From positions 1,280,001-1,344,000 of the forward strand of contig OZ255842.1 in the NCBI GenBank assembly GCA_965277805.1: a stretch of DNA of 64,000 nt. The letters are read 5' to 3'. Numbering within the stretch: the first letter of the stretch is position 1; each line of letters starts with the position of its first letter. The notes beneath the pieces are model-generated. The model saw only the letters and a program-made list of their open reading frames with translations. It was not told the origin of the DNA and ran no database searches. This DNA comes from Candidatus Lustribacter sp. Lineage in GTDB: Bacteria > Vulcanimicrobiota > Vulcanimicrobiia > Vulcanimicrobiales > Vulcanimicrobiaceae. Shown in pieces: positions 1 to 64,000 of the stretch. Made by a program: the position numbers and the translations under genes.

Positions 1-847
1 GGACATCGGCGCCGGCGATCGCCGGATGCGTGAGCGAATACGTGCCCGCGAACGCCGCATGATCCCCGTGAATGGCCGCCGCTTGACCGGTGCGCCGGTC
101 TTCGAGCACAATCGGTGCTTGCAGGCGGTCGGCGAGCGCGGTCAACGCATCTTGCGCGTCGGCGTTGAACGCGATCTCGCTGCCGGCGACGATCGTGACC
201 GCCTTCCCCGCGGCGAGCAGTTCGGCGGCGGCGCTGACGTCGGCCGGATCGGGCCGGCGGCGCGCAGCAAAGCGTTGACGCTTCGCCGGCGGCAACGGTG
301 CCTCGAGTTGCGCTTCGACCAGATCTTGCGGCAGCCCGAGATAGGCCGGTCCCATCGGCTCCGCAATCGCAGCTTGCAGCGTGCGGCTCAGATCCCCCGG
401 AATACCGTCGGTCTTCAACGCGACGCGCGAACGTTTGACAAGCTGGCGGATGTAGTCTTGCTGAAAGGGCGAGGTCGTGAAGCCGTCGCGATTGGCGATC
501 GCTGTCGACTTGAGCCCGTTGAGGATCACGAGCGGGCTGTGGGCGTTGGCCGCACAGGTGAGGTGCGCGACGCCGTTCGCCAAGCCCACGTTGGCGTGCA
601 GATAAGCGATCGCCGGGCGGCCGCTGACGCGCGCGTACCCATCGGCCGCAGACACCGCGATCGCCTCGTGCGTCGTGAGGATCACGCGCACGCCGGGATA
701 GTCGAGCGATGCATCGAGCACCGCGGCTTCAGTACTGCCGGGACACGTGAAGAGCAGATCGATCTTCCAGTCCCGCAGCATGTCGAAGATCGCGTGCGCG
801 CCGTCGTGCACGAGGGCTGCGGCGGCGACGCGATCTTGCAGTTGCAT
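1..847 (-). CDS. Thiamine pyrophosphate-binding enzyme (benzoylformate decarboxylase/acetolactate synthase-like), 3' end outside window
   Basis: Not in the ORF track. Manual translation from ATG 847 gives MQLQDRV...FTCPGSTEAAVLDA...THEAIAVSAADGYARVSGRPAIAYLHANVGLANG, a TPP N-terminal domain (PGSTE, HE, ADGYAR). Confidence 0.88.
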   Translation of the reverse strand, partial: MQLQDRVAAAALVHDGAHAIFDMLRDWKIDLLFTCPGSTEAAVLDASLDYPGVRVILTTHEAIAVSAADGYARVSGRPAIAYLHANVGLANGVAHLTCAANAHSPLVILNGLKSTAIANRDGFTTSPFQQDYIRQLVKRSRVALKTDGIPGDLSRTLQAAIAEPMGPAYLGLPQDLVEAQLEAPLPPAKRQRFAARRRPDPADVSAAAELLAAGKAVTIVAGSEIAFNADAQDALTALADRLQAPIVLEDRRTGQAAAIHGDHAAFAGTYSLTHPAIAGADV

Positions 848-1058
848 CCTGCGGGGCCTTCGCACCCCCGGAAAGCGCTCCCTGGGGTCGGGCTGGCAGC
901 GGTTTTGTAGAGTTTATGACTCGACAGGATGGCTCGGACCGCTTAGCGGGAACCATGGAATTTAGGGTGGCCGAGCAGAATTCGAGGTAGGTATCATTTC
1001 CGGCCAACTGCGCCCGTTTGGTGACTTTTCAGATTTCGGTGAGGCGGCTGAAGGCGTC

Positions 1059-1958
1059 ATGGACATGCTCAACGAGCTGCACGTCCTCGACGCCTGGTTC
1101 GTCACCCGCATTCGGCTCGATGAGTGGATCGTCACGCACCTGCGTGGCAAAGCGCCCTTCGAACGCGGCCAAGCGCTGAAGATTCCGGCCGCGATGCGCG
1201 AGACGATGCTGCGCGGCCAGGATGGCAAAAGCAAGATCGAGTCCGAGCTCGAGCAGGTCGCGGTGCGGACTTCGGCCGACCGCTCGCCCAGTGAACCAGC
1301 TTTCGTGGGCGCCCCGCTCGTGGTCGGTGACCAGCTCTTCGGCGTGCTCTGCGGCGTCGATATGAGCTCGAAGCTCACGCCGGCGCATCACGACTCGCCG
1401 CATCTGATGACGGCCGCACGCATTCTCAGCACGATCCTCCGCAACGAACTCGAAAATGAAGCGCTCATCCGGCGCGCCGAGCGGGCGGAGGCCGACGCCC
1501 TGGTCGACGAGCTGACCGGCCTCTTCAATCGCCGCGGCTGGGATCGTTTGACCGACGCGGAGGAAACACGGGCGGCGCGCTACGGTCACGGCGCGACAGT
1601 GTTCATGATGGACGTCGACGGGCTCAAGCAGAAGAACGACGGCGAAGGTCACACGGCCGGGGACGCACTCCTGCGCCGGGTGGCCGACGCGGTGCGCAGC
1701 GTGATCCGCGAGCACGACGTCGCGGCGCGTTTGGGCGGCGATGAATTCGCGGTCTTGGCGGTCGAGAGCGACGACGAGCAATCGACCGGCCTCCAGCAAC
1801 GCCTCGAGGCGGCCTTTGCCGCCGCCGGCGTGGAGATCTCGATCGGTACCGCGCACCGCGCGTACGACGGCGGGATCGCCGAGGCGGTCGAACGGGCCGA
1901 CGCGGCGATGTACGAGCGCAAGGCCGCTCGGGCGCGCGTCGAATCCAGCAGGGCATGA
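1059..1958 (+). CDS. Diguanylate cyclase with N-terminal GAF-like domain
   Basis: DELTGLFNRR, DVDGLKQKND, RxxD I-site (REHD) and intact GGDEF. True start may lie upstream. Confidence 0.9.
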   Translation: MDMLNELHVLDAWFVTRIRLDEWIVTHLRGKAPFERGQALKIPAAMRETMLRGQDGKSKIESELEQVAVRTSADRSPSEPAFVGAPLVVGDQLFGVLCGVDMSSKLTPAHHDSPHLMTAARILSTILRNELENEALIRRAERAEADALVDELTGLFNRRGWDRLTDAEETRAARYGHGATVFMMDVDGLKQKNDGEGHTAGDALLRRVADAVRSVIREHDVAARLGGDEFAVLAVESDDEQSTGLQQRLEAAFAAAGVEISIGTAHRAYDGGIAEAVERADAAMYERKAARARVESSRA

Positions 1959-2389
1959 GCCGGTTTTCCGCCCTCGCCGTCAGCCTGTTTCTCGCCCTTA
2001 GCGGTCCGGCCGGGGCGGAAACGCCGGCGGCGGCGGCCAAAATCGTGCCCGGAACCTACCGGCAGATCGATACGGTTACCAAGCAACCGCTGGCGCTCGG
2101 CAGCCAGATCGTGATCATCGCCGGCAAAGCCGGGCGGCTCGGATTCTCGCTGAACGCGGTCCGTCAGGCCGACATGAACCAGGGCTTCGTCGTAGGGCTG
2201 CTGCCGGCGGCGCCGCCGCTTACCTGGTCGCGCACGTCCGCCGCGGGAAACTGCCGTTTGAGCTTCGACGTGCTGCCCAAAGCGCTCAAGGTCACGCAGG
2301 ACGTCGGCTTCGGTGATTGCGGCTTCGGCGCCGGGGTCAACGCGACCGGGACGTATGCCTTGGTCGCCGAGAAGCCGCTCAAGCCTTGA
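1955..2389 (+). CDS. Hypothetical secreted protein
   Basis: ATGA overlap with the upstream gene; signal peptide (MSRFSALAVSLFLALSGPAGA); two Cys. Confidence 0.75.
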   Translation: MSRFSALAVSLFLALSGPAGAETPAAAAKIVPGTYRQIDTVTKQPLALGSQIVIIAGKAGRLGFSLNAVRQADMNQGFVVGLLPAAPPLTWSRTSAAGNCRLSFDVLPKALKVTQDVGFGDCGFGAGVNATGTYALVAEKPLKP

Positions 2390-2415
2390 CCAATGAGGCC
2401 ATTTCCCGGTAATAT
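2386..2415 (+). promoter_or_regulatory. Putative sigma70 promoter for the rpsK operon
   Basis: TTGACC-N18-TAATAT, about 165 nt upstream of rpsK. Confidence 0.55.
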
Positions 2416-2581
2416 AGGGCGTTGTCTCCGGCGCTGCCGGAGTCGCGCATTTATGCGCCCACCGCCCTCGCCGAGCGGTTTGGAATGAGTTCGGGCCGGT
2501 TCGCGTCAGCGAATCAGTGCCGGCCGAGGCGACGACACCCCCTCTCGTTGCAGGGGGCAAGATAAACGACGGAGTTTCCTT

Positions 2582-2977
2582 TTGGCGGCCAAGAAACAGA
2601 CCAAGACGCGCAAGAAGCGCGAGTTCAAAAACGTCGGATCCGGTATCGCGCACATCCACAGCTCGTTCAACAACACGATCGTGACGATGACCGATAACCA
2701 GGGTTCCACCATCGCGTGGGCGTCGGCGGGCAACCTCGGGTTCAAGGGTTCGAAGAAGTCGACCCCGTTCGCAGCGCAGATGGCCGCCGAAGCGGTCGCG
2801 CGCAAGTCGATGGAACACGGGATGAAGTCGGCTGAAGTTTACGTCAAGGGTCCGGGCGCCGGTCGCGAAGCCGCGATCCGTTCGCTGCAGGCTGCCGGTC
2901 TGGAAATTACACTCATCAAAGACGTGACGCCGATTCCGCACAACGGTTGCCGTCCGCCCAAGCGTCGCCGCGTTTAA
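2582..2977 (+). CDS. rpsK: 30S ribosomal protein S11
   Basis: [48 protein letters not shown] start. Confidence 0.99.
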
Positions 2978-2995
2978 GAGAGTTTAGAGAAAGAT

Positions 2996-3655
2996 ATGGC
3001 TCGTTATACTGCTGCGGTGTGCCGTCTGTGCCGCCGCGAAACCGCCGCCTCCAAGACCGGCGAAAAGATCAAGCTCTTCCTCAAGGGCGACCGCTGCCTC
3101 TCGCGCAAATGCGCGGTCGAACGCCGCGGCACCGCGCCCGGTCAGAAGACGCAGAACACCAAGGCTCGTCAGAAGATCTCGGAATACGGCCGCCAGCTGC
3201 GCGAGAAGCAGAAGATGCGCCGCTACTACGGCGTGCTCGAGACGCAGTTCGAGAGCTACTTCCGCGAAGCGCAGCGCGTCCCGGGCCAGACCGGTAAGGT
3301 CTTCCTCCAAACGCTCGAACGCCGCTTCGACAACGTGGTCTATCGCCTCAACCTGGCGATGAGCCGCAAACAAGCGCGTCAGCTCGTGACCCACCGCCAC
3401 TTCCGCATCAACGGCCGGATCGTCAACATCCCGTCGTACATCGTGAAGGCCGGCGACGTGATCACGATCAGCGACCGCTCGAAAGAAACCGACGCGTTCA
3501 AGCAGCTGATCGAAGTTGCGAAGAACCGCCGTCATCCCGAGTGGCTGGAATTCTCCGAAACCGACGCATCCTCGAAGGTTCTAGCGCTGCCGGGCCGCGA
3601 GCAAATCGATACGCCGGTCGACGAGCAGCTCATCGTCGAATACTACTCGCGCTAA
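2996..3655 (+). CDS. rpsD: 30S ribosomal protein S4 (zinc-binding form)
   Basis: MARYT..CRLCRRE..LFLKGDRC..C, SEYGRQLREKQK, IVEYYSR. Confidence 0.99.
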   Translation: MARYTAAVCRLCRRETAASKTGEKIKLFLKGDRCLSRKCAVERRGTAPGQKTQNTKARQKISEYGRQLREKQKMRRYYGVLETQFESYFREAQRVPGQTGKVFLQTLERRFDNVVYRLNLAMSRKQARQLVTHRHFRINGRIVNIPSYIVKAGDVITISDRSKETDAFKQLIEVAKNRRHPEWLEFSETDASSKVLALPGREQIDTPVDEQLIVEYYSR

Positions 3656-3750
3656 ACCTCACTCAATCGCCGCTAGGCGTACGATCGTCGTCACATCGGA
3701 TGGTGTGCCGGCGGATAACGTAAGCGGAAACAAGGATCAACCAGAAAACA

Positions 3751-4677
3751 ATGACCGTCCTCGACACGCCGCAAGGCACCCAAATCGAAGTTCGCGAGCG
3801 CCGCGAAAATTACGCCAAGTTCGTGATCGAGCCGCTCGACCGCGGCTTCGGCATCACGCTCGGCAACGCGCTGCGCCGCGTGCTGCTCTCGTCGATCCCC
3901 GGCGCTGCGGTAACGTACGTCAAGATCGATACCGTGCTGCACGAGTTCTCGACGATTCCGGGTGTCGTTGAAGACACCGTCGACCTGCTGCTCAACCTCA
4001 AGGGCCTGCCGCTCAAGCTGAACACCGACGATCCGAAGGTGCTCACGCTCAACGTCAGCGGCTCGAAGGAAGTCACCGCGGGCGACATCTCGCCCGACGC
4101 CGACGTCGAGATCCTGCAGCCCGACTACCACATCGCGACGATGACGAAAAAAGACGCCAAGATCCAGATGGAAATCGGCGTCGAGAAGTCGCGTGGCTAC
4201 GTCACCGCCGACCGTCAGAAGAACATCGAGCACATGATCGGCCTGATCCCGATGGACTCGATCTTCTCACCGATCCGCAAAGTCAACTTCACCGTCGACG
4301 ACACGCGCGTCGGACAGTCGGTCGACTTCGACCGCCTCACGCTCGAGATCGAGACCAACGGTTCGATCACGCCCGACGATGCGCTCTCCGAAGCGGCCAA
4401 CATCTTCACCGACCAGCTCGCGCTGTTCATCGACTTCTCGACCGAAGAGAAGCCGGTTCCGACGGCGCCGGCCAGCGAATGGGACGTGCCGGTCGAAACG
4501 CTCAACCTGAGCGTGCGCTCGTTCAACTGTCTCAAGCGCGCCGGGATCTCGAAGGTCTCGGAACTGCTCGACATGACCGAAGACGAAATCTTCAAAATGC
4601 GTAACTTCGGTAAGAAGTCGCTCGACGAGATCAAACAAGTACTCGAAGAAAGGGGCCTGTCGCTCCGTCAGAGCTGA
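3751..4677 (+). CDS. rpoA: RNA polymerase alpha subunit
   Basis: EPLDRGFGITLGNALRRVLLSSIPG, LSVRSFNCLKRAGI, NFGKKSLDEI. Confidence 0.99.
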   Translation: MTVLDTPQGTQIEVRERRENYAKFVIEPLDRGFGITLGNALRRVLLSSIPGAAVTYVKIDTVLHEFSTIPGVVEDTVDLLLNLKGLPLKLNTDDPKVLTLNVSGSKEVTAGDISPDADVEILQPDYHIATMTKKDAKIQMEIGVEKSRGYVTADRQKNIEHMIGLIPMDSIFSPIRKVNFTVDDTRVGQSVDFDRLTLEIETNGSITPDDALSEAANIFTDQLALFIDFSTEEKPVPTAPASEWDVPVETLNLSVRSFNCLKRAGISKVSELLDMTEDEIFKMRNFGKKSLDEIKQVLEERGLSLRQS

Positions 4678-4704
4678 TGCTCTGACGTAGACGGCGGAAA
4701 CATC

Positions 4705-5058
4705 ATGCCGCACCAAATGGCGAACAAACGCCTCTCACGCACGCAGGGACCGCGTCGCGCGCTGCTCCGCAGCCTGACGACGTCGTTCTTTTTGCACGAG
4801 AAGATCGAGACCACGTCGACCAAGGCCAAGGAGATCTCCAAGATCGCCGAACGCATGATCACGCAGGCTCGCCGTGGCGATTTGCACTCGCGCCGCCTCG
4901 TTGCCGAGTACTTGCTCGACCCCCGCGTCGTCAAAAAGCTGTGCGAGCAGATCGCCCCAGCGTACAAAGACAAAACGGGTGGCTACACCCGCATCACGAA
5001 GTCACGCGTGCGTCCCGGAGACGCCGCCGAACTCTCTTTCTTGGAACTCGTCAAGTAG
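4705..5058 (+). CDS. rplQ: 50S ribosomal protein L17
   Basis: HEKIETTSTKAKE, GGYTRITK, GDAA; follows rpoA. Confidence 0.97.
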   Translation: MPHQMANKRLSRTQGPRRALLRSLTTSFFLHEKIETTSTKAKEISKIAERMITQARRGDLHSRRLVAEYLLDPRVVKKLCEQIAPAYKDKTGGYTRITKSRVRPGDAAELSFLELVK

Positions 5059-5060
5059 CA

Positions 5061-5083
5061 GGGTTCGCGCTCTGCGCGAACCC
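5061..5083 (+). other. Perfect 10-bp hairpin between rplQ and trpE, no U-tract
   Basis: GGGTTCGCGC-TCT-GCGCGAACCC. Confidence 0.6.
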
Positions 5084-5096
5084 GGGTCTACGCCCT

Positions 5097-6476
5097 ATGA
5101 ACACCACCACCGTAGCTGAAGACCCTCTCTCTCTGCATTCCGCGATGCGCTCGTTCATCGCGGACGCAATCACGCCGATTAGCGCGTTCCTCGCCCTGGC
5201 TCAGCCGGGGCGTTCGTGTTTGTTGGAGTCGGTCGAAGGCACCGACCGGATCTCGCGCTATTCGTTCATCGGGATCGACTATCTCGAATCGAAAGTGTTC
5301 GACGACGATCCGCAGATGCTCGACGGCATCCGCGCGCTGATCGGCAAGTACGAACTCGACACCTCGGCGTTGCCGTTCCCCGGCGGCGCGGTGTGCGTGT
5401 TCACCTACGATGCGGCTCGTCAGTTCGAGAAGATCGGGCCCAAGCTGCCCTCCGACATCCCGTTCTCCGACGCACTGGTGGTCGTGCCGGGAACGTGGGT
5501 CGTCTTCGACCACTTCACGCACCGCGTCACGCTGATCGGCTTTGCCCGCAATAGCGCGGAGCTGCCGGGTGTAGACGCGCGTCTGGCCGACTACGAACAG
5601 CGCTTGATGACGGCGCGTTCGAGCGTGCCCAAAGAGATCCGCGTACGCGGGGCGGTGAGCCAATCGATGGACCGGCCGGCGTTTCTCGAGCGCGTCGCGA
5701 CGGCCAAACACCACATCTACGAAGGCGACATCTACCAGCTGCAAGTCGGCATCCGGTTCTCGGCCGAGATCGAAGGCGGCACGCCGTTCGACTTCTACCG
5801 GCAGATTCGCGCCCTGAACCCCTCGCCGTACATGTTCTACATCGAGCACGGCGGCGAAGCGGTATTCGGCGCGTCGCCGGAGTTTCTGGTGCGTCTCGAT
5901 GGCCGGCGCGCGTCGATGCGTCCGCTGGCCGGCACGCGCTCGCGCAATCCGGATCCGGACGTCGATACGGCGGTTGCCGCCGAGCTGCTGGCAAACGAGA
6001 AAGAACGCGCGGAGCACGTGATGCTGGTCGATCTCGGCCGTAACGACTTGGGCGCGGTCGCCACGACGGGCAGCGTGCACGTTGACGAGCTGATGATCAT
6101 CGAGCGCTTCTCGCACGTGATGCACATCGTGTCGAACGTCGTCGCCGAGTTGCGCGAGGATCGCGATGCGCTCGACCTCTTCGCAGCCACGTTTCCGGCC
6201 GGCACGGTCACCGGCGCGCCCAAGATTCGTGCGATGCAGATCATCGATACGCTCGAGCCCGTCGCGCGCAACTTTTACGCCGGCAGCATCGCGCACTTCC
6301 ACTTCGACGGCGACATGGATTCGTGCATCACGCTGCGTTGCGTGGCCGTCGCCGGCGGCAAGGCCTACTGGCAAGCCTCGGCCGGCATCGTCGCCGACAG
6401 CGAACCGGCCGCCGAATATGACGAGATCCAACACAAAACCGGCATCGTCCGCGCCGTGTTAGGCTTACCGCGATGA
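5097..6476 (+). CDS. trpE: Anthranilate synthase component I
   Basis: LLESVEG, SRYSFIG, NPSPYMF, GASPE, KERAEHVMLVDLGRND, TVTGAPKIRAMQII. Start reassigned to ATG 5097. Confidence 0.95.
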   Translation: MNTTTVAEDPLSLHSAMRSFIADAITPISAFLALAQPGRSCLLESVEGTDRISRYSFIGIDYLESKVFDDDPQMLDGIRALIGKYELDTSALPFPGGAVCVFTYDAARQFEKIGPKLPSDIPFSDALVVVPGTWVVFDHFTHRVTLIGFARNSAELPGVDARLADYEQRLMTARSSVPKEIRVRGAVSQSMDRPAFLERVATAKHHIYEGDIYQLQVGIRFSAEIEGGTPFDFYRQIRALNPSPYMFYIEHGGEAVFGASPEFLVRLDGRRASMRPLAGTRSRNPDPDVDTAVAAELLANEKERAEHVMLVDLGRNDLGAVATTGSVHVDELMIIERFSHVMHIVSNVVAELREDRDALDLFAATFPAGTVTGAPKIRAMQIIDTLEPVARNFYAGSIAHFHFDGDMDSCITLRCVAVAGGKAYWQASAGIVADSEPAAEYDEIQHKTGIVRAVLGLPR

Positions 6477-7051
6477 AGCTCTTGCTCGTCGACAACTACG
6501 ATTCGTTTACGTACAACCTCGCGCACCTTTTCGGCGGAACCGGTGCAGAGGTCGACGTCATTCGCAACGACGATCCGCGCTTGGTCGACGGCGTGCTGGC
6601 GAATTACGACGCGACCGTAGTCGGCCCAGGCCCGGGGCGGCCGGAGGATGCCGGAAGGATGTATGCGATCTTGCGCGAGGCGGCGGCGACGAAGCACCCG
6701 CTGCTCGGCGTGTGTTTGGGCGCGCAGGGGATCGGCGCCGTCTTCGGCGGCGAGGTGATTCACGCGCCGCAACTGATGCACGGCAAAACCTCGGAGATCA
6801 CGCACGACGGGTCGGGCGTCTTCGCCGGCGTGCCGTCACCGTTCACCGCAACGCGCTACCATTCGCTGTGCATCTCGCACGAGAACTTCCCGGCCTCGCT
6901 GAAGGCCGTCGCGGCGAGCGAAGATGGCGTGATCCAAGGCGTCGCGCACCGCGAGCTGCCGATCTGGGGCGTGCAGTTCCATCCCGAATCGATCCTTACG
7001 CCGGCCGGAGTGCAACTCGCGCGCAACTTCCTCGCGAGCGCGCAAGCATGA
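6473..7051 (+). CDS. trpG: Anthranilate synthase component II (glutamine amidotransferase)
   Basis: DNYDSFTYNL, GPGPG, GVCLG, RYHSL, GVQFHPES. Confidence 0.96.
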   Translation: MKLLLVDNYDSFTYNLAHLFGGTGAEVDVIRNDDPRLVDGVLANYDATVVGPGPGRPEDAGRMYAILREAAATKHPLLGVCLGAQGIGAVFGGEVIHAPQLMHGKTSEITHDGSGVFAGVPSPFTATRYHSLCISHENFPASLKAVAASEDGVIQGVAHRELPIWGVQFHPESILTPAGVQLARNFLASAQA

Positions 7052-8073
7052 ACGACTACCCGCAGCTCTTGCGCTCCGTTCTCCGCGGCGAGGATCTCTC
7101 GGCCGACGATGCGGCGCGCATGATCGGCGGCATCATGGACGAGACGATCTCGCCCGTGCGCACGGCCGCGCTGTTCGCGGCACTGGCCGCGAAGGGTGAA
7201 TCGGCCGATGAGATCGTCGGCGCGGCGCGCGCGATGCGCGAACGCTGCGTGCGCGTCGAACACGGTTTGCCGATGGTGCTCGACATCGTCGGCACCGGCG
7301 GCGACGCCGCGTGCACGATCAACATCTCCACCATGGCGGCGCTAGTCGTTGCGGGCTGCGGCATTCCGGTGGCCAAGCACGGCAATCGCGCGGCGTCGAG
7401 CGCCTGCGGCAGCGCCGACGTGCTCGAAGCGCTCGGCGTCGAGATCGAACGCGATCCCGAAACGTCGGCCCGATTGCTGCGCGAGGCGCGCATCGCCTTT
7501 CTCTATGCCCGGCGCCACCATCCGGCAACGCGCGCGGTCGGTCCGGTGCGCAGCGAGCTCGGCGTACGGACGATCTTCAACGTCCTGGGTCCCTTGACGA
7601 ACCCGGCCGGGGCAAACCGTCTGGTCGTCGGAGTTGCCGAAGAGCGGCACCTCGAGCTCTTGGCCGAGGCGCTGCGCGATCTGGGCGGTGATGCTGCGGC
7701 GATCATTCATTCTGCCAGCGGTCTGGACGAGATTGCCGGCGAGGGACCGACGCACGTGATGCAGTTCGGCGCGAGCGGTATGCGGCGCTGGATCCTCGAT
7801 CCGGCCGACTACGGGGTGCACGCACCGCTGGACGTGATTCGCGGCGGCGATGCAGCGGTCAACGCGGCCGCCGTGCTCGCGATCCTCGGTGGCGAGCGTT
7901 CGCCGCGGGCGGATCTCGTGGTACTGAACGCCGCTTTGGCGTTGGTGGTCGCGGACGCCGCGGCCGACATCAACGATGGGATGGGACGCGCCCGGGCCGC
8001 GATCGTAAGCGGCGCCGCGCGCGCAGCGCTCGACGCATTGCGCGGCGAGCGTATCAAGGAGGTCGCTTCGTGA
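7048..8073 (+). CDS. trpD: Anthranilate phosphoribosyltransferase
   Basis: DIVGTGGD, NIST, AKHGNRAASSACGSADVLE, GLDE; ATGA overlap with trpG. Confidence 0.96.
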   Translation: MNDYPQLLRSVLRGEDLSADDAARMIGGIMDETISPVRTAALFAALAAKGESADEIVGAARAMRERCVRVEHGLPMVLDIVGTGGDAACTINISTMAALVVAGCGIPVAKHGNRAASSACGSADVLEALGVEIERDPETSARLLREARIAFLYARRHHPATRAVGPVRSELGVRTIFNVLGPLTNPAGANRLVVGVAEERHLELLAEALRDLGGDAAAIIHSASGLDEIAGEGPTHVMQFGASGMRRWILDPADYGVHAPLDVIRGGDAAVNAAAVLAILGGERSPRADLVVLNAALALVVADAAADINDGMGRARAAIVSGAARAALDALRGERIKEVAS

Positions 8074-8867
8074 ACGACATGCTCGACAAACTCTATGCCG
8101 CGACCGCGATCGTGCGCGCCGCCGACGAGGCGGGCGAGCCGCTCGACGTGCTGCGCGAACGCGCGCAGGCGCGCATGAGCGAACGCCGCCCGTTTCGCGA
8201 CGCGCTCCTTGCGGGCGACGGTCCGGCGATCATCGCCGAGATCAAGCGCGCGTCACCCTCCGTCGGCTTGATCGTGCGCGAACTCGATCCGGCCGCGATC
8301 GCCCGCGCCTACGAAGCCGCCGGCGCCAACGCGATCAGCGTGCTGACGGAAGGCGATCATTTTCTCGGCGACCTGGCCTATCTCGACATCGCGCGCAGCG
8401 CGTGCCGGCTGCCGATCTTGCGCAAGGACTTCATGCGCACGCGCTACGATGTGGCGCGGTCGGCCGCATACGGTGCCGATTGCGTGCTGGCCATCGTGGC
8501 CGGCCTCGAAGATGCCGAGCTGAGCGCGATGTTCGACGAGGCCGCGCGCTACGCCCTCGACGTGCTGGTGGAAGTGCACGATGAGACCGAACTCAAGCGC
8601 GCGATCGCGCTCGGCGCGACGATTCTCGGCATCAACAACCGCGATCTGCGCACGTTCGAAACGAACCTTGCGGTTACGGCGGAACTGCTGCCGCTCGTGC
8701 CGTCCTCGATCGTCGTCATCTCGGAGAGCGGCGTGCGCTCGCGCGAAGACGTCCAGCCGCTCTACGCGGCCGGCGCGCGCGGCTTCCTCGTCGGCGAGTC
8801 GCTGATGCGCTCGAACGACAAAGCGGAGATGATCCGCGCGCTGCGCGGCAGCGGGGTGCCCGCATAG
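8070..8867 (+). CDS. trpC: Indole-3-glycerol phosphate synthase
   Basis: IAEIKRASPS, SVLTE, LRKDF, GINNRDL, SESG, LVGESLM. Confidence 0.97.
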   Translation: MNDMLDKLYAATAIVRAADEAGEPLDVLRERAQARMSERRPFRDALLAGDGPAIIAEIKRASPSVGLIVRELDPAAIARAYEAAGANAISVLTEGDHFLGDLAYLDIARSACRLPILRKDFMRTRYDVARSAAYGADCVLAIVAGLEDAELSAMFDEAARYALDVLVEVHDETELKRAIALGATILGINNRDLRTFETNLAVTAELLPLVPSSIVVISESGVRSREDVQPLYAAGARGFLVGESLMRSNDKAEMIRALRGSGVPA

Positions 8868-9491
8868 CCGGCCATACCCGCGTCAAGATTTGCGGTTGCA
8901 CGAGCATTGGGGACGTCGAGGGCGCGGTCGACGCCGGCGCCGATGCCGTCGGGATCATCTTTGCCGAATCACCGGTCCAGGTCCGTTTGGCCGACGCGCG
9001 CACGATCGTGCGCAGCGTGCCGCCGTACGTGGCCGTCGTGGGCGTCATGGTCAACCCGTCGCCGGCCGAGGTCGAAGAGATTCTCGCGCTCGGCTGCGTG
9101 CCGCAGTTCTCGGGCGATGAGTCGCCCGAGTTCTGCGCGGCCGTCGCGCGCGGCCGCTACGTGAAGGTGCTGCACTTCGTACACGGCGAGAACTACACGG
9201 CGCAGCGGGCCGAAGCGATGGCCGAACGCTATCGCGAGGCCGACCTGCAGTTCGATTCGCGCGCCGGCGACCTTTACGGCGGCACCGGCACCTCGTTCGA
9301 CTGGCCGTTGGTTACGGCCATCGCACGGCGGCGGCGCGTGATCGTGAGCGGCGGCTTGAATCCCGCTAACGTAGCGGCAGCGGTGGCGAGCGTACGCCCG
9401 TTCGGCGTTGACGTGCGCACCGGCGTCGAACGTAACGGTGCCAAAGATATGGCGATGATGCGCGCGTTCGTGCGCGCCGTTCGGGAAACAG

Positions 9492-9520
<29 letters not shown>
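8864..9520 (+). CDS. trpF: Phosphoribosylanthranilate isomerase (probable ATA start)
   Basis: The frame of ORF 8987..9520 extends upstream as [33 protein letters not shown]; also [24 protein letters not shown]. Confidence 0.93.
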
Positions 9521-10705
<1,185 letters not shown>

Positions 10706-10709
<4 letters not shown>

Positions 10710-11509
10710 TCGCCGCCGACGACCGGCTCGCGCGGCTCTTCGCCGCCGCGCGCGCGGAGAAGCGCGCGGCGCTGATCATCTACTTGGTCGCGGGCGACCC
10801 CGATCCGGCGACGACCGCGGCGGTGATCGACGCCATCTCGCCGTACGTCGACCTGATTGAGCTCGGTATCCCCTATGGTGATCCGCTCGCCGACGGCCCG
10901 ACGATCCAAGCCGCGGGCCAGCGCGCCCTCGCCGGCGGCATGACGCTCGATGGCGCGCTCGCTTTGACGCGCGGCGCGCGCGATCGCGGCAACGCGCCGA
11001 TCCTGTTCTTCAGCTACGTCAACCCGATCGTGCAGTACGGCGCCGAGCGTTTTGCCGCGGCCGCGCGCGAAGCGGGCGCACTCGGCGCGATCGTTCCCGA
11101 CGTTCCGCTCGAAGAGTTAGCGTCATTCGCGCCGGCGTTCCGCAGCGAAGGGCTCGCGATTCCGCTGCTGGTTGCGCCCACCACCCCGCCCGAACGCGCG
11201 GGCCGGATCGCCGCGGCCAGCGACGGCTTCGTCTATATCGTCTCGCGCCTGGGCGTGACCAGCGCCGGCCGCGAACCGGACATCGCGTGGATCCGCTCGT
11301 CGGTCGAGGCGTTGCGCGCGCAAACGCAGCGGCCGCTCGCGGTTGGTTTCGGGATTTCCACGCCGTCGCACGTTGCGGAGATCGGCGCGGTCGCCGACGG
11401 GGTGATCATCGGCAGCGCGTTCGTCGATGCGACGGCGGGGCTCCGCGGCCCCGACGCGGCGGCCGCCGCCCGCGCTTACGTTGCACCGTTGCGCGCCGCA
11501 TTGGGCTGA
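10706..11509 (+). CDS. trpA: Tryptophan synthase alpha chain
   Basis: [37 protein letters not shown]. Confidence 0.97.
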
Positions 11510-11588
11510 TCAGCCGGCAATCGTGGAGGAATCCGTCCGGGCCTAGCGGATTCGAGCGAATAATTCTTCACGCGCTCGGAGGGTCGAG

Positions 11589-12824
11589 ATGGGTTCTATT
11601 CGCGTTGGTGGTTTTCTAGCGCTCGCGATCGCGGTGGCGCTCGCCCTCACGGCCGCAGTACCCGCGCCGGCCGCGGCTGCAAACGGCACGATCGTATTCG
11701 GTGCGGCGCTCGCGGCGACGGGCTCGACGGCCCGCGAAGGCGAGCTGACCAAAGAAGGCTACGACTTCTGGAAAGACTACGTCAACGCGCACGGCGGCAT
11801 GAAGGTCGGCGGCAAGACCTACAACGTCGACATCAAGTACTACGACGATGAGTCGAACCCGCAAACCGCAGCCCGCTTGATCGAGAAGCTGGTCTCCGAA
11901 GACCACGTCAGCTTCATCCTCGGGCCGTACGGCTCGGCGAACTCCGCCACGGCCGCCGCGGCCGTCGAGCGCCTCAAGGTGCCGATGGTCGAGGGCAACG
12001 GCGCGGCCGCGAGCATCTTCAATCAGGGCTACAAGTACACGTTCGCCGTGCTGGCGCCCGGCTTCAAGTATCTGCAAGGCATCCTCGAGATGGCACGGAC
12101 GCTGAAACCCACGCCGAAAACCGTTGCGATCGCGACCGCGAATGACACGTTTTCGGTCGAGGTCGGCCAGGGTGCGGCCGATTACGCGAACGCGCACGGC
12201 ATGACGGTCGTGTACCAGAACAAATATCCGGCCGACACGACCGACGTCTCGGCAGTCGTTAGCGCGATCAAGGCAGTGAACCCGGATATGATCCTCAACG
12301 GCGGCCATCTCGATGAAGCGTTGCTGCTGCAGCGCACGTTCAAAGAGCAGAACGTCAACGCGAAGATCTTCGGCTATTCGGTCGGACCCGATACGCCGGA
12401 TTACCGCAAAACGCTCGGCAAGGACGCGAACTGGGTCTTCGGCGGCACGCAGTGGTCGCCGACCGCGAAGTACAAGGGCGCGCCGGGCTTCATCGGCGAT
12501 TCGAAAGTCTACGCGGCCGCGTTCAACAAGAAGTACGGCCACATTCCCGAGTACCACAACGCGGAGTCGACCGCGGCGTGCCTCGCGTTCATGTACGCGA
12601 TCGAGAAAGCGGGCTCGCTCGATCCGCAGAAGGTGCGCGACGCGCTGCAGTCCCTCGACGTCGTTACGTTCTACGGCATCCTCAAGTTCGACAGCCGCGG
12701 GATCAACGCGTACAAGCCGATGGCCGTCAACCAGATCCAGAACGGGCAGTTGATGACCGTCTGGCCGCTCGGCGTGCAGAACGCGAAGCCGGCGTACCCG
12801 ACGCCGCCGTGGAACGCCCGCTAG
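11589..12824 (+). CDS. Branched-chain amino acid-type ABC transporter substrate-binding protein
   Basis: Signal peptide; NAHGG..V.G, YYDDES, LGPYGS (LivJ/LivK-like fold); heads a liv-type operon. Confidence 0.9.
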   Translation: MGSIRVGGFLALAIAVALALTAAVPAPAAAANGTIVFGAALAATGSTAREGELTKEGYDFWKDYVNAHGGMKVGGKTYNVDIKYYDDESNPQTAARLIEKLVSEDHVSFILGPYGSANSATAAAAVERLKVPMVEGNGAAASIFNQGYKYTFAVLAPGFKYLQGILEMARTLKPTPKTVAIATANDTFSVEVGQGAADYANAHGMTVVYQNKYPADTTDVSAVVSAIKAVNPDMILNGGHLDEALLLQRTFKEQNVNAKIFGYSVGPDTPDYRKTLGKDANWVFGGTQWSPTAKYKGAPGFIGDSKVYAAAFNKKYGHIPEYHNAESTAACLAFMYAIEKAGSLDPQKVRDALQSLDVVTFYGILKFDSRGINAYKPMAVNQIQNGQLMTVWPLGVQNAKPAYPTPPWNAR

Positions 12825-12833
12825 CGGCCGAGC

Positions 12834-13700
12834 ATGGAACTGTTCGCGCAAGATCTCGTCAACGGAATCCTCGCTGGCGGGATTTTTGCCGTGGTGGCGC
12901 TGGGGTTCAGCCTCGTCTGGGGCATCACGAACATCATCAACCTGGCGCACGGCGCATTCATCATGATGGGCGCGTACACGTCCTACGTGCTGTTTTCAAC
13001 CTGGCACCTCGATCCATTTCTCAGCCTGCCGCTCGCCTTCGGCTTGCTCTACGTCTTCGGTTACTGCGTCCAGCGCTTCGTCATCAACTACGTCGTGCGC
13101 GCCCCGCTGCTCACGCCGTTTCTGCTGACGTTCGGCTTGTCGCTCTTGATCGTCAACGTGGCGCTGTTCATCTTTCACGGCGATACGAAGGGCATCACGA
13201 CGCAATACAGCGGCTCGAGCATTCAGCTCGGCGCCGTCAGCATCGCGTGGACGAAGCTCTGGACGCTGGTTGCGGCGCTCGTGATCACGGCCGCCATGCA
13301 AGCCTTTCTCACGACGAGCCGGACCGGCCGGGCGATTCGTGCGATGGCGATCGACATCGATGCGGCGCAGCTCTCGGGCGTGCGGGTCTCGCATCTCTAC
13401 GCGGTCGTGTTCGGTCTGGGCGCGGGCCTCGCGGGCGCGGCCGGCGTGCTGATCAGCCTGTCGTACAGCCTGCAGCCGTCGATGGGCGATCCGTTCGTCA
13501 TCACGGCGTTCGTGTGCTGCGTGCTCGGCGGATTGGGAACCGTGCAAGGCGCGCTCGTCGGCGGCCTGCTCTACGGCGTGCTCGAAGCGTTCGGGTCGCA
13601 GTACATCGGCACGGGGCTGCAGGACGCAGTGGCGCTGGTCGTGCTGCTGCTGGTGCTGATCGTCCGGCCGCGCGGCATTCTCGGTAAGGCCACGGCGTAG
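12834..13700 (+). CDS. livH: ABC transporter permease, LivH-like
   Basis: ALGFSLVWG..NIINLAHG, GRAIRA, VLGGLG. Confidence 0.9.
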   Translation: MELFAQDLVNGILAGGIFAVVALGFSLVWGITNIINLAHGAFIMMGAYTSYVLFSTWHLDPFLSLPLAFGLLYVFGYCVQRFVINYVVRAPLLTPFLLTFGLSLLIVNVALFIFHGDTKGITTQYSGSSIQLGAVSIAWTKLWTLVAALVITAAMQAFLTTSRTGRAIRAMAIDIDAAQLSGVRVSHLYAVVFGLGAGLAGAAGVLISLSYSLQPSMGDPFVITAFVCCVLGGLGTVQGALVGGLLYGVLEAFGSQYIGTGLQDAVALVVLLLVLIVRPRGILGKATA

Positions 13701-14659
13701 TGGGCGGTCTCACCGGCAACGCGACCGCCCTGCGAGTGACGGTCGCGATCCTCGTGCTGCTCGCATTCGTGCCCCTGCTGCATAGCGGTTACTACGAAAA
13801 TCTCGCGCGCGGCGTGCTGATGTTCGCAACGCTCAGCTTCGGCTGGAACATCCTCGGCGGCTATACCGGTTACGTCAGCTTCGGCAACGTGGTCTTTTTC
13901 GGTATCGGCACGTACACGTCGGCCGCGCTCTGGCAGCATTGGCACCAGCAGAGCATTCCGCTCGCGATCGGGATCGCGATCGTCGCGGCGGTGGTGTTCG
14001 CGGTCGTGCTGGGCATTCCGATCCTGCGCTTGCGCGGCCACTACTTCGCGATCGCCACGCTCGGAATCGCGCTTGCGACCGAAGAGATCGTTGCCAACAT
14101 CGACTGGCTGGGCGCCGGCAGCGGTCAGGCGATACGGCCGCTCGAGGCGTTTTCATCGTATTACGTGGCGATGTGGATTGTGTGCGCGGCGAGCATGCTG
14201 GCGACGTATCTCATCTCGCGCTCGAAGCTCGGCTACGCCTTCGTTGCGATTCGGGAGAACGAGGAAGCCGCGGCGGTGCTCGGCGTCGATGCCTGGCGCT
14301 ACAAGGTGATCGCGTGGGCGATCAGCGCCGCGATGGCGGCGGCCGCCGGTGCGGTGTTCGCGGGTGCCAACGGCTTTATCGATCCGCCGACCGCGTTCGC
14401 GACCGACGACAACGTGTTCCCGATCGTGATGGCGTTGCTGGGCGGCGTCGGTACGGTCGCCGGTCCGCTGATCGGCGCATTGATCCTCACCGCGATCAAC
14501 GAGACGTTGTGGAGTCACTTCCCGCAGATCCATACGCTGTTCTTCGGCGCGGTGATCGTGCTGGTCGTGCTCTTTCTCCCGCGCGGACTGCTGTGGCTGC
14601 TCAACACGCGCGGCGGCTGGCGCGGCATCGTTGCCCAACTCGGGGCCTACCGCGTATGA
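13700..14659 (+). CDS. livM: ABC transporter permease, LivM-like
   Basis: WNILGGYTGYVSFG, LRLRGHYFAIATL, AIRENEEAA, LLGGVGT. Confidence 0.9.
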   Translation: MGGLTGNATALRVTVAILVLLAFVPLLHSGYYENLARGVLMFATLSFGWNILGGYTGYVSFGNVVFFGIGTYTSAALWQHWHQQSIPLAIGIAIVAAVVFAVVLGIPILRLRGHYFAIATLGIALATEEIVANIDWLGAGSGQAIRPLEAFSSYYVAMWIVCAASMLATYLISRSKLGYAFVAIRENEEAAAVLGVDAWRYKVIAWAISAAMAAAAGAVFAGANGFIDPPTAFATDDNVFPIVMALLGGVGTVAGPLIGALILTAINETLWSHFPQIHTLFFGAVIVLVVLFLPRGLLWLLNTRGGWRGIVAQLGAYRV

Positions 14660-15423
14660 GCGAGGCATTTCTCTCGATCCAAAACGTGGCGATGCATTTC
14701 GGCGGCTTGCATGCGCTCGATGACGTCTCGTTCGAAGTCGAGCGGGGTTCCGTCGTCGGCTTGATCGGCCCCAACGGCAGCGGTAAGACCACGCTGATGA
14801 ACGTCGTCTCCGGCGTCTACAAACCGACGCACGGCAACGTGCTCTTCAAAGGGCAGCGCATCGCCGACGTCCCGGGCTACGCGGTGTGCCGTCTCGGCAT
14901 CGCCCGCACGTTTCAAGTCGTCAAACCGTTCGCCAACTTGACCGTGCGCGAGAACGTTGCGGTCGGCGCGATGTACGGTCGAAACGGCAGCAAGCGCAGC
15001 GCGAAAGAGTCGTTCGAACGCGCGCAGGAGCTGTGCGAAATCGTCGGCCTCTCGCACGCGGCCGGCCGGCTGGCGAGCGAGCTGACGGTTCCGAGCCGAA
15101 AACGTCTCGAGGTAGCGAAAGCCCTCGCGCTGGATCCCGAAGTGCTGCTGCTCGACGAGGTGATGGCCGGCCTCAACGCGACCGAAGTCGACGAGGCCCT
15201 GCGCCTCTTGCGCACGGTGAACGAAGGCGGCGTGACGCTGATCATCGTCGAGCATTTGATGAAAGCGATCGCTTCGATTTCGACTACGATCGTCGTGCTG
15301 GCCGAAGGGAAGAAGATTGCCCAAGGCGCGCCGGCCGAGGTGCTGGCGTCGCCGCGCGTCGTCGAAGCCTACCTGGGCACGCGCTACGCCGCCCGCCAAG
15401 CGCGACGGGAAGCTGCGCCGTGA
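14656..15423 (+). CDS. livG: ABC transporter ATP-binding protein, LivG-like
   Basis: Start ATG 14656; FGGLHALDDV, GPNGSGKT, GIARTFQ, LLDE, VEH. Confidence 0.92.
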   Translation: MSEAFLSIQNVAMHFGGLHALDDVSFEVERGSVVGLIGPNGSGKTTLMNVVSGVYKPTHGNVLFKGQRIADVPGYAVCRLGIARTFQVVKPFANLTVRENVAVGAMYGRNGSKRSAKESFERAQELCEIVGLSHAAGRLASELTVPSRKRLEVAKALALDPEVLLLDEVMAGLNATEVDEALRLLRTVNEGGVTLIIVEHLMKAIASISTTIVVLAEGKKIAQGAPAEVLASPRVVEAYLGTRYAARQARREAAP

Positions 15424-16127
15424 GTGTGCTGCGCGTCGATAACCTGAGCGCCGGCTACGGCGACACGCAGGTGTTGTGGGGCGTGTCGCTCGACGTGCAG
15501 CCGGGCGAGATCGTCGCGATCATCGGTTCCAATGGTGCCGGCAAATCGACGCTGCTCGGAGCGGTGAGCGGTCTCGTGCGAACGTGGTCCGGATCGGTGA
15601 GCTATGGCGAACGCGATCTTACCGGAGCGCCGGTCGATGCAATCGTCTCGGCCGGCATCGTACAGGTACCGCAAGGACGGCGTCTCTTCACCTCGATGTC
15701 GGTCGAAGAGAATCTGCTGATGGGTGGCTATCTGCGCCGCGACAAAGAGATTCGCAGCGATCTCGAAAAACTGCTCGACCTGCTGCCTCGCTTGCGCGAG
15801 CGGTTCGGCTATTTAGCCGGGAATCTCTCGGGCGGCGAACAACAGCAAGTCGCGATCGCGCGCGCGCTGATGGCGCGCCCGCAGGTGTTGCTGATCGATG
15901 AGATGTCGCTGGGCCTCTCGCCCGTGCTCGTCGACCAGCTGCTCGAGATCATCCGAACGATCCACGCCACCGGCGTCTCGATCGTCATGGTCGAGCAAGA
16001 CGTCGAAACCGCGCTCGAGATTTCCACACGCGCCTACGTCTTAGAAGCCGGGCGCTTCATCCTCGCCGGCCCGTCAACACAATTGCTCGACGACCCCAAA
16101 GTGAAAACAGCCTACCTCGGCGTGTAG
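15420..16127 (+). CDS. livF: ABC transporter ATP-binding protein, LivF-like
   Basis: Start GTG 15420; GSNGAGKST, LSGGEQQ, IDEMSLGL, VEQ, AYLG. Confidence 0.92.
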   Translation: MSVLRVDNLSAGYGDTQVLWGVSLDVQPGEIVAIIGSNGAGKSTLLGAVSGLVRTWSGSVSYGERDLTGAPVDAIVSAGIVQVPQGRRLFTSMSVEENLLMGGYLRRDKEIRSDLEKLLDLLPRLRERFGYLAGNLSGGEQQQVAIARALMARPQVLLIDEMSLGLSPVLVDQLLEIIRTIHATGVSIVMVEQDVETALEISTRAYVLEAGRFILAGPSTQLLDDPKVKTAYLGV

Positions 16128-16134
16128 ATTTTCG

Positions 16135-16980
16135 CTAGCGCGGCGTGGTCTTCTTCGGAACCGTCGGAAGCTGGTCGTGTTCCCATTCCATCCACGAACC
16201 ATCGTAGACGCCGACGTTGGTGAAGCCCGCTTCGCATAGCGCAATGTACGCGGCCGACGCGCCGACGCCGCTGCCGCACGAAACGATCGTGCGCTTCGTT
16301 TTATCCAAGCCGGCGCCGGCAATCAGCGCATCGAGCCGTTCGCGCTCGGCGAGGCGTCCGCCGCGTGCATCTTCGAACAGATCGCTCGCCGACAGACGGA
16401 TGTTGTTGGGAATATCGCGGTCGCGCTGCGCGTACGTTCCGTCGCGCTGCGTTTCGAGAAACTGCGCCGTACTACGGCCTTCGGCTACCGCGACGACGTC
16501 GTCGCGCGACGCCCGCAACTCCGGTCGCACCCGTGGCGTGAACGCGGCGCGCGGAAAGCGCGGTACTTCGGTCGTCAGCGGATGCCCCGCAGCGGTCCAG
16601 GCCGGCAAACCGCCCGCAAGAATTGCGACGTCGTCGTGCCCGTAGTAGCGCAGCATCCACACCAGGCGCGCGCCATAGGGCACGTTGCCTTCATCGTATG
16701 CGATCACGAGCGTGCCGTCGCCGATACCGCTTGCGCTCATGACGTCGGCGAAACGTTGCGGCGGCGCGACGCGTGCGGCGTAGGGCGTAGCGAGATCGTG
16801 CAGATCTTCCGCGTAGTCGAGGTGGATCGCGCCGGGGATATGACCGGCGGCGTACTGTTCGCGGCCTTCGGGCGCGACGACCGCTGCGCCGTGCGGCTTG
16901 CTGCGCGTGTCGACGATGCGAATGCGCGGATCGTCGAGGTGCGTCGCGAGCCACGCGACGTCGACAAAGGGAGAACTCAT
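16135..16980 (-). CDS. Sulfurtransferase (tandem rhodanese, SseA-like)
   Basis: Start ATG 16980 (MSSPFVDVAWL); GHIPGA, active-site loop CGSGV, VYDGSWMEW. Confidence 0.92.
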   Translation of the reverse strand: MSSPFVDVAWLATHLDDPRIRIVDTRSKPHGAAVVAPEGREQYAAGHIPGAIHLDYAEDLHDLATPYAARVAPPQRFADVMSASGIGDGTLVIAYDEGNVPYGARLVWMLRYYGHDDVAILAGGLPAWTAAGHPLTTEVPRFPRAAFTPRVRPELRASRDDVVAVAEGRSTAQFLETQRDGTYAQRDRDIPNNIRLSASDLFEDARGGRLAERERLDALIAGAGLDKTKRTIVSCGSGVGASAAYIALCEAGFTNVGVYDGSWMEWEHDQLPTVPKKTTPR

Positions 16981-16982
16981 CG

Positions 16983-18206
16983 TTATACCGCCACTGCGAG
17001 AGAACCGAGGTCGAAGCGTTTGGCCGCATCGTCCGCGATGTAGTTGCCGATCGCCAGCGACGACGTCGCGGCGGGAGAGGGTGCGTTGCGGACGTGCATG
17101 ACGCCGTCGCTGCCTTCGAAGACGAAGTCGTCGACCATCGAGCCGTCGGCCGCCATCGCTTGCGCGCGCACGCCCGAGGGCCCCGGCAGCGTATCGTCCG
17201 CGGTGAGCGACGGAATGTAACGTTGCAGCGCCTGCACGTAGGCGTCGCGGATCAGGTCGCGGTACATCTCGCCGGCGCCGGCCTGCCAATGTTTGATGGC
17301 GAGGCGGAAGAAGCCGGGATAGGTGACCGCGTCCCACAACTCCGGCGGGTTGATGTCCCAGAAGTTGTAGCCTTCGCGGGCGAAGGCCAGCACCGCGTTC
17401 GGCCCGAGCCAAATCGTCCCGTCCATGCGCGGCGTGAAGTGCACGCCGAGAAACGGGAAGTTCGGGTCGGGCACCGGATAGATGTTGCCCTGCACGAGAT
17501 GCTCTTTGCCCGGCTTGAGAATCAGGTAGTCGCCGCGGAAGGGGACGATCTTGGGATCGCGCGCGCCGTCGGTCATCCGCGCGAGCTTGTCGGAATAGAG
17601 CCCACCGCACGTAATGACGTACTTCGCCTGGATCTCACCCCGGCTGGTGGAGATCTTGGTCGCGCCGTTGCGGCGCTGGATGCCCGTGACCTCATGGCCG
17701 AGGTACATGTCGGCGCCGGACTCGCGAGCGTCGTCGGCATAGTGGCCGGCGACGCGGCCCCAGTCGACGATGCCGGTGACCGGCGAGAAGATCGCCCGCA
17801 GACCACTACAGTACGGCTCGCGTTCTTCGATCTGGCGCGCGTCGAGCAGCTCGAGGTTGGCGATGCCGTTCAGGCGGCCGCGCTCGTAAAGCTCTTCGAG
17901 ACGGCCGAGCTCTGACTCTTCGGTGGCCACGATCAGCTTGCCGACCATCTTATAAGGGATGTTCTTGGCATCGCAGTAGGCCCGCGCCAACACGTTGCCC
18001 TCGACGCAAAGACGCGCCTTGAGCGAGCCCGGCTTATAGTAAATCCCCGAGTGGATGACGCCACTGTTGTGGCCGGTCTGGTGCTTGTTGTACTCCGCCT
18101 CTTTCTCGACGTTGGCGAGTTTGAGGCGCGGATACCGCTGCAGCAGTTCGCGGGACGTGGCCAGCCCGACGATGCCGCCGCCGACGACGGCGATGTCATA
18201 AACCAT
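16983..18206 (-). CDS. lhgO: L-2-hydroxyglutarate oxidase
   Basis: Start ATG 18206; GGGIVG, HQTGHNSGVIHSGIYYKPGSLKA, FLGVHFTP, GVRAQA, NAPSPAATSSL. Confidence 0.94.
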   Translation of the reverse strand: MVYDIAVVGGGIVGLATSRELLQRYPRLKLANVEKEAEYNKHQTGHNSGVIHSGIYYKPGSLKARLCVEGNVLARAYCDAKNIPYKMVGKLIVATEESELGRLEELYERGRLNGIANLELLDARQIEEREPYCSGLRAIFSPVTGIVDWGRVAGHYADDARESGADMYLGHEVTGIQRRNGATKISTSRGEIQAKYVITCGGLYSDKLARMTDGARDPKIVPFRGDYLILKPGKEHLVQGNIYPVPDPNFPFLGVHFTPRMDGTIWLGPNAVLAFAREGYNFWDINPPELWDAVTYPGFFRLAIKHWQAGAGEMYRDLIRDAYVQALQRYIPSLTADDTLPGPSGVRAQAMAADGSMVDDFVFEGSDGVMHVRNAPSPAATSSLAIGNYIADDAAKRFDLGSLAVAV

Positions 18207-18334
18207 GGCGACTCCAGATTCCGAAGGCCCGTCGCGGCCCCTCCAATCGGTCCCGGTAAGCAACACCGGCAAGCCCTCGGCAAGACTGCGCCGGCTTGGC
18301 TATTCCCACATCCACACGTGCGCGGGGCATAACA

Positions 18335-18343
18335 TGTGGATAA
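18335..18343 (-). promoter_or_regulatory. Perfect DnaA box upstream of the rrn promoter
   Basis: TGTGGATAA is the reverse complement of TTATCCACA. Confidence 0.55.
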
Positions 18344-18361
18344 GAAAGAAGCCCCCAGGCC

Positions 18362-18391
18362 TTGACTTCATTTGCCTATATTTGGTATTCT
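18362..18391 (+). promoter_or_regulatory. Putative rrn sigma70 promoter
   Basis: TTGACT-N18-TATTCT with a TG extended -10 and an A-rich upstream segment. Confidence 0.7.
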
Positions 18392-18470
18392 AACCCTCGT
18401 TGACTCTGACGCCTTGCCCCTGTGGTGCGGTCGTTGATCCGGTCCAAAAAGGGCTGGGCGTAAGCGTCGG

Positions 18471-18495
18471 TTCCTTGAAAACTGAACAGTACAGT
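18471..18495 (+). promoter_or_regulatory. rrn leader boxA-like sequence and 5' strand of the 16S processing stem
   Basis: TTCCTTGAAAACTG recurs in the spacer (~20658). CTGAACAGTACAGT is complementary to ACTGTACTGTTCAG at 20558-20571. Confidence 0.75.
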
Positions 18496-18818
18496 AGCGC
18501 ATAAGTCTGTGGGTCTCTATGACCGACCAGGCATCATGCGCGGCGAAAGCCGCGTTTTTGTTTGGCCGGGTATTTGAGAACAAAATGATCGACGCGTCGT
18601 TTGGGATTCCGGCTCCACCGGTCCCCGATCGAACGTCGACCGTACAAAGAACTATGACAGCCGGCTCGATCGCAAGGTCGACGCCGAGCCGATCCGATTC
18701 GCAATCGGATCAAAAGCATTCATCCTTAGTGATAGGGATGGAAGCTTCGGGTAAATTTCGTTCAGAAATTTGCCCATGTCAGCGGCTAATAGAGCCTTCA
18801 AAAGGCTCCGTAAAGAAA

Positions 18819-20325
<1,507 letters not shown>

Positions 20326-20790
20326 AGTACATGTCATTGGATCTCGCCTAGCGCGATCGCAATGACGTACATTCTTAAGTCGACCACAGATGAACCAGAC
20401 GATCAGGGTTCCGCCGGCCAGTTATGGCTAAGGGGGGATGAGATTGAATGGTCGGATGTTTTCAGCATCCGCTGCGCGGCCCTCACTGTGAGGGTCTTTC
20501 ACGAAGGACGAATTTCGTAACAGAAATTCGCCCCTATGCCGGGTTCGCTCGGTAGAAACTGTACTGTTCAGCTTTGAGGGTTCGGACCCTCACGTTCCGT
20601 TGCCGGATCTTTTAAACGATGCCGGCACGGAGATTCGTGAGGAAGTCGACACCTCGATCCTTGAAAACTGCATAGAGAAGAACTTTCATGTGCCAAACAT
20701 GAAAAGCGGCCCGCCCGCAGAGGGTGGGTGCAATTTCGAGTAATGTGGCGCGTTCGAAAGAATGCGGCACAGATTCTTTGCGTCTTAGAA

Positions 20791-24133
<3,343 letters not shown>

Positions 24134-24242
24134 GACATACGCAAATACCTCGAAATAGACCGGTACATGAAAGTTCTTCTCTGTGCAGCTTTCCGCGTCG
24201 ATCGTCTTGAGCTCCGGCTCGACGTCTACGCGGGATCAGATT

Positions 24243-24358
24243 TCTGGCGGCCATAGCGTTGGGGTTCCACCCGTTCCCATCCCGAACACGGCAGTTAAGC
24301 CCAACAGCGTCGATGGTAGTCGGACCGCAGGGTCCCTCGAGAGTAGAACGTCGCCAGA
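24243..24358 (+). rRNA. rrf: 5S ribosomal RNA
   Basis: TCTGGCGGCCATAGC...CCCATCCCGAACACGGCAGTTAAGC...GATGGTAGT...GAGAGTAG..CGTCGCCAGA. Confidence 0.98.
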
Positions 24359-24373
24359 TTACTAACCGAATGC

Positions 24374-24414
24374 AGGCCGCCGATCAGCAATGATCGAGCG
24401 GCCTCTTCGTTTTT
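24374..24414 (+). terminator. Intrinsic terminator of the rrn operon
   Basis: AGGCCGC-CGATCA-GCAA-TGATCG-A-GCGGCCT followed by CTTCGTTTTT. Confidence 0.7.
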
Positions 24415-24439
24415 CCAGCTTCAGTCGAGGAGAAGTGCT

Positions 24440-25501
24440 TTGGTATCGAACGTGAAGCGCGCAGTTGCGCGCGCCGCCGTAATGGCCATTGCGCTTTCAC
24501 TCGCACTGGCTGCGCTGCCGGCCCATATTGCCATTGCTCAAGCGCGGCCCACTCCGGCGGCGACGTCGGCGGGTGCGCTCGAGCTGCAGCGGATCGACGC
24601 GTTCTGGTCGACGGGCCCACAGCAAGAGTGGTTCGAGCCGAGGTTCTTGCAGACGATTCCGTTTGGGATGATCGCGCCGATTCCCAAGCGCGTCACTGAT
24701 GGGCTCGGTGCGTATCGCCGGACGACCGGCTCGGGCGGCCGATACATTTCGGAGTTCGAGAAAGGCACGGTCGAGGCGCACATCCACATTGATGCGGAAG
24801 GCAAGATCGATAATTTCCGGCTCCTATCGCCGGTGCTGAAGGCGGGCGGCCTCGATGCTCCGGCAAAACAGCTCAGCGCTTTGCCCGGCAACATTGCCTA
24901 CGTGTTGATCGAAGATAACCGCGAGCGCGCGATGCAAAACCCGAACGTGGCGCTCGCTGCCGGTTCGGCTTCAAAGCTGCCGGTTTTGGCCGCTCTACGC
25001 GATCAGATCGCAACGGGTCGGCGGCACTGGAGCGACGTCGTTCCGCTGCAAGAACGCTGGAAGTCGTCTGGATCCGGGCCGTTGCAGTCGTGGCCGCCAG
25101 GAACGCCGATCACGATAGCAACCTATGCGGCGCAAATGATTTCCGTTAACGACACCACGGCAGCGACCGCGCTCGCATCGGTTGTCGGAGCGCCCGCGAT
25201 TGCACGATACGCGAGCCGGAACGCGCTCTTTTCTCCACGTGAATTGTGCGCGCTGATGGACAAGGTCTCGGATCTGCCGCTGATGACGATCAATCCCGGC
25301 GTAGCCGATCCGGCCAAGTTCGCGCGTCTCGCATTTATCGGCAGTACCGAGCCGGGTGCGCTCACATTCGTCACCGCCGTGGTGACGAAAGCGGGATCTC
25401 ACGCATGCTTGGCACTCACCGTCAACAACCTGAAGCAATCGATCAACGAGCAATCCGTCTCGCTTCCCTATGATGCGATGCTCGACGCCATCGCGGGCTA
25501 A
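24440..25501 (+). CDS. Secreted serine hydrolase (class A beta-lactamase-like fold) with N-terminal extra domain
   Basis: Signal peptide; SxxK in AAGSASKL; SVNDTTA and IGSTEPG sit where SDN and KGGSEPG are expected, so these motifs are degenerate. Start uncertain (GTG 24452 possible). Confidence 0.75.
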   Translation: MVSNVKRAVARAAVMAIALSLALAALPAHIAIAQARPTPAATSAGALELQRIDAFWSTGPQQEWFEPRFLQTIPFGMIAPIPKRVTDGLGAYRRTTGSGGRYISEFEKGTVEAHIHIDAEGKIDNFRLLSPVLKAGGLDAPAKQLSALPGNIAYVLIEDNRERAMQNPNVALAAGSASKLPVLAALRDQIATGRRHWSDVVPLQERWKSSGSGPLQSWPPGTPITIATYAAQMISVNDTTAATALASVVGAPAIARYASRNALFSPRELCALMDKVSDLPLMTINPGVADPAKFARLAFIGSTEPGALTFVTAVVTKAGSHACLALTVNNLKQSINEQSVSLPYDAMLDAIAG

Positions 25502-25514
25502 CCGTGCAGCGGAG

Positions 25515-26870
25515 TCACCACTGCACGTTTGATGAACCCAGCGGCGACGCCGCGTAGTTCCAACGCATCGGCGTGCGCTCGATCGTGAGCGGCGCGCGAA
25601 GCCGCCGGGCGTCGCCCCATTCGGTGCCTTCGGCTTCGTCGCTCAAGTCGGTGGGTGCTTCGGGCGCAAGTTCTGCGTCGTCGTCCGGCACCGGCATTTG
25701 CACGAGTTCATGGGCGACCCGCGCAAGCGATGTGCGCGCGGTTATTGCGGCGCCGGTTTCCAAGCGGGTCGTGATTCCGCGGATGACGGTGGCGGCGAGA
25801 AGATAACCGGCGGCTTGATCGAGGGCTTGCACCGGCAGCGGAAACGGCCGCGCTTTTTCGAACCGCCGCATGCCTGCATCCGCAATGCCGCAACTCATTT
25901 GCACGAGGCTGTCGAAGCCGCGGCGGCCATGCCAGGGGCCGTCGAACCCGTACGCGTCGAGCGAGACATCGATGAGTTGCGGGCGGATGGTGCGGCGCCG
26001 CTCGGCATCGAGTCCCAGACGCTCGAGCGCGCCGGGGCGATAGCCGTGCACGAGAACGTCTGTTTCCGCGAGGAGCTTCTCGAATGCAGCGAGGCCCGCG
26101 CGGCTGCGCAGGTCAAGGCGCGCACAGCGTTTCCCGAGCGTCACTTCGGGCGCGAGACTCGGTTCATCCCAATCCGGCGGATCGATGCGCAGCACGTTCG
26201 CGCCGAACCCGGCTAGAAAGCGCGTCGCGACCGGACCGGCCAGCACGCGCGTCAAGTCGAGTACACGAATGCCTTTGAGCGGACGGGCTGCGTCGATCTG
26301 CCACGTTGCGAGCGGATTGCGGCGGAAGATCTGCCGGTGGACGAGCGGTTCCGCGGCGACCGCGATGCCCTGCGGATGCGCGGCCCACGCATCGATCGAG
26401 CGCATCGCCGCGGCGCATCCGCGGAACTGCACGATCGCGTTCTCGAGTTCTTCGGCATACCAGTGCGACACCGCCGTCGAGACTGCGGCCTTGTCTTCGG
26501 CGGCGTGCAAGACCGAAAGCGCGATCTTGCGGTGGTGCGGAGCGTTCGTGTGCAGCCGGATCCAACCGTCTTTGGCGAGATAGTCGCCCGCAACCGCGTC
26601 CCAAGCCGGCGGCATTTCCCACCCTTGGGGCCGAATCGAAAATCCAAACCACATCGATGCGAGGCGCCGGTCGACGGTCGCGCGCGCGTACGCGTCGCAG
26701 CGCTTGGCGATCAGTTCGGCAATGGCGGCACCGGCCACGCCGACCGCCCCGGCCGCGAAGTCGGTGACGGCAAAAACCGAAGGCAGCGCGCCCGTTCCGG
26801 TAACATCGACCTGTGGTAACTCTTCCGCGGCACCGCCGAGAGCCGTCCACCATTCCGCAAGCAACGTCAT
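25515..26870 (-). CDS. CoA-transferase family III (CaiB/BaiF)
   Basis: PLKGIRVLDLTRVLAGPVATRFLA, DVLVHGYRPGAL, RRGFDSLVQ. Confidence 0.92.
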   Translation of the reverse strand: MTLLAEWWTALGGAAEELPQVDVTGTGALPSVFAVTDFAAGAVGVAGAAIAELIAKRCDAYARATVDRRLASMWFGFSIRPQGWEMPPAWDAVAGDYLAKDGWIRLHTNAPHHRKIALSVLHAAEDKAAVSTAVSHWYAEELENAIVQFRGCAAAMRSIDAWAAHPQGIAVAAEPLVHRQIFRRNPLATWQIDAARPLKGIRVLDLTRVLAGPVATRFLAGFGANVLRIDPPDWDEPSLAPEVTLGKRCARLDLRSRAGLAAFEKLLAETDVLVHGYRPGALERLGLDAERRRTIRPQLIDVSLDAYGFDGPWHGRRGFDSLVQMSCGIADAGMRRFEKARPFPLPVQALDQAAGYLLAATVIRGITTRLETGAAITARTSLARVAHELVQMPVPDDDAELAPEAPTDLSDEAEGTEWGDARRLRAPLTIERTPMRWNYAASPLGSSNVQW

Positions 26871-26879
26871 GACGAGGAC

Positions 26880-27731
26880 TTAGAAGACCGCATCCAACTC
26901 GACGTTCCCTTCGCGCACCGTCGTTCGGCGAACGTCGCGACGATATCGCTGGTCGTCGAATGGCATGGCGCGGTGCATGGTGGCGAGATTGTCCCACATG
27001 ACGACGTCGCCGAGGCGCCATGAATGGGCGTACACGAATTGCGGCTGCGTGGCGAACGCCATCAGCTCATCGAGCAACGCCCGTGCCTCCGGTTGGGAAA
27101 GGCCGACGATGGCGGAGATATGCGAGGCGAGGTAGAGCACTTTGCGTTTGGACGTCGGATGCTCGTGTAGGAGCGCGTGCCGCGCCGGCGGCCGATCGGC
27201 GCGCTCTTCGACGGTCGGCTCGGGACCGCCGCCGAGGACACGCGAGTAGTAGTAGTCGTGCTCCGCGATCAGCCCGTCGAGCCGCGCTTTCATCGCCGCG
27301 GGCAGCGCATCGTAGACGGCGCGCATGTCGGCAAACTCGGTCGCGGGCGCCGCGTCGCCGGGTGGAATGACGTGAGCGGAGAGCAGCGAGTATGTCGCCC
27401 GAACGGGGTGAAACGACATGTCGGTGTGCCACAAACGGTTGGCGCGTTTGTAGAGCATACGTTTGTCATCATCTGGAAAGATCGCGCCGTTCTCATCGAG
27501 ATTGCTCTGATCGATGATCTCCGGATACGGTACGCGCGCCGCTCCGGCGCGTTGCTTCATACGCTCGACCGGTCCGAGGAGCCGGCTGAACGCGACATGC
27601 TCGGCATCGCTCAATGGCGTTGCGTTGCGGAAGATGCCGACCGGAAAGCGATCCATCGTCGCGACGATGTCCACCAGCGTGGCGGCCGTTACCGGTTCGC
27701 GCAGGTCGACCGCAATCTCGGTTGCGATCAT
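26880..27731 (-). CDS. TauD/TfdA family Fe(II)/2-oxoglutarate dioxygenase
   Basis: WHTDMSF (HxD), TEFADMRA, W..GDVVMWDNLATMHR. Confidence 0.93.
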   Translation of the reverse strand: MIATEIAVDLREPVTAATLVDIVATMDRFPVGIFRNATPLSDAEHVAFSRLLGPVERMKQRAGAARVPYPEIIDQSNLDENGAIFPDDDKRMLYKRANRLWHTDMSFHPVRATYSLLSAHVIPPGDAAPATEFADMRAVYDALPAAMKARLDGLIAEHDYYYSRVLGGGPEPTVEERADRPPARHALLHEHPTSKRKVLYLASHISAIVGLSQPEARALLDELMAFATQPQFVYAHSWRLGDVVMWDNLATMHRAMPFDDQRYRRDVRRTTVREGNVELDAVF

Positions 27732-27862
27732 GAGCGCAATTTCGCTTACTCGCTAGGGGCAGCCTTTTTCGCGTGCCCGTGCGGAGTTACCGGCTGGTAA
27801 CCGCCGGTGCGTACGGTTGATGCGAATCCACCGCTTCTCGCATAGCTAGATTGGAGTTTCTC

Positions 27863-28207
27863 ATGATCGCAAATGGACGTACGCTGGCCGGTTTCGCGCT
27901 AATCGCATTCGTTGGGTTGGCTCCGCTTTCGGCCCGAGCCGACGATGACGCCGGCATTCTCGCGCAACTGACCCGGTGCGCGAAAGCCGCGGGCGGCGCG
28001 GGCGACGTAATGGCCTGCACGTCGAATTTCATCCAGTCGGTGAAGAATTCGATCCCGACCGACGCACTCCCGAATCCGCTCCCGGGCCAGTACTACAACA
28101 ATCTGGAAGATCAAGAGGGGAAGATGATGCAGCGCATTGCGGACCCCAACGATATGGGCGATCCCGACGTACGCACGGCGCCGGCGAATCCCGACAACGG
28201 AAACTAG
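27863..28207 (+). CDS. Hypothetical secreted protein
   Basis: GGAG RBS before ATG 27863; signal peptide ending ARA; two Cys. Confidence 0.65.
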   Translation: MIANGRTLAGFALIAFVGLAPLSARADDDAGILAQLTRCAKAAGGAGDVMACTSNFIQSVKNSIPTDALPNPLPGQYYNNLEDQEGKMMQRIADPNDMGDPDVRTAPANPDNGN

Positions 28208-29121
28208 GCGTCGAGCGCGGCCGCCAGTGCCGAGAGGTCTTGGACGTCCGGCATGGCGGCGCGTACGACGCATGCGTCGGCGTTGACCGCGAGCGTTTCG
28301 TCGCGAAAATACTCGCGCACGCGCGCTACCCACGGGTCGCCCAAATACGCGGCCAACGTTCCGAGCACGATGCAATCCAGCGCCAGCAGATCGGCCAGCA
28401 TCGAGCACGCCGTACCGACGGCGCGTTCGTTGGTGTCCAACGCCCACTTCGCGTCGGGATTGTTCTTGCGCACTTCGTCGATCACTTGGACCGGCGTTGC
28501 AATCGGGAAATCTTTCGGACGCCGGTAGCTGAGCAGCAGGCCGAGTGCGTTGGCCGACGCGTAGCCTTCGTACGAGCCCGGCTTTCCGAAGATGGCCGGA
28601 CCCTCGTCGCGAAAGCGCACGTGTCCGATCTCGGGCGAACGCCCGTCGAGCGCGTAACGCACCTTACCGCCGAGCACGAGCCCGCAGCCGAAGCCGGTGC
28701 CGCAGGTGAGATATGCGAGACCGTCCGCGCCGGCGTTCGGCCCCCAGCGCCATTCGGCGAGCGCGCAGGCGGCGGCGTCGTGATGAAGTCCCACCGCGCG
28801 GCCGGTGGCGCCGGCAATGCGATCGCGCAGACGAATCCCGTGCAAACCCGGTAGGTGCACGGCTTCGGTGATCTCGCCGCGCCGCACGTTCAGCGGGCCG
28901 CCGACCGCGATTCCGATGCGGCGGGCCGCGGGCGCGACTTGGCGCACCGCGTCGACAACCTGCGCGATCAGCAGTTCGCCGTCATCGACCGGGGTCGAGC
29001 CGCGCCAGCGCGAGACGATCGTGCCGTCCGCCGAGCCGCCGACCACGGTTGTGTTCGTCCCGCCGATGTTGATCCCGGCAAGCGTCGCGGTGCGATCGCT
29101 TAAGAACTCGATCTCGCCCAT
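28204..29121 (-). CDS. ROK family protein (sugar kinase-like)
   Basis: GINIGGT, HDAAACALAEW, YLTCGTGFGCG, EIGH. Confidence 0.9.
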   Translation of the reverse strand: MGEIEFLSDRTATLAGINIGGTNTTVVGGSADGTIVSRWRGSTPVDDGELLIAQVVDAVRQVAPAARRIGIAVGGPLNVRRGEITEAVHLPGLHGIRLRDRIAGATGRAVGLHHDAAACALAEWRWGPNAGADGLAYLTCGTGFGCGLVLGGKVRYALDGRSPEIGHVRFRDEGPAIFGKPGSYEGYASANALGLLLSYRRPKDFPIATPVQVIDEVRKNNPDAKWALDTNERAVGTACSMLADLLALDCIVLGTLAAYLGDPWVARVREYFRDETLAVNADACVVRAAMPDVQDLSALAAALDA

Positions 29122-29139
29122 ACGGGCGCGGTTCTACGT

Positions 29140-30966
29140 CTAGCGGCGTTGTGCCGTTGAGCGCGGGAACATTCCGGCGAGCACGCCCTTCACGGATTGC
29201 ACGAACGCCGGTGTCCGCTCCGGATCGCCCTTGAGCATTGCCTTTCCGAACGACGTCATCTGCTCGCGTGTAATGTGCGCGGGCAGCATCGAGATGTTCG
29301 GATCGGTCCGGACCTCCAGCACGACAGGGCGGCGCGCGGCGAAGGCGGCTTCGAACGCCGTCCCGAGTTCGTCGGCGCTCGCGACGCCGATACCCTCGAA
29401 TCCGAGCAGGCGCGCGAATGCGGCCATCGAGATATCGGGCAGGTGTTGCGAGCCGGGGAAGTCCGGCGCGCCGCTCTCGATGCGCATCTCCCACGTGACC
29501 TGGTTGAGATCGCGATTGTTCGCAACCACGAACACGATGCTGGGATCGGCCCAGCGCTCCGCGTAGCGCTTCAACGTGATCAACTCGTTCATGCCGTTCA
29601 TCTGCATCGCGCCGTCGCCGGTGATCGCGACCGGCGTGCGATCCGGAAAGGCGAACTTCGCGGCGATCGCATACGGAACCGCGGAGCCCATCGTCGCGAG
29701 CCCGCCCGAGAGCGACCACTTCATGCCGCGCCGCAATTGCAGATGGCGTGCGGCCCAGTTCGTCGACGTTCCGGCGTCGGCCGTGATGATGCAGCCTTCG
29801 GGCAAGTGCCGGTTGAGTTCGACGAACACGTCTTCCGGGTTCACTCCGTCCGTGCCGGCGATGGCGGCGCGCGTCGCGTTGACGCGGTCCGCGCGCATTG
29901 CCATCTCCGCGATCGACGTACGCCACGAGGTATCGGTTTTCTGCGTCAGCAGCGGTAACAGCGCCTCGAGCGTATCGCGCGCGCTGCCCTGCAGGTTCAC
30001 TTCCGTTGGGAAGCGCACGCCGAGACGCGCGGCGTTGAGGTCGATCTGCACGCCGCGCGCGTGTCCCTCGTGCGGGAGAAATTGCGCGTAGGGATAGTTG
30101 GTGCCGATCATGAGCAGCGTGTCGCACGCGCGCATCATGTCGCTCGAAGCCGCGGTACCGAGCAATCCGATCGTGCCCGTTACCCACGGCAAATTGTCCG
30201 GCAGCACGGCCTTTCCGAGCAGCGCTTTCGCGCAGCCGGCTTGCAGCCGGTCCGCGGTGAGTTCGACCAGATCCTCGGCACCGATCGCGCCCGCGCCCAC
30301 GAGAATCGCGACCTTGCTGCCGGCGTTGAGCACGTCCGCAGCACGGCGCAGCCCGTCTTCGTGCGGTACCAATTTCGTGCGCGAAAGCCCAACGCTCGAT
30401 GCGTTGTAGTTCATCAAATGCGGCGGCAGTTCGACCGCCGCTTCCTCTTGCAGATCCTTCGGAAAGATCAGCGCCGTGACGGTGCGTTCGCTCATCGCCC
30501 CGCGAACGGCGCGGTCGACGGCGTGCCGCACGCCGGCCGGGTGCATCAGCGTGACGAGGTACTCGCTCGCGACGTCTTTGAAGAGGTTGTGCAGATCGAC
30601 TTCTTGCTGGTACTCGCTGCCCATCGCGGTCGTCGCTGCCTGACCGGTCAGCGCGAGCACGGGTACGTGATCGGCCTTCGCATCGTAGAGCCCGTTGAGC
30701 AGATGGATCGCCCCCGGACCGCTCGTCGCCAAACACACGCCCAATTCGCCGGTGAACTTCGCGTGCGCGCAGGCCATGAATGCGGCTTGCTCTTCGTGCC
30801 GAACCTGGATGAAATCGATCGCGTCGCCGGCTTTGGCACGCGCTTTCTGATGCGCATCGATCGCGGCGATGATGCCGTTGATCCCGTCGCCCGGATACCC
30901 GAAGATCCGGCGGACGCCCCATTCGTGGAGCCGTTCGATGAGGAAATCGCCTACGGTGCCCGACAT
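29140..30966 (-). CDS. Thiamine pyrophosphate-requiring enzyme (pyruvate oxidase/dehydrogenase-like)
   Basis: IFGYPGDGING, RHEEQAAFMA, SGPGAIHLLNGLYDA, GDGAMQMNG..NN. Confidence 0.93.
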   Translation of the reverse strand: MSGTVGDFLIERLHEWGVRRIFGYPGDGINGIIAAIDAHQKARAKAGDAIDFIQVRHEEQAAFMACAHAKFTGELGVCLATSGPGAIHLLNGLYDAKADHVPVLALTGQAATTAMGSEYQQEVDLHNLFKDVASEYLVTLMHPAGVRHAVDRAVRGAMSERTVTALIFPKDLQEEAAVELPPHLMNYNASSVGLSRTKLVPHEDGLRRAADVLNAGSKVAILVGAGAIGAEDLVELTADRLQAGCAKALLGKAVLPDNLPWVTGTIGLLGTAASSDMMRACDTLLMIGTNYPYAQFLPHEGHARGVQIDLNAARLGVRFPTEVNLQGSARDTLEALLPLLTQKTDTSWRTSIAEMAMRADRVNATRAAIAGTDGVNPEDVFVELNRHLPEGCIITADAGTSTNWAARHLQLRRGMKWSLSGGLATMGSAVPYAIAAKFAFPDRTPVAITGDGAMQMNGMNELITLKRYAERWADPSIVFVVANNRDLNQVTWEMRIESGAPDFPGSQHLPDISMAAFARLLGFEGIGVASADELGTAFEAAFAARRPVVLEVRTDPNISMLPAHITREQMTSFGKAMLKGDPERTPAFVQSVKGVLAGMFPRSTAQRR

Positions 30967-31041
30967 GCGGGGGTCATACCCGGCGCGGGCGGGGGCTACA
31001 CCGCGCTAGCGCGAAGCCCGTTGCTGAAAAGGAGACGCTCG

Positions 31042-31146
31042 GTGAATTTTACGGTTCCTATCTGCCTTTGTATCCTCGTCGTTGCGATCGCAGCTCTGAT
31101 CTTTTGGGGCAGCTTCGCGGAGGAACGTCGCGCGCGCGGCAGTTAA
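31042..31146 (+). CDS. Small single-TM protein (34 aa)
   Basis: AAGGAG RBS then GTG; MNFTVPICLCILVVAIAALIFWGSFAEERRARGS. Confidence 0.6.
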   Translation: MNFTVPICLCILVVAIAALIFWGSFAEERRARGS

Positions 31147-31165
31147 GCGCACGCTTTCCACTGGT

Positions 31166-31627
31166 TCACAGACGCCCCGATTCGAATGTCGGCGGCCGTT
31201 TCCACGGATCGACGCCGCCGTCATCGAACGCGGCGTCGATTGTTTTTGACCACTGCTGCGACGGCTGGTCGACGATGACGACCGACCCTTGCACGAGCGC
31301 CTCGAGCGCACGCCACAAGTGGCGCACCACCAGCGAACGCGTGAACTCGTTGAGCCGTAGCCACGGATCGCCGGCGAAGAGTTCGAGCCGCGTCTCTGTT
31401 TCGCGCCGCCACACCATGTAATTGACGAAGATATCGCCGTAAACCGCGCGCGGGCCGTCGAATGCGCCGCGTATGCGGTCTTCGAGCACCTCTTGCCGTC
31501 GCGGCTGGCGGTGCCGGTGCCGAACCTTCGGCCGGCGAGCGTCGGCGCGCAGGCGCACCACTTCTACGGCGATCATCACCACGAGCGCCAGCAGCACGAC
31601 CGACGCCAGGACCAGCGGTACCATCAT
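31166..31627 (-). CDS. Hypothetical membrane-anchored protein
   Basis: GGAGG RBS; N-terminal TM helix, basic linker, globular C-terminal part. Confidence 0.75.
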   Translation of the reverse strand: MMVPLVLASVVLLALVVMIAVEVVRLRADARRPKVRHRHRQPRRQEVLEDRIRGAFDGPRAVYGDIFVNYMVWRRETETRLELFAGDPWLRLNEFTRSLVVRHLWRALEALVQGSVVIVDQPSQQWSKTIDAAFDDGGVDPWKRPPTFESGRL

Positions 31628-31684
31628 ACCTCCACGGCGGGGGTACGATGGTTACCGCGGCCACTCGCTTGGTACCTTCTTAGG

Positions 31685-32635
31685 TTAGCCTATGTGCGCT
31701 GGGGCAAGATCGTGCGCTTGGAGCACGAGGCCGGGCGACACGATGTGCTTGTTCAGGCCCAGGAGCGAGGGGTCGATCCCCAGCGCCAGCCCGACGAGCT
31801 GCGGGAGATGGAAGGTCGGAAGGTCGGTGCGGCCCCAGCGCGCGGCCGAGTCGGCCTGATAGCCGTCGAGCGCCAGATGGCACAGCGGGCAGGGCGTGAG
31901 CACCGCCTCGGCGCCCTTGTCCTTCGCCATACGCATGTTCTGGCCGACCATCGCCGGGGCGATGCCGTCCTTTTCGAGCTGCACGTGGAACCCGCAGCAA
32001 CGGGTCTTGCCGGCGTAGTCGATCGCTTCGCCGCCCAGCGCTTCGATGATGTCTTCGAGCGAGTGCGGGTTACGCGATGATTCCCAGCCGTTGACCGATT
32101 CCGGGCGAATGATGTGGCAGCCGTAGAACGGCGCGACCTTCAAGCCGCGCAGCGGGTTGACGACCATCTTCTTGAGGTTGTCCAGGCCGATGTCGTCGAT
32201 CAACAGCCACAGCAGATGGCGCACCATCACGCCGCCGTTGTACTTGGCGCCGAACTTGCCGAGGATCGCGTTCGCTTGACCCATGTGCGCTTCGGACTCG
32301 AGCAGCTCTTTGTTAGCTGCGCGCATGTGTCCGGTGCAGGTCGAGCAGATCGTGATCACGTCGTCGAGTCCGAGCGCTTCGGCCTGCGCGTACGTACGAG
32401 CGTTGAGCACGCGCGCGACGTCGCGGTTGGTGTCGTTGAGCACCGATGCGCCGCAGCACGCCGCGGCGGTGAGCTCGACGAGTTCGATGCCGAGTTTGTC
32501 GGCCAGCAGCATCGTCGAGTTGAACAATTCCTTGCACGACTCTTTGGCGACGCAGCCGGGGAAGAAGCCGTACTTGCGCATTTGCGCCGACTTGGATTGC
32601 CGCTTGGCCTGCGGCGCTTCAATGGTGGCGGTCAT
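31685..32635 (-). CDS. CCG-domain subunit (HdrB/SdhE-type) of succinate dehydrogenase
   Basis: FFPGC, CCG, CSTC, FYGC, CCG, CPLC (two CCG domains); translationally coupled to sdhB. Confidence 0.9.
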   Translation of the reverse strand: MTATIEAPQAKRQSKSAQMRKYGFFPGCVAKESCKELFNSTMLLADKLGIELVELTAAACCGASVLNDTNRDVARVLNARTYAQAEALGLDDVITICSTCTGHMRAANKELLESEAHMGQANAILGKFGAKYNGGVMVRHLLWLLIDDIGLDNLKKMVVNPLRGLKVAPFYGCHIIRPESVNGWESSRNPHSLEDIIEALGGEAIDYAGKTRCCGFHVQLEKDGIAPAMVGQNMRMAKDKGAEAVLTPCPLCHLALDGYQADSAARWGRTDLPTFHLPQLVGLALGIDPSLLGLNKHIVSPGLVLQAHDLAPAHIG

Positions 32636-33588
32636 GCGAGTGTCGGGGCCTCCAGGGTGTCGAAAATCATCGCGATTTCGTTGACTTTCGGGACGGGTTT
32701 GAGGAACATCGGCGGGATCTTACCGGCCATCGCGAGCCGCAGCCCGAACGGCGCGACCTTGATCAGGCCTACGATATTGAAACGTCCGACCGTGCCTTGG
32801 ATGACTTCCGTCTCGTGCAGCATGCCGGTGTGCTTGATCGTTTTGGCGATGACGAGCGCGTGGCGCGGACCCGGATGGTCGACCAGGCCCTCTTCGATCG
32901 TGGCGCGCTTGACGGCGATGATGTCGTCCTGCGGATCGACGTGTTTGGGGCAGTACGAGCACGCGTAGCAGTGCGCGCATAGCCACAAGAAGTCATCGCT
33001 GATCTGCGCGGCGCGTTCCTTGCGCTTCGAGTCGCGCACGTCTTCGATGAAGCGGTACGCGTACGCGATCGCGGCCGGACCGGCAAACGCCGGATCGACC
33101 GACACCACCGGGCAGAGCGCGTAGCACGTCGCGCACATCACGCAGTTCGCGACCGCCACGAGTTTCTGCATGTCTGCCGGCGAAACGCGGCGTTCGGTCT
33201 CGTGGTCGGAATCTTTGTCGGCCGGTTGCAGATACGGCTTGAGGCGCGAGTACTTGTCCCAGAACGGATCCATGTGGACCACGAGGTCCTTCATGGGCTG
33301 GAAGTTCGGCATCGGGTCGACGGCGACGGTGTTGTCGCTGCGCAGCACGCTCGCGATCGGCGTGCGGCACGCGAGGCCGGTCGTGCCGTTGATGTTCATC
33401 GAGCACGAGCCGCAGATTGCGGAGCGGCACGAACGGCGGAAGGAGATCGAGCCGTCTTTTTCCGCTTTGACGTTCTCGAGCGCGTCGAGCACGGTCATCG
33501 TGGTGGGTAGGTCGCACTCGACGCGGTCGCGGTGCGGCTCGACGTCGGTGGCTTGATCGTAACGGTAAATATCGAGTGAGAAACTCAT
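32632..33588 (-). CDS. sdhB: Succinate dehydrogenase/fumarate reductase iron-sulfur subunit
   Basis: SCRSAICGSCSMNING..C, CVMCATCYALCP, CAHCYACSYCPK. Confidence 0.95.
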   Translation of the reverse strand: MSFSLDIYRYDQATDVEPHRDRVECDLPTTMTVLDALENVKAEKDGSISFRRSCRSAICGSCSMNINGTTGLACRTPIASVLRSDNTVAVDPMPNFQPMKDLVVHMDPFWDKYSRLKPYLQPADKDSDHETERRVSPADMQKLVAVANCVMCATCYALCPVVSVDPAFAGPAAIAYAYRFIEDVRDSKRKERAAQISDDFLWLCAHCYACSYCPKHVDPQDDIIAVKRATIEEGLVDHPGPRHALVIAKTIKHTGMLHETEVIQGTVGRFNIVGLIKVAPFGLRLAMAGKIPPMFLKPVPKVNEIAMIFDTLEAPTLA

Positions 33589-33589
33589 G

Positions 33590-35275
33590 CTAGTACGTCC
33601 GCACTTCCGGAAGGAACTTGGTGAAGGTTACGCCGCGTGAGTAGTCGGGTTCGGGATCGGTCGTCGGGCCCTTGAAGTGCATGAGCGTGTGCTTCATCCA
33701 ATTCTTGTCGTCGCGATCGGGGAAGTCCGTGCGGGCTTGCGCGCCGCGCGATTCCGTGCGCTTGCGCGCGCCCATCATCGTCGTCATCGAGATGTCGACC
33801 AGGAACTCGGTTTCGAGCAATCCGACGAGGTCGGTGTTGAACGTCTTCGATTTATCCATCGTCGTCATCTTTTGCGCCATTTCGCGCACCTGACGCAGCG
33901 CGGCTTCACCTTCGGCGAGCGTCTTGTCGTCGCGGAAGATGAAGGCGTGATCGCTCATCGCGGCATTCAGCGCTTTGCGCGTTTGCGGATGGCGCTCGCC
34001 GCCGGTGCGGGCCAGGATGCCGTTGATGCGGTCCTGTTCGCTCTTGAACGTCTTCTCCGAGGGCCGCACGTCGCCGACCGACTTGATGTAGTTCGCGGCG
34101 TGCGTGGCCGAGCGGTGTCCGAACACGATCGTCTCGAGCAGCGAGTTGCCGCCGAGCCGGTTCGCGCCGTGAACGCTGACGCAAGCACATTCGCCGGCCG
34201 CATAGACGCCGGGGATGTTCGTTGCGCCGTTCTTGTCGGTTGCAATGCCGCCCATCCAGTAGTGCATGCCGGGCAGAATCGGGATCGGCGTGTCGATCGC
34301 GTCTTTGCCGGTCGCGTCGAGCGCGAGCTCGCGAATCTGCGGCAAGCGTTCGAGAATCTTTTCGCGTCCGAGGTGGCGCAGGTCGAGGAACACGCAGCCG
34401 TTTTCGCCGCGGCCTTCCATAATCTCGGTCCACTCGGCACGCGAGACGACGTCGCGTGAGGCCAGTTCGCCCTTGTTCGGGGCGTACTTGAACATGAAAC
34501 GTTCGCCGTCTTTATTGAGGAGGTAGGCGCCTTCGCCGCGAGCCGCTTCGGAGAGCAGCACGCCGTTCTCTTTGAGCGAGGTCGGATGGAACTGGACGAA
34601 CTCCATGTCCATCAGCGGGATGCCGGCGCGGTAGCAGATCGCCATACCGTCACCGGTCGAGGCGTAGCCGTTGGTCGTCTTCGCATACGCGCGTCCGGCG
34701 CCGCCGGTGGCGAAGATCGTGGCCTTCGCTTGGACGAGTTCGAGCTCGCCGTTACGCATGTTATAGGCGGTGATCCCGGTACCCACGCCGTCTTCGACGC
34801 ACAGGGCGGTCGCGAAGTACTCTTCGTAAACCTTGATGTTGAAGCGTTCGAGCTGTTCCCACAGCGAGTGCAGGATGACGAGGCCGGTCACGTCGGCCGA
34901 GAAGCACGTGCGGGGGAAGCTGGCACCGCCGAAGGGGCGTTGCGCGATCCGTCCGTCGGGCATGCGGGAGAAGATGCAACCGCGGTGCTCGAGCCAGATG
35001 ATCTGGCGCGGGGCATCCTCGGCCATGGCCTCGATGGCGTCCTGGTCGCCGAGATAATCGGCGCCCTTGACGCAGTCGAAGGCGTGGGCCTCCGGAGTGT
35101 CCGCCTCTTCGTTGCCGAGGGCGGCGTTGATGCCGCCTTGCGCCGCGCCGGAGTGGCTGCGGACCGGATGCATTTTCGAGACGATCGCGACGTCGGCACC
35201 GCGTTCGGCGGCTTCTACCGCTGCGCGCATGCCGGCGAGGCCACCGCCGACCACGACGATGTCGTGTTTGATCAC
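33590..35275 (-). CDS. sdhA: Succinate dehydrogenase flavoprotein subunit
   Basis: GGGLAG, RSHSGAAQGG, QFHPT, EAARGEG, HGANRLGGNSL. Confidence 0.96.
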   Translation of the reverse strand: MIKHDIVVVGGGLAGMRAAVEAAERGADVAIVSKMHPVRSHSGAAQGGINAALGNEEADTPEAHAFDCVKGADYLGDQDAIEAMAEDAPRQIIWLEHRGCIFSRMPDGRIAQRPFGGASFPRTCFSADVTGLVILHSLWEQLERFNIKVYEEYFATALCVEDGVGTGITAYNMRNGELELVQAKATIFATGGAGRAYAKTTNGYASTGDGMAICYRAGIPLMDMEFVQFHPTSLKENGVLLSEAARGEGAYLLNKDGERFMFKYAPNKGELASRDVVSRAEWTEIMEGRGENGCVFLDLRHLGREKILERLPQIRELALDATGKDAIDTPIPILPGMHYWMGGIATDKNGATNIPGVYAAGECACVSVHGANRLGGNSLLETIVFGHRSATHAANYIKSVGDVRPSEKTFKSEQDRINGILARTGGERHPQTRKALNAAMSDHAFIFRDDKTLAEGEAALRQVREMAQKMTTMDKSKTFNTDLVGLLETEFLVDISMTTMMGARKRTESRGAQARTDFPDRDDKNWMKHTLMHFKGPTTDPEPDYSRGVTFTKFLPEVRTY

Positions 35276-35434
35276 TACCTTGATGCCCCTTATGGACGAG
35301 TGAAACCGAATTGCGAGGAGTGTACCATTAGATTGAAGCTGAGCGCCCGGATTTTCGTCGGACGATCGGTCCTACCATGCGGAGTCTGCGCCAGTAGTGG
35401 CGAACGGACGGATAGTACCGTCGGAAAGGACAGC

Positions 35435-36979
35435 GTGCGCTCGGATCCAGGACTGACCGCTCCCATCAATCCTCCCCCGCAATTACCAGCAAGTTCGGCA
35501 GTGGTCACCAACCTCATCGAGGATCTGGCGCCCTTTTTCGACGACGGCGCGGCGGGACTGCAGCGACTGGTCTCGCGCATCCCGCTCCTGCTGGAAGTCG
35601 ACCGGGCTTACGTCGCGCGGATCAGTCCCGACGGCATGCGCTTCACGGTTACCCAGGCCTCCAAGGGCGACTGGCCGGATCTGCTCGGCTACACGCAATC
35701 GGCGGGCCGGCTGCCGGCCTTCGCCCGCGGCGCGCTCAAAAGCGGCGTCCAGGCGACGATCGATGATGCCCTGACCTTCCCGTTCACCCCCCAGCAGCGG
35801 AAGATGCTCTGGTACGGCGGCCTGCGCGGCACGGTGCTGACGCCGATCCGCTCGAACGGCGTCTGGATCGGCGCCCTGATCGTGGACGTGCTCAAGGCGC
35901 AGCGGATCTGGGACTTCCTGGTGCTCGACGCCTGTCGCTCGCTTGCTTTGGCTATCGGCGCCCGGCTGGCCCTCGCGAAGCTCGGCGACCACCTGGTAAC
36001 CGACGAGCGCGACCCGGTCCACGACATGCAGCGGCAGAACGTGATCGCTAACCTCGCTCACTTGCTGGATACCTCGAACGATCCTAACGCCGTGAGCGCG
36101 GAGGTGGTGGAATCGCTGGGCGCGCTGCACTGGGTACGCGCTGCCCGGCTGGCTCCGGCCGAAGACGAGGCCGACGTCGTTAAAAGCGCTCAAGCGAGCG
36201 AAGCGCTGGTCGTTACGAACCAGGACGGTACGACGCACGTCGGGCTCGCCCTTATGAATGAAGGCGAGCGCTTCGGCGGCATCGACATCGAACTCGCCGG
36301 CACGTCGCTGACCGACGTCGAGGAACAGTTCTTACGCAGCGTGCAGACCTTCGCGGGCTCGGCGTATGTGAGCGCGCTGCGGCGCGCGCGCCCGCGCAAC
36401 GAAGCGCTGTACGATTCGCTGACCGGCTTGCTCAATTTCCGCTCGATCAACGAAGTGCTGGTCGACGCGGTGCACGCCTCGAAGTCGTCCGGACGGCCGG
36501 TGTCGGTCTGGCTGCTCGATATCGACCGGCTCGACGGGATCAACCGCGATCACGGCTACGCGATCGGCGACGATGTCGTGAGCTATGTCGGACATACATT
36601 GCAGACGGTCGTCTCGTCGCGCGGCTCGGTCGGCCGAGTCGGCGGCGGCCTCTACCTCGCGCTCTTTCCGGGGATGGATCACGACGAAGCGTCGGTGCAG
36701 GGCCGCATGATGGTCGAGCGCATCACGAAGAATGTACCGCCGCATCTGCCGCAAATCGCGCTCTCGATCGGCGTTTCGGCCTTTCCGCTCGATGCGGGCA
36801 GCCAAGACGATCTCGTCCGCTTTGCGCGCCTCGCCCTCTACATGGCGAAGGGCAGCGGCAGCAACCGCGTCGTCGCCGCCGATCCGAAGAATCCACGCTG
36901 GGTCAGCGACGCACGAGCAGCCTTCGTGCGCTCGGTAACCGAAGCGCAGATGCCTACATCACTGCAGGAGCGCCGCTAG
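35435..36979 (+). CDS. GAF + degenerate GGDEF domain protein
   Basis: Start reassigned to GTG 35435 (GAAAGGA RBS). YDSLTGLLN and LDID..IN..GY.IGD present, but the signature is GGGLY. Confidence 0.85.
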   Translation: MRSDPGLTAPINPPPQLPASSAVVTNLIEDLAPFFDDGAAGLQRLVSRIPLLLEVDRAYVARISPDGMRFTVTQASKGDWPDLLGYTQSAGRLPAFARGALKSGVQATIDDALTFPFTPQQRKMLWYGGLRGTVLTPIRSNGVWIGALIVDVLKAQRIWDFLVLDACRSLALAIGARLALAKLGDHLVTDERDPVHDMQRQNVIANLAHLLDTSNDPNAVSAEVVESLGALHWVRAARLAPAEDEADVVKSAQASEALVVTNQDGTTHVGLALMNEGERFGGIDIELAGTSLTDVEEQFLRSVQTFAGSAYVSALRRARPRNEALYDSLTGLLNFRSINEVLVDAVHASKSSGRPVSVWLLDIDRLDGINRDHGYAIGDDVVSYVGHTLQTVVSSRGSVGRVGGGLYLALFPGMDHDEASVQGRMMVERITKNVPPHLPQIALSIGVSAFPLDAGSQDDLVRFARLALYMAKGSGSNRVVAADPKNPRWVSDARAAFVRSVTEAQMPTSLQERR

Positions 36980-37056
36980 CGCGAACGAGCGGTCCTTCTG
37001 CCGGCCAACCCTCGAAGGCTAAAACAGCAACTCTTCCCGAAAACAAGTAGAACCCC

Positions 37057-40574
<3,518 letters not shown>

Positions 40575-40578
<4 letters not shown>

Positions 40579-41786
40579 AACTGCCGCAGGGGGTTCGCGA
40601 CTGGCTGCCGCACGAGCTCGCGCGCAAGCGCGACGTCGAACAAATCTTACGCGCGGTGTTCGGGCGCTGGTCGTACGAAGAAGTGCAAACGCCGACGTTC
40701 GAACGCTTCGACGTCATCGAGAAGGGGCTCGGCCACGAGCTGACCGAGCTGTCGTTTCAGTTCAACGATCGCCGTTCGACCGCGCTCGCGCTGCGGCCGG
40801 AGCTCACGACGCCGATCGCGCGGCTCGTCTCGACGCGAATGCGTGAGGCTCCGCTGCCGCTGCGCCTGTCGTACGTTGCGACGGCCTTCCGCTACTACGA
40901 ACAGCCGCAAGAAGGCCGGATGCGCGAGTTCACGCAGGCCGGCGTCGAGCTGATCGGTTCGCCCGGCATCGACGCCGACGCGGAGACGCTCTTCATGGCG
41001 ATCGAAGCGTGCGATGAGATCGGGATGCGCGACGCCACCTACGACATCAACGATTCGCGCATCGTCGACGGCCTGCTGGCCGGCGTCGGCTTGAGCGGCG
41101 ATGCGATTCCAGCCGCCAAAGCGTTGATGAAGGAGCGCAACATCGTCGGCTTGCGCGCGTTCGAGAAGCCGCTGCTGATCGAATTCGCCTTGCGCCGCGG
41201 CGGGCGCGACGGCATCGCGGCGGCGCGCAAGGTGTGCGCGACGCCGGAGAGCCAGGCCGCCCTCGACCGCCTCGAGACGCTGCTGATCCGTGCGGCCGCG
41301 CTCGGCTACGGTGACCGCGTGTCGGTCGACTTCGCGCTGTTGCGCGACCTCGATTACTACACCGGATTCATCTTCGAAGGCTATCTGCCCGAAATCGGTT
41401 TTCCGCTGTGCGGCGGCGGTCGCTACGATTCGCTGCTGCCGAAATTCGGCTATGCGGTGCCAGCCGTCGGCTGGAGCGCCGGCGTCGAACGCCTGCTGAT
41501 CGCGCTCGAGCGGCGCGGCAAGCACATCACGCGCCGGCGTCATCGCGTCGACGTGCTGGTGAGCGGAGCCGACGTCGTGGCGACGCGCGAACGCGCCGCC
41601 GGCAACGTCGTGCGCTACGCATCGAGCGGCCAGGATGAAAAGGAACTGATCGCCGAAGCGCGCGCGCACGGCATCCCGCGCGTCGTCATTGCGGAGAACG
41701 GCGACATCCGTGAAGTTCGCGTCACCGCCACGCCCGAAAAACGCCTGCCCAAGGCCAACACGCCGCGCAAGACGGAAGCGCTCTGA
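40575..41786 (+). CDS. hisZ: ATP phosphoribosyltransferase regulatory subunit
   Basis: LPQGVRD, LRPELTTPIAR, REFTQAGVELIG, DYYTG, GGGRYD; precedes short hisG. Confidence 0.95.
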
Positions 41787-42412
41787 TGCTGACGATCGCG
41801 ATGCCCAAAGGCGCGCTCTACGACGACTCGGCGGCGCGCTTGCGTACCGCGGGCATCGACGTTCCGGACGACGTCGGCCGCAAGCTCGCGGTCGTTACCT
41901 CGGACGGCACGCAATTGCTGTTCTTGCGTCCCTCGGACGTTCCGGCATACGTCGAGTTCGGCGCGGCCGATTGCGGGATTACCGGCAAAGACGTGCTTTG
42001 GGAAACCGATCGCACGGTGAGCGAACTCGCCGACCTCGGCTTCGGCTACTGCCGTTTGTGCGTTGCTGCGCGCCGCATCGACCGCTATCACGAGGGCGCC
42101 CCGTTTCCGACGTTCTTGCGCGTGGCGACGAAGTTCGCGCGCTCGGCGGAGGCGTACTTTGCCGAGCGGGATTTGCCGGTCGAGCTGATCCCGCTCCACG
42201 GTTCGGTCGAGCTGAGCCCGGTCGTCGGACTGGCCGACCTGATCGTCGATCTCGTGGCGACCGGCAACACGCTGCGCGAACACGACATGGTCATCGTCGA
42301 TGAGATCGCGCCGAGCACCGCTCGCTTTGTCGTGAACCCGGTGCGCTTCCGCACGAAGTACGACGAGATCACGGCGCTGCTCGAACGGCTCGACGGCACC
42401 GTTCGCGCATGA
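41786..42412 (+). CDS. hisG: ATP phosphoribosyltransferase (short form)
   Basis: IAMPKG, DVPAYVEFGAADCGITGKD, VATKF, GSVEL, IVDLVATGNTL. Confidence 0.96.
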   Translation: MLTIAMPKGALYDDSAARLRTAGIDVPDDVGRKLAVVTSDGTQLLFLRPSDVPAYVEFGAADCGITGKDVLWETDRTVSELADLGFGYCRLCVAARRIDRYHEGAPFPTFLRVATKFARSAEAYFAERDLPVELIPLHGSVELSPVVGLADLIVDLVATGNTLREHDMVIVDEIAPSTARFVVNPVRFRTKYDEITALLERLDGTVRA

Positions 42413-43698
42413 TCGTCGTTGACGCCGCCGACGAGCAGGCGCTAGCGCCGCTTTACGCCGGTGGCTGGGACGCGCCGCGCGACGTGCGCGACCGCGTGGC
42501 GAACATTCTCGATGACGTGCGCGACCGCGGCGATGCGGCCGTGGTGGAGTTGACGCAGCGCTTCGATCACCCCGAAGCGAGCGTTGCGACGTTGCGCCGC
42601 GACGTGCCGGTGCGCAAGAACGCGCGCGGCCTGGTTCCCGAGGTGATCGCGGCGGGGCTAGAACTCGCGCGCGAACGCATCACCGATTATCACGCGCGCC
42701 AAAAGCCGGCCGAGATCCGCTATCACACCGCCGATGCGAGCGAATACGCATTTCTCTCGCGGCCCTTGCATAGCATCGGCGCCTACGTGCCGGGCGGCAG
42801 CGCGTCGTTGCCCTCAACCGTGCTGATGACGGTCGTTCCGGCCAAGGTCGCGGGCGTGGATCGCGTCGTGGTTGCGACGCCGCCGCAGCGCGACGGCTCG
42901 ATCAATCCGGCGATTCTCTACGCTTGCAGCTTGTGCGGCGTCGACGAGCTGTATGCGGCCGGCGGCGCGCAAGCCATCGGCGCGCTGGCATTCGGGACGG
43001 CGACGCTGCGGGCGGTCGACAAGATCGTCGGGCCCGGCAACGTGTACGTTACCGAGGCCAAACGTCAGGTTTTCGGCGTGTGCGGCATCGACGGTTTGGC
43101 CGGTCCGTCGGAAGTGCTGGTCGTGTGCGACGAGCGTGCGCGGCCCGAATTCGTCGCCGGTGAGCTGATCGCGCAAGCGGAACACGACCCGCTGGCCCGT
43201 GTCGCGGCCGTGTCGCGCGATCGTGCGATCCTCGCTGCGGTCGCGGCGCTTTTGACCGGCGACTTCGCGCGCGAAACCGGTCGCGGCGAGATCGTGCAGC
43301 GCGTGCTGGACGAACGGACCTGGCTCATCCATGCCGGCAGCGAGAACGCGGTGTTCGAGGTCATCGAGCGCTTTGCGCCCGAGCATCTCTCGCTGCAAAT
43401 CGCCGATCCGTGGAGCCTCGTGCCGCGCATCCGGCGCGCCGGCGCGATCTTCATCGGGGACCACACGCCGGTAGCGGCGGGCGATTACATCGCCGGCACC
43501 AACCACACACTGCCGACGTCGGGCGCGAGCCGTTTTGCGTCCGGCTTGCGCACGGCCGACTACTATCGCACGATGTCGGTGGTCGAAAATAGCGCGCAGC
43601 GGATGGCCGCGGACGCCGAAACGCTGGCCGCGCTGGCCGAGTTCGAAGGGCTGCCGGCGCACGCGCGCACGGCTCGCATGCGTATCGAACCCCGATAG
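42409..43698 (+). CDS. hisD: Histidinol dehydrogenase
   Basis: YVPGG, GPGNVYV, AGPSEV, QAEHD, APEHL, GDYIAGTNHTLPT. Confidence 0.97.
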   Translation: MIVVDAADEQALAPLYAGGWDAPRDVRDRVANILDDVRDRGDAAVVELTQRFDHPEASVATLRRDVPVRKNARGLVPEVIAAGLELARERITDYHARQKPAEIRYHTADASEYAFLSRPLHSIGAYVPGGSASLPSTVLMTVVPAKVAGVDRVVVATPPQRDGSINPAILYACSLCGVDELYAAGGAQAIGALAFGTATLRAVDKIVGPGNVYVTEAKRQVFGVCGIDGLAGPSEVLVVCDERARPEFVAGELIAQAEHDPLARVAAVSRDRAILAAVAALLTGDFARETGRGEIVQRVLDERTWLIHAGSENAVFEVIERFAPEHLSLQIADPWSLVPRIRRAGAIFIGDHTPVAAGDYIAGTNHTLPTSGASRFASGLRTADYYRTMSVVENSAQRMAADAETLAALAEFEGLPAHARTARMRIEPR

Positions 43699-43714
43699 CG
43701 AATAGGTCCTTCCG

Positions 43715-44524
43715 ATGGTAAGCACCCGGATCCGGCTGGTCGCGCTGGACCTCGATGGCACGCTCGTCGGGGCCGATCTCGCGATCTCGGCGCGCGTGCG
43801 CGACACGATCGCCAAGGCACGCACGCGCGGCGCGGAAATCACGATCGTCACCGGCCGGATGTTCGCGGCAACGAAGCCGTTTGCGCAAACGCTCGGGATC
43901 ACCGGCCCCGTCGTGTGCTACCAGGGTGCGGCGATATTCGAAGTTGCGACCGGCTCGGTGTTGCGTCAAACGCCGGTGCACCAAGACGTGACCCGTACGG
44001 TGCTCGCATGGGCGGAAGAACACCACGTGCACGCGCAGTGCTATGCGGACGACAAACTCTACATGCAAGAGGTCAACCGCTTTTCCAAGCGCTACACCGA
44101 TCTCGCGAAGGTCGAGCCCACCCTCGTGCCGTCGCTGCGCGCGGCGTTTGCCGATCAGCCGTCGATCAAGATCGTGCTGGTCGACGATCCGGGACCCTCG
44201 GAGCAGCATCTCGCCGACCTGAAAGCGCTGCTCGGCGATCGCGCGTATCTCACGCGCAGCCATGTCGATTTCGTTGAAGTCCTCGCGCCCGAAGTGAACA
44301 AGGGTGAGGCGCTCGCATTCGTCGCGCAGCGGTACGGCGTAACGCTGGCGGAGACGCTGGCGGTCGGCGATGCCTGGAACGACGTTCCGCTGATCACGGC
44401 CGCCGGCATCGGCGTTGCGATGGGCTCGGGACCGCCGGAACTCTTCGCGAAAGCCGATGCGGTCGTCGGCGACGTCGCACACGACGGCGTTGCCGAAGCG
44501 ATCGAACGGTACGTGCTCACGTGA
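43715..44524 (+). CDS. Cof-type HAD-IIB hydrolase
   Basis: DLDGTL, TGR, VNKG, GDAWND, DGVA. Confidence 0.93.
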   Translation: MVSTRIRLVALDLDGTLVGADLAISARVRDTIAKARTRGAEITIVTGRMFAATKPFAQTLGITGPVVCYQGAAIFEVATGSVLRQTPVHQDVTRTVLAWAEEHHVHAQCYADDKLYMQEVNRFSKRYTDLAKVEPTLVPSLRAAFADQPSIKIVLVDDPGPSEQHLADLKALLGDRAYLTRSHVDFVEVLAPEVNKGEALAFVAQRYGVTLAETLAVGDAWNDVPLITAAGIGVAMGSGPPELFAKADAVVGDVAHDGVAEAIERYVLT

Positions 44525-45276
44525 GCACCGCCTCGCGCGTTCGCCGGCGCACGAAACCCTCGATTGCTGTTCGCGTGCGCACGTTCTGGGTGATCGCGCT
44601 GCTGTCGGCTTGCGTCGTTGCGGCGCTCGCCGTGGCGTTCACGAATGCGCCGCAGTTGCGGGTGCATTCGGTCACGGCGAACGTGCCGGCGAACGGTCCG
44701 GTGACGAAGGATGCGGCGATCGCCGCGGCGCGCATCGATCCCGATGCGAACTTGTGGCTATTGAATACCGGCGCGATCCGCGCGCGTCTCGATGCTATTC
44801 CGTATGTTGCGAGCGCCGTCGTTCACCGCGCGCAGTTTCCGCATCCGGCTGTCGTGCTCGATGTAACGCTGCGCGTGCCGACCGGATGCGTGACGACCTC
44901 GAGCGGCACGATGACGATCGATGCGAGCGCGCGCGTGCTGCAGACGGGCTGCGTCTCGACGGCTTTGCCGCAAGTCGATATCGGCAGCGGTCCGGCCGTG
45001 GCGCCGGGCGCGATTCTGACCGCCCCCGACATCGACCGCTTGCTTGCTGATGCGCGTGCGATCGGCGAGCACATTCCGGTCCATACGGTGCGCCGCGACC
45101 GCTTCGGCGGACTCGAGGCGATCGACAGCCGCGGGGTGCTCCTGAAGTTCGGATCGGATGCCGACTTAGCAGCCAAGCTCGCCTTGGTCGAGCCGATCCG
45201 GCGCAGCGCCGGAGGGCGCCCGCTGCGGGTCATCGACCTGCGCGCCCCAGCCACCCCGGTGGTCGAATTTCCATAG
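44521..45276 (+). CDS. ftsQ: Cell division protein FtsQ/DivIB
   Basis: Basic N-terminus, single TM, POTRA-like region, C-terminal IDLR; directly upstream of ftsA. Confidence 0.85.
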   Translation: MSTASRVRRRTKPSIAVRVRTFWVIALLSACVVAALAVAFTNAPQLRVHSVTANVPANGPVTKDAAIAAARIDPDANLWLLNTGAIRARLDAIPYVASAVVHRAQFPHPAVVLDVTLRVPTGCVTTSSGTMTIDASARVLQTGCVSTALPQVDIGSGPAVAPGAILTAPDIDRLLADARAIGEHIPVHTVRRDRFGGLEAIDSRGVLLKFGSDADLAAKLALVEPIRRSAGGRPLRVIDLRAPATPVVEFP

Positions 45277-45301
45277 ACCTTGTAGGGACTGCGCCTCTCA
45301 C

Positions 45302-45317
45302 CCACAATATATAGTGT
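45302..45317. promoter_or_regulatory. NrdR-box-like palindrome upstream of ftsA
   Basis: CCACAATATATAGTGT, 15/16 match to acaCwAtATaTwGtgt. Confidence 0.6.
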
Positions 45318-45341
45318 TCATAGTATGGAAGGCGGCTTGTA

Positions 45342-46565
45342 GTGGCACGCGGCGAGATTATCGCTGGGCTAGACATCGGCACGACGAAAACGTGTGCCGT
45401 CATCGCCGCCTCGGGTCCCGACGGTTTGGAGATCATCGGGATCGGCGAAGCCCCCTCAACGGGCATGCGGAAAGGCGTCGTGACGGACCTCGAAGAGACC
45501 GTCCGGGCGATCGAAGCGGCGACCGAAAAGGCCGAGCGGATGGCTGGTGTCCACGTGTCGCACGTGTACGTCGGCGTCACCGGCGAGCATATCCAATCGA
45601 CGAACAATCGCGGCGTGGTCGCGGTCTCCGGTGAGGATCGCGAGGTCATTGCCGCCGACGTCAAGCGCGTCGTCGATGCATCGAAAATCATCAACCTCGC
45701 GGCCGACCGTCAAATCATTCACGCCTTGCCGCGGCATTACACGATCGACGGACAAGACGGCGTTACCGATCCGCTCGGGATGTCCGGCAGCCGCCTCGAA
45801 GTCGACACGCACATCATTACCGGCGGCGCGACGTTCATCGCGAACGTGCTCAAGTGCGTGCACCGCGCGGGCCTCGAACCGGCCGGCATCGTGTTCGAGC
45901 CGTTGGCATCGTCGGCGGCGACCCTGCTCTCGGAAGAGAAACACGTCGGCTGCGTGCTGCTCGACATCGGCGGCGGCACCACGGACATCGCGGTGTTCGC
46001 CAACGGCGGCGTGATTCACAGCGCCACGATTCCGGTCGGCGGCAACATCCTCAGCAACGACATCGCGTTGGGGCTGAAAACGACGTCGGCCGAAGCCGAA
46101 AATGTCAAACGCACGTACGGTTCGGGACTGACGCGTCCGGACGAAGCGGAACAGACGTTTCACGTGAAGACGCTCGACGGCCGCAGCACGCGCGAGGTCA
46201 CGTCGGGGCAGCTGCGCGCGATCGTGCTGCCGCGCGTGCTCGAGATGTTCCGCCTTGCAAAATCGAACATCGTCGAACATCTGCCGCGCGATCAAGTGCT
46301 GAGCGAAGTCGTCATCACCGGTGGCGGCGCGCACCTGCGCGGCATCGAAACGACGGCTGCCGAGATCTTCGGCCTGCCGGTGCGTTTGGGGGTTCCGGCG
46401 ACGATCGCCGGCTTGACCGATTCCGTCAAACAGCCGGAATACGCGACCGCCGTCGGCCTCGTGCTGTTCGGCCCGCGCGGCGAAGCCGCCCCGCATCTCA
46501 ACGGCCGCACCGGCGGCACCGCATTCGCCAAGCTTTGGACGTGGTTCACGTCCATCTGGAACTGA
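45342..46565 (+). CDS. ftsA: Cell division protein FtsA
   Basis: [36 protein letters not shown]. Confidence 0.98.
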
Positions 46566-46699
46566 GCGCGATGACGAGCGGCGATCCACAGTATTCGCCG
46601 TTTACACATCGTCCACAGAAGTCTGGACCGGCTAGGCCCCACCCATCGTCCGAACCAACTCTACTGCAAACTCGTCTCTTCCCGGAGGACCCGCACATC

Positions 46700-47773
46700 A
46701 TGGCCGACGCGAAACGTTTCGTCCCCGAACACGCCGCGACAATCAAAGTTCTGGGGCTGGGCGGCGGTGGTTGCAACGCCGTCAACCGCATGATCGAAGC
46801 CGGGCTCTCCGGCGTTGAGTTCTATGCAATCAACACCGACGTTCAAGCGCTTCGTTCATCGAGGACGGACAACACGGTGCAGATCGGTGCGAACCTCACG
46901 CGCGGTCTCGGCGCGGGCGCGAATCCGAACATCGGGCGCGAAGCCGCGGAAGAATCGCGCGAAGATCTCGCGATGCTGCTCGACGGTGCCGATCTCGTGT
47001 TCATCACGAGCGGCATGGGCGGCGGCACCGGTACGGGCGCGGCGGCAGTCGTGGCCGAACTCGCGCGCGAATCGGGTGCGCTGACGATCGGCGTGATCAC
47101 GAAGCCGTTCGCCTTCGAAGGCCGCAAGCGCATGCAGGCGGCCGAGCGCGGCATCGCCGATCTCGAAGCCAAATGCGATACGCTGATCACGATTCCGAAC
47201 GAGCGCATCCTGCAGATCATCGAGAAGCGCACGCCGCTCAACGAAGCGTTCGCGTACGCCGACGACGTGCTGCGTCAAGGTATTCAGGGCATCTCCGATC
47301 TGATCACGCAACCCGGGCTGATCAACCTCGACTTCGCCGACGTGAAGACGATCATGACGGATGCCGGCTCCGCGATGATGGGCATCGGTGAAGGTTCGGG
47401 CGAGCATCGCGCCGCCGACGCCGCGCAGAAGGCGATCGCTTCGCCGTTGCTCGAGACCACGATCGAAGGCGCGCGCGGCGTGATCTTCAACATCACCGGC
47501 GGCCCCGATCTTTCGATGTACGAAGTGAACGAAGCGGCCGACATGATCAGCCGCGCGGTCGACTCCGAAGCGCAGATCATCTTCGGCGCATCGATCGATG
47601 CGGCAATGCAAGGCCGCGTTCGCGTTACGGTCCTGGCGGCCGGCTTCGGCACGCGTCCGCTGCGCACGAGTTCGGCGCTCGGCTCATCCGCGCACCCGCT
47701 CGACTTCGACAAGATCGCTCCGGTCAACATGGACGACATCGAAGTTCCGGCGTTCCTGCGCTATCGGGCGTAA
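46700..47773 (+). CDS. ftsZ: Cell division protein FtsZ
   Basis: Start ATG 46700 after [32 protein letters not shown]-terminal IEVPAFLR. Confidence 0.99.
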
Positions 47774-47779
47774 GGCGAA

Positions 47780-48949
47780 GTGGTCGCGGCAGCGACGAGC
47801 GATCGGGCCATCGCGATTCGCCGCGAGATCCATCGTTTTCCCGAATTAGGCTTCGAAGAACATCGGACGTCGGCGCTGGTCGAGCGCGAACTCGACGAGC
47901 TCGGTATCGAGCATCGGCGGGTTGCAGGAACCGGCGTCGTCGGGGTGATTCGCGGCGCGTTGCCGGGCAAGACGGCGGGGCTGCGCGCCGACATGGATGC
48001 GCTGCCGATCGATGAAGACTCGGGCGAGTCGTGTGCGAGCGAGGTGCCGGGAAAGATGCACGCGTGCGGTCACGACGCGCACACCGCCATGCTCTTGGGC
48101 GCGGCGCGCGAATTGAGCGGCCGGCGCGCGACGTTGCACGGTAACGTCGTGCTGCTCTTTCAACCGGCGGAAGAAGGACCGGGTGGCGCGGAACCGATGA
48201 TCGCCGCCGGCGCGCTCGACGATCCGCGCGTCGATGCGATCACGATGCTGCACGTCGATCCGCGCCTGCCGACCGGCAAGATCGGCATCACGCCGGGTCC
48301 GGTGAACGCGGCCGCCGACGAATTGCATCTTACGATTCGCGGATCCGGCGGACACGGCGGTTATCCGCATCTCGCCGTCGACGCGATTCCGGCGGCTGCG
48401 GCGACCGTGCTGGCACTGCAAAATATCGCGTCGCGCGAAACGGATCCGTTTGCGTCGCTGGTCATCACGATCGGCACGATCGCGGGCGGTTACCGTAACA
48501 ACGTGATCGCGGATCGCGTGCAGATGACGGGGACGATTCGCACCTACGATCCCACGATTCGAAAGGGCATCGAAGCGCGCATCCGGCGCATCGCCGACGG
48601 CGTTGCGGCCGCGTATGCGTGCACCGCCGAGATCAACGTGGCGTACGGGTATCCGCCGGTGGTGAACAACGTCGCGCTCGCGCGCGCGTTCACCGACTAC
48701 GTGCGCGAACGCAACGGCACGCCGGTCGAACAGTTGCCGCCGACGATGGGCGCGGAAGACTTCGCGTATTTTGCCGAACGCGTGCCGGGCGTCGTGGCGC
48801 GGCTGGGCATCTATAACGAAGCGCTCGGGTCGGTGCACTCCGGCCACAGCCCGCAATTCCGGCTCGATGAGGCGGCGATTCCGACCGGCATCGCGACCCT
48901 GGTCGCCTTCGCCGAGGGCGTGACCTCGGGAGCGATCCAGCCGCAATAG
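47780..48949 (+). CDS. M20 family amidohydrolase
   Basis: HRFPELGFEE, LRADMDALP, MHACGHDAH, FQPAEE, EDF. Confidence 0.94.
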   Translation: MVAAATSDRAIAIRREIHRFPELGFEEHRTSALVERELDELGIEHRRVAGTGVVGVIRGALPGKTAGLRADMDALPIDEDSGESCASEVPGKMHACGHDAHTAMLLGAARELSGRRATLHGNVVLLFQPAEEGPGGAEPMIAAGALDDPRVDAITMLHVDPRLPTGKIGITPGPVNAAADELHLTIRGSGGHGGYPHLAVDAIPAAAATVLALQNIASRETDPFASLVITIGTIAGGYRNNVIADRVQMTGTIRTYDPTIRKGIEARIRRIADGVAAAYACTAEINVAYGYPPVVNNVALARAFTDYVRERNGTPVEQLPPTMGAEDFAYFAERVPGVVARLGIYNEALGSVHSGHSPQFRLDEAAIPTGIATLVAFAEGVTSGAIQPQ

Positions 48950-48987
48950 ATTGGGGATGCTTGGCCGCTTGCCCCAATATCTAGTGG
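48941..48987. promoter_or_regulatory. Tandem NrdR-box-like sites (31-bp spacing) upstream of the SRPBCC gene
   Basis: CCGCAATAGATTGGGG (48941) and CCCCAATATCTAGTGG (48972). Confidence 0.55.
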
Positions 48988-49030
48988 TTAAGGAAGGTTA
49001 AGCCTGCCGGCGGCGCCAAACATTTGCTGC

Positions 49031-49534
49031 ATGGCGGTCCCCGCGTATACGTTCGATCGCCCGTCGACTCGGGCGATCCACCGCGCTCAAGACGTCGCCT
49101 CGCCGGCGGCCACGGCGTTCGCAAGGATTTGCGAAGTGGAGAAGTGGCCGGTGTGGCTATCGTTTCTGCGCTCGGCGCGGCTCACCGAGCCGCACCTGCC
49201 GTTCGGCGAAGGCAGCGAGGTAGCGATCCGCTCGCGCTTGCCCGGCGAAGAGGAAGAGCTCTTCGAAGTCGACCGGTTCATCCCGGGTTTCCACATGTCG
49301 CTGGTCGGCGCGTTTTCGTGCCGGCGCCGGCTGGACTTCCGGGTCGAGCAGAAGTCCGAGCGCTCGAAGGTCGTGGTCAAGCTCGACTACCCGACCTACG
49401 GCGGAGTCGTCGCCGCCCTGGTCGACCGCCTCACGCTGCGGCGGAGACTCGAAACGGCGCTCGGCGACTCGCTGCTGCACTTCAAGGGCTTGGTTGAATT
49501 TGACCGCGAGGACGGCGTCCTGACCGATTTTTGA
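49031..49534 (+). CDS. SRPBCC/polyketide cyclase family protein
   Basis: F..I.EVEKWPVW motif and C-terminal helix L..FK.LVE. Confidence 0.8.
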   Translation: MAVPAYTFDRPSTRAIHRAQDVASPAATAFARICEVEKWPVWLSFLRSARLTEPHLPFGEGSEVAIRSRLPGEEEELFEVDRFIPGFHMSLVGAFSCRRRLDFRVEQKSERSKVVVKLDYPTYGGVVAALVDRLTLRRRLETALGDSLLHFKGLVEFDREDGVLTDF

Positions 49535-49556
49535 CGGTGCACGCGGCTAGCAGTCG

Positions 49557-49585
49557 TTGCGCCATAGTGCTAGTTTTGATACACT
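49557..49585 (+). promoter_or_regulatory. Putative sigma70 promoter
   Basis: TTGCGC-N17-TACACT with TG extension, upstream of the FmdB-family gene. Confidence 0.5.
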
Positions 49586-49621
49586 GTTCGACGATCCGAT
49601 CTTGCGTTCTGGGAGTTAACC

Positions 49622-49975
49622 TTGCCACTTTACGAATATCAATGTCGCGCGTGCCGGAAGACGGCGGAAGTGCGCCATGGCTTCAAGGAAACGTTCGAGG
49701 GCAAGTGCGAGGCCTGCGGCGGCGAGATGGCGCGCGTGTTCACCCCGGCCGGAATCGTCTTCAAAGGCTCGGGCTTCTACCTGACGGATTCGCGCTCGGC
49801 GGCCGAAGCGAAGTCAGCGGCCGCGAGCAAGAGCTCAACGTCGAGCGAGGGCTCCACGGCCACCCCCGCGGCGTCCTCGTCGGAAGGCTCGTCGTCCACC
49901 CCGGCCGCCGCGGCAACGCCGGCTCCGGCCGCTGCGGCGACCCCCGCGCCGTCTAAGTCCGAAAGCGCCGCTTAG
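49622..49975 (+). CDS. FmdB family zinc-ribbon protein
   Basis: MPLYEYQCRAC...CEACGG...FKGSGFYLTD with a low-complexity S/A tail. Confidence 0.93.
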   Translation: MPLYEYQCRACRKTAEVRHGFKETFEGKCEACGGEMARVFTPAGIVFKGSGFYLTDSRSAAEAKSAAASKSSTSSEGSTATPAASSSEGSSSTPAAAATPAPAAAATPAPSKSESAA

Positions 49976-49985
49976 GCCGTCGGCG

Positions 49986-50300
49986 ATGGATCCGTCCGCC
50001 CTGGTAAGGATCGGCTCCATCGTTGCCGTTCTGATCTTTCTCGATTTGCTGTTCGTCGAGCTGCGACGCATTTTCCGCGAAGGCAAACGCATCGTCGTGC
50101 GCCTCGCCGGATACGCCGACTTGCCGATCTTCGATCTCCTCGCCGCGAGCGAGCACGACATCAACCGCATCGTCACCGCGATCGACGCGCTCGCGTCGCT
50201 CGCTGACCGCACCCAAATCGCGCTCGAGTCGCTGCGCCGCGTTTATCGTCCGAAGGGTTCGTCGCCGGGCGGAGTGCCGAAGGGCGTGTCGCCGGGCTGA
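49986..50300 (+). CDS. Hypothetical membrane protein
   Basis: N-terminal TM and helical region; 3' end overlaps the convergent gene by 58 bp. Confidence 0.6.
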   Translation: MDPSALVRIGSIVAVLIFLDLLFVELRRIFREGKRIVVRLAGYADLPIFDLLAASEHDINRIVTAIDALASLADRTQIALESLRRVYRPKGSSPGGVPKGVSPG

Positions 50301-51595
50301 GCCTCGGGATGCCCCTCGGGCGGCTCCCAGTTCCATCCGAAGCCGGCCCGTTCTTCGGGATCGGGCGACAGGCCGAACGGATCCGGATCCTCCGGCAGCG
50401 CGAACGGTGTCCCGAGCGGTGACGGGCGTCCAGCCGGCGGCGGCACACCGAACGGCGCCGGGTCGGGCATGCCGAAGGCGGGCATTTGGCCCGGAGTGCT
50501 CGGCACCCCGAACGGTGCCGGTGTGGCCGGAGCCGGCGGCGGCGGTGCGAACGGCGCTGCCGGTTGCGGCGGCGCCGCCGGTTGGGCCGGTGCGGCCGGC
50601 GGCGGAGCGACCGCGGGCTGTGGCGGTGCCGCGGCCGGCGGTTGTGCGCCCGGCGGCGGCAGCACCGGCGGAAACTCGGCGCCGGGCATCGAGGCGGCGT
50701 AGGCCGGCGGCGGCGTGACCGGTGCCGGACCGGGGATCGGAGCCCCAGGCGGCGCGCCGGGTGCAGCCGGCGCTTTTGGTGCGACGGCTGCGGCTGCGGC
50801 GGCTGCTACCGCGGCGCGGCGCTGCTCGAGTTCCGCCATCTCGGCAGCCGTTTCTTCCCGGAAGAGCGTGCCGGCCGAGGCGCGCACCGGTTCGCCCGCG
50901 CCGAGCGCGACGAGCACGAAACGTGAGAGCGGCGAGAGCTGGGCCTCGGGGCTTTGCGCGAGCTCGCGCAGTTCGTCGAGATAGGCCTGCGGCATCTGTT
51001 CGACTTCCATCGCGTCGAGGATCAATCCGACCGTCTCTTCGACCGCGAAGCGCGGCGCCAAACGCGTGAACGTGAATTGCTGCATCAGCACGTCGGCTTT
51101 GACCATTGCGAGCAGCTTGCGCCAGTAGTCGATGGGCTTGTACTCTTCGAATGCGCCGGCTTCATATTTCGCGCGCGAATACAGCTCGGAGATGCGTTTA
51201 CCTAACGGATCGGAGGGCGGCGCGGGCTCGACGATGATGATGCGCTTGCCGACGCGCGCAAGTTCCCACACGATCTGCGTGTGGAACGTCGGATCGATTT
51301 CGTGCAAGTAATGGAACGCAACGATCGCATCGAAGCTGCTATCGCGCGCCGGAATCAGCGTGGTGCTGCCGCGCAAGGTGGGAATGCCGAGCGTTTCCAG
51401 TTCCGCGAGCTTCGCTGCATCCGATTCAATGACGCTGACGTCGACGCCGATCTCGATCGCGCGCTTCACCCACAGCCCGTCGTTCGCAAAGCCGCAGAAA
51501 AGAACGCGGTCGCCGCGTACGAGCGACATCGCGTCCCAGATGAGTTGGTCGATCCGGCGCGATTCGCGCAGAAACTCGGCAGCGTAATCCAGCAT
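50243..51595 (-). CDS. Class I SAM-methyltransferase-like domain with long Pro/Ala-rich tail
   Basis: Start ATG 51595; IPARDSSFDAIV..HYLHEI..ELARV..IIIVE; glycine-rich motif I is degenerate. Confidence 0.8.
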   Translation of the reverse strand: MLDYAAEFLRESRRIDQLIWDAMSLVRGDRVLFCGFANDGLWVKRAIEIGVDVSVIESDAAKLAELETLGIPTLRGSTTLIPARDSSFDAIVAFHYLHEIDPTFHTQIVWELARVGKRIIIVEPAPPSDPLGKRISELYSRAKYEAGAFEEYKPIDYWRKLLAMVKADVLMQQFTFTRLAPRFAVEETVGLILDAMEVEQMPQAYLDELRELAQSPEAQLSPLSRFVLVALGAGEPVRASAGTLFREETAAEMAELEQRRAAVAAAAAAAVAPKAPAAPGAPPGAPIPGPAPVTPPPAYAASMPGAEFPPVLPPPGAQPPAAAPPQPAVAPPPAAPAQPAAPPQPAAPFAPPPPAPATPAPFGVPSTPGQMPAFGMPDPAPFGVPPPAGRPSPLGTPFALPEDPDPFGLSPDPEERAGFGWNWEPPEGHPEAQPGDTPFGTPPGDEPFGR

Positions 51596-51666
51596 AGCAG
51601 CGCCAAACGGTTCGGCGGCCAAGAGAGCCCGCCCTCGGGTCGCGTGTAGGGTTAAGGTAAAAGCAG

Positions 51667-52053
51667 CTAGACGCCCGTCAGCCGGCGGCACCCCGGATCG
51701 GCACCAAATCTGTTCGGCCCGCGGGTCCCATCACTGCAATACCAAACGAGCAAAACGATTGCGCCCAGCACCGGTACGAGCCCCAACAGATACCACCAGC
51801 CCGTCCGGTTCACGTCGTGAAGTCTGCGTACGCTGACCGCCAGATGCGGCACTAACGTGCCGAAAACGACGATCGAATATAAGACGATCGCCAACGCGGG
51901 AAGCACGAGCATCGCAAAGTAGCTTACGACGCCTGCAAGCAAGATCGTAAGCGAGTGGAAGAGCGTAAAGTACCAATACTCTAAGCGTCGTGCGCGGCCG
52001 TCAAACGACGCGTATCGAGCCAATGACAGTCTGACCGCTTCGAAGAGGCTCAT
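51667..52053 (-). CDS. DUF805 family membrane protein
   Basis: Start ATG 52053; FDGRARRLEYW, VRRLHD...GWW, G.NRFG. Confidence 0.93.
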   Translation of the reverse strand: MSLFEAVRLSLARYASFDGRARRLEYWYFTLFHSLTILLAGVVSYFAMLVLPALAIVLYSIVVFGTLVPHLAVSVRRLHDVNRTGWWYLLGLVPVLGAIVLLVWYCSDGTRGPNRFGADPGCRRLTGV

Positions 52054-52143
52054 AGATCGCCACCACATTAGGCACCAAAGGCAGTCGGTTGCTTCGCCTA
52101 GATGGTACTCCGCCGGCAAGCCCCTTGTTTCAGGGATGGACGT

Positions 52144-52344
52144 TTAGCGGCGGCCCTGGCCCTCTTGCGGTGCAGATGACGCGGTAGCCCCGCGATCCGC
52201 TTCCGAGCGGCGTCGTCTTCGGAGAATCGCGCGCTGCGCGCGGCGCGTAGCCCACGACGTGAGGCGGTTCGGACAGTCGTCGCGATGATCGTGGTACGTG
52301 ATGCCGTCGCGCAAGGTAACAGTCGGGCAGTCGCAGGCGAACAT
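52144..52344 (-). CDS. Small hypothetical protein with CxC...HxH...C motif
   Basis: MFACDCPTVTLRDGITYHDHRDDCP; GGGTAC lies 9 nt before the ATG. Confidence 0.5.
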   Translation of the reverse strand: MFACDCPTVTLRDGITYHDHRDDCPNRLTSWATRRAQRAILRRRRRSEADRGATASSAPQEGQGRR

Positions 52345-52421
52345 ACGCGAAACGTACCCGCCGGTCGACGGGCCGGATCATGCGCATGTTCGGTGTGACA
52401 TCGCGCACCGTCGCGTGAGGC

Positions 52422-52658
52422 TTACCGCCCTGAATCGGGAACGTGCTGGACCACGAGCACGCCGTGGCTGCCAGCCGTAACGAGGTGTACGTCTTGTCGG
52501 AGGGTGCCAACGACCACTGCCGGCCCGTTGAAATCGTCAATATCTTCGATCTGCACGGGATCGCCTAGGCCGTCGTAGCCGTTCTCGTTGTCGGCGTATT
52601 TCTCCGAGCCGATATTGCCGAGGTCCATGTCCTGCTCGCAATTCGATAGCGGATTCAT
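52422..52658 (-). CDS. Small acidic hypothetical protein
   Basis: GC-rich third codon positions. Start ATG 52658 or 52628 (MDLGNIGSEKYADNENGYDG...). Confidence 0.45.
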   Translation of the reverse strand: MNPLSNCEQDMDLGNIGSEKYADNENGYDGLGDPVQIEDIDDFNGPAVVVGTLRQDVHLVTAGSHGVLVVQHVPDSGR

Positions 52659-52706
52659 CCGGCGGCCGGTTGCACACTGTTTTCCCGGCGCAAGCTCTTT
52701 CGACAC

Positions 52707-52940
52707 TCAAAAGGGGCGAAGTGCGCTTGCGCGCACTCGCACGAAGCGCTGGCAGTTCGAACACTTGGGTACGTAGGTGTCGGCAACGACTTCGGCCGTG
52801 GCTTCAGCGAGATGGGCGCGGCAAGCGGTGACGATGACGCGGCCAGCCTGCACGCGGAGCGATTCTGACTATCGCTCACCGAGGTCGAGATGCGCGCGGC
52901 TGGAAGCCGCCCGGACCCAACGCGCGGGCGCCTTGGTCAT
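52707..52940 (-). pseudogene. Small zinc-finger-like gene with in-frame TAG at codon 24; paralog of 53148..53444
   Basis: MTKAPARWVRAASSRAHLDLGER*SESLRVQAGRVIVTACRAHLAEATAEVVADTYVPKCSNCQRFVRVRASALRPF; about 45/69 identical to the divergent neighbour by manual alignment. Confidence 0.8.
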
Positions 52941-53147
52941 GGGCTAGTCTAGCTCGCCGGCCCGCGCGGACAAGTGTGACGGAGTGCCGTTTGTAACGTG
53001 ATCTTAGCGGCTACCAATCGGCGAGTGCGCGCATGCCACAGCCGAGGGCCCTTTCTGTCTTTTGGCTGTGAGCCGAACTAATGTGATCACACGCTAAGTT
53101 CCCGGTACAAATCAGCGAAGTGCGTCCGATCGGGGAAGACGTGGACA

Positions 53148-53444
53148 ATGACCACTTCGCTCCCACGCTGGGTCCGTGCCGCTACGGGCCGTGCTCACCT
53201 CGATCTCGGCGAACGGGCCGCTAAAAGTCTTCGCGTCCTATCCGAACACGTCATCGTGACGGCCTGCCGCGCACACGTCGACGCAAGAGCCGAGCCCGTG
53301 GCCGACAATCATCAGCCACTGTGCTCAAACTGCCAGCGCATCGCCCGCGTCCACGTAACACGACAGACTTCTGATATTTTTGGTGATCATCGGAGGCCGG
53401 CATCGCCGCCGGTGCGTGATCCTCTCGCGGAGAAAGGCCGGTAG
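53148..53444 (+). CDS. Small putative zinc-binding protein (H...C...CxxC)
   Basis: RAHLDL..TACRAH..CSNC; amino-acid conservation with the inverted paralog supports coding status. Confidence 0.75.
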   Translation: MTTSLPRWVRAATGRAHLDLGERAAKSLRVLSEHVIVTACRAHVDARAEPVADNHQPLCSNCQRIARVHVTRQTSDIFGDHRRPASPPVRDPLAEKGR

Positions 53445-53508
53445 CGCGCGCGGCCTTGCGAGGATGCCTGGCGTCACCAACTGCGCTTATCGCCGTGCGC
53501 CGAGAACG

Positions 53509-53529
53509 TGGGGAAGGTGGGACTCGAAC
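53509..53529 (-). repeat. att-like direct repeat: copy of the tRNA-Leu 3' end
   Basis: TGGGGAAGGTGGGACTCGAAC is identical to 56209-56229. Confidence 0.9.
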
Positions 53530-54039
53530 GCGCCCCTATAGGCGATAGTACAGCATGCTGGGGCCCTTCGCCGTACGCAACATGATAAGTTTTGACGAGC
53601 CAGGACGGCCGGCGGGTAGCAAACAGGTAGCCGGGATGACCCAATTCGACGTTCTTGCCCTGCCGCCTAAAAGAGCGGCCGATCGTTCATACCTGCTATG
53701 ACCTCACTCTTCAAGCCGAAGCGCTCACATGCCCGGCAACAGCCTCGCTAAAGTAGCTCTCAGCGTTGGGAGCGGATACTGCGCCAATTAGGTTTTCGGG
53801 CTCGATAGGAACCACGATTCCAGCAGCCTTTTTGTCTGAACGGCTCTATGTAGCGCCATATGTACGAGTCGTCGGATAGTTCTAGTGCCGCGCTCGGATG
53901 AGTCTTGTACCGTCCGACTAAGCGTATTTTGTCAGGCAGGTAGGTTGCGAAAGGCATCGCTGGTCCGGCGTCAGGTCCAGAGCGATTGGACGAGTGTGCA
54001 TACCGCGACCGTCGACATTGTTCCGCGGACCCCATTGTT

Positions 54040-54256
54040 GGATTTCCCGAGAACTCGCGACACCTGAGCGGGGTTCCAGGGGCCCGGTTCTGGTGGTTTG
54101 CGCGTCTCTGTTAAGCTGTTTAGCGATAGCGGCTAGCGACACGGAATCTATGAGCTCGGCGATCGTCTGCGCTATGTGGCTGTATGCAGATACGGCGCCG
54201 GCACTTATGACGGCAGACGCGATGGCGCGCCCTCGCGCGGGCGACATTAAAGCCAC
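54040..54256 (-). pseudogene. Remnant of a serine-recombinase C-terminal DNA-binding region
   Basis: IAELIDSVSLAAIAKQLNRDAQTTRTG, then a frameshift near 54080 to PWNPAQVSRVL; resembles the SL..IA..LN....T.RG..W...QV.RVL pattern. Confidence 0.65.
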
Positions 54257-54259
54257 CGG

Positions 54260-54757
54260 CTAAACTCGCGAGGTGGAAGGAGCTGGCCGCTTGCGATCGC
54301 GATACCATTTTTCGCTCTTCCCGTCGACAGCGCTTTGCAGTTCTCGGTATGCCGATCCAAGCTGGACTGCATTCGGCAATCCTAGAAGCGTAAACAGTCT
54401 GAGTGCGTACGGTGGGTGGATCCAGCCATCCCCATTGCATGCGTCTCGCACAGCTCTAGCGTTGCCCTGTGTAAGTTCCGGCGTGATGCGAGCGTCCAAC
54501 TCATCATCGCGCTGGCCCGCGATTTCCATTCCGACGTTCAGAAGAACGGCGAAACCTCTTCGAAAAAATTCGTCGGCCTCTGCTACTGCCGCTCCGAATT
54601 CTGGATCGTCACGTACTGATTTCACGGCGATGCCCCTCGCAACTGGTGCAGGACATGCCCTTAGCGATAACGCGTATAAATCCTCATCAGCCGACGACGA
54701 GGCGTCGATTCGTAGTCTGATCTGTACGGCAGCGCGGAACCGAATCGCAAGGTTCAT
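54260..54757 (-). CDS. Hypothetical protein (island cargo)
   Basis: 165-aa ORF in the island; no recognisable motif. Confidence 0.55.
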   Translation of the reverse strand: MNLAIRFRAAVQIRLRIDASSSADEDLYALSLRACPAPVARGIAVKSVRDDPEFGAAVAEADEFFRRGFAVLLNVGMEIAGQRDDELDARITPELTQGNARAVRDACNGDGWIHPPYALRLFTLLGLPNAVQLGSAYRELQSAVDGKSEKWYRDRKRPAPSTSRV

Positions 54758-55069
54758 CCGCCCGGTATTAGCCCTGGAGTATAACCAGCCAGGGAAGACC
54801 CGTATCGGGCGATCGCAACCTCCGCGTGCCGACGTCAGAGATTAGGCCGATTCGGACAGTTGCAAAAGAAGACCGCGTGCCAACCGATCGCGCCATCCCC
54901 GTCGCGTGGGTGCTAGTGTATGACGTTCATGACGCGGTGAGGGCGCTGCGTAGGTTGGCGAGCGGGGTCCTCAGAGGGGGTCATCGTGACAGACCACCCT
55001 TTGGGGTTCCAAATCGTAGCTGCAATTCGGTAAAGCTAGCGGCCGCAGTGTGGTCGGCGATTGTTGATA

Positions 55070-55738
55070 TTATTCCGGCGAGCTCCAGCGCAGGTCTGTG
55101 CATCCCTCCGCTAGTGCCTGCTCTACGACGCGCTCAGTAAGTAGCCGCTTCGAAGACAAATTCTTTCCGTAAGAGGCGATCACTGGAGATCTTTCGCGTG
55201 CCCTCTGCTTCGCCGTAGACTCGCTAAAGGCCATTACGATCACCGCGTCATCCCAGGTTACACGTTTACCGACTTTGTACGCGTATGGCGGCAAGGCGGA
55301 GGCTATTCGTGCCAAGGTAGCTTCGTCGATTGGTGAACGCCACGCGCAGGCACGAATCAGTTCATCCCATTGGTGACTAACCGTTTCGCGGTACATATTC
55401 AGCTCGGCACGTTCTCTGATATAGTATTGCTCTGCAAGTGCGAGGTTGTCCGGCCGAAGGAAGTAGTGCGTATCGAATTCATTGTCCGATACAAGCTCTA
55501 AAATCTCAACATGGAACGCACTCTCGCCGTCTACGCTGTAACGCGCAAACAATAGCGCGTCTCCGCTCTCTGGCAAACCCGCGCGCATTTTTCGAAAATG
55601 ATCGCGCAGCCGGCGCCCTATGTCTTTCGCCTCACCGACATATCGCTGCCCCGTGTCGGTATGCACAATGGCATATATGCCACTCTGGTCGATGAATTCG
55701 AGAGCTTGCTCCATCAGGCTGCGCTGCTCCATACTCAC
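55070..55738 (-). CDS. GIY-YIG nuclease family protein
   Basis: SGIYAIVHTDTGQRYVGEAKDIGRRLRDH, FHVEILE, EQYYI..LN. Confidence 0.88.
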   Translation of the reverse strand: MSMEQRSLMEQALEFIDQSGIYAIVHTDTGQRYVGEAKDIGRRLRDHFRKMRAGLPESGDALLFARYSVDGESAFHVEILELVSDNEFDTHYFLRPDNLALAEQYYIRERAELNMYRETVSHQWDELIRACAWRSPIDEATLARIASALPPYAYKVGKRVTWDDAVIVMAFSESTAKQRARERSPVIASYGKNLSSKRLLTERVVEQALAEGCTDLRWSSPE

Positions 55739-56208
55739 TTTTAGTCCTCACGGGATGGAGAGACGCTGCAGTATTGGGTCCGCAATCTGCCCAAGACTTC
55801 GAGGCAGAGATCGCGCAGGAGCTAACCGTTAATCGTAAGGACGCCCCGCAAGGCACGAAATCGCCGCTTGAGGCGCGAAGCGTCTGGGATGCCCGCAGCC
55901 TAACACCGTCATCCAGAACCGATTCGAAATGCTCCTTGCTCGGGTCGTTCGCTGCTCCTTGGTAACGCGAATACTTTCGTCGAGCCCGACGTTCCGGGCA
56001 CCACGCGACAACGGTCCGGTACACTGAGCCTTGACGACCTCGGGCCGCCGTTACCCCGCGACTCGGATCATATGGTTCCCGCCGGCGGACGCAGATAACG
56101 CGCTTCCGAAGACCTGACGGACTTGTCAGACGACGAAGCGCTAGACATTGTGGCGGGTCTCAAGCCCTCCGAGAGGGGCAAGACGCCACGGAGTAAGGGT
56201 TATTTGAA

Positions 56209-56291
56209 TGGGGAAGGTGGGACTCGAACCCACATGAGCTCTCACTCGGCTGCTTTTGAGGCAGCTGCGTCTACCATTTCGCCACTTCCCC
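56209..56291 (-). tRNA. tRNA-Leu (anticodon CAA)
   Basis: GGGGAAGTGGCGAAATGGTAGACGCAGCTGC-CT-CAA-AA-GCAGC, long variable arm, GTGGGTTCGAGTCCCAC-CTTCCCCA; CCA not encoded. Confidence 0.97.
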
Positions 56292-56336
56292 GGGCGCCTT
56301 GGGCGGTTCGCGGCTGACCGCTCGCACTCTTCTCGA

Positions 56337-57647
56337 TCAAACCATCGCGGTTTCGTGGCGTTCGACGACCTGGCGCACGATCTCCGCGTTCGGAACGCCA
56401 TCCGGCGCGACGACATCGAACGACAGCAACTCGCCGAACCGGTTCTGCGTGGCGTCGCGGACCAGGCCGATCGGTTCACGACCGGCCTTCAAGTCGTCGA
56501 TCGCTTTCAGCATCAAACGCCGAGCGGCGGCGATCGCGATGTCGCTCGTGGCGAGATGTTCCTTGGTGCGATTTTGGATGCGGCCGGGCGTTTCGGTTGC
56601 AAACGCGTCGTGCGTGTTGAAGTTAGTGCCCATCCCGGTGAAGTTTTCGTTCATCTTCGTGCGGTCTTGCATGAAGCGATTCGCTTGCGAGCGCGTGATG
56701 TGGTACTCATCGGAATACTCGCCCGGTTTGCGGAGGTGGTTGGGCAGACGGTGATCGTCGCTCAACGGTTGATCGCGGCGGACGAAGAAATTCCAGCGCC
56801 AGTGCGTTTGGTCGTCGATCGGCACGTGGAAGTGTCCGATTTGCCCGTCGCCGCCTTGCGGGCCCGCGATGACGGAGAAGTTCGGCATCCCGAAGTAGGT
56901 CACGCGCAAGTACTTGCGTCCCAGGCCCGCCGTGCGGTTCTGAAAGATGCGCACGCCGAACGCGGTGTCTTCCACTTCCAGGCGCGCGGGTTCGGCCGGA
57001 TTGATGTCGGCGAGCACCACGTCATCTTTCGCCATGCCCACCACGCGCAGCGCGCCGAAATTGAGTCCGGGACGACGGTTGGGATCGAATGATTTGTGCA
57101 AGAACCCCACGTGCGAGGGATCGTAGTTGCCCTCGTTCGCTTGCAAGTAGTTGCAGTCGATGAAGAGCTTGTGCACGTGGATGTTCGGTTCGGGATACGT
57201 GAAAAAATCGTAGTTCGGAAATACGGGCGGCTCGCCCGGGCCCATGTAGCAGAAGAACGCACCGGCACGTTCGACGACCGGATAGGATGTCTGGCGAATT
57301 TTGTCTTTGAACGTGCTCTCTTTCGGCTCTGCCGGCTGTTCGAGACATTTCCCGGTGACGTCGTAGAGCCAGCCGTGATAGAGACAACGCAGCCCGCCGT
57401 CTTCGAGCCGGCCGAACGAGAGATCGGTGCCGCGGTGACAGCAATGACGATCGAGCAAGCCGACGCGATGCTGCTGATCGCGGAAGAGCACGAGCTCTTC
57501 GCCGAGGATATCGACCGGCACCGGTGCGCCGCCGGCCGGCAATTCGCTTGAAAGCGCGATCGGCTGCCAGTACCGGCGCAAGAGTTCGCCGCCGGCGGTT
57601 CCCGGGTTGGTGCGCGTGAGCGCGTCGTTCTGTTCCTGCGTCAACAT
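56337..57647 (-). CDS. Rieske non-heme iron oxygenase (phthalate 4,5-dioxygenase/LigXa-like)
   Basis: Start ATG 57647; LLRRYWQP, CCHRG..CLYHGW, EGNYDPSHVGFLH. Confidence 0.93.
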   Translation of the reverse strand: MLTQEQNDALTRTNPGTAGGELLRRYWQPIALSSELPAGGAPVPVDILGEELVLFRDQQHRVGLLDRHCCHRGTDLSFGRLEDGGLRCLYHGWLYDVTGKCLEQPAEPKESTFKDKIRQTSYPVVERAGAFFCYMGPGEPPVFPNYDFFTYPEPNIHVHKLFIDCNYLQANEGNYDPSHVGFLHKSFDPNRRPGLNFGALRVVGMAKDDVVLADINPAEPARLEVEDTAFGVRIFQNRTAGLGRKYLRVTYFGMPNFSVIAGPQGGDGQIGHFHVPIDDQTHWRWNFFVRRDQPLSDDHRLPNHLRKPGEYSDEYHITRSQANRFMQDRTKMNENFTGMGTNFNTHDAFATETPGRIQNRTKEHLATSDIAIAAARRLMLKAIDDLKAGREPIGLVRDATQNRFGELLSFDVVAPDGVPNAEIVRQVVERHETAMV

Positions 57648-57715
57648 CGCTGCGATCCTCCGGCGGCTACGGGTAACGTGCTTATTGTTGCATGATTGAA
57701 CGACCTTCGCTGCGA

Positions 57716-60700
57716 TCACGCCGGCGCCGGATGCGCGGCTAACCACTGCCGTTCGGCCGTCGCTAAGGCTTGGGCGGCGGAAAGCCCGAGCGTGCGGGCG
57801 AGCGCGTAGGTGGTGCGGAGGGTACCCGATGATGCGACCAGCGCGAGCGTGCCGTTGCTGCCGTAGCGCGTCCAGGTCGCCTGCGCGACGGCTGCCGGCG
57901 CCCAACTCACGACGATCGTTTCGCGCGGAGTCCAGGCCATGAATGCCGGACTCGTCGTCACCGTTGCTGTTGCGGGAGCCTGAAGCGCCGATAGCGTGAC
58001 CGCACGCTGATCCGGTGCGGTCCCTTCGAAGCTCACGCGTTCGTCGACGATGAGTCGCGTCGCGCCGGCGGCGAGCCGCACGGTTTTCTCGAAGCGCGCA
58101 CCGCCGCCGAGGTCCGGCGCGTCGTAGGTGAAGCGTACGACGGCTTCCGCGCCCGTGGCGCGCACGATCTGCGTGCGATACGCGCGATTGAAGGTACCGG
58201 CGGGATAGGTGTGCGTGTACTTTGCGATGCGATCGGTCGTCGAAGGCGGCGGCGGCAGCAGCACGTCGTCGCGTAACGCACCGGTCGCGTTGACCGCGTT
58301 GTACGGCAACGCACTGCGCGCGGCGAAGACGATGAGCCGTGCGCCGCCGCCGGGAGCGAAGATCGCCACGATGCGATCGTTCGCGAGCGTCACCGTCCGG
58401 TCGCCGCTGCCGAATGCCGAACCCACGATGACACGCGCGACGCCGGGCACGACGGACGGCAGCGCCACGTGCACGGTTTGGCGCGCGTTGAGCGCCACCG
58501 AAGGTTCGTTCGCGCGCGCCGGGTTCGGACCGCGCATGGGCAGCGTGCCCGTTGCCGGCGGCGCGCTGCCGCCGAGCACGATCAGACGCGCGTCGCGCGG
58601 CGCCACGGTAAACGGCGGCACGTCGAAGGAACCGATGCCGGTCCACGTGACGCCGCCGAAGCGGCGGGGCGAGTTCGACCAGTTTGCCGCGACCCCGAAG
58701 GTGGCGTCGGGTCCGGCTAACACGGCGATGCCGCTGCCGAGTTGGTTCGGTACTTGCGCGCGAATCGCGATCCGCAGTTGCGCCAGGCTCCGTAGCCGCG
58801 CCGCGATTGCGGGCAGCGGCGGACGAACGAACGGCGGGACCACGATCGTGCGATATCGCCGCAGGCGCGCATCGCTCGAGAAGCGCAAGTCGACGACGTC
58901 GCAGGTGAGGCCGCGCGTGTTGCACGTGCGCAGCGCCGCCTTCAATTCGGCCGCGATCGCGCCGATGTCGTCGTTGGAAAGCGCCGCCGGATCGGACGCG
59001 CTGACTTCGTCGGCGATCGCGATCGTTGCGACCCGATGCGTCGCGGCCAGCAACGCACCGTATCGCCGGACCTCGTCACCGAAACGTTGGGTCGGTGCCC
59101 AGCGGGCCGGACGGCTGCGCAGCAACGCGTCGGGGTCGCGCGGAATCGCTGCGTCCCAACTGTAGAAGGCATTGGAGAACGGCGCTTCCCAGCCGAACGG
59201 CGCGAGCGTGTCTTGCAGCGGAAAGTCGACCACGCCGTGCACGCCCCAGCTCAGCATTTCGGCCAGTGCCAGCGTGGTGTTCGACGGATCGGCCGGACGC
59301 GGCAGCGGATCTTCGGGCGAGGCGAGCCAGCCGGCTTGAAACTCGCTCGACGCCGGGGGCACGCGTTCTTGCGTCGTCAACGTCGCCGTTGCGAAATCGA
59401 GTTCGACGCGATCGTGATCGCCGATCGAGTAGGCGTCGCTCTGGTACCAGTTGCCCATCGCCCACACGGGCGACGCCGCCGGCACTTTCATATCGTAGGT
59501 GTTGATGAACGTCGGCACGACGGGGCCTGTCACGCTGCGCACCTGCGTATCGAGCCAATGCAGATATGCTTGAAAATGCGGCGCGGGCCAGGTCTGATTG
59601 TCGATGTAGGCGCCCTGATCGTCGTCCAGCGCCACCGCGATCACGAGATCCGCGTACGGCACGAACTCCGCCAGCGCGTGATGCAGCCAGCGCGCCGCAT
59701 AATAGCGATGGGTTGCGTTGCGCATCCACTCTGCGGCTGCATCGTCGCTGTGCGCGTTTTGCAGCGTGGCGGTGGCGGGATAGCGCCCTTCGAGGATGTC
59801 GTGCAGCGGCATCCCGTACGCGGGCCGGCGCAGGAGCCACGCCGGATAGCCGCCGTTACGCCACTCGTTGCGAATCACGGGGCCCGGCCGCACGATCAGG
59901 TGAAAGTGCAGCTCGCGCGCCAACTGCAGCACCCGGCGCAGATTGCGGCGCGGGTTCGTATGGCCGTCGAAGTCGAATTTGCCGTCGGATGTTTCGTGCC
60001 AGTTCCACGGCACGTAGAGGTCGAGGGTGTTGGCGCCGGCGGCGCGCATGGCGACCATCGAGTCGCGCCAGCGTTCGGGCGGAATGCGTTCGTAGAAGAA
60101 CGCGCCGCCGAAAAAGAAGAACGGCTTGCCATCGACGAGCAGCTGCGGCGTGCCGTCGCGCTGCACGACGCGCGCGTGCGTGAACGTCGCCGCTTCGGCG
60201 CCGCGCGGTACGGTCGCGAACGCCAGAAGCAGCAGCGCGGCGGCGATCGCGAAGGGCCAGGTCGCTCGCACGCGCGCGCGGATCAGAAAGATCACTGCGC
60301 CCGCGGCCAGCGTCGCGGTGCCGAAGGCCATCGCGATTAGCCCCGAGCTCCAGAAGAGAAAGAACCAGGCGGCGAGCGCGACGATGACCGGCAACGGGTA
60401 GAGCGGCAGACGATATGGCGCCGGCTCGGCGCGCATGCGCAGCACCATAACCGCGAGGTTCCCGCCGACGCCCTGTACCAGCACGAGCCCGGCCGTGAGC
60501 GCGTTGATCACCGCGTCCAGCGGAAAGAGCGTGGCCGGCAACGCCAAGAGCCCCAGCGCGAGCAGCGAGATGTGCGGAAAGCGTTTCGTCGCGTGCAGCC
60601 GCGCGAAGGGCGCCAGGAAATCGCCGTCGCAGGCGGCGGCGTACGGCACGCGCGAGGCGCCGAGCAAACCGCCGTATACTGAAGCAAAGCAGGTGACGAG

Positions 60701-61558
60701 GATCGTTACCGTGATGACGACGGCGGCCGCATGTCCGGCAGTTCGCTCCACAGCTTGCGAGGCGACGAAGGTCGAGTGTGCGACCTCGCTGAGCGAGAGC
60801 GCGGAGAAGACGCCGAGGTTCAGCGCGACATAGGCCACTCCGGTGATGAGGATCGAGATGACGACGGCGAGCGGAATCGTGCGGACCGGCGCGATGACTT
60901 CGTCGCCGATTTGCGGCACGCTCTGGTATCCGGCATAGTCGTAGAGGGTGTAGACCATCGCGGCACCGAGCGCAACGACGTTCAGACCGCGCAGCGAAAA
61001 GGCCGGCGCGAGCAGCGCTCCCACCGGTTGCGTGGGGTGGAAGAACCCGCACGCGGCGATTGCAACCAACGTGAGTACGGCGATCGCGCTGAGCGCGAGC
61101 GCGGTGCGGGCGATGTGCGGAATCTTCTGGTAAAGCGCCCAGAGCGTGACGACGCCGACGCCGAGCGCGACGGCGTGCGCGGCGATGGGCTGGGCCAACA
61201 CGGGAACGAGATAGGCCGCGTACTGCGCGAAGCCGATGTATCCGCTCGCGATCGACAGCGGCAGCGCGAAGAGGTACTGCCAGACGAATATGAAGGCGAC
61301 GATGCGTCCCGGTCCGTGCGCGCCGAAGGCTTCGCGCAGATAGGCGTAGGTGCCGCCGCTACGCGGAAAGCGCGACGCGAGCTCGGCATAGCACAAGCCG
61401 TCGCACAGCGCCACGAGGGCGCCGGCGATCCACGGCCAGATCGTGATCGAGCCGTGCATCGCCGCGACGACGAGCGGGATCGTGATCAGCGGTCCCGCGC
61501 CGACGATCGTCGCGACGTTGATCGCGACGGCGCTGCGCAGCCCGACCCCGCGGATCAA
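57716..61558 (-). CDS. APC-family permease fused to a GH35-like glycoside hydrolase with C-terminal beta-rich domains
   Basis: Approx. aa 1-430: IVGAGP, YAELASRFPRSGGTYAYLREAFG, YDYAGY, SRVPYAAA. Then LLVDGKPF..GG.FFY.RIP..W, NTLDLYVPWNWHE..G.FDF.G, VRPGP.I..EW..GGYP.WL, EFQAGW. Confidence 0.9.
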   Translation of the reverse strand: MIRGVGLRSAVAINVATIVGAGPLITIPLVVAAMHGSITIWPWIAGALVALCDGLCYAELASRFPRSGGTYAYLREAFGAHGPGRIVAFIFVWQYLFALPLSIASGYIGFAQYAAYLVPVLAQPIAAHAVALGVGVVTLWALYQKIPHIARTALALSAIAVLTLVAIAACGFFHPTQPVGALLAPAFSLRGLNVVALGAAMVYTLYDYAGYQSVPQIGDEVIAPVRTIPLAVVISILITGVAYVALNLGVFSALSLSEVAHSTFVASQAVERTAGHAAAVVITVTILVTCFASVYGGLLGASRVPYAAACDGDFLAPFARLHATKRFPHISLLALGLLALPATLFPLDAVINALTAGLVLVQGVGGNLAVMVLRMRAEPAPYRLPLYPLPVIVALAAWFFLFWSSGLIAMAFGTATLAAGAVIFLIRARVRATWPFAIAAALLLLAFATVPRGAEAATFTHARVVQRDGTPQLLVDGKPFFFFGGAFFYERIPPERWRDSMVAMRAAGANTLDLYVPWNWHETSDGKFDFDGHTNPRRNLRRVLQLARELHFHLIVRPGPVIRNEWRNGGYPAWLLRRPAYGMPLHDILEGRYPATATLQNAHSDDAAAEWMRNATHRYYAARWLHHALAEFVPYADLVIAVALDDDQGAYIDNQTWPAPHFQAYLHWLDTQVRSVTGPVVPTFINTYDMKVPAASPVWAMGNWYQSDAYSIGDHDRVELDFATATLTTQERVPPASSEFQAGWLASPEDPLPRPADPSNTTLALAEMLSWGVHGVVDFPLQDTLAPFGWEAPFSNAFYSWDAAIPRDPDALLRSRPARWAPTQRFGDEVRRYGALLAATHRVATIAIADEVSASDPAALSNDDIGAIAAELKAALRTCNTRGLTCDVVDLRFSSDARLRRYRTIVVPPFVRPPLPAIAARLRSLAQLRIAIRAQVPNQLGSGIAVLAGPDATFGVAANWSNSPRRFGGVTWTGIGSFDVPPFTVAPRDARLIVLGGSAPPATGTLPMRGPNPARANEPSVALNARQTVHVALPSVVPGVARVIVGSAFGSGDRTVTLANDRIVAIFAPGGGARLIVFAARSALPYNAVNATGALRDDVLLPPPPSTTDRIAKYTHTYPAGTFNRAYRTQIVRATGAEAVVRFTYDAPDLGGGARFEKTVRLAAGATRLIVDERVSFEGTAPDQRAVTLSALQAPATATVTTSPAFMAWTPRETIVVSWAPAAVAQATWTRYGSNGTLALVASSGTLRTTYALARTLGLSAAQALATAERQWLAAHPAPA

Positions 61559-63465
61559 GCGGTCAATCCGAACACGTCACGATAGAATTGCAGCTCGCGC
61601 TCGAGCACCCGTACGATCGTCTCGGCCTTACGGAAGCCGTGGCCTTCGCCTTCGAACGCTTCGTAGACGACCGGCACGTTGCGCGCGATCAACGCGTCGC
61701 GCATCGCGGTCGCTTGATTGGGCGGCACGACGCGATCGTCCAGGCCCTGGAAGAGCAGCACCGGCACGTCGATCGTCGCCACGTGGTTCACCGGGGAGCG
61801 CTCGCGATAGCGCTCGAGCGTTTGCGGCAACGGGCCGACCAACCCGTCGGTGTAACGCGCTTCGAACTTGTGCGTGTCGGCGGCCAGCGCTTCGAGCTCC
61901 ATCACGCCGTACAGGCTGACCGCGGCCGCGAAGACGTCCGATGTGGCGACGGCGAGCAGCGCGGTCATGCCGCTGGCGCTGCCGCCGCGAATCGCGATTT
62001 GCGCGGGATTACAGCGGCCGCTCTCTGCCAGCGAGCGTGCCACGTTGATGCAGTCGCGGACGTCGATCTCGCCCCATGCGCCGGCGAGCCGTCCGCGGTA
62101 GGTGCGTCCGAAGCCCGAGGAGCCGCGGTAATTGACGTGCGCGACCGCAAAGCCGCGCGAGGTGTAAAATTGAATCCCAATGTTGAACGCGTTGGTGTGC
62201 ATCGAGGTCGGCCCGCCGTGGCTCATCACGATCAGCGGGGGCCGCTCGCCCGCCGGACCTGCGTAGCGCGCGTTTCGTGGCGGATAGAAGAACGCGTGCA
62301 CGTCTTCCCCGTCATCGGAGCGAACCGTCAGCGCTTCGCCGATGCTCACGCCGTCAGCCTCGAGAACTTGCGCGCTCGCCGCACGCACGACGGTGTGCGA
62401 CGGATCGCCGATCTTCGGCGCGTAGCACACGGCGGCCGGCGCGTCCGGCGGTGCCGCGAGATAGACCGCGCCGTCGCGAAAGGGCAGCGGCGTGGTGTCG
62501 ACGGGGCCGTACGGCAATTCGCGCACGGTTCCGGACGCGATCAAACCGGGGTGCACGCTCCCGTCGCGCACGTAGGCGCATAGCACGCGCGCATCGTCGA
62601 GCGGCGCGATCATCGCGCGGCCGAACACCCACGGCGGTTCGGCAAACTCCGCCGCCAGCGGCGCGAGCGCGTCGATGCGGTCGCCGTGCAGCGCGTAGAC
62701 ATTCCACCAGTTCGTGCGGTCGGAGGTGAAGAGCAGCGTTCCGTCCGGCGTCCACGCCGCGGCCACGATCGCTTCGCCGCCGCCTTCACCCGCGACGCAG
62801 CGCGTTTCGCTCGAGCTGCCGTCCCGCGCCACGCGGGCGACGTAGAGCCGCGTCGCATCCCACGGCATGCCGGGGTGATTCCAGGCGATCCAGGCCAGCT
62901 TCGTTCCGTCGGGCGAGAGCTGCGGCGCGAGCACGAAGTCGGTTCCGCCGGCGACGATGGTACCCGCGTTCGCTGCGGCTTCGACACCGCCGGCCATCGA
63001 GAAGACGACGATTGCGTTGTCGGGCGCGGTCGGCGGACGGTCGCGGTGATCTTCGCGCACCGCGTAGACCCGTTCGCTCGCGACGTCGATCGCGAACCCG
63101 GCGTAGCGGCAGCCCGGCACCGCGATCAGGGCCCGCGGCTTGCGCCCGGCCTCGGCGAGCCACACGCTGCCGTCACTGCGCTCCGAGTACACGACCCGGC
63201 CGTCGCGCACGGCGTATGCTCCGCCGCCGTACTCGTGCACGCGATCGCCCACGTCGGCGGACGGGGGCAGCACGTCGTGGGGCGGATGGCCGGGTGACCA
63301 GCGCACGAGCGCTCGGCGGCCTCGCTCCGCCGGACGCAGCTCGAGCCAGGTCACGGTGTCGCCGTCGACGGCGAGTTCCGAGAACGCGAGGGTCGCACCG
63401 GAGACCAGCTGCGGGGTCACCGTTGAGTCCCACATCCCGAAGCGCGCGACGGTCGTACCTTCCAT
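61555..63465 (-). CDS. S9 family (prolyl oligopeptidase-like) peptidase
   Basis: Start ATG 63465; HEYGGG, HGGPT, NYRGSSGFG, GGSASG, DRVVP, EGHGF. Confidence 0.93.
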   Translation of the reverse strand: MEGTTVARFGMWDSTVTPQLVSGATLAFSELAVDGDTVTWLELRPAERGRRALVRWSPGHPPHDVLPPSADVGDRVHEYGGGAYAVRDGRVVYSERSDGSVWLAEAGRKPRALIAVPGCRYAGFAIDVASERVYAVREDHRDRPPTAPDNAIVVFSMAGGVEAAANAGTIVAGGTDFVLAPQLSPDGTKLAWIAWNHPGMPWDATRLYVARVARDGSSSETRCVAGEGGGEAIVAAAWTPDGTLLFTSDRTNWWNVYALHGDRIDALAPLAAEFAEPPWVFGRAMIAPLDDARVLCAYVRDGSVHPGLIASGTVRELPYGPVDTTPLPFRDGAVYLAAPPDAPAAVCYAPKIGDPSHTVVRAASAQVLEADGVSIGEALTVRSDDGEDVHAFFYPPRNARYAGPAGERPPLIVMSHGGPTSMHTNAFNIGIQFYTSRGFAVAHVNYRGSSGFGRTYRGRLAGAWGEIDVRDCINVARSLAESGRCNPAQIAIRGGSASGMTALLAVATSDVFAAAVSLYGVMELEALAADTHKFEARYTDGLVGPLPQTLERYRERSPVNHVATIDVPVLLFQGLDDRVVPPNQATAMRDALIARNVPVVYEAFEGEGHGFRKAETIVRVLERELQFYRDVFGLTA

Positions 63466-63518
63466 GCGCCGGTCTTTGCCGGTGGAACTGCTCCGCTCCG
63501 CCTCGCGTTGAGGCTGGT

Positions 63519-64000
63519 GTGACATCTTCGTTTCGCCGTCTGTTTGCCTGCGTTGCCGCGCTGACGCTTCTGGCCGTGCCGCTGACCGCGTCATCGCAAG
63601 ATACCGCCGGCGGGGTCAACATCGCGCACGCGACGCTCTCAAACGGGCTGCAGGTCTACGTGCTGCAAGACCGCCTCTCGCCGGTCGTCTCGATGTACAC
63701 GAACTACCTGACGGGCGCTAACGACGAGCCGATCACGGGCCTCGCCCACGCGCAAGAGCACATGATGTTCCGCGGCAGCAAGACGATCGACGCATCGCAG
63801 TTCTCCGATACCACTGCGATCACCGGCGGATCGTACAACGCCGATACGCAGAACGAGATCACGCAATATTTCTTCGAGATGCCCGCGCAGTATCTCGACA
63901 TAGCGCTCAACCTCGAACGTTCGCGCGCGACCGGCATCCTCGATGCGCAGAGCGGCTGGGACGCCGAACGCGGCGCGATCACGCAGGAAGTCGTGCGCGA
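63519..64000 (+). CDS. M16 (pitrilysin) family peptidase, 3' end outside window
   Basis: Not in the ORF track. GTG 63519, signal peptide, TLSNGLQV, GLAHAQEHMMFRGS (HxxEH), NADT, ERGAI.QE. Confidence 0.92.
   Translation, partial: MTSSFRRLFACVAALTLLAVPLTASSQDTAGGVNIAHATLSNGLQVYVLQDRLSPVVSMYTNYLTGANDEPITGLAHAQEHMMFRGSKTIDASQFSDTTAITGGSYNADTQNEITQYFFEMPAQYLDIALNLERSRATGILDAQSGWDAERGAITQEVVR

Follow-up and report, generated by a model that had tools for sequence, protein, structure and literature searches.

A conserved gene joining a LAT-like permease to an exported GH35-type, GlmA-like module in one family of Eremiobacterota/Vulcanimicrobiota

Analysis of a 64,000-nucleotide stretch of DNA (the window) identified a gene that combines an amino-acid-type transporter with an exported enzyme of the sugar-cleaving kind, an arrangement previously undescribed. 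The fusion is real and conserved, and it is vertically inherited in one family of Eremiobacterota/Vulcanimicrobiota, a family of little-known soil and peat bacteria. Residues 1-430 form a LAT-like APC permease with 12 TM segments. By its models, the exported part of 824 residues starts with a GH35 barrel and an alpha/beta domain, the arrangement of the archaeal exo-beta-glucosaminidase GlmA, and ends in a mutarotase-like beta-sandwich. A two-module envelope protein, with an exported GlmA-like glycosidase and a permease, is the best explanation of the gene, held here at a little under even confidence. The features are listed in Table 1.

Table 1. Features of the fusion gene and its surroundings (positions in the window)
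Feature	Position	Strand	Basis or remark
S9 (prolyl-oligopeptidase family) peptidase	61555..63594	-	without signal peptide; context only, not a conserved partner
APC-superfamily LAT-like permease, residues 1-430, 12 hydrophobic segments	60269..61558	-	PF13520, PDB matches, hydropathy
Cytoplasmic linker RARVRAT, residues 427-433, positive n-region of internal signal sequence	60260..60280	-	
13th hydrophobic segment W434-V450 (WPFAIAAALLLLAFATV)	60209..60259	-	signal-peptide h-region or signal anchor
c-region P451-R-G-A454-E-A456	60191..60208	-	predicted signal-peptidase I site between A456 and A457
GH35-type (beta/alpha)8 barrel, residues 457-840	59039..60190	-	partial PF01301, AF2 model, structure alignment
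D645-D646-D647 directly after barrel strand beta4	59618..59626	-	DSSP of model, alignments
E739 in S-E-F-Q-A-G-W, strand beta7, predicted nucleophile	59342..59344	-	model and family alignment
alpha/beta domain, residues 841-1000, GlmA domain II-like, C879 and C886	58559..59038	-	
Low-confidence linker, residues 1001-1040, length variable among relatives	58439..58558	-	
Galactose-mutarotase-like beta-sandwich and C-terminal helix, residues 1041-1280	57719..58438	-	separate AF2 model, Foldseek
tRNA-Leu(CAA)	56209..56291	-	same strand; conserved downstream neighbour in relatives

The fusion gene and its distribution

The gene lies on the minus strand (57716..61558) as a single ORF of 1280 codons with a TTG start and zero internal stops, in agreement with the uninterrupted frame described in the first-pass annotation. 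The TTGA overlap with an S9 peptidase described there was also found: the start codon TTG shares letters with the stop codon TGA that ends the S9-peptidase ORF upstream (minus strand: ...GCTTGATCC). An upstream in-frame TGA at 61577-61579 excludes a longer start, and relatives share the start position (consensus MIRGVGLRS).

The window's own genome contains one copy of the module. A homolog search recovered the full fusion with a common, conserved junction in 78 of the 120 relatives listed. Within the family to which the window belongs, 195 of the 206 genomes sampled have the exported module, a tally that takes in eight unpublished genomes, all with a match (187 of 198 without them); no match was found in 94 genomes representing 20 further families of the phylum. 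Of the 149 matches listed from other genomes, 96 fall within open frames of at least 1200 codons (92 of 142 once the unpublished genomes are set aside), and at all 13 long-frame loci examined the permease is directly upstream of, and in line with, the module. A stop or frameshift near 60250-60270 had been named beforehand as a possible sign of an artefact; a read-derived contig of 1384 nt, which spans 59867-61250 including the junction and comes from two runs of one sample, possibly the same as the source of the window's assembly, showed zero differences and zero gaps, and the relatives keep the frame.

Readings of the long ORF as a pseudogene, as an accident of this strain or as the product of an assembly or frameshift error are considered refuted by the fused frames and conserved junction kept across many assemblies, by the long frames with the permease in line and by the junction contig. 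Nothing was found in favour of any of these, the caveat being that both read sets are from one sample and may be non-independent of the assembly.

The permease half

Pfam AA_permease_2 (PF13520) matched residues 6-412 (1.8e-29, 103.4 bits against a cutoff of 27; profile positions 2-415 of 427), and hydropathy analysis revealed 12 hydrophobic segments before residue 430. This match, above the gathering score and across the whole 12-TM core, places the permease in the APC superfamily. Its best solved relatives are xCT (1.2e-29), LAT1 (5.8e-26) and BasC (5.8e-18), together with the further SLC7 light chains y+LAT1 and b0,+AT. Judged from these PDB matches the permease is LAT-like, and it falls outside every curated subfamily. 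The permease missed the cutoffs of the LAT family TIGR00911 (112 bits against 701.8) and of TIGR00909 (117.2 against 556.8), and it reached no cutoff among the NCBIfam equivalogs, including that of FrlA (NF008466; 59.5 bits against 800). FrlA, the Escherichia coli fructoselysine/psicoselysine permease, belongs to the same superfamily, and an automatic pipeline labels some fused relatives 'fructoselysine transporter'; the match to FrlA is weak, however, and frl-type genes are not conserved beside the fusion gene.

In TM1 the permease has the motif G-A-G and in TM6 the motif Y206-D207-Y208-x-G-Y, and it includes residues that are invariant in 58 fused proteins. Asp207 is in the substrate region of TM6, at a place taken by alanine in the aligned xCT, and this exchange would fit a cationic substrate. 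Identity to orthologues is 45-65%, a range equal to that of the GH part, which points to constraint on the permease. A single stand-alone relative of the permease is preceded, at a distance of 12 bp, by a SIS-domain gene.

Junction, topology and predicted cleavage

At the junction the permease end ...RARVRATWPF (residues 427-436) is followed by AIAAALLLLAFATV, PRGAEA and then ATFTHA. The 13th segment is built like a Sec signal peptide, with RARVR as the positive n-region, 17 hydrophobic residues as the h-region, and P-x-x-A-x-A with small residues at -3 and -1, giving a predicted cut before A457. WPF of this segment is nearly invariant in relatives. In the cleavage-site profile of 75 fused relatives, proline occurs at -6 in 54, alanine at -3 in 56 and alanine at -1 in 54; positions -2, -4 and -5 are variable.

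Several observations bear on the side of the membrane on which the module lies. The predicted inner loops of the permease hold 16 lysine and arginine residues, against three on the outer loops. Over its full length the permease can be aligned with structurally solved 12-TM carriers, and in LAT and APC 12-TM carrier structures both termini are inside. A classical N-terminal signal peptide is present on most of 41 unfused relatives and on most of 15 distant relatives matched at the N-terminus, the exceptions being truncated or mis-started ORFs. C879 and C886 are the only cysteines of the exported module, and both are invariant in 58 fused proteins. Together these support a topology, proposed already for the extra helix in the first-pass annotation, in which the 13th segment carries the remaining chain across the membrane and places the GH module outside. 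The opposite placement, a cytoplasmic GH module with a 13th segment that does not span or with an odd permease topology, would agree with the closest solved relatives, GlmA and IaSGT, which are cytosolic enzymes (IaSGT is described without a signal peptide; PMC8861115), but the charge count, the signal peptides of unfused orthologues and distant relatives, the cysteine pair and the inside ends of the aligned carriers make it highly improbable.

The AxA site noted earlier is present, but it is part of a full, conserved P-x-x-A-x-A, so signal peptidase may cut the module off, and the hydrolase may be released rather than tethered. The odds appear evenly balanced between a cut by signal peptidase I after A456, which would give a polyprotein with two products made together, and a permanently tethered single chain. 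The FbcH cytochrome b/c1 precursor of Bradyrhizobium is a polyprotein split at an internal signal peptide; as in the present gene, one ORF encodes a polytopic membrane protein and, behind an internal signal peptide, a periplasmic one. The present gene differs in that it pairs a transporter with a glycosidase and that its cleavage is only predicted, from P-x-x-A-x-A.

Fold and active site of the exported module

Pfam Glyco_hydro_35 (PF01301) matched residues 472-579 (2.1e-32, 113.4 bits against a cutoff of 27), covering profile positions 1-104 of 319 only. The Pfam run suggested in the first-pass annotation found both expected domains, this one in part; its score above the gathering cutoff and fold matches to GH35 structures (Z 31-36) speak for GH35. 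The AF2 model of the module has a pLDDT of 91.6, with values below 50 at module residues 548-562, and its structure matches are GH35, GlmA and GH42 structures. The suggested superposition put GlmA closest: GlmA is the top match by sequence (1.5e-33), Foldseek and VIA-align (5gsl: Z 35.9, rmsd 2.9 A, 481 residues), and human beta-galactosidase 3thc gave Z 33.4.

The module and GlmA have the barrel and the alpha/beta domain in common (Z 35.9 and 35.5; 481-498 residues, 2.9-3.2 A), as well as Asp-Asp before the acid/base position, including the aspartic acid that binds the 2-amino group of GlcN. They differ in the acid/base residue, which is aspartic acid in the module and glutamic acid in GlmA, and in the mutarotase-like C-terminal sandwich of the module, which is outside the GlmA alignment; in addition, the module is bacterial, exported and fused to a permease. 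Sequence similarity is confined to the first ~110 barrel residues, and the GlmA equivalog cutoff (NF041127) was missed, with 112.8 bits against 1500 over profile positions 9-114 of 782. GH35 beta-galactosidases (GLB1 3thc, BgaC 4e8c/4mad, Bacteroides 3d3a) match the barrel with Z 31-33 over ~320 residues at 2.4-2.7 A and share with the module PF01301 above the gathering cutoff and the nucleophile motif S-E-F-x-x-G-W of GLB1. By SEFQAGW and by the 92 residues that separate the nucleophile from the acid on beta4, the module is nearer to these enzymes (human Glu188/Glu268) than to GlmA (179/347). However, they have E-N-E at beta4 where the module has D-D-D, their accessory domains are unlike those of the module, and only 104 of 319 Pfam positions are matched.

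Two catalytic glutamic acids, on beta4 and beta7, are described for clan GH-A (PMC6566704). The same source gives Asp178-Glu179 in place of Asn-Glu for TkGlmA, with Asp178 binding the C2 amine and D178N inactive, in line with the first-pass annotation's description of this enzyme. Aspartic acid before the acid/base residue is described as selecting 2-NH3+ and asparagine as selecting 2-OH (PMC6566704, PMC8861115).

The motif EFQAGW is intact in the module, as had been stated, and in the model E739 is on beta7 (module residues 282-287), at the place of the clan GH-A nucleophile; it is kept in 42 of 43 family-alignment rows and invariant in 58 fused proteins. The earlier reading of ALDDD for the usual QxENE also holds (residues 643-647, window 59618-59632, close to the ~59615-59630 given there), but the exchange of the acid/base glutamic acid for aspartic acid had been noted there without being weighed. 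DSSP of the model places beta4 at module residues 184-188, with DDD directly after it. In the model D646 would occupy the position of the amine-binding Asp178 and D647 that of the acid/base Glu179 of TkGlmA, D646 thus being the aspartic acid right before the acid/base residue as in GlmA; the profile alignment pairs LDDDq with IDDEp (GlmA), a weak stretch that alone is not significant (i-Evalue 7 to 78). D646 is kept in 40 of 43 family rows. The beta4 glutamic acid of the Asn-Glu motif is absent from the family alignment and the fused proteins, Asp647 following Asp646 as aspartic acid in 42 of 43 rows and in 58 of 58 fused proteins. On the modelled positions, then, the amine-binding aspartic acid is present and the acid/base glutamic acid is replaced (D-D-D against D-D-E in GlmA). 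We know of no characterised clan GH-A enzyme with aspartic acid at the acid/base position, and as the glutamic acid shared by the clan is aspartic acid here, activity of the module is not assured. Y515, E565, N686, Y799 and D645-D647 are, like E739, invariant in the 58 fused proteins, as are all -1 subsite residues.

The C-terminal domain was modelled separately (pLDDT 89.9), and Foldseek matched it to YeaD 2htb (E 6e-6, TM 0.63), GalM and GH38 C-terminal domains. It is highly conserved, with R1096, D1097, D1109, T1115, R1125 and Y1127 among its invariant residues.

Gene neighbourhood and changes of architecture

The coupling to an S9 peptidase had been taken as a hint of glycopeptide scavenging. 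This hint is not supported, since the peptidase adjoins the fusion gene in one of 20 other genomes checked, and that genome is of the same genus. The tRNA-Leu(CAA) gene is directly downstream at 12 of 12 relatives' loci, with a gap of ~1.4 kb in the window. Other conserved neighbours are CofD-like and cystathionine beta-synthase-like genes, a Cys/Met PLP enzyme, a divergent PF00756 esterase, and MerR, EPSP-synthase-like and M20 genes; no amino-sugar catabolic genes are among the conserved neighbours. At least 14 changes between fused and unfused forms were counted on the tree, with repeated loss of the permease part; the exported module can thus function when no permease is joined to it. Four of five 'unfused' genomes carry a permease of 51-53% identity elsewhere, in unrelated neighbourhoods.

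Proposed function and alternative explanations

The exported module is probably an active retaining beta-glycosidase, in which E739 would be the nucleophile and the D645-D647 cluster would replace the usual Asn-Glu. The match of D646 to the amine-binding Asp178 of GlmA suggests, tentatively, that the -1 site holds a sugar with an amino group at C2, for example in GlcN-type units of chitosan-like or deacetylated glycans. Equally tentative is the proposal that the permease imports the released amine-bearing product or the aglycone, with cleavage and import coupled spatially at a 1:1 stoichiometry. Both the GlcN-type substrate and the coupled uptake are inferences.

A different role for the ectodomain, as a non-hydrolysing glycosidase-fold receptor, stabiliser or regulator of the permease, would make the protein a single-chain analogue of SLC7/SLC3 transporters, and is considered rather improbable. 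In that system, as described in PMC7584034 and PMC7159911, a LAT light chain is disulphide-linked to a separate heavy chain that has one TM and an inactive ectodomain resembling an alpha-glucosidase. The likeness to LAT1-4F2hc and b0,+AT-rBAT consists of a LAT-type carrier of 12 TM, one N-in/C-out helix and an outside TIM barrel of glycosidase fold, and it is strengthened by the SLC7 light chains among the best solved relatives and by the family-wide loss of the canonical acid/base glutamic acid. In 4F2hc and rBAT, however, catalytic residues are lost, whereas the nucleophile, the whole -1 subsite and the catalytic pocket are conserved here. Two disulphide-joined chains there contrast with one translated chain here, possibly cut afterwards; the conserved signal-peptidase motif favours release, and unfused signal-peptide forms are maintained without an attached permease. 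The fold family also differs (GH35-like against GH13-like in SLC3): in this single ORF the ectodomain matches GH35, GlmA and GH42 structures, not an SLC3-type heavy chain, and the resemblance would be one of architecture only, with no ectodomain homology implied.

The modules may instead be functionally unrelated or loosely related, a permease gene having run into a downstream secreted GH35-like gene. The fusion would then persist only for co-expression and enzyme export, the permease would import ordinary amino acids, and the enzyme's target would be a glycan of some kind, perhaps an envelope polymer of the cell itself, since the gene is near-universal in the family (195 of 206 genomes) and stands among housekeeping genes. 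The repeated removal of the permease with the enzyme kept (at least 14 changes), the similar permease elsewhere in 'unfused' genomes, and the plain secreted form of the more distant enzyme relatives agree with such a history. It is nevertheless judged rather unlikely. The acidic residues in both halves (DDD and TM6 D207), whose placement facing the substrate is presumed, count against it, as does a fusion that most lineages have retained across 45-50% sequence divergence, its two halves being conserved to the same degree.

Open reading frame and reality of the fusion

One ORF of 1280 codons, opening with TTG and free of internal stops, encodes the fusion protein. On the minus strand the start of the gene reads ...GGATTGACCGC-TTGA-TCCGC..., so that the TTG start overlaps the TGA stop of the upstream S9 peptidase ORF. 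A longer N-terminus is excluded by an in-frame TGA, and the start position is the same in relatives, with the consensus MIRGVGLRSAVAINV. Pfam analysis identified AA_permease_2, matched over nearly its full profile, and Glyco_hydro_35, matched only at profile positions 1-104 of 319. The NCBIfam matches, to APC subfamilies, the GlmA exo-beta-glucosaminidase model (positions 9-114 of 782) and FrlA, were partial and all far under cutoff, and neither the permease nor the GH part reached a curated subfamily cutoff. APC and GH35/clan GH-A, the superfamilies to which the two parts belong, are both known. All sequence details quoted in the first-pass annotation are present in the ORF, including the ALDDD motif, although its position, given there as ~59615-59630, needed correction.

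Features of the fusion gene and its surroundings
Feature	Window position	Strand	Protein residues	Remarks
End of cell-division cluster (FtsA, FtsZ), then M20 peptidase and Polyketide_cyc2 protein	45342-49534	+
Polyketide_cyc2 and M20 genes	47780-49534
Lower-GC stretch	~52100-57700			G+C 0.54-0.63, vs 0.65-0.72 in fusion gene
Partial GIY-YIG domain	55070-55738
tRNA-Leu(CAA)	56209-56291	-		~1.4 kb from fusion gene
Fusion gene	57716-61558	-	1-1280
Mutarotase-like domain	57719-58438	-	final 240
ALDDD motif	59618-59632	-
Junction-spanning read-derived contig	59867-61250			1384 nt
TTG start of fusion gene	61556-61558	-
TGA stop of S9 ORF	61555-61557	-
In-frame TGA	61577-61579	-
S9 peptidase ORF	61555-63594	-
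AA_permease_2 (Pfam)			6-412
13th hydrophobic segment			434-450
Glyco_hydro_35 (Pfam)			472-579
Barrel (GlmA domain I)			457-840
Alpha/beta domain (GlmA domain II)			841-1000

A search with the exported part as query found 791 relatives among 8000 scored candidates. Among the 120 of these that were listed, sorted by where the WNWHE motif lies, 78 are fused (mostly 1270-1430 aa), 41 lack the permease (816-1029 aa) and one is unclassifiable. The fused proteins have a common junction composed of R-A-R-x-x-R-x-W-P-F, a hydrophobic stretch, P-x-x-A-x-A and A-T-F-T-H-A. Among 301 genomes sampled from the phylum, the module occurs in 195 of the 206 that belong to the window's family (187 of 198 when eight unpublished genomes, all positive, are left out) and in none of 94 genomes from 20 other families. 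Open frames of at least 1200 codons were present for 96 of the 149 matches listed in other genomes (92 of 142 without the unpublished ones); the own genome has one copy of the module. Among public named records, 66 of the best 80 loci are labelled Eremiobacterota/Vulcanimicrobiota or genera of that phylum, and the remaining 14, with unspecific or other labels, may be binning errors. The Atlas search returned only the protein's own cluster, with 97 members from Vulcanimicrobiota and the same Pfam architecture. Automatic pipelines annotate the fused proteins simply as 'amino acid transporter'. Among the named relatives are many metagenome-assembled genomes with bog, palsa or fen in the isolate name, a lead taken from record titles only.

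The read-derived contig spans the junction with no differences; it comes from two runs of one sample, which may be the source of the assembly. The first-pass annotation had named a stop or frameshift near 60250-60270 as the sign of an artefact or of a strain-specific fusion. The shared junction, the family-wide module and the gapless contig show that no such lesion is present, and an assembly or frameshift artefact can practically be dismissed. The fusion is real and old.

Topology and the 13th segment

Permease residues 3-441 align with 12-TM carriers of known structure, and SLC7 light chains are the best matches (xCT 1.2e-29, LAT1 5.8e-26, y+LAT1 and b0,+AT), followed by BasC, AdiC and GkApcT. 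Hydropathy analysis placed 12 segments ahead of residue 430 and the 13th behind it; by these boundaries 16 K+R fall in predicted inside loops and three in predicted outside loops. Most unfused relatives start with a signal peptide of the classical type, such as M-x-R-x-x-G-L-R-S plus a hydrophobic stretch and A-x-A, and so do most of the more distant relatives of 1100-1350 residues. The only cysteines of the exported part, C879 and C886, are both invariant in 58 fused proteins and would fit a disulphide in an oxidising compartment. Based on the 12-TM alignment, the K+R bias, the signal peptides of unfused relatives and the cysteine pair, we conclude that the GH module lies outside the cytoplasmic membrane; given the same evidence, a module facing the cytoplasm is highly improbable. 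In the substrate region of TM6 the permease has Asp207 where xCT carries Ala in the alignment. Complex prediction for permease residues 1-430 and module residues 456-1000, each with its own alignment, scored 0.00 and is evidence for nothing.

The 13th segment contains every part of a Sec signal peptide: an n-region (RARVR), a 17-residue h-region and a c-region (P451-R-G-A454-E-A456). Analysis of 75 fused relatives with recognisable flanks revealed proline at position -6 (54/75) and alanine at positions -3 (56/75) and -1 (54/75), with positions -2, -4 and -5 variable; the h-region sequence is not conserved. This profile is the pattern expected under continued cutting by signal peptidase I, and descent from a signal peptide could also produce it. 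Judged from these sequences, the chances that the chain is cut after A456 are evenly balanced. Cutting would split the polyprotein into a ~47 kDa permease carrying one additional helix at its C-terminus and a periplasmic enzyme of ~88 kDa. Processing at an internal signal peptide has a precedent in the cytochrome b/c1 precursor of Bradyrhizobium.

Fold and catalytic residues of the exported module

The AlphaFold2 model of the module (43-sequence alignment) has a mean pLDDT of 91.6 and a pTM of 0.93. Foldseek ranked four archaeal GlmA structures first, then the GH35 beta-1,2-glucosyltransferase IaSGT, then GH35 beta-galactosidases. VIA-align of model residues 1-551 gave Z 35.9 for GlmA 5gsl (481 residues, 2.9 A) and Z 35.5 for 5gsm (498 residues, 3.2 A); human beta-galactosidase gave Z 33.4 over 326 residues. 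These alignments identify the barrel and the following alpha/beta domain as GlmA domains I and II. The final 240 residues lie outside the GlmA alignments and are recognised by no Pfam model; modelled alone (pLDDT 89.9), they form a galactose-mutarotase-like beta-sandwich matching YeaD 2htb (E 6e-6, TM 0.63), GalM and GH38 C-terminal domains in Foldseek. This domain is conserved to the same degree as the barrel, with invariant polar residues including R1096, D1097, D1109, T1115, R1125, Y1127 and D1149. The domain may bind sugar at a second site or form part of the catalytic pocket, to which its conserved loop 1111-1127 may contribute.

DSSP analysis of the model assigned eight barrel strands, with D645-D646-D647 right after beta4 (module residues 184-188) and E739 within beta7 (module residues 282-287). 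The family profile v-l-a-v-q-L-D-D-D-q pairs with GlmA i-i-s-v-s-I-D-D-E-p, a match that is weak alone (i-Evalues 7 to 78); the L-D-D-D/I-D-D-E pairing is in register across three GlmA sequences. The PDB profile search gave no significant alignment past the first third of the barrel, and the catalytic assignments therefore lean on the strand order of the predicted model. In TkGlmA the acid/base is Glu179 and the nucleophile Glu347, according to a passage of PMC6566704 that also gives Glu188/Glu268 as the catalytic pair of human GH35 beta-galactosidase; a passage of PMC8861115 places Asn at the TkGlmA Asp178 position in the glucose-specific IaSGT. As modelled and aligned, D646 takes the place of Asp178 and D647 that of the acid/base in GlmA. 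The S-E-F-Q-A-G-W motif and the 92-residue D647-E739 spacing resemble those of GH35 beta-galactosidases and not those of GlmA (179/347).

A 43-row alignment reaching relatives of only 26-35% identity revealed aspartic acid at the acid/base position in 42 rows and at the preceding position in 40, and glutamic acid as the beta7 nucleophile in 42. The acid/base glutamic acid that defines GH35 was not found at this position, where aspartic acid stands in its place. Y515, E565, N686, E739, Y799 and D645-D647, which correspond to the residues given for the -1 subsite of GlmA and IaSGT, are invariant in 58 fused proteins. An invariant pocket of this kind points to strong selection and so favours a functional site. 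An apparently uncharacterised branch of GH35 is defined by this invariant Asp-Asp-Asp, which replaces Glu-Asn-Glu or Asp-Asp-Glu; the branch also takes in secreted proteins of 1100-1350 residues from other bacteria. We know of no characterised clan GH-A enzyme with Asp as presumed acid/base, and the branch raises a clear enzymological question: what is the acid/base catalyst?

The secreted proteins P0158-P0231 (1100-1350 residues) are 26-40% identical over the barrel and share the D-D-D and E-[FY]-Q-A-G motifs. Pfam analysis of 12 such proteins found only partial GH35 (first ~105 residues), with a weak GLMA_2nd in three. They make up an uncharacterised GH35-related branch outside the window's family.

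Evolution of the architecture

In a FastTree analysis of 171 barrel sequences, one clade (137 rows, support 98) holds all 81 fused proteins and 50 unfused close relatives; the long secreted proteins fall outside it. The fused/unfused label changes 18 times within this clade, at least 14 of them forced by well-supported branches; some 'unfused' rows (e.g. P0003, P0040 and P0047) are probably truncated gene calls. Many unfused proteins share the M-x-R-x-x-G-L-R-S opening with the permease itself (MIRGVGLRS), for example P0077 (MYRGVGLRSAV). This is most simply explained by repeated in-frame loss of TM1-TM12, after which the permease N-terminus serves as n-region of a newly formed signal peptide. 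Such a removal, which keeps the permease's first ~10 residues, would be a natural example of domain loss yielding a secreted protein.

A separate stand-alone permease gene, 51-53% identical to that of the window, occurs in four of five genomes with an unfused GH gene. These permeases (at loci L046, 1802-4365; L045, 2152-6966; L047; L048) stop just past the W-P-F motif. In the permease tree they cluster with a few fused proteins, P0135 and P0128; this does not support their origin in a single fission by duplication, and the history is thus not one clean fission. Two possible gene links were rejected as single cases: a SIS-domain (FrlB/AgaS-like) gene lies beside one stand-alone permease only (12 bp ahead, genome G144), and a secreted GH20 hexosaminidase adjoins only that of genome G232. 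The other two stand-alone permeases have unrelated gene contexts, and the SIS-domain homologue of the own genome is ~0.95 Mb from the fusion gene.

Proposed function and rival explanations

The fusion protein comprises a permease, an export signal and a GlmA-like module outside the membrane. On balance, the module is predicted to be an active retaining beta-glycosidase. By analogy with GlmA and its Asp178, the -1 sugar could carry a 2-amino group, an assignment we make tentatively, and we propose, with similar reserve, that the permease imports the product and that cleavage and uptake are coupled. In its complete form this proposal describes a cleave-and-import machine, in which a still-catalytic ectodomain on, or 1:1 beside, a LAT-type carrier would free a 2-amino sugar or amine-bearing aglycone that the carrier would import at once; that all of this holds is unlikely. 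If true, prokaryotes would possess a functional counterpart of an architecture that persists in eukaryotic SLC7/SLC3 transporters solely with a dead glycosidase domain; the enzyme would be the first in clan GH-A with an Asp general acid/base, and the carrier the first of the APC type to transport a free amino sugar.

Two other explanations were weighed. The permease and module may be merely co-expressed and work independently; stand-alone permeases exist in genomes with unfused GH genes, and the fusion is old and shared across the family. We consider independence rather unlikely. The module may instead be a non-catalytic ectodomain, as in eukaryotic SLC7/SLC3 transporters, whose light chains are the best matches of the permease; the replaced acid/base glutamic acid would suit this explanation, the selection on the pocket argues for a working site, and a dead ectodomain seems quite improbable.

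Full-text searches, covering articles without their supplements, found no description of an APC-GH35 fusion or of a secondary transporter and exported glycosidase in one chain. What is new, within known kinds of protein, is the conserved transporter-glycosidase architecture in a single ORF and the uncharacterised D-D-D branch of GH35. If the halves cooperate, the protein would be a compact means of capturing what the bacterium's own extracellular enzyme frees, which bears on the carbon and nitrogen supply of a widespread, almost uncultured phylum. For the animal LAT carriers, whose pairing with glycosidase-fold ectodomains is unexplained, the architecture also provides a point of comparison in bacteria.

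Gene neighbourhood and tRNA-Leu

The upstream ORF encodes an S9 prolyl-oligopeptidase-family protein without a hydrophobic N-terminus; lacking a signal peptide, it is probably cytoplasmic. As called, it opens with ~45 charged, low-complexity residues, and translation may actually begin at the Met of MEGTTVARF. A functional link between this peptidase and the fusion, hinted at in the first-pass annotation, did not hold as a conserved feature, as the peptidase gene adjoins in only one of 20 other genomes (chosen for long contigs and both architectures, not at random), and that one is of the same genus as the window. In most other genera the upstream genes are CofD-like, cystathionine-beta-synthase-like and Cys/Met-PLP genes and a divergent PF00756 esterase, and the downstream genes are MerR, an EPSP-synthase-like gene, a Polyketide_cyc2 protein and an M20 peptidase. 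None of the conserved neighbour genes points to a substrate. The last two downstream genes are also found in the window, past the lower-GC insert, and the region is therefore syntenic despite the insert.

In all 12 relatives' loci scanned (L005, L014, L025, L028, L033 and L038-L044), the GH/fusion gene is followed directly, on the same strand, by a tRNA-Leu(CAA) gene. In L028 the tRNA gene begins 7 nt past the stop of the GH/fusion gene; in L025, from the window's genus, and in the window itself the distance is 1.1-1.4 kb. Because of the adjoining tRNA-Leu, gene callers read into it, which explains an identical odd C-terminal tail in several unfused ORFs. The lower-GC stretch sits between the 3' end of the tRNA-Leu and the conserved downstream neighbours, and the partial GIY-YIG domain is the only family match among its ORFs. 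The stretch may be a genetic element that inserted at the tRNA-Leu.
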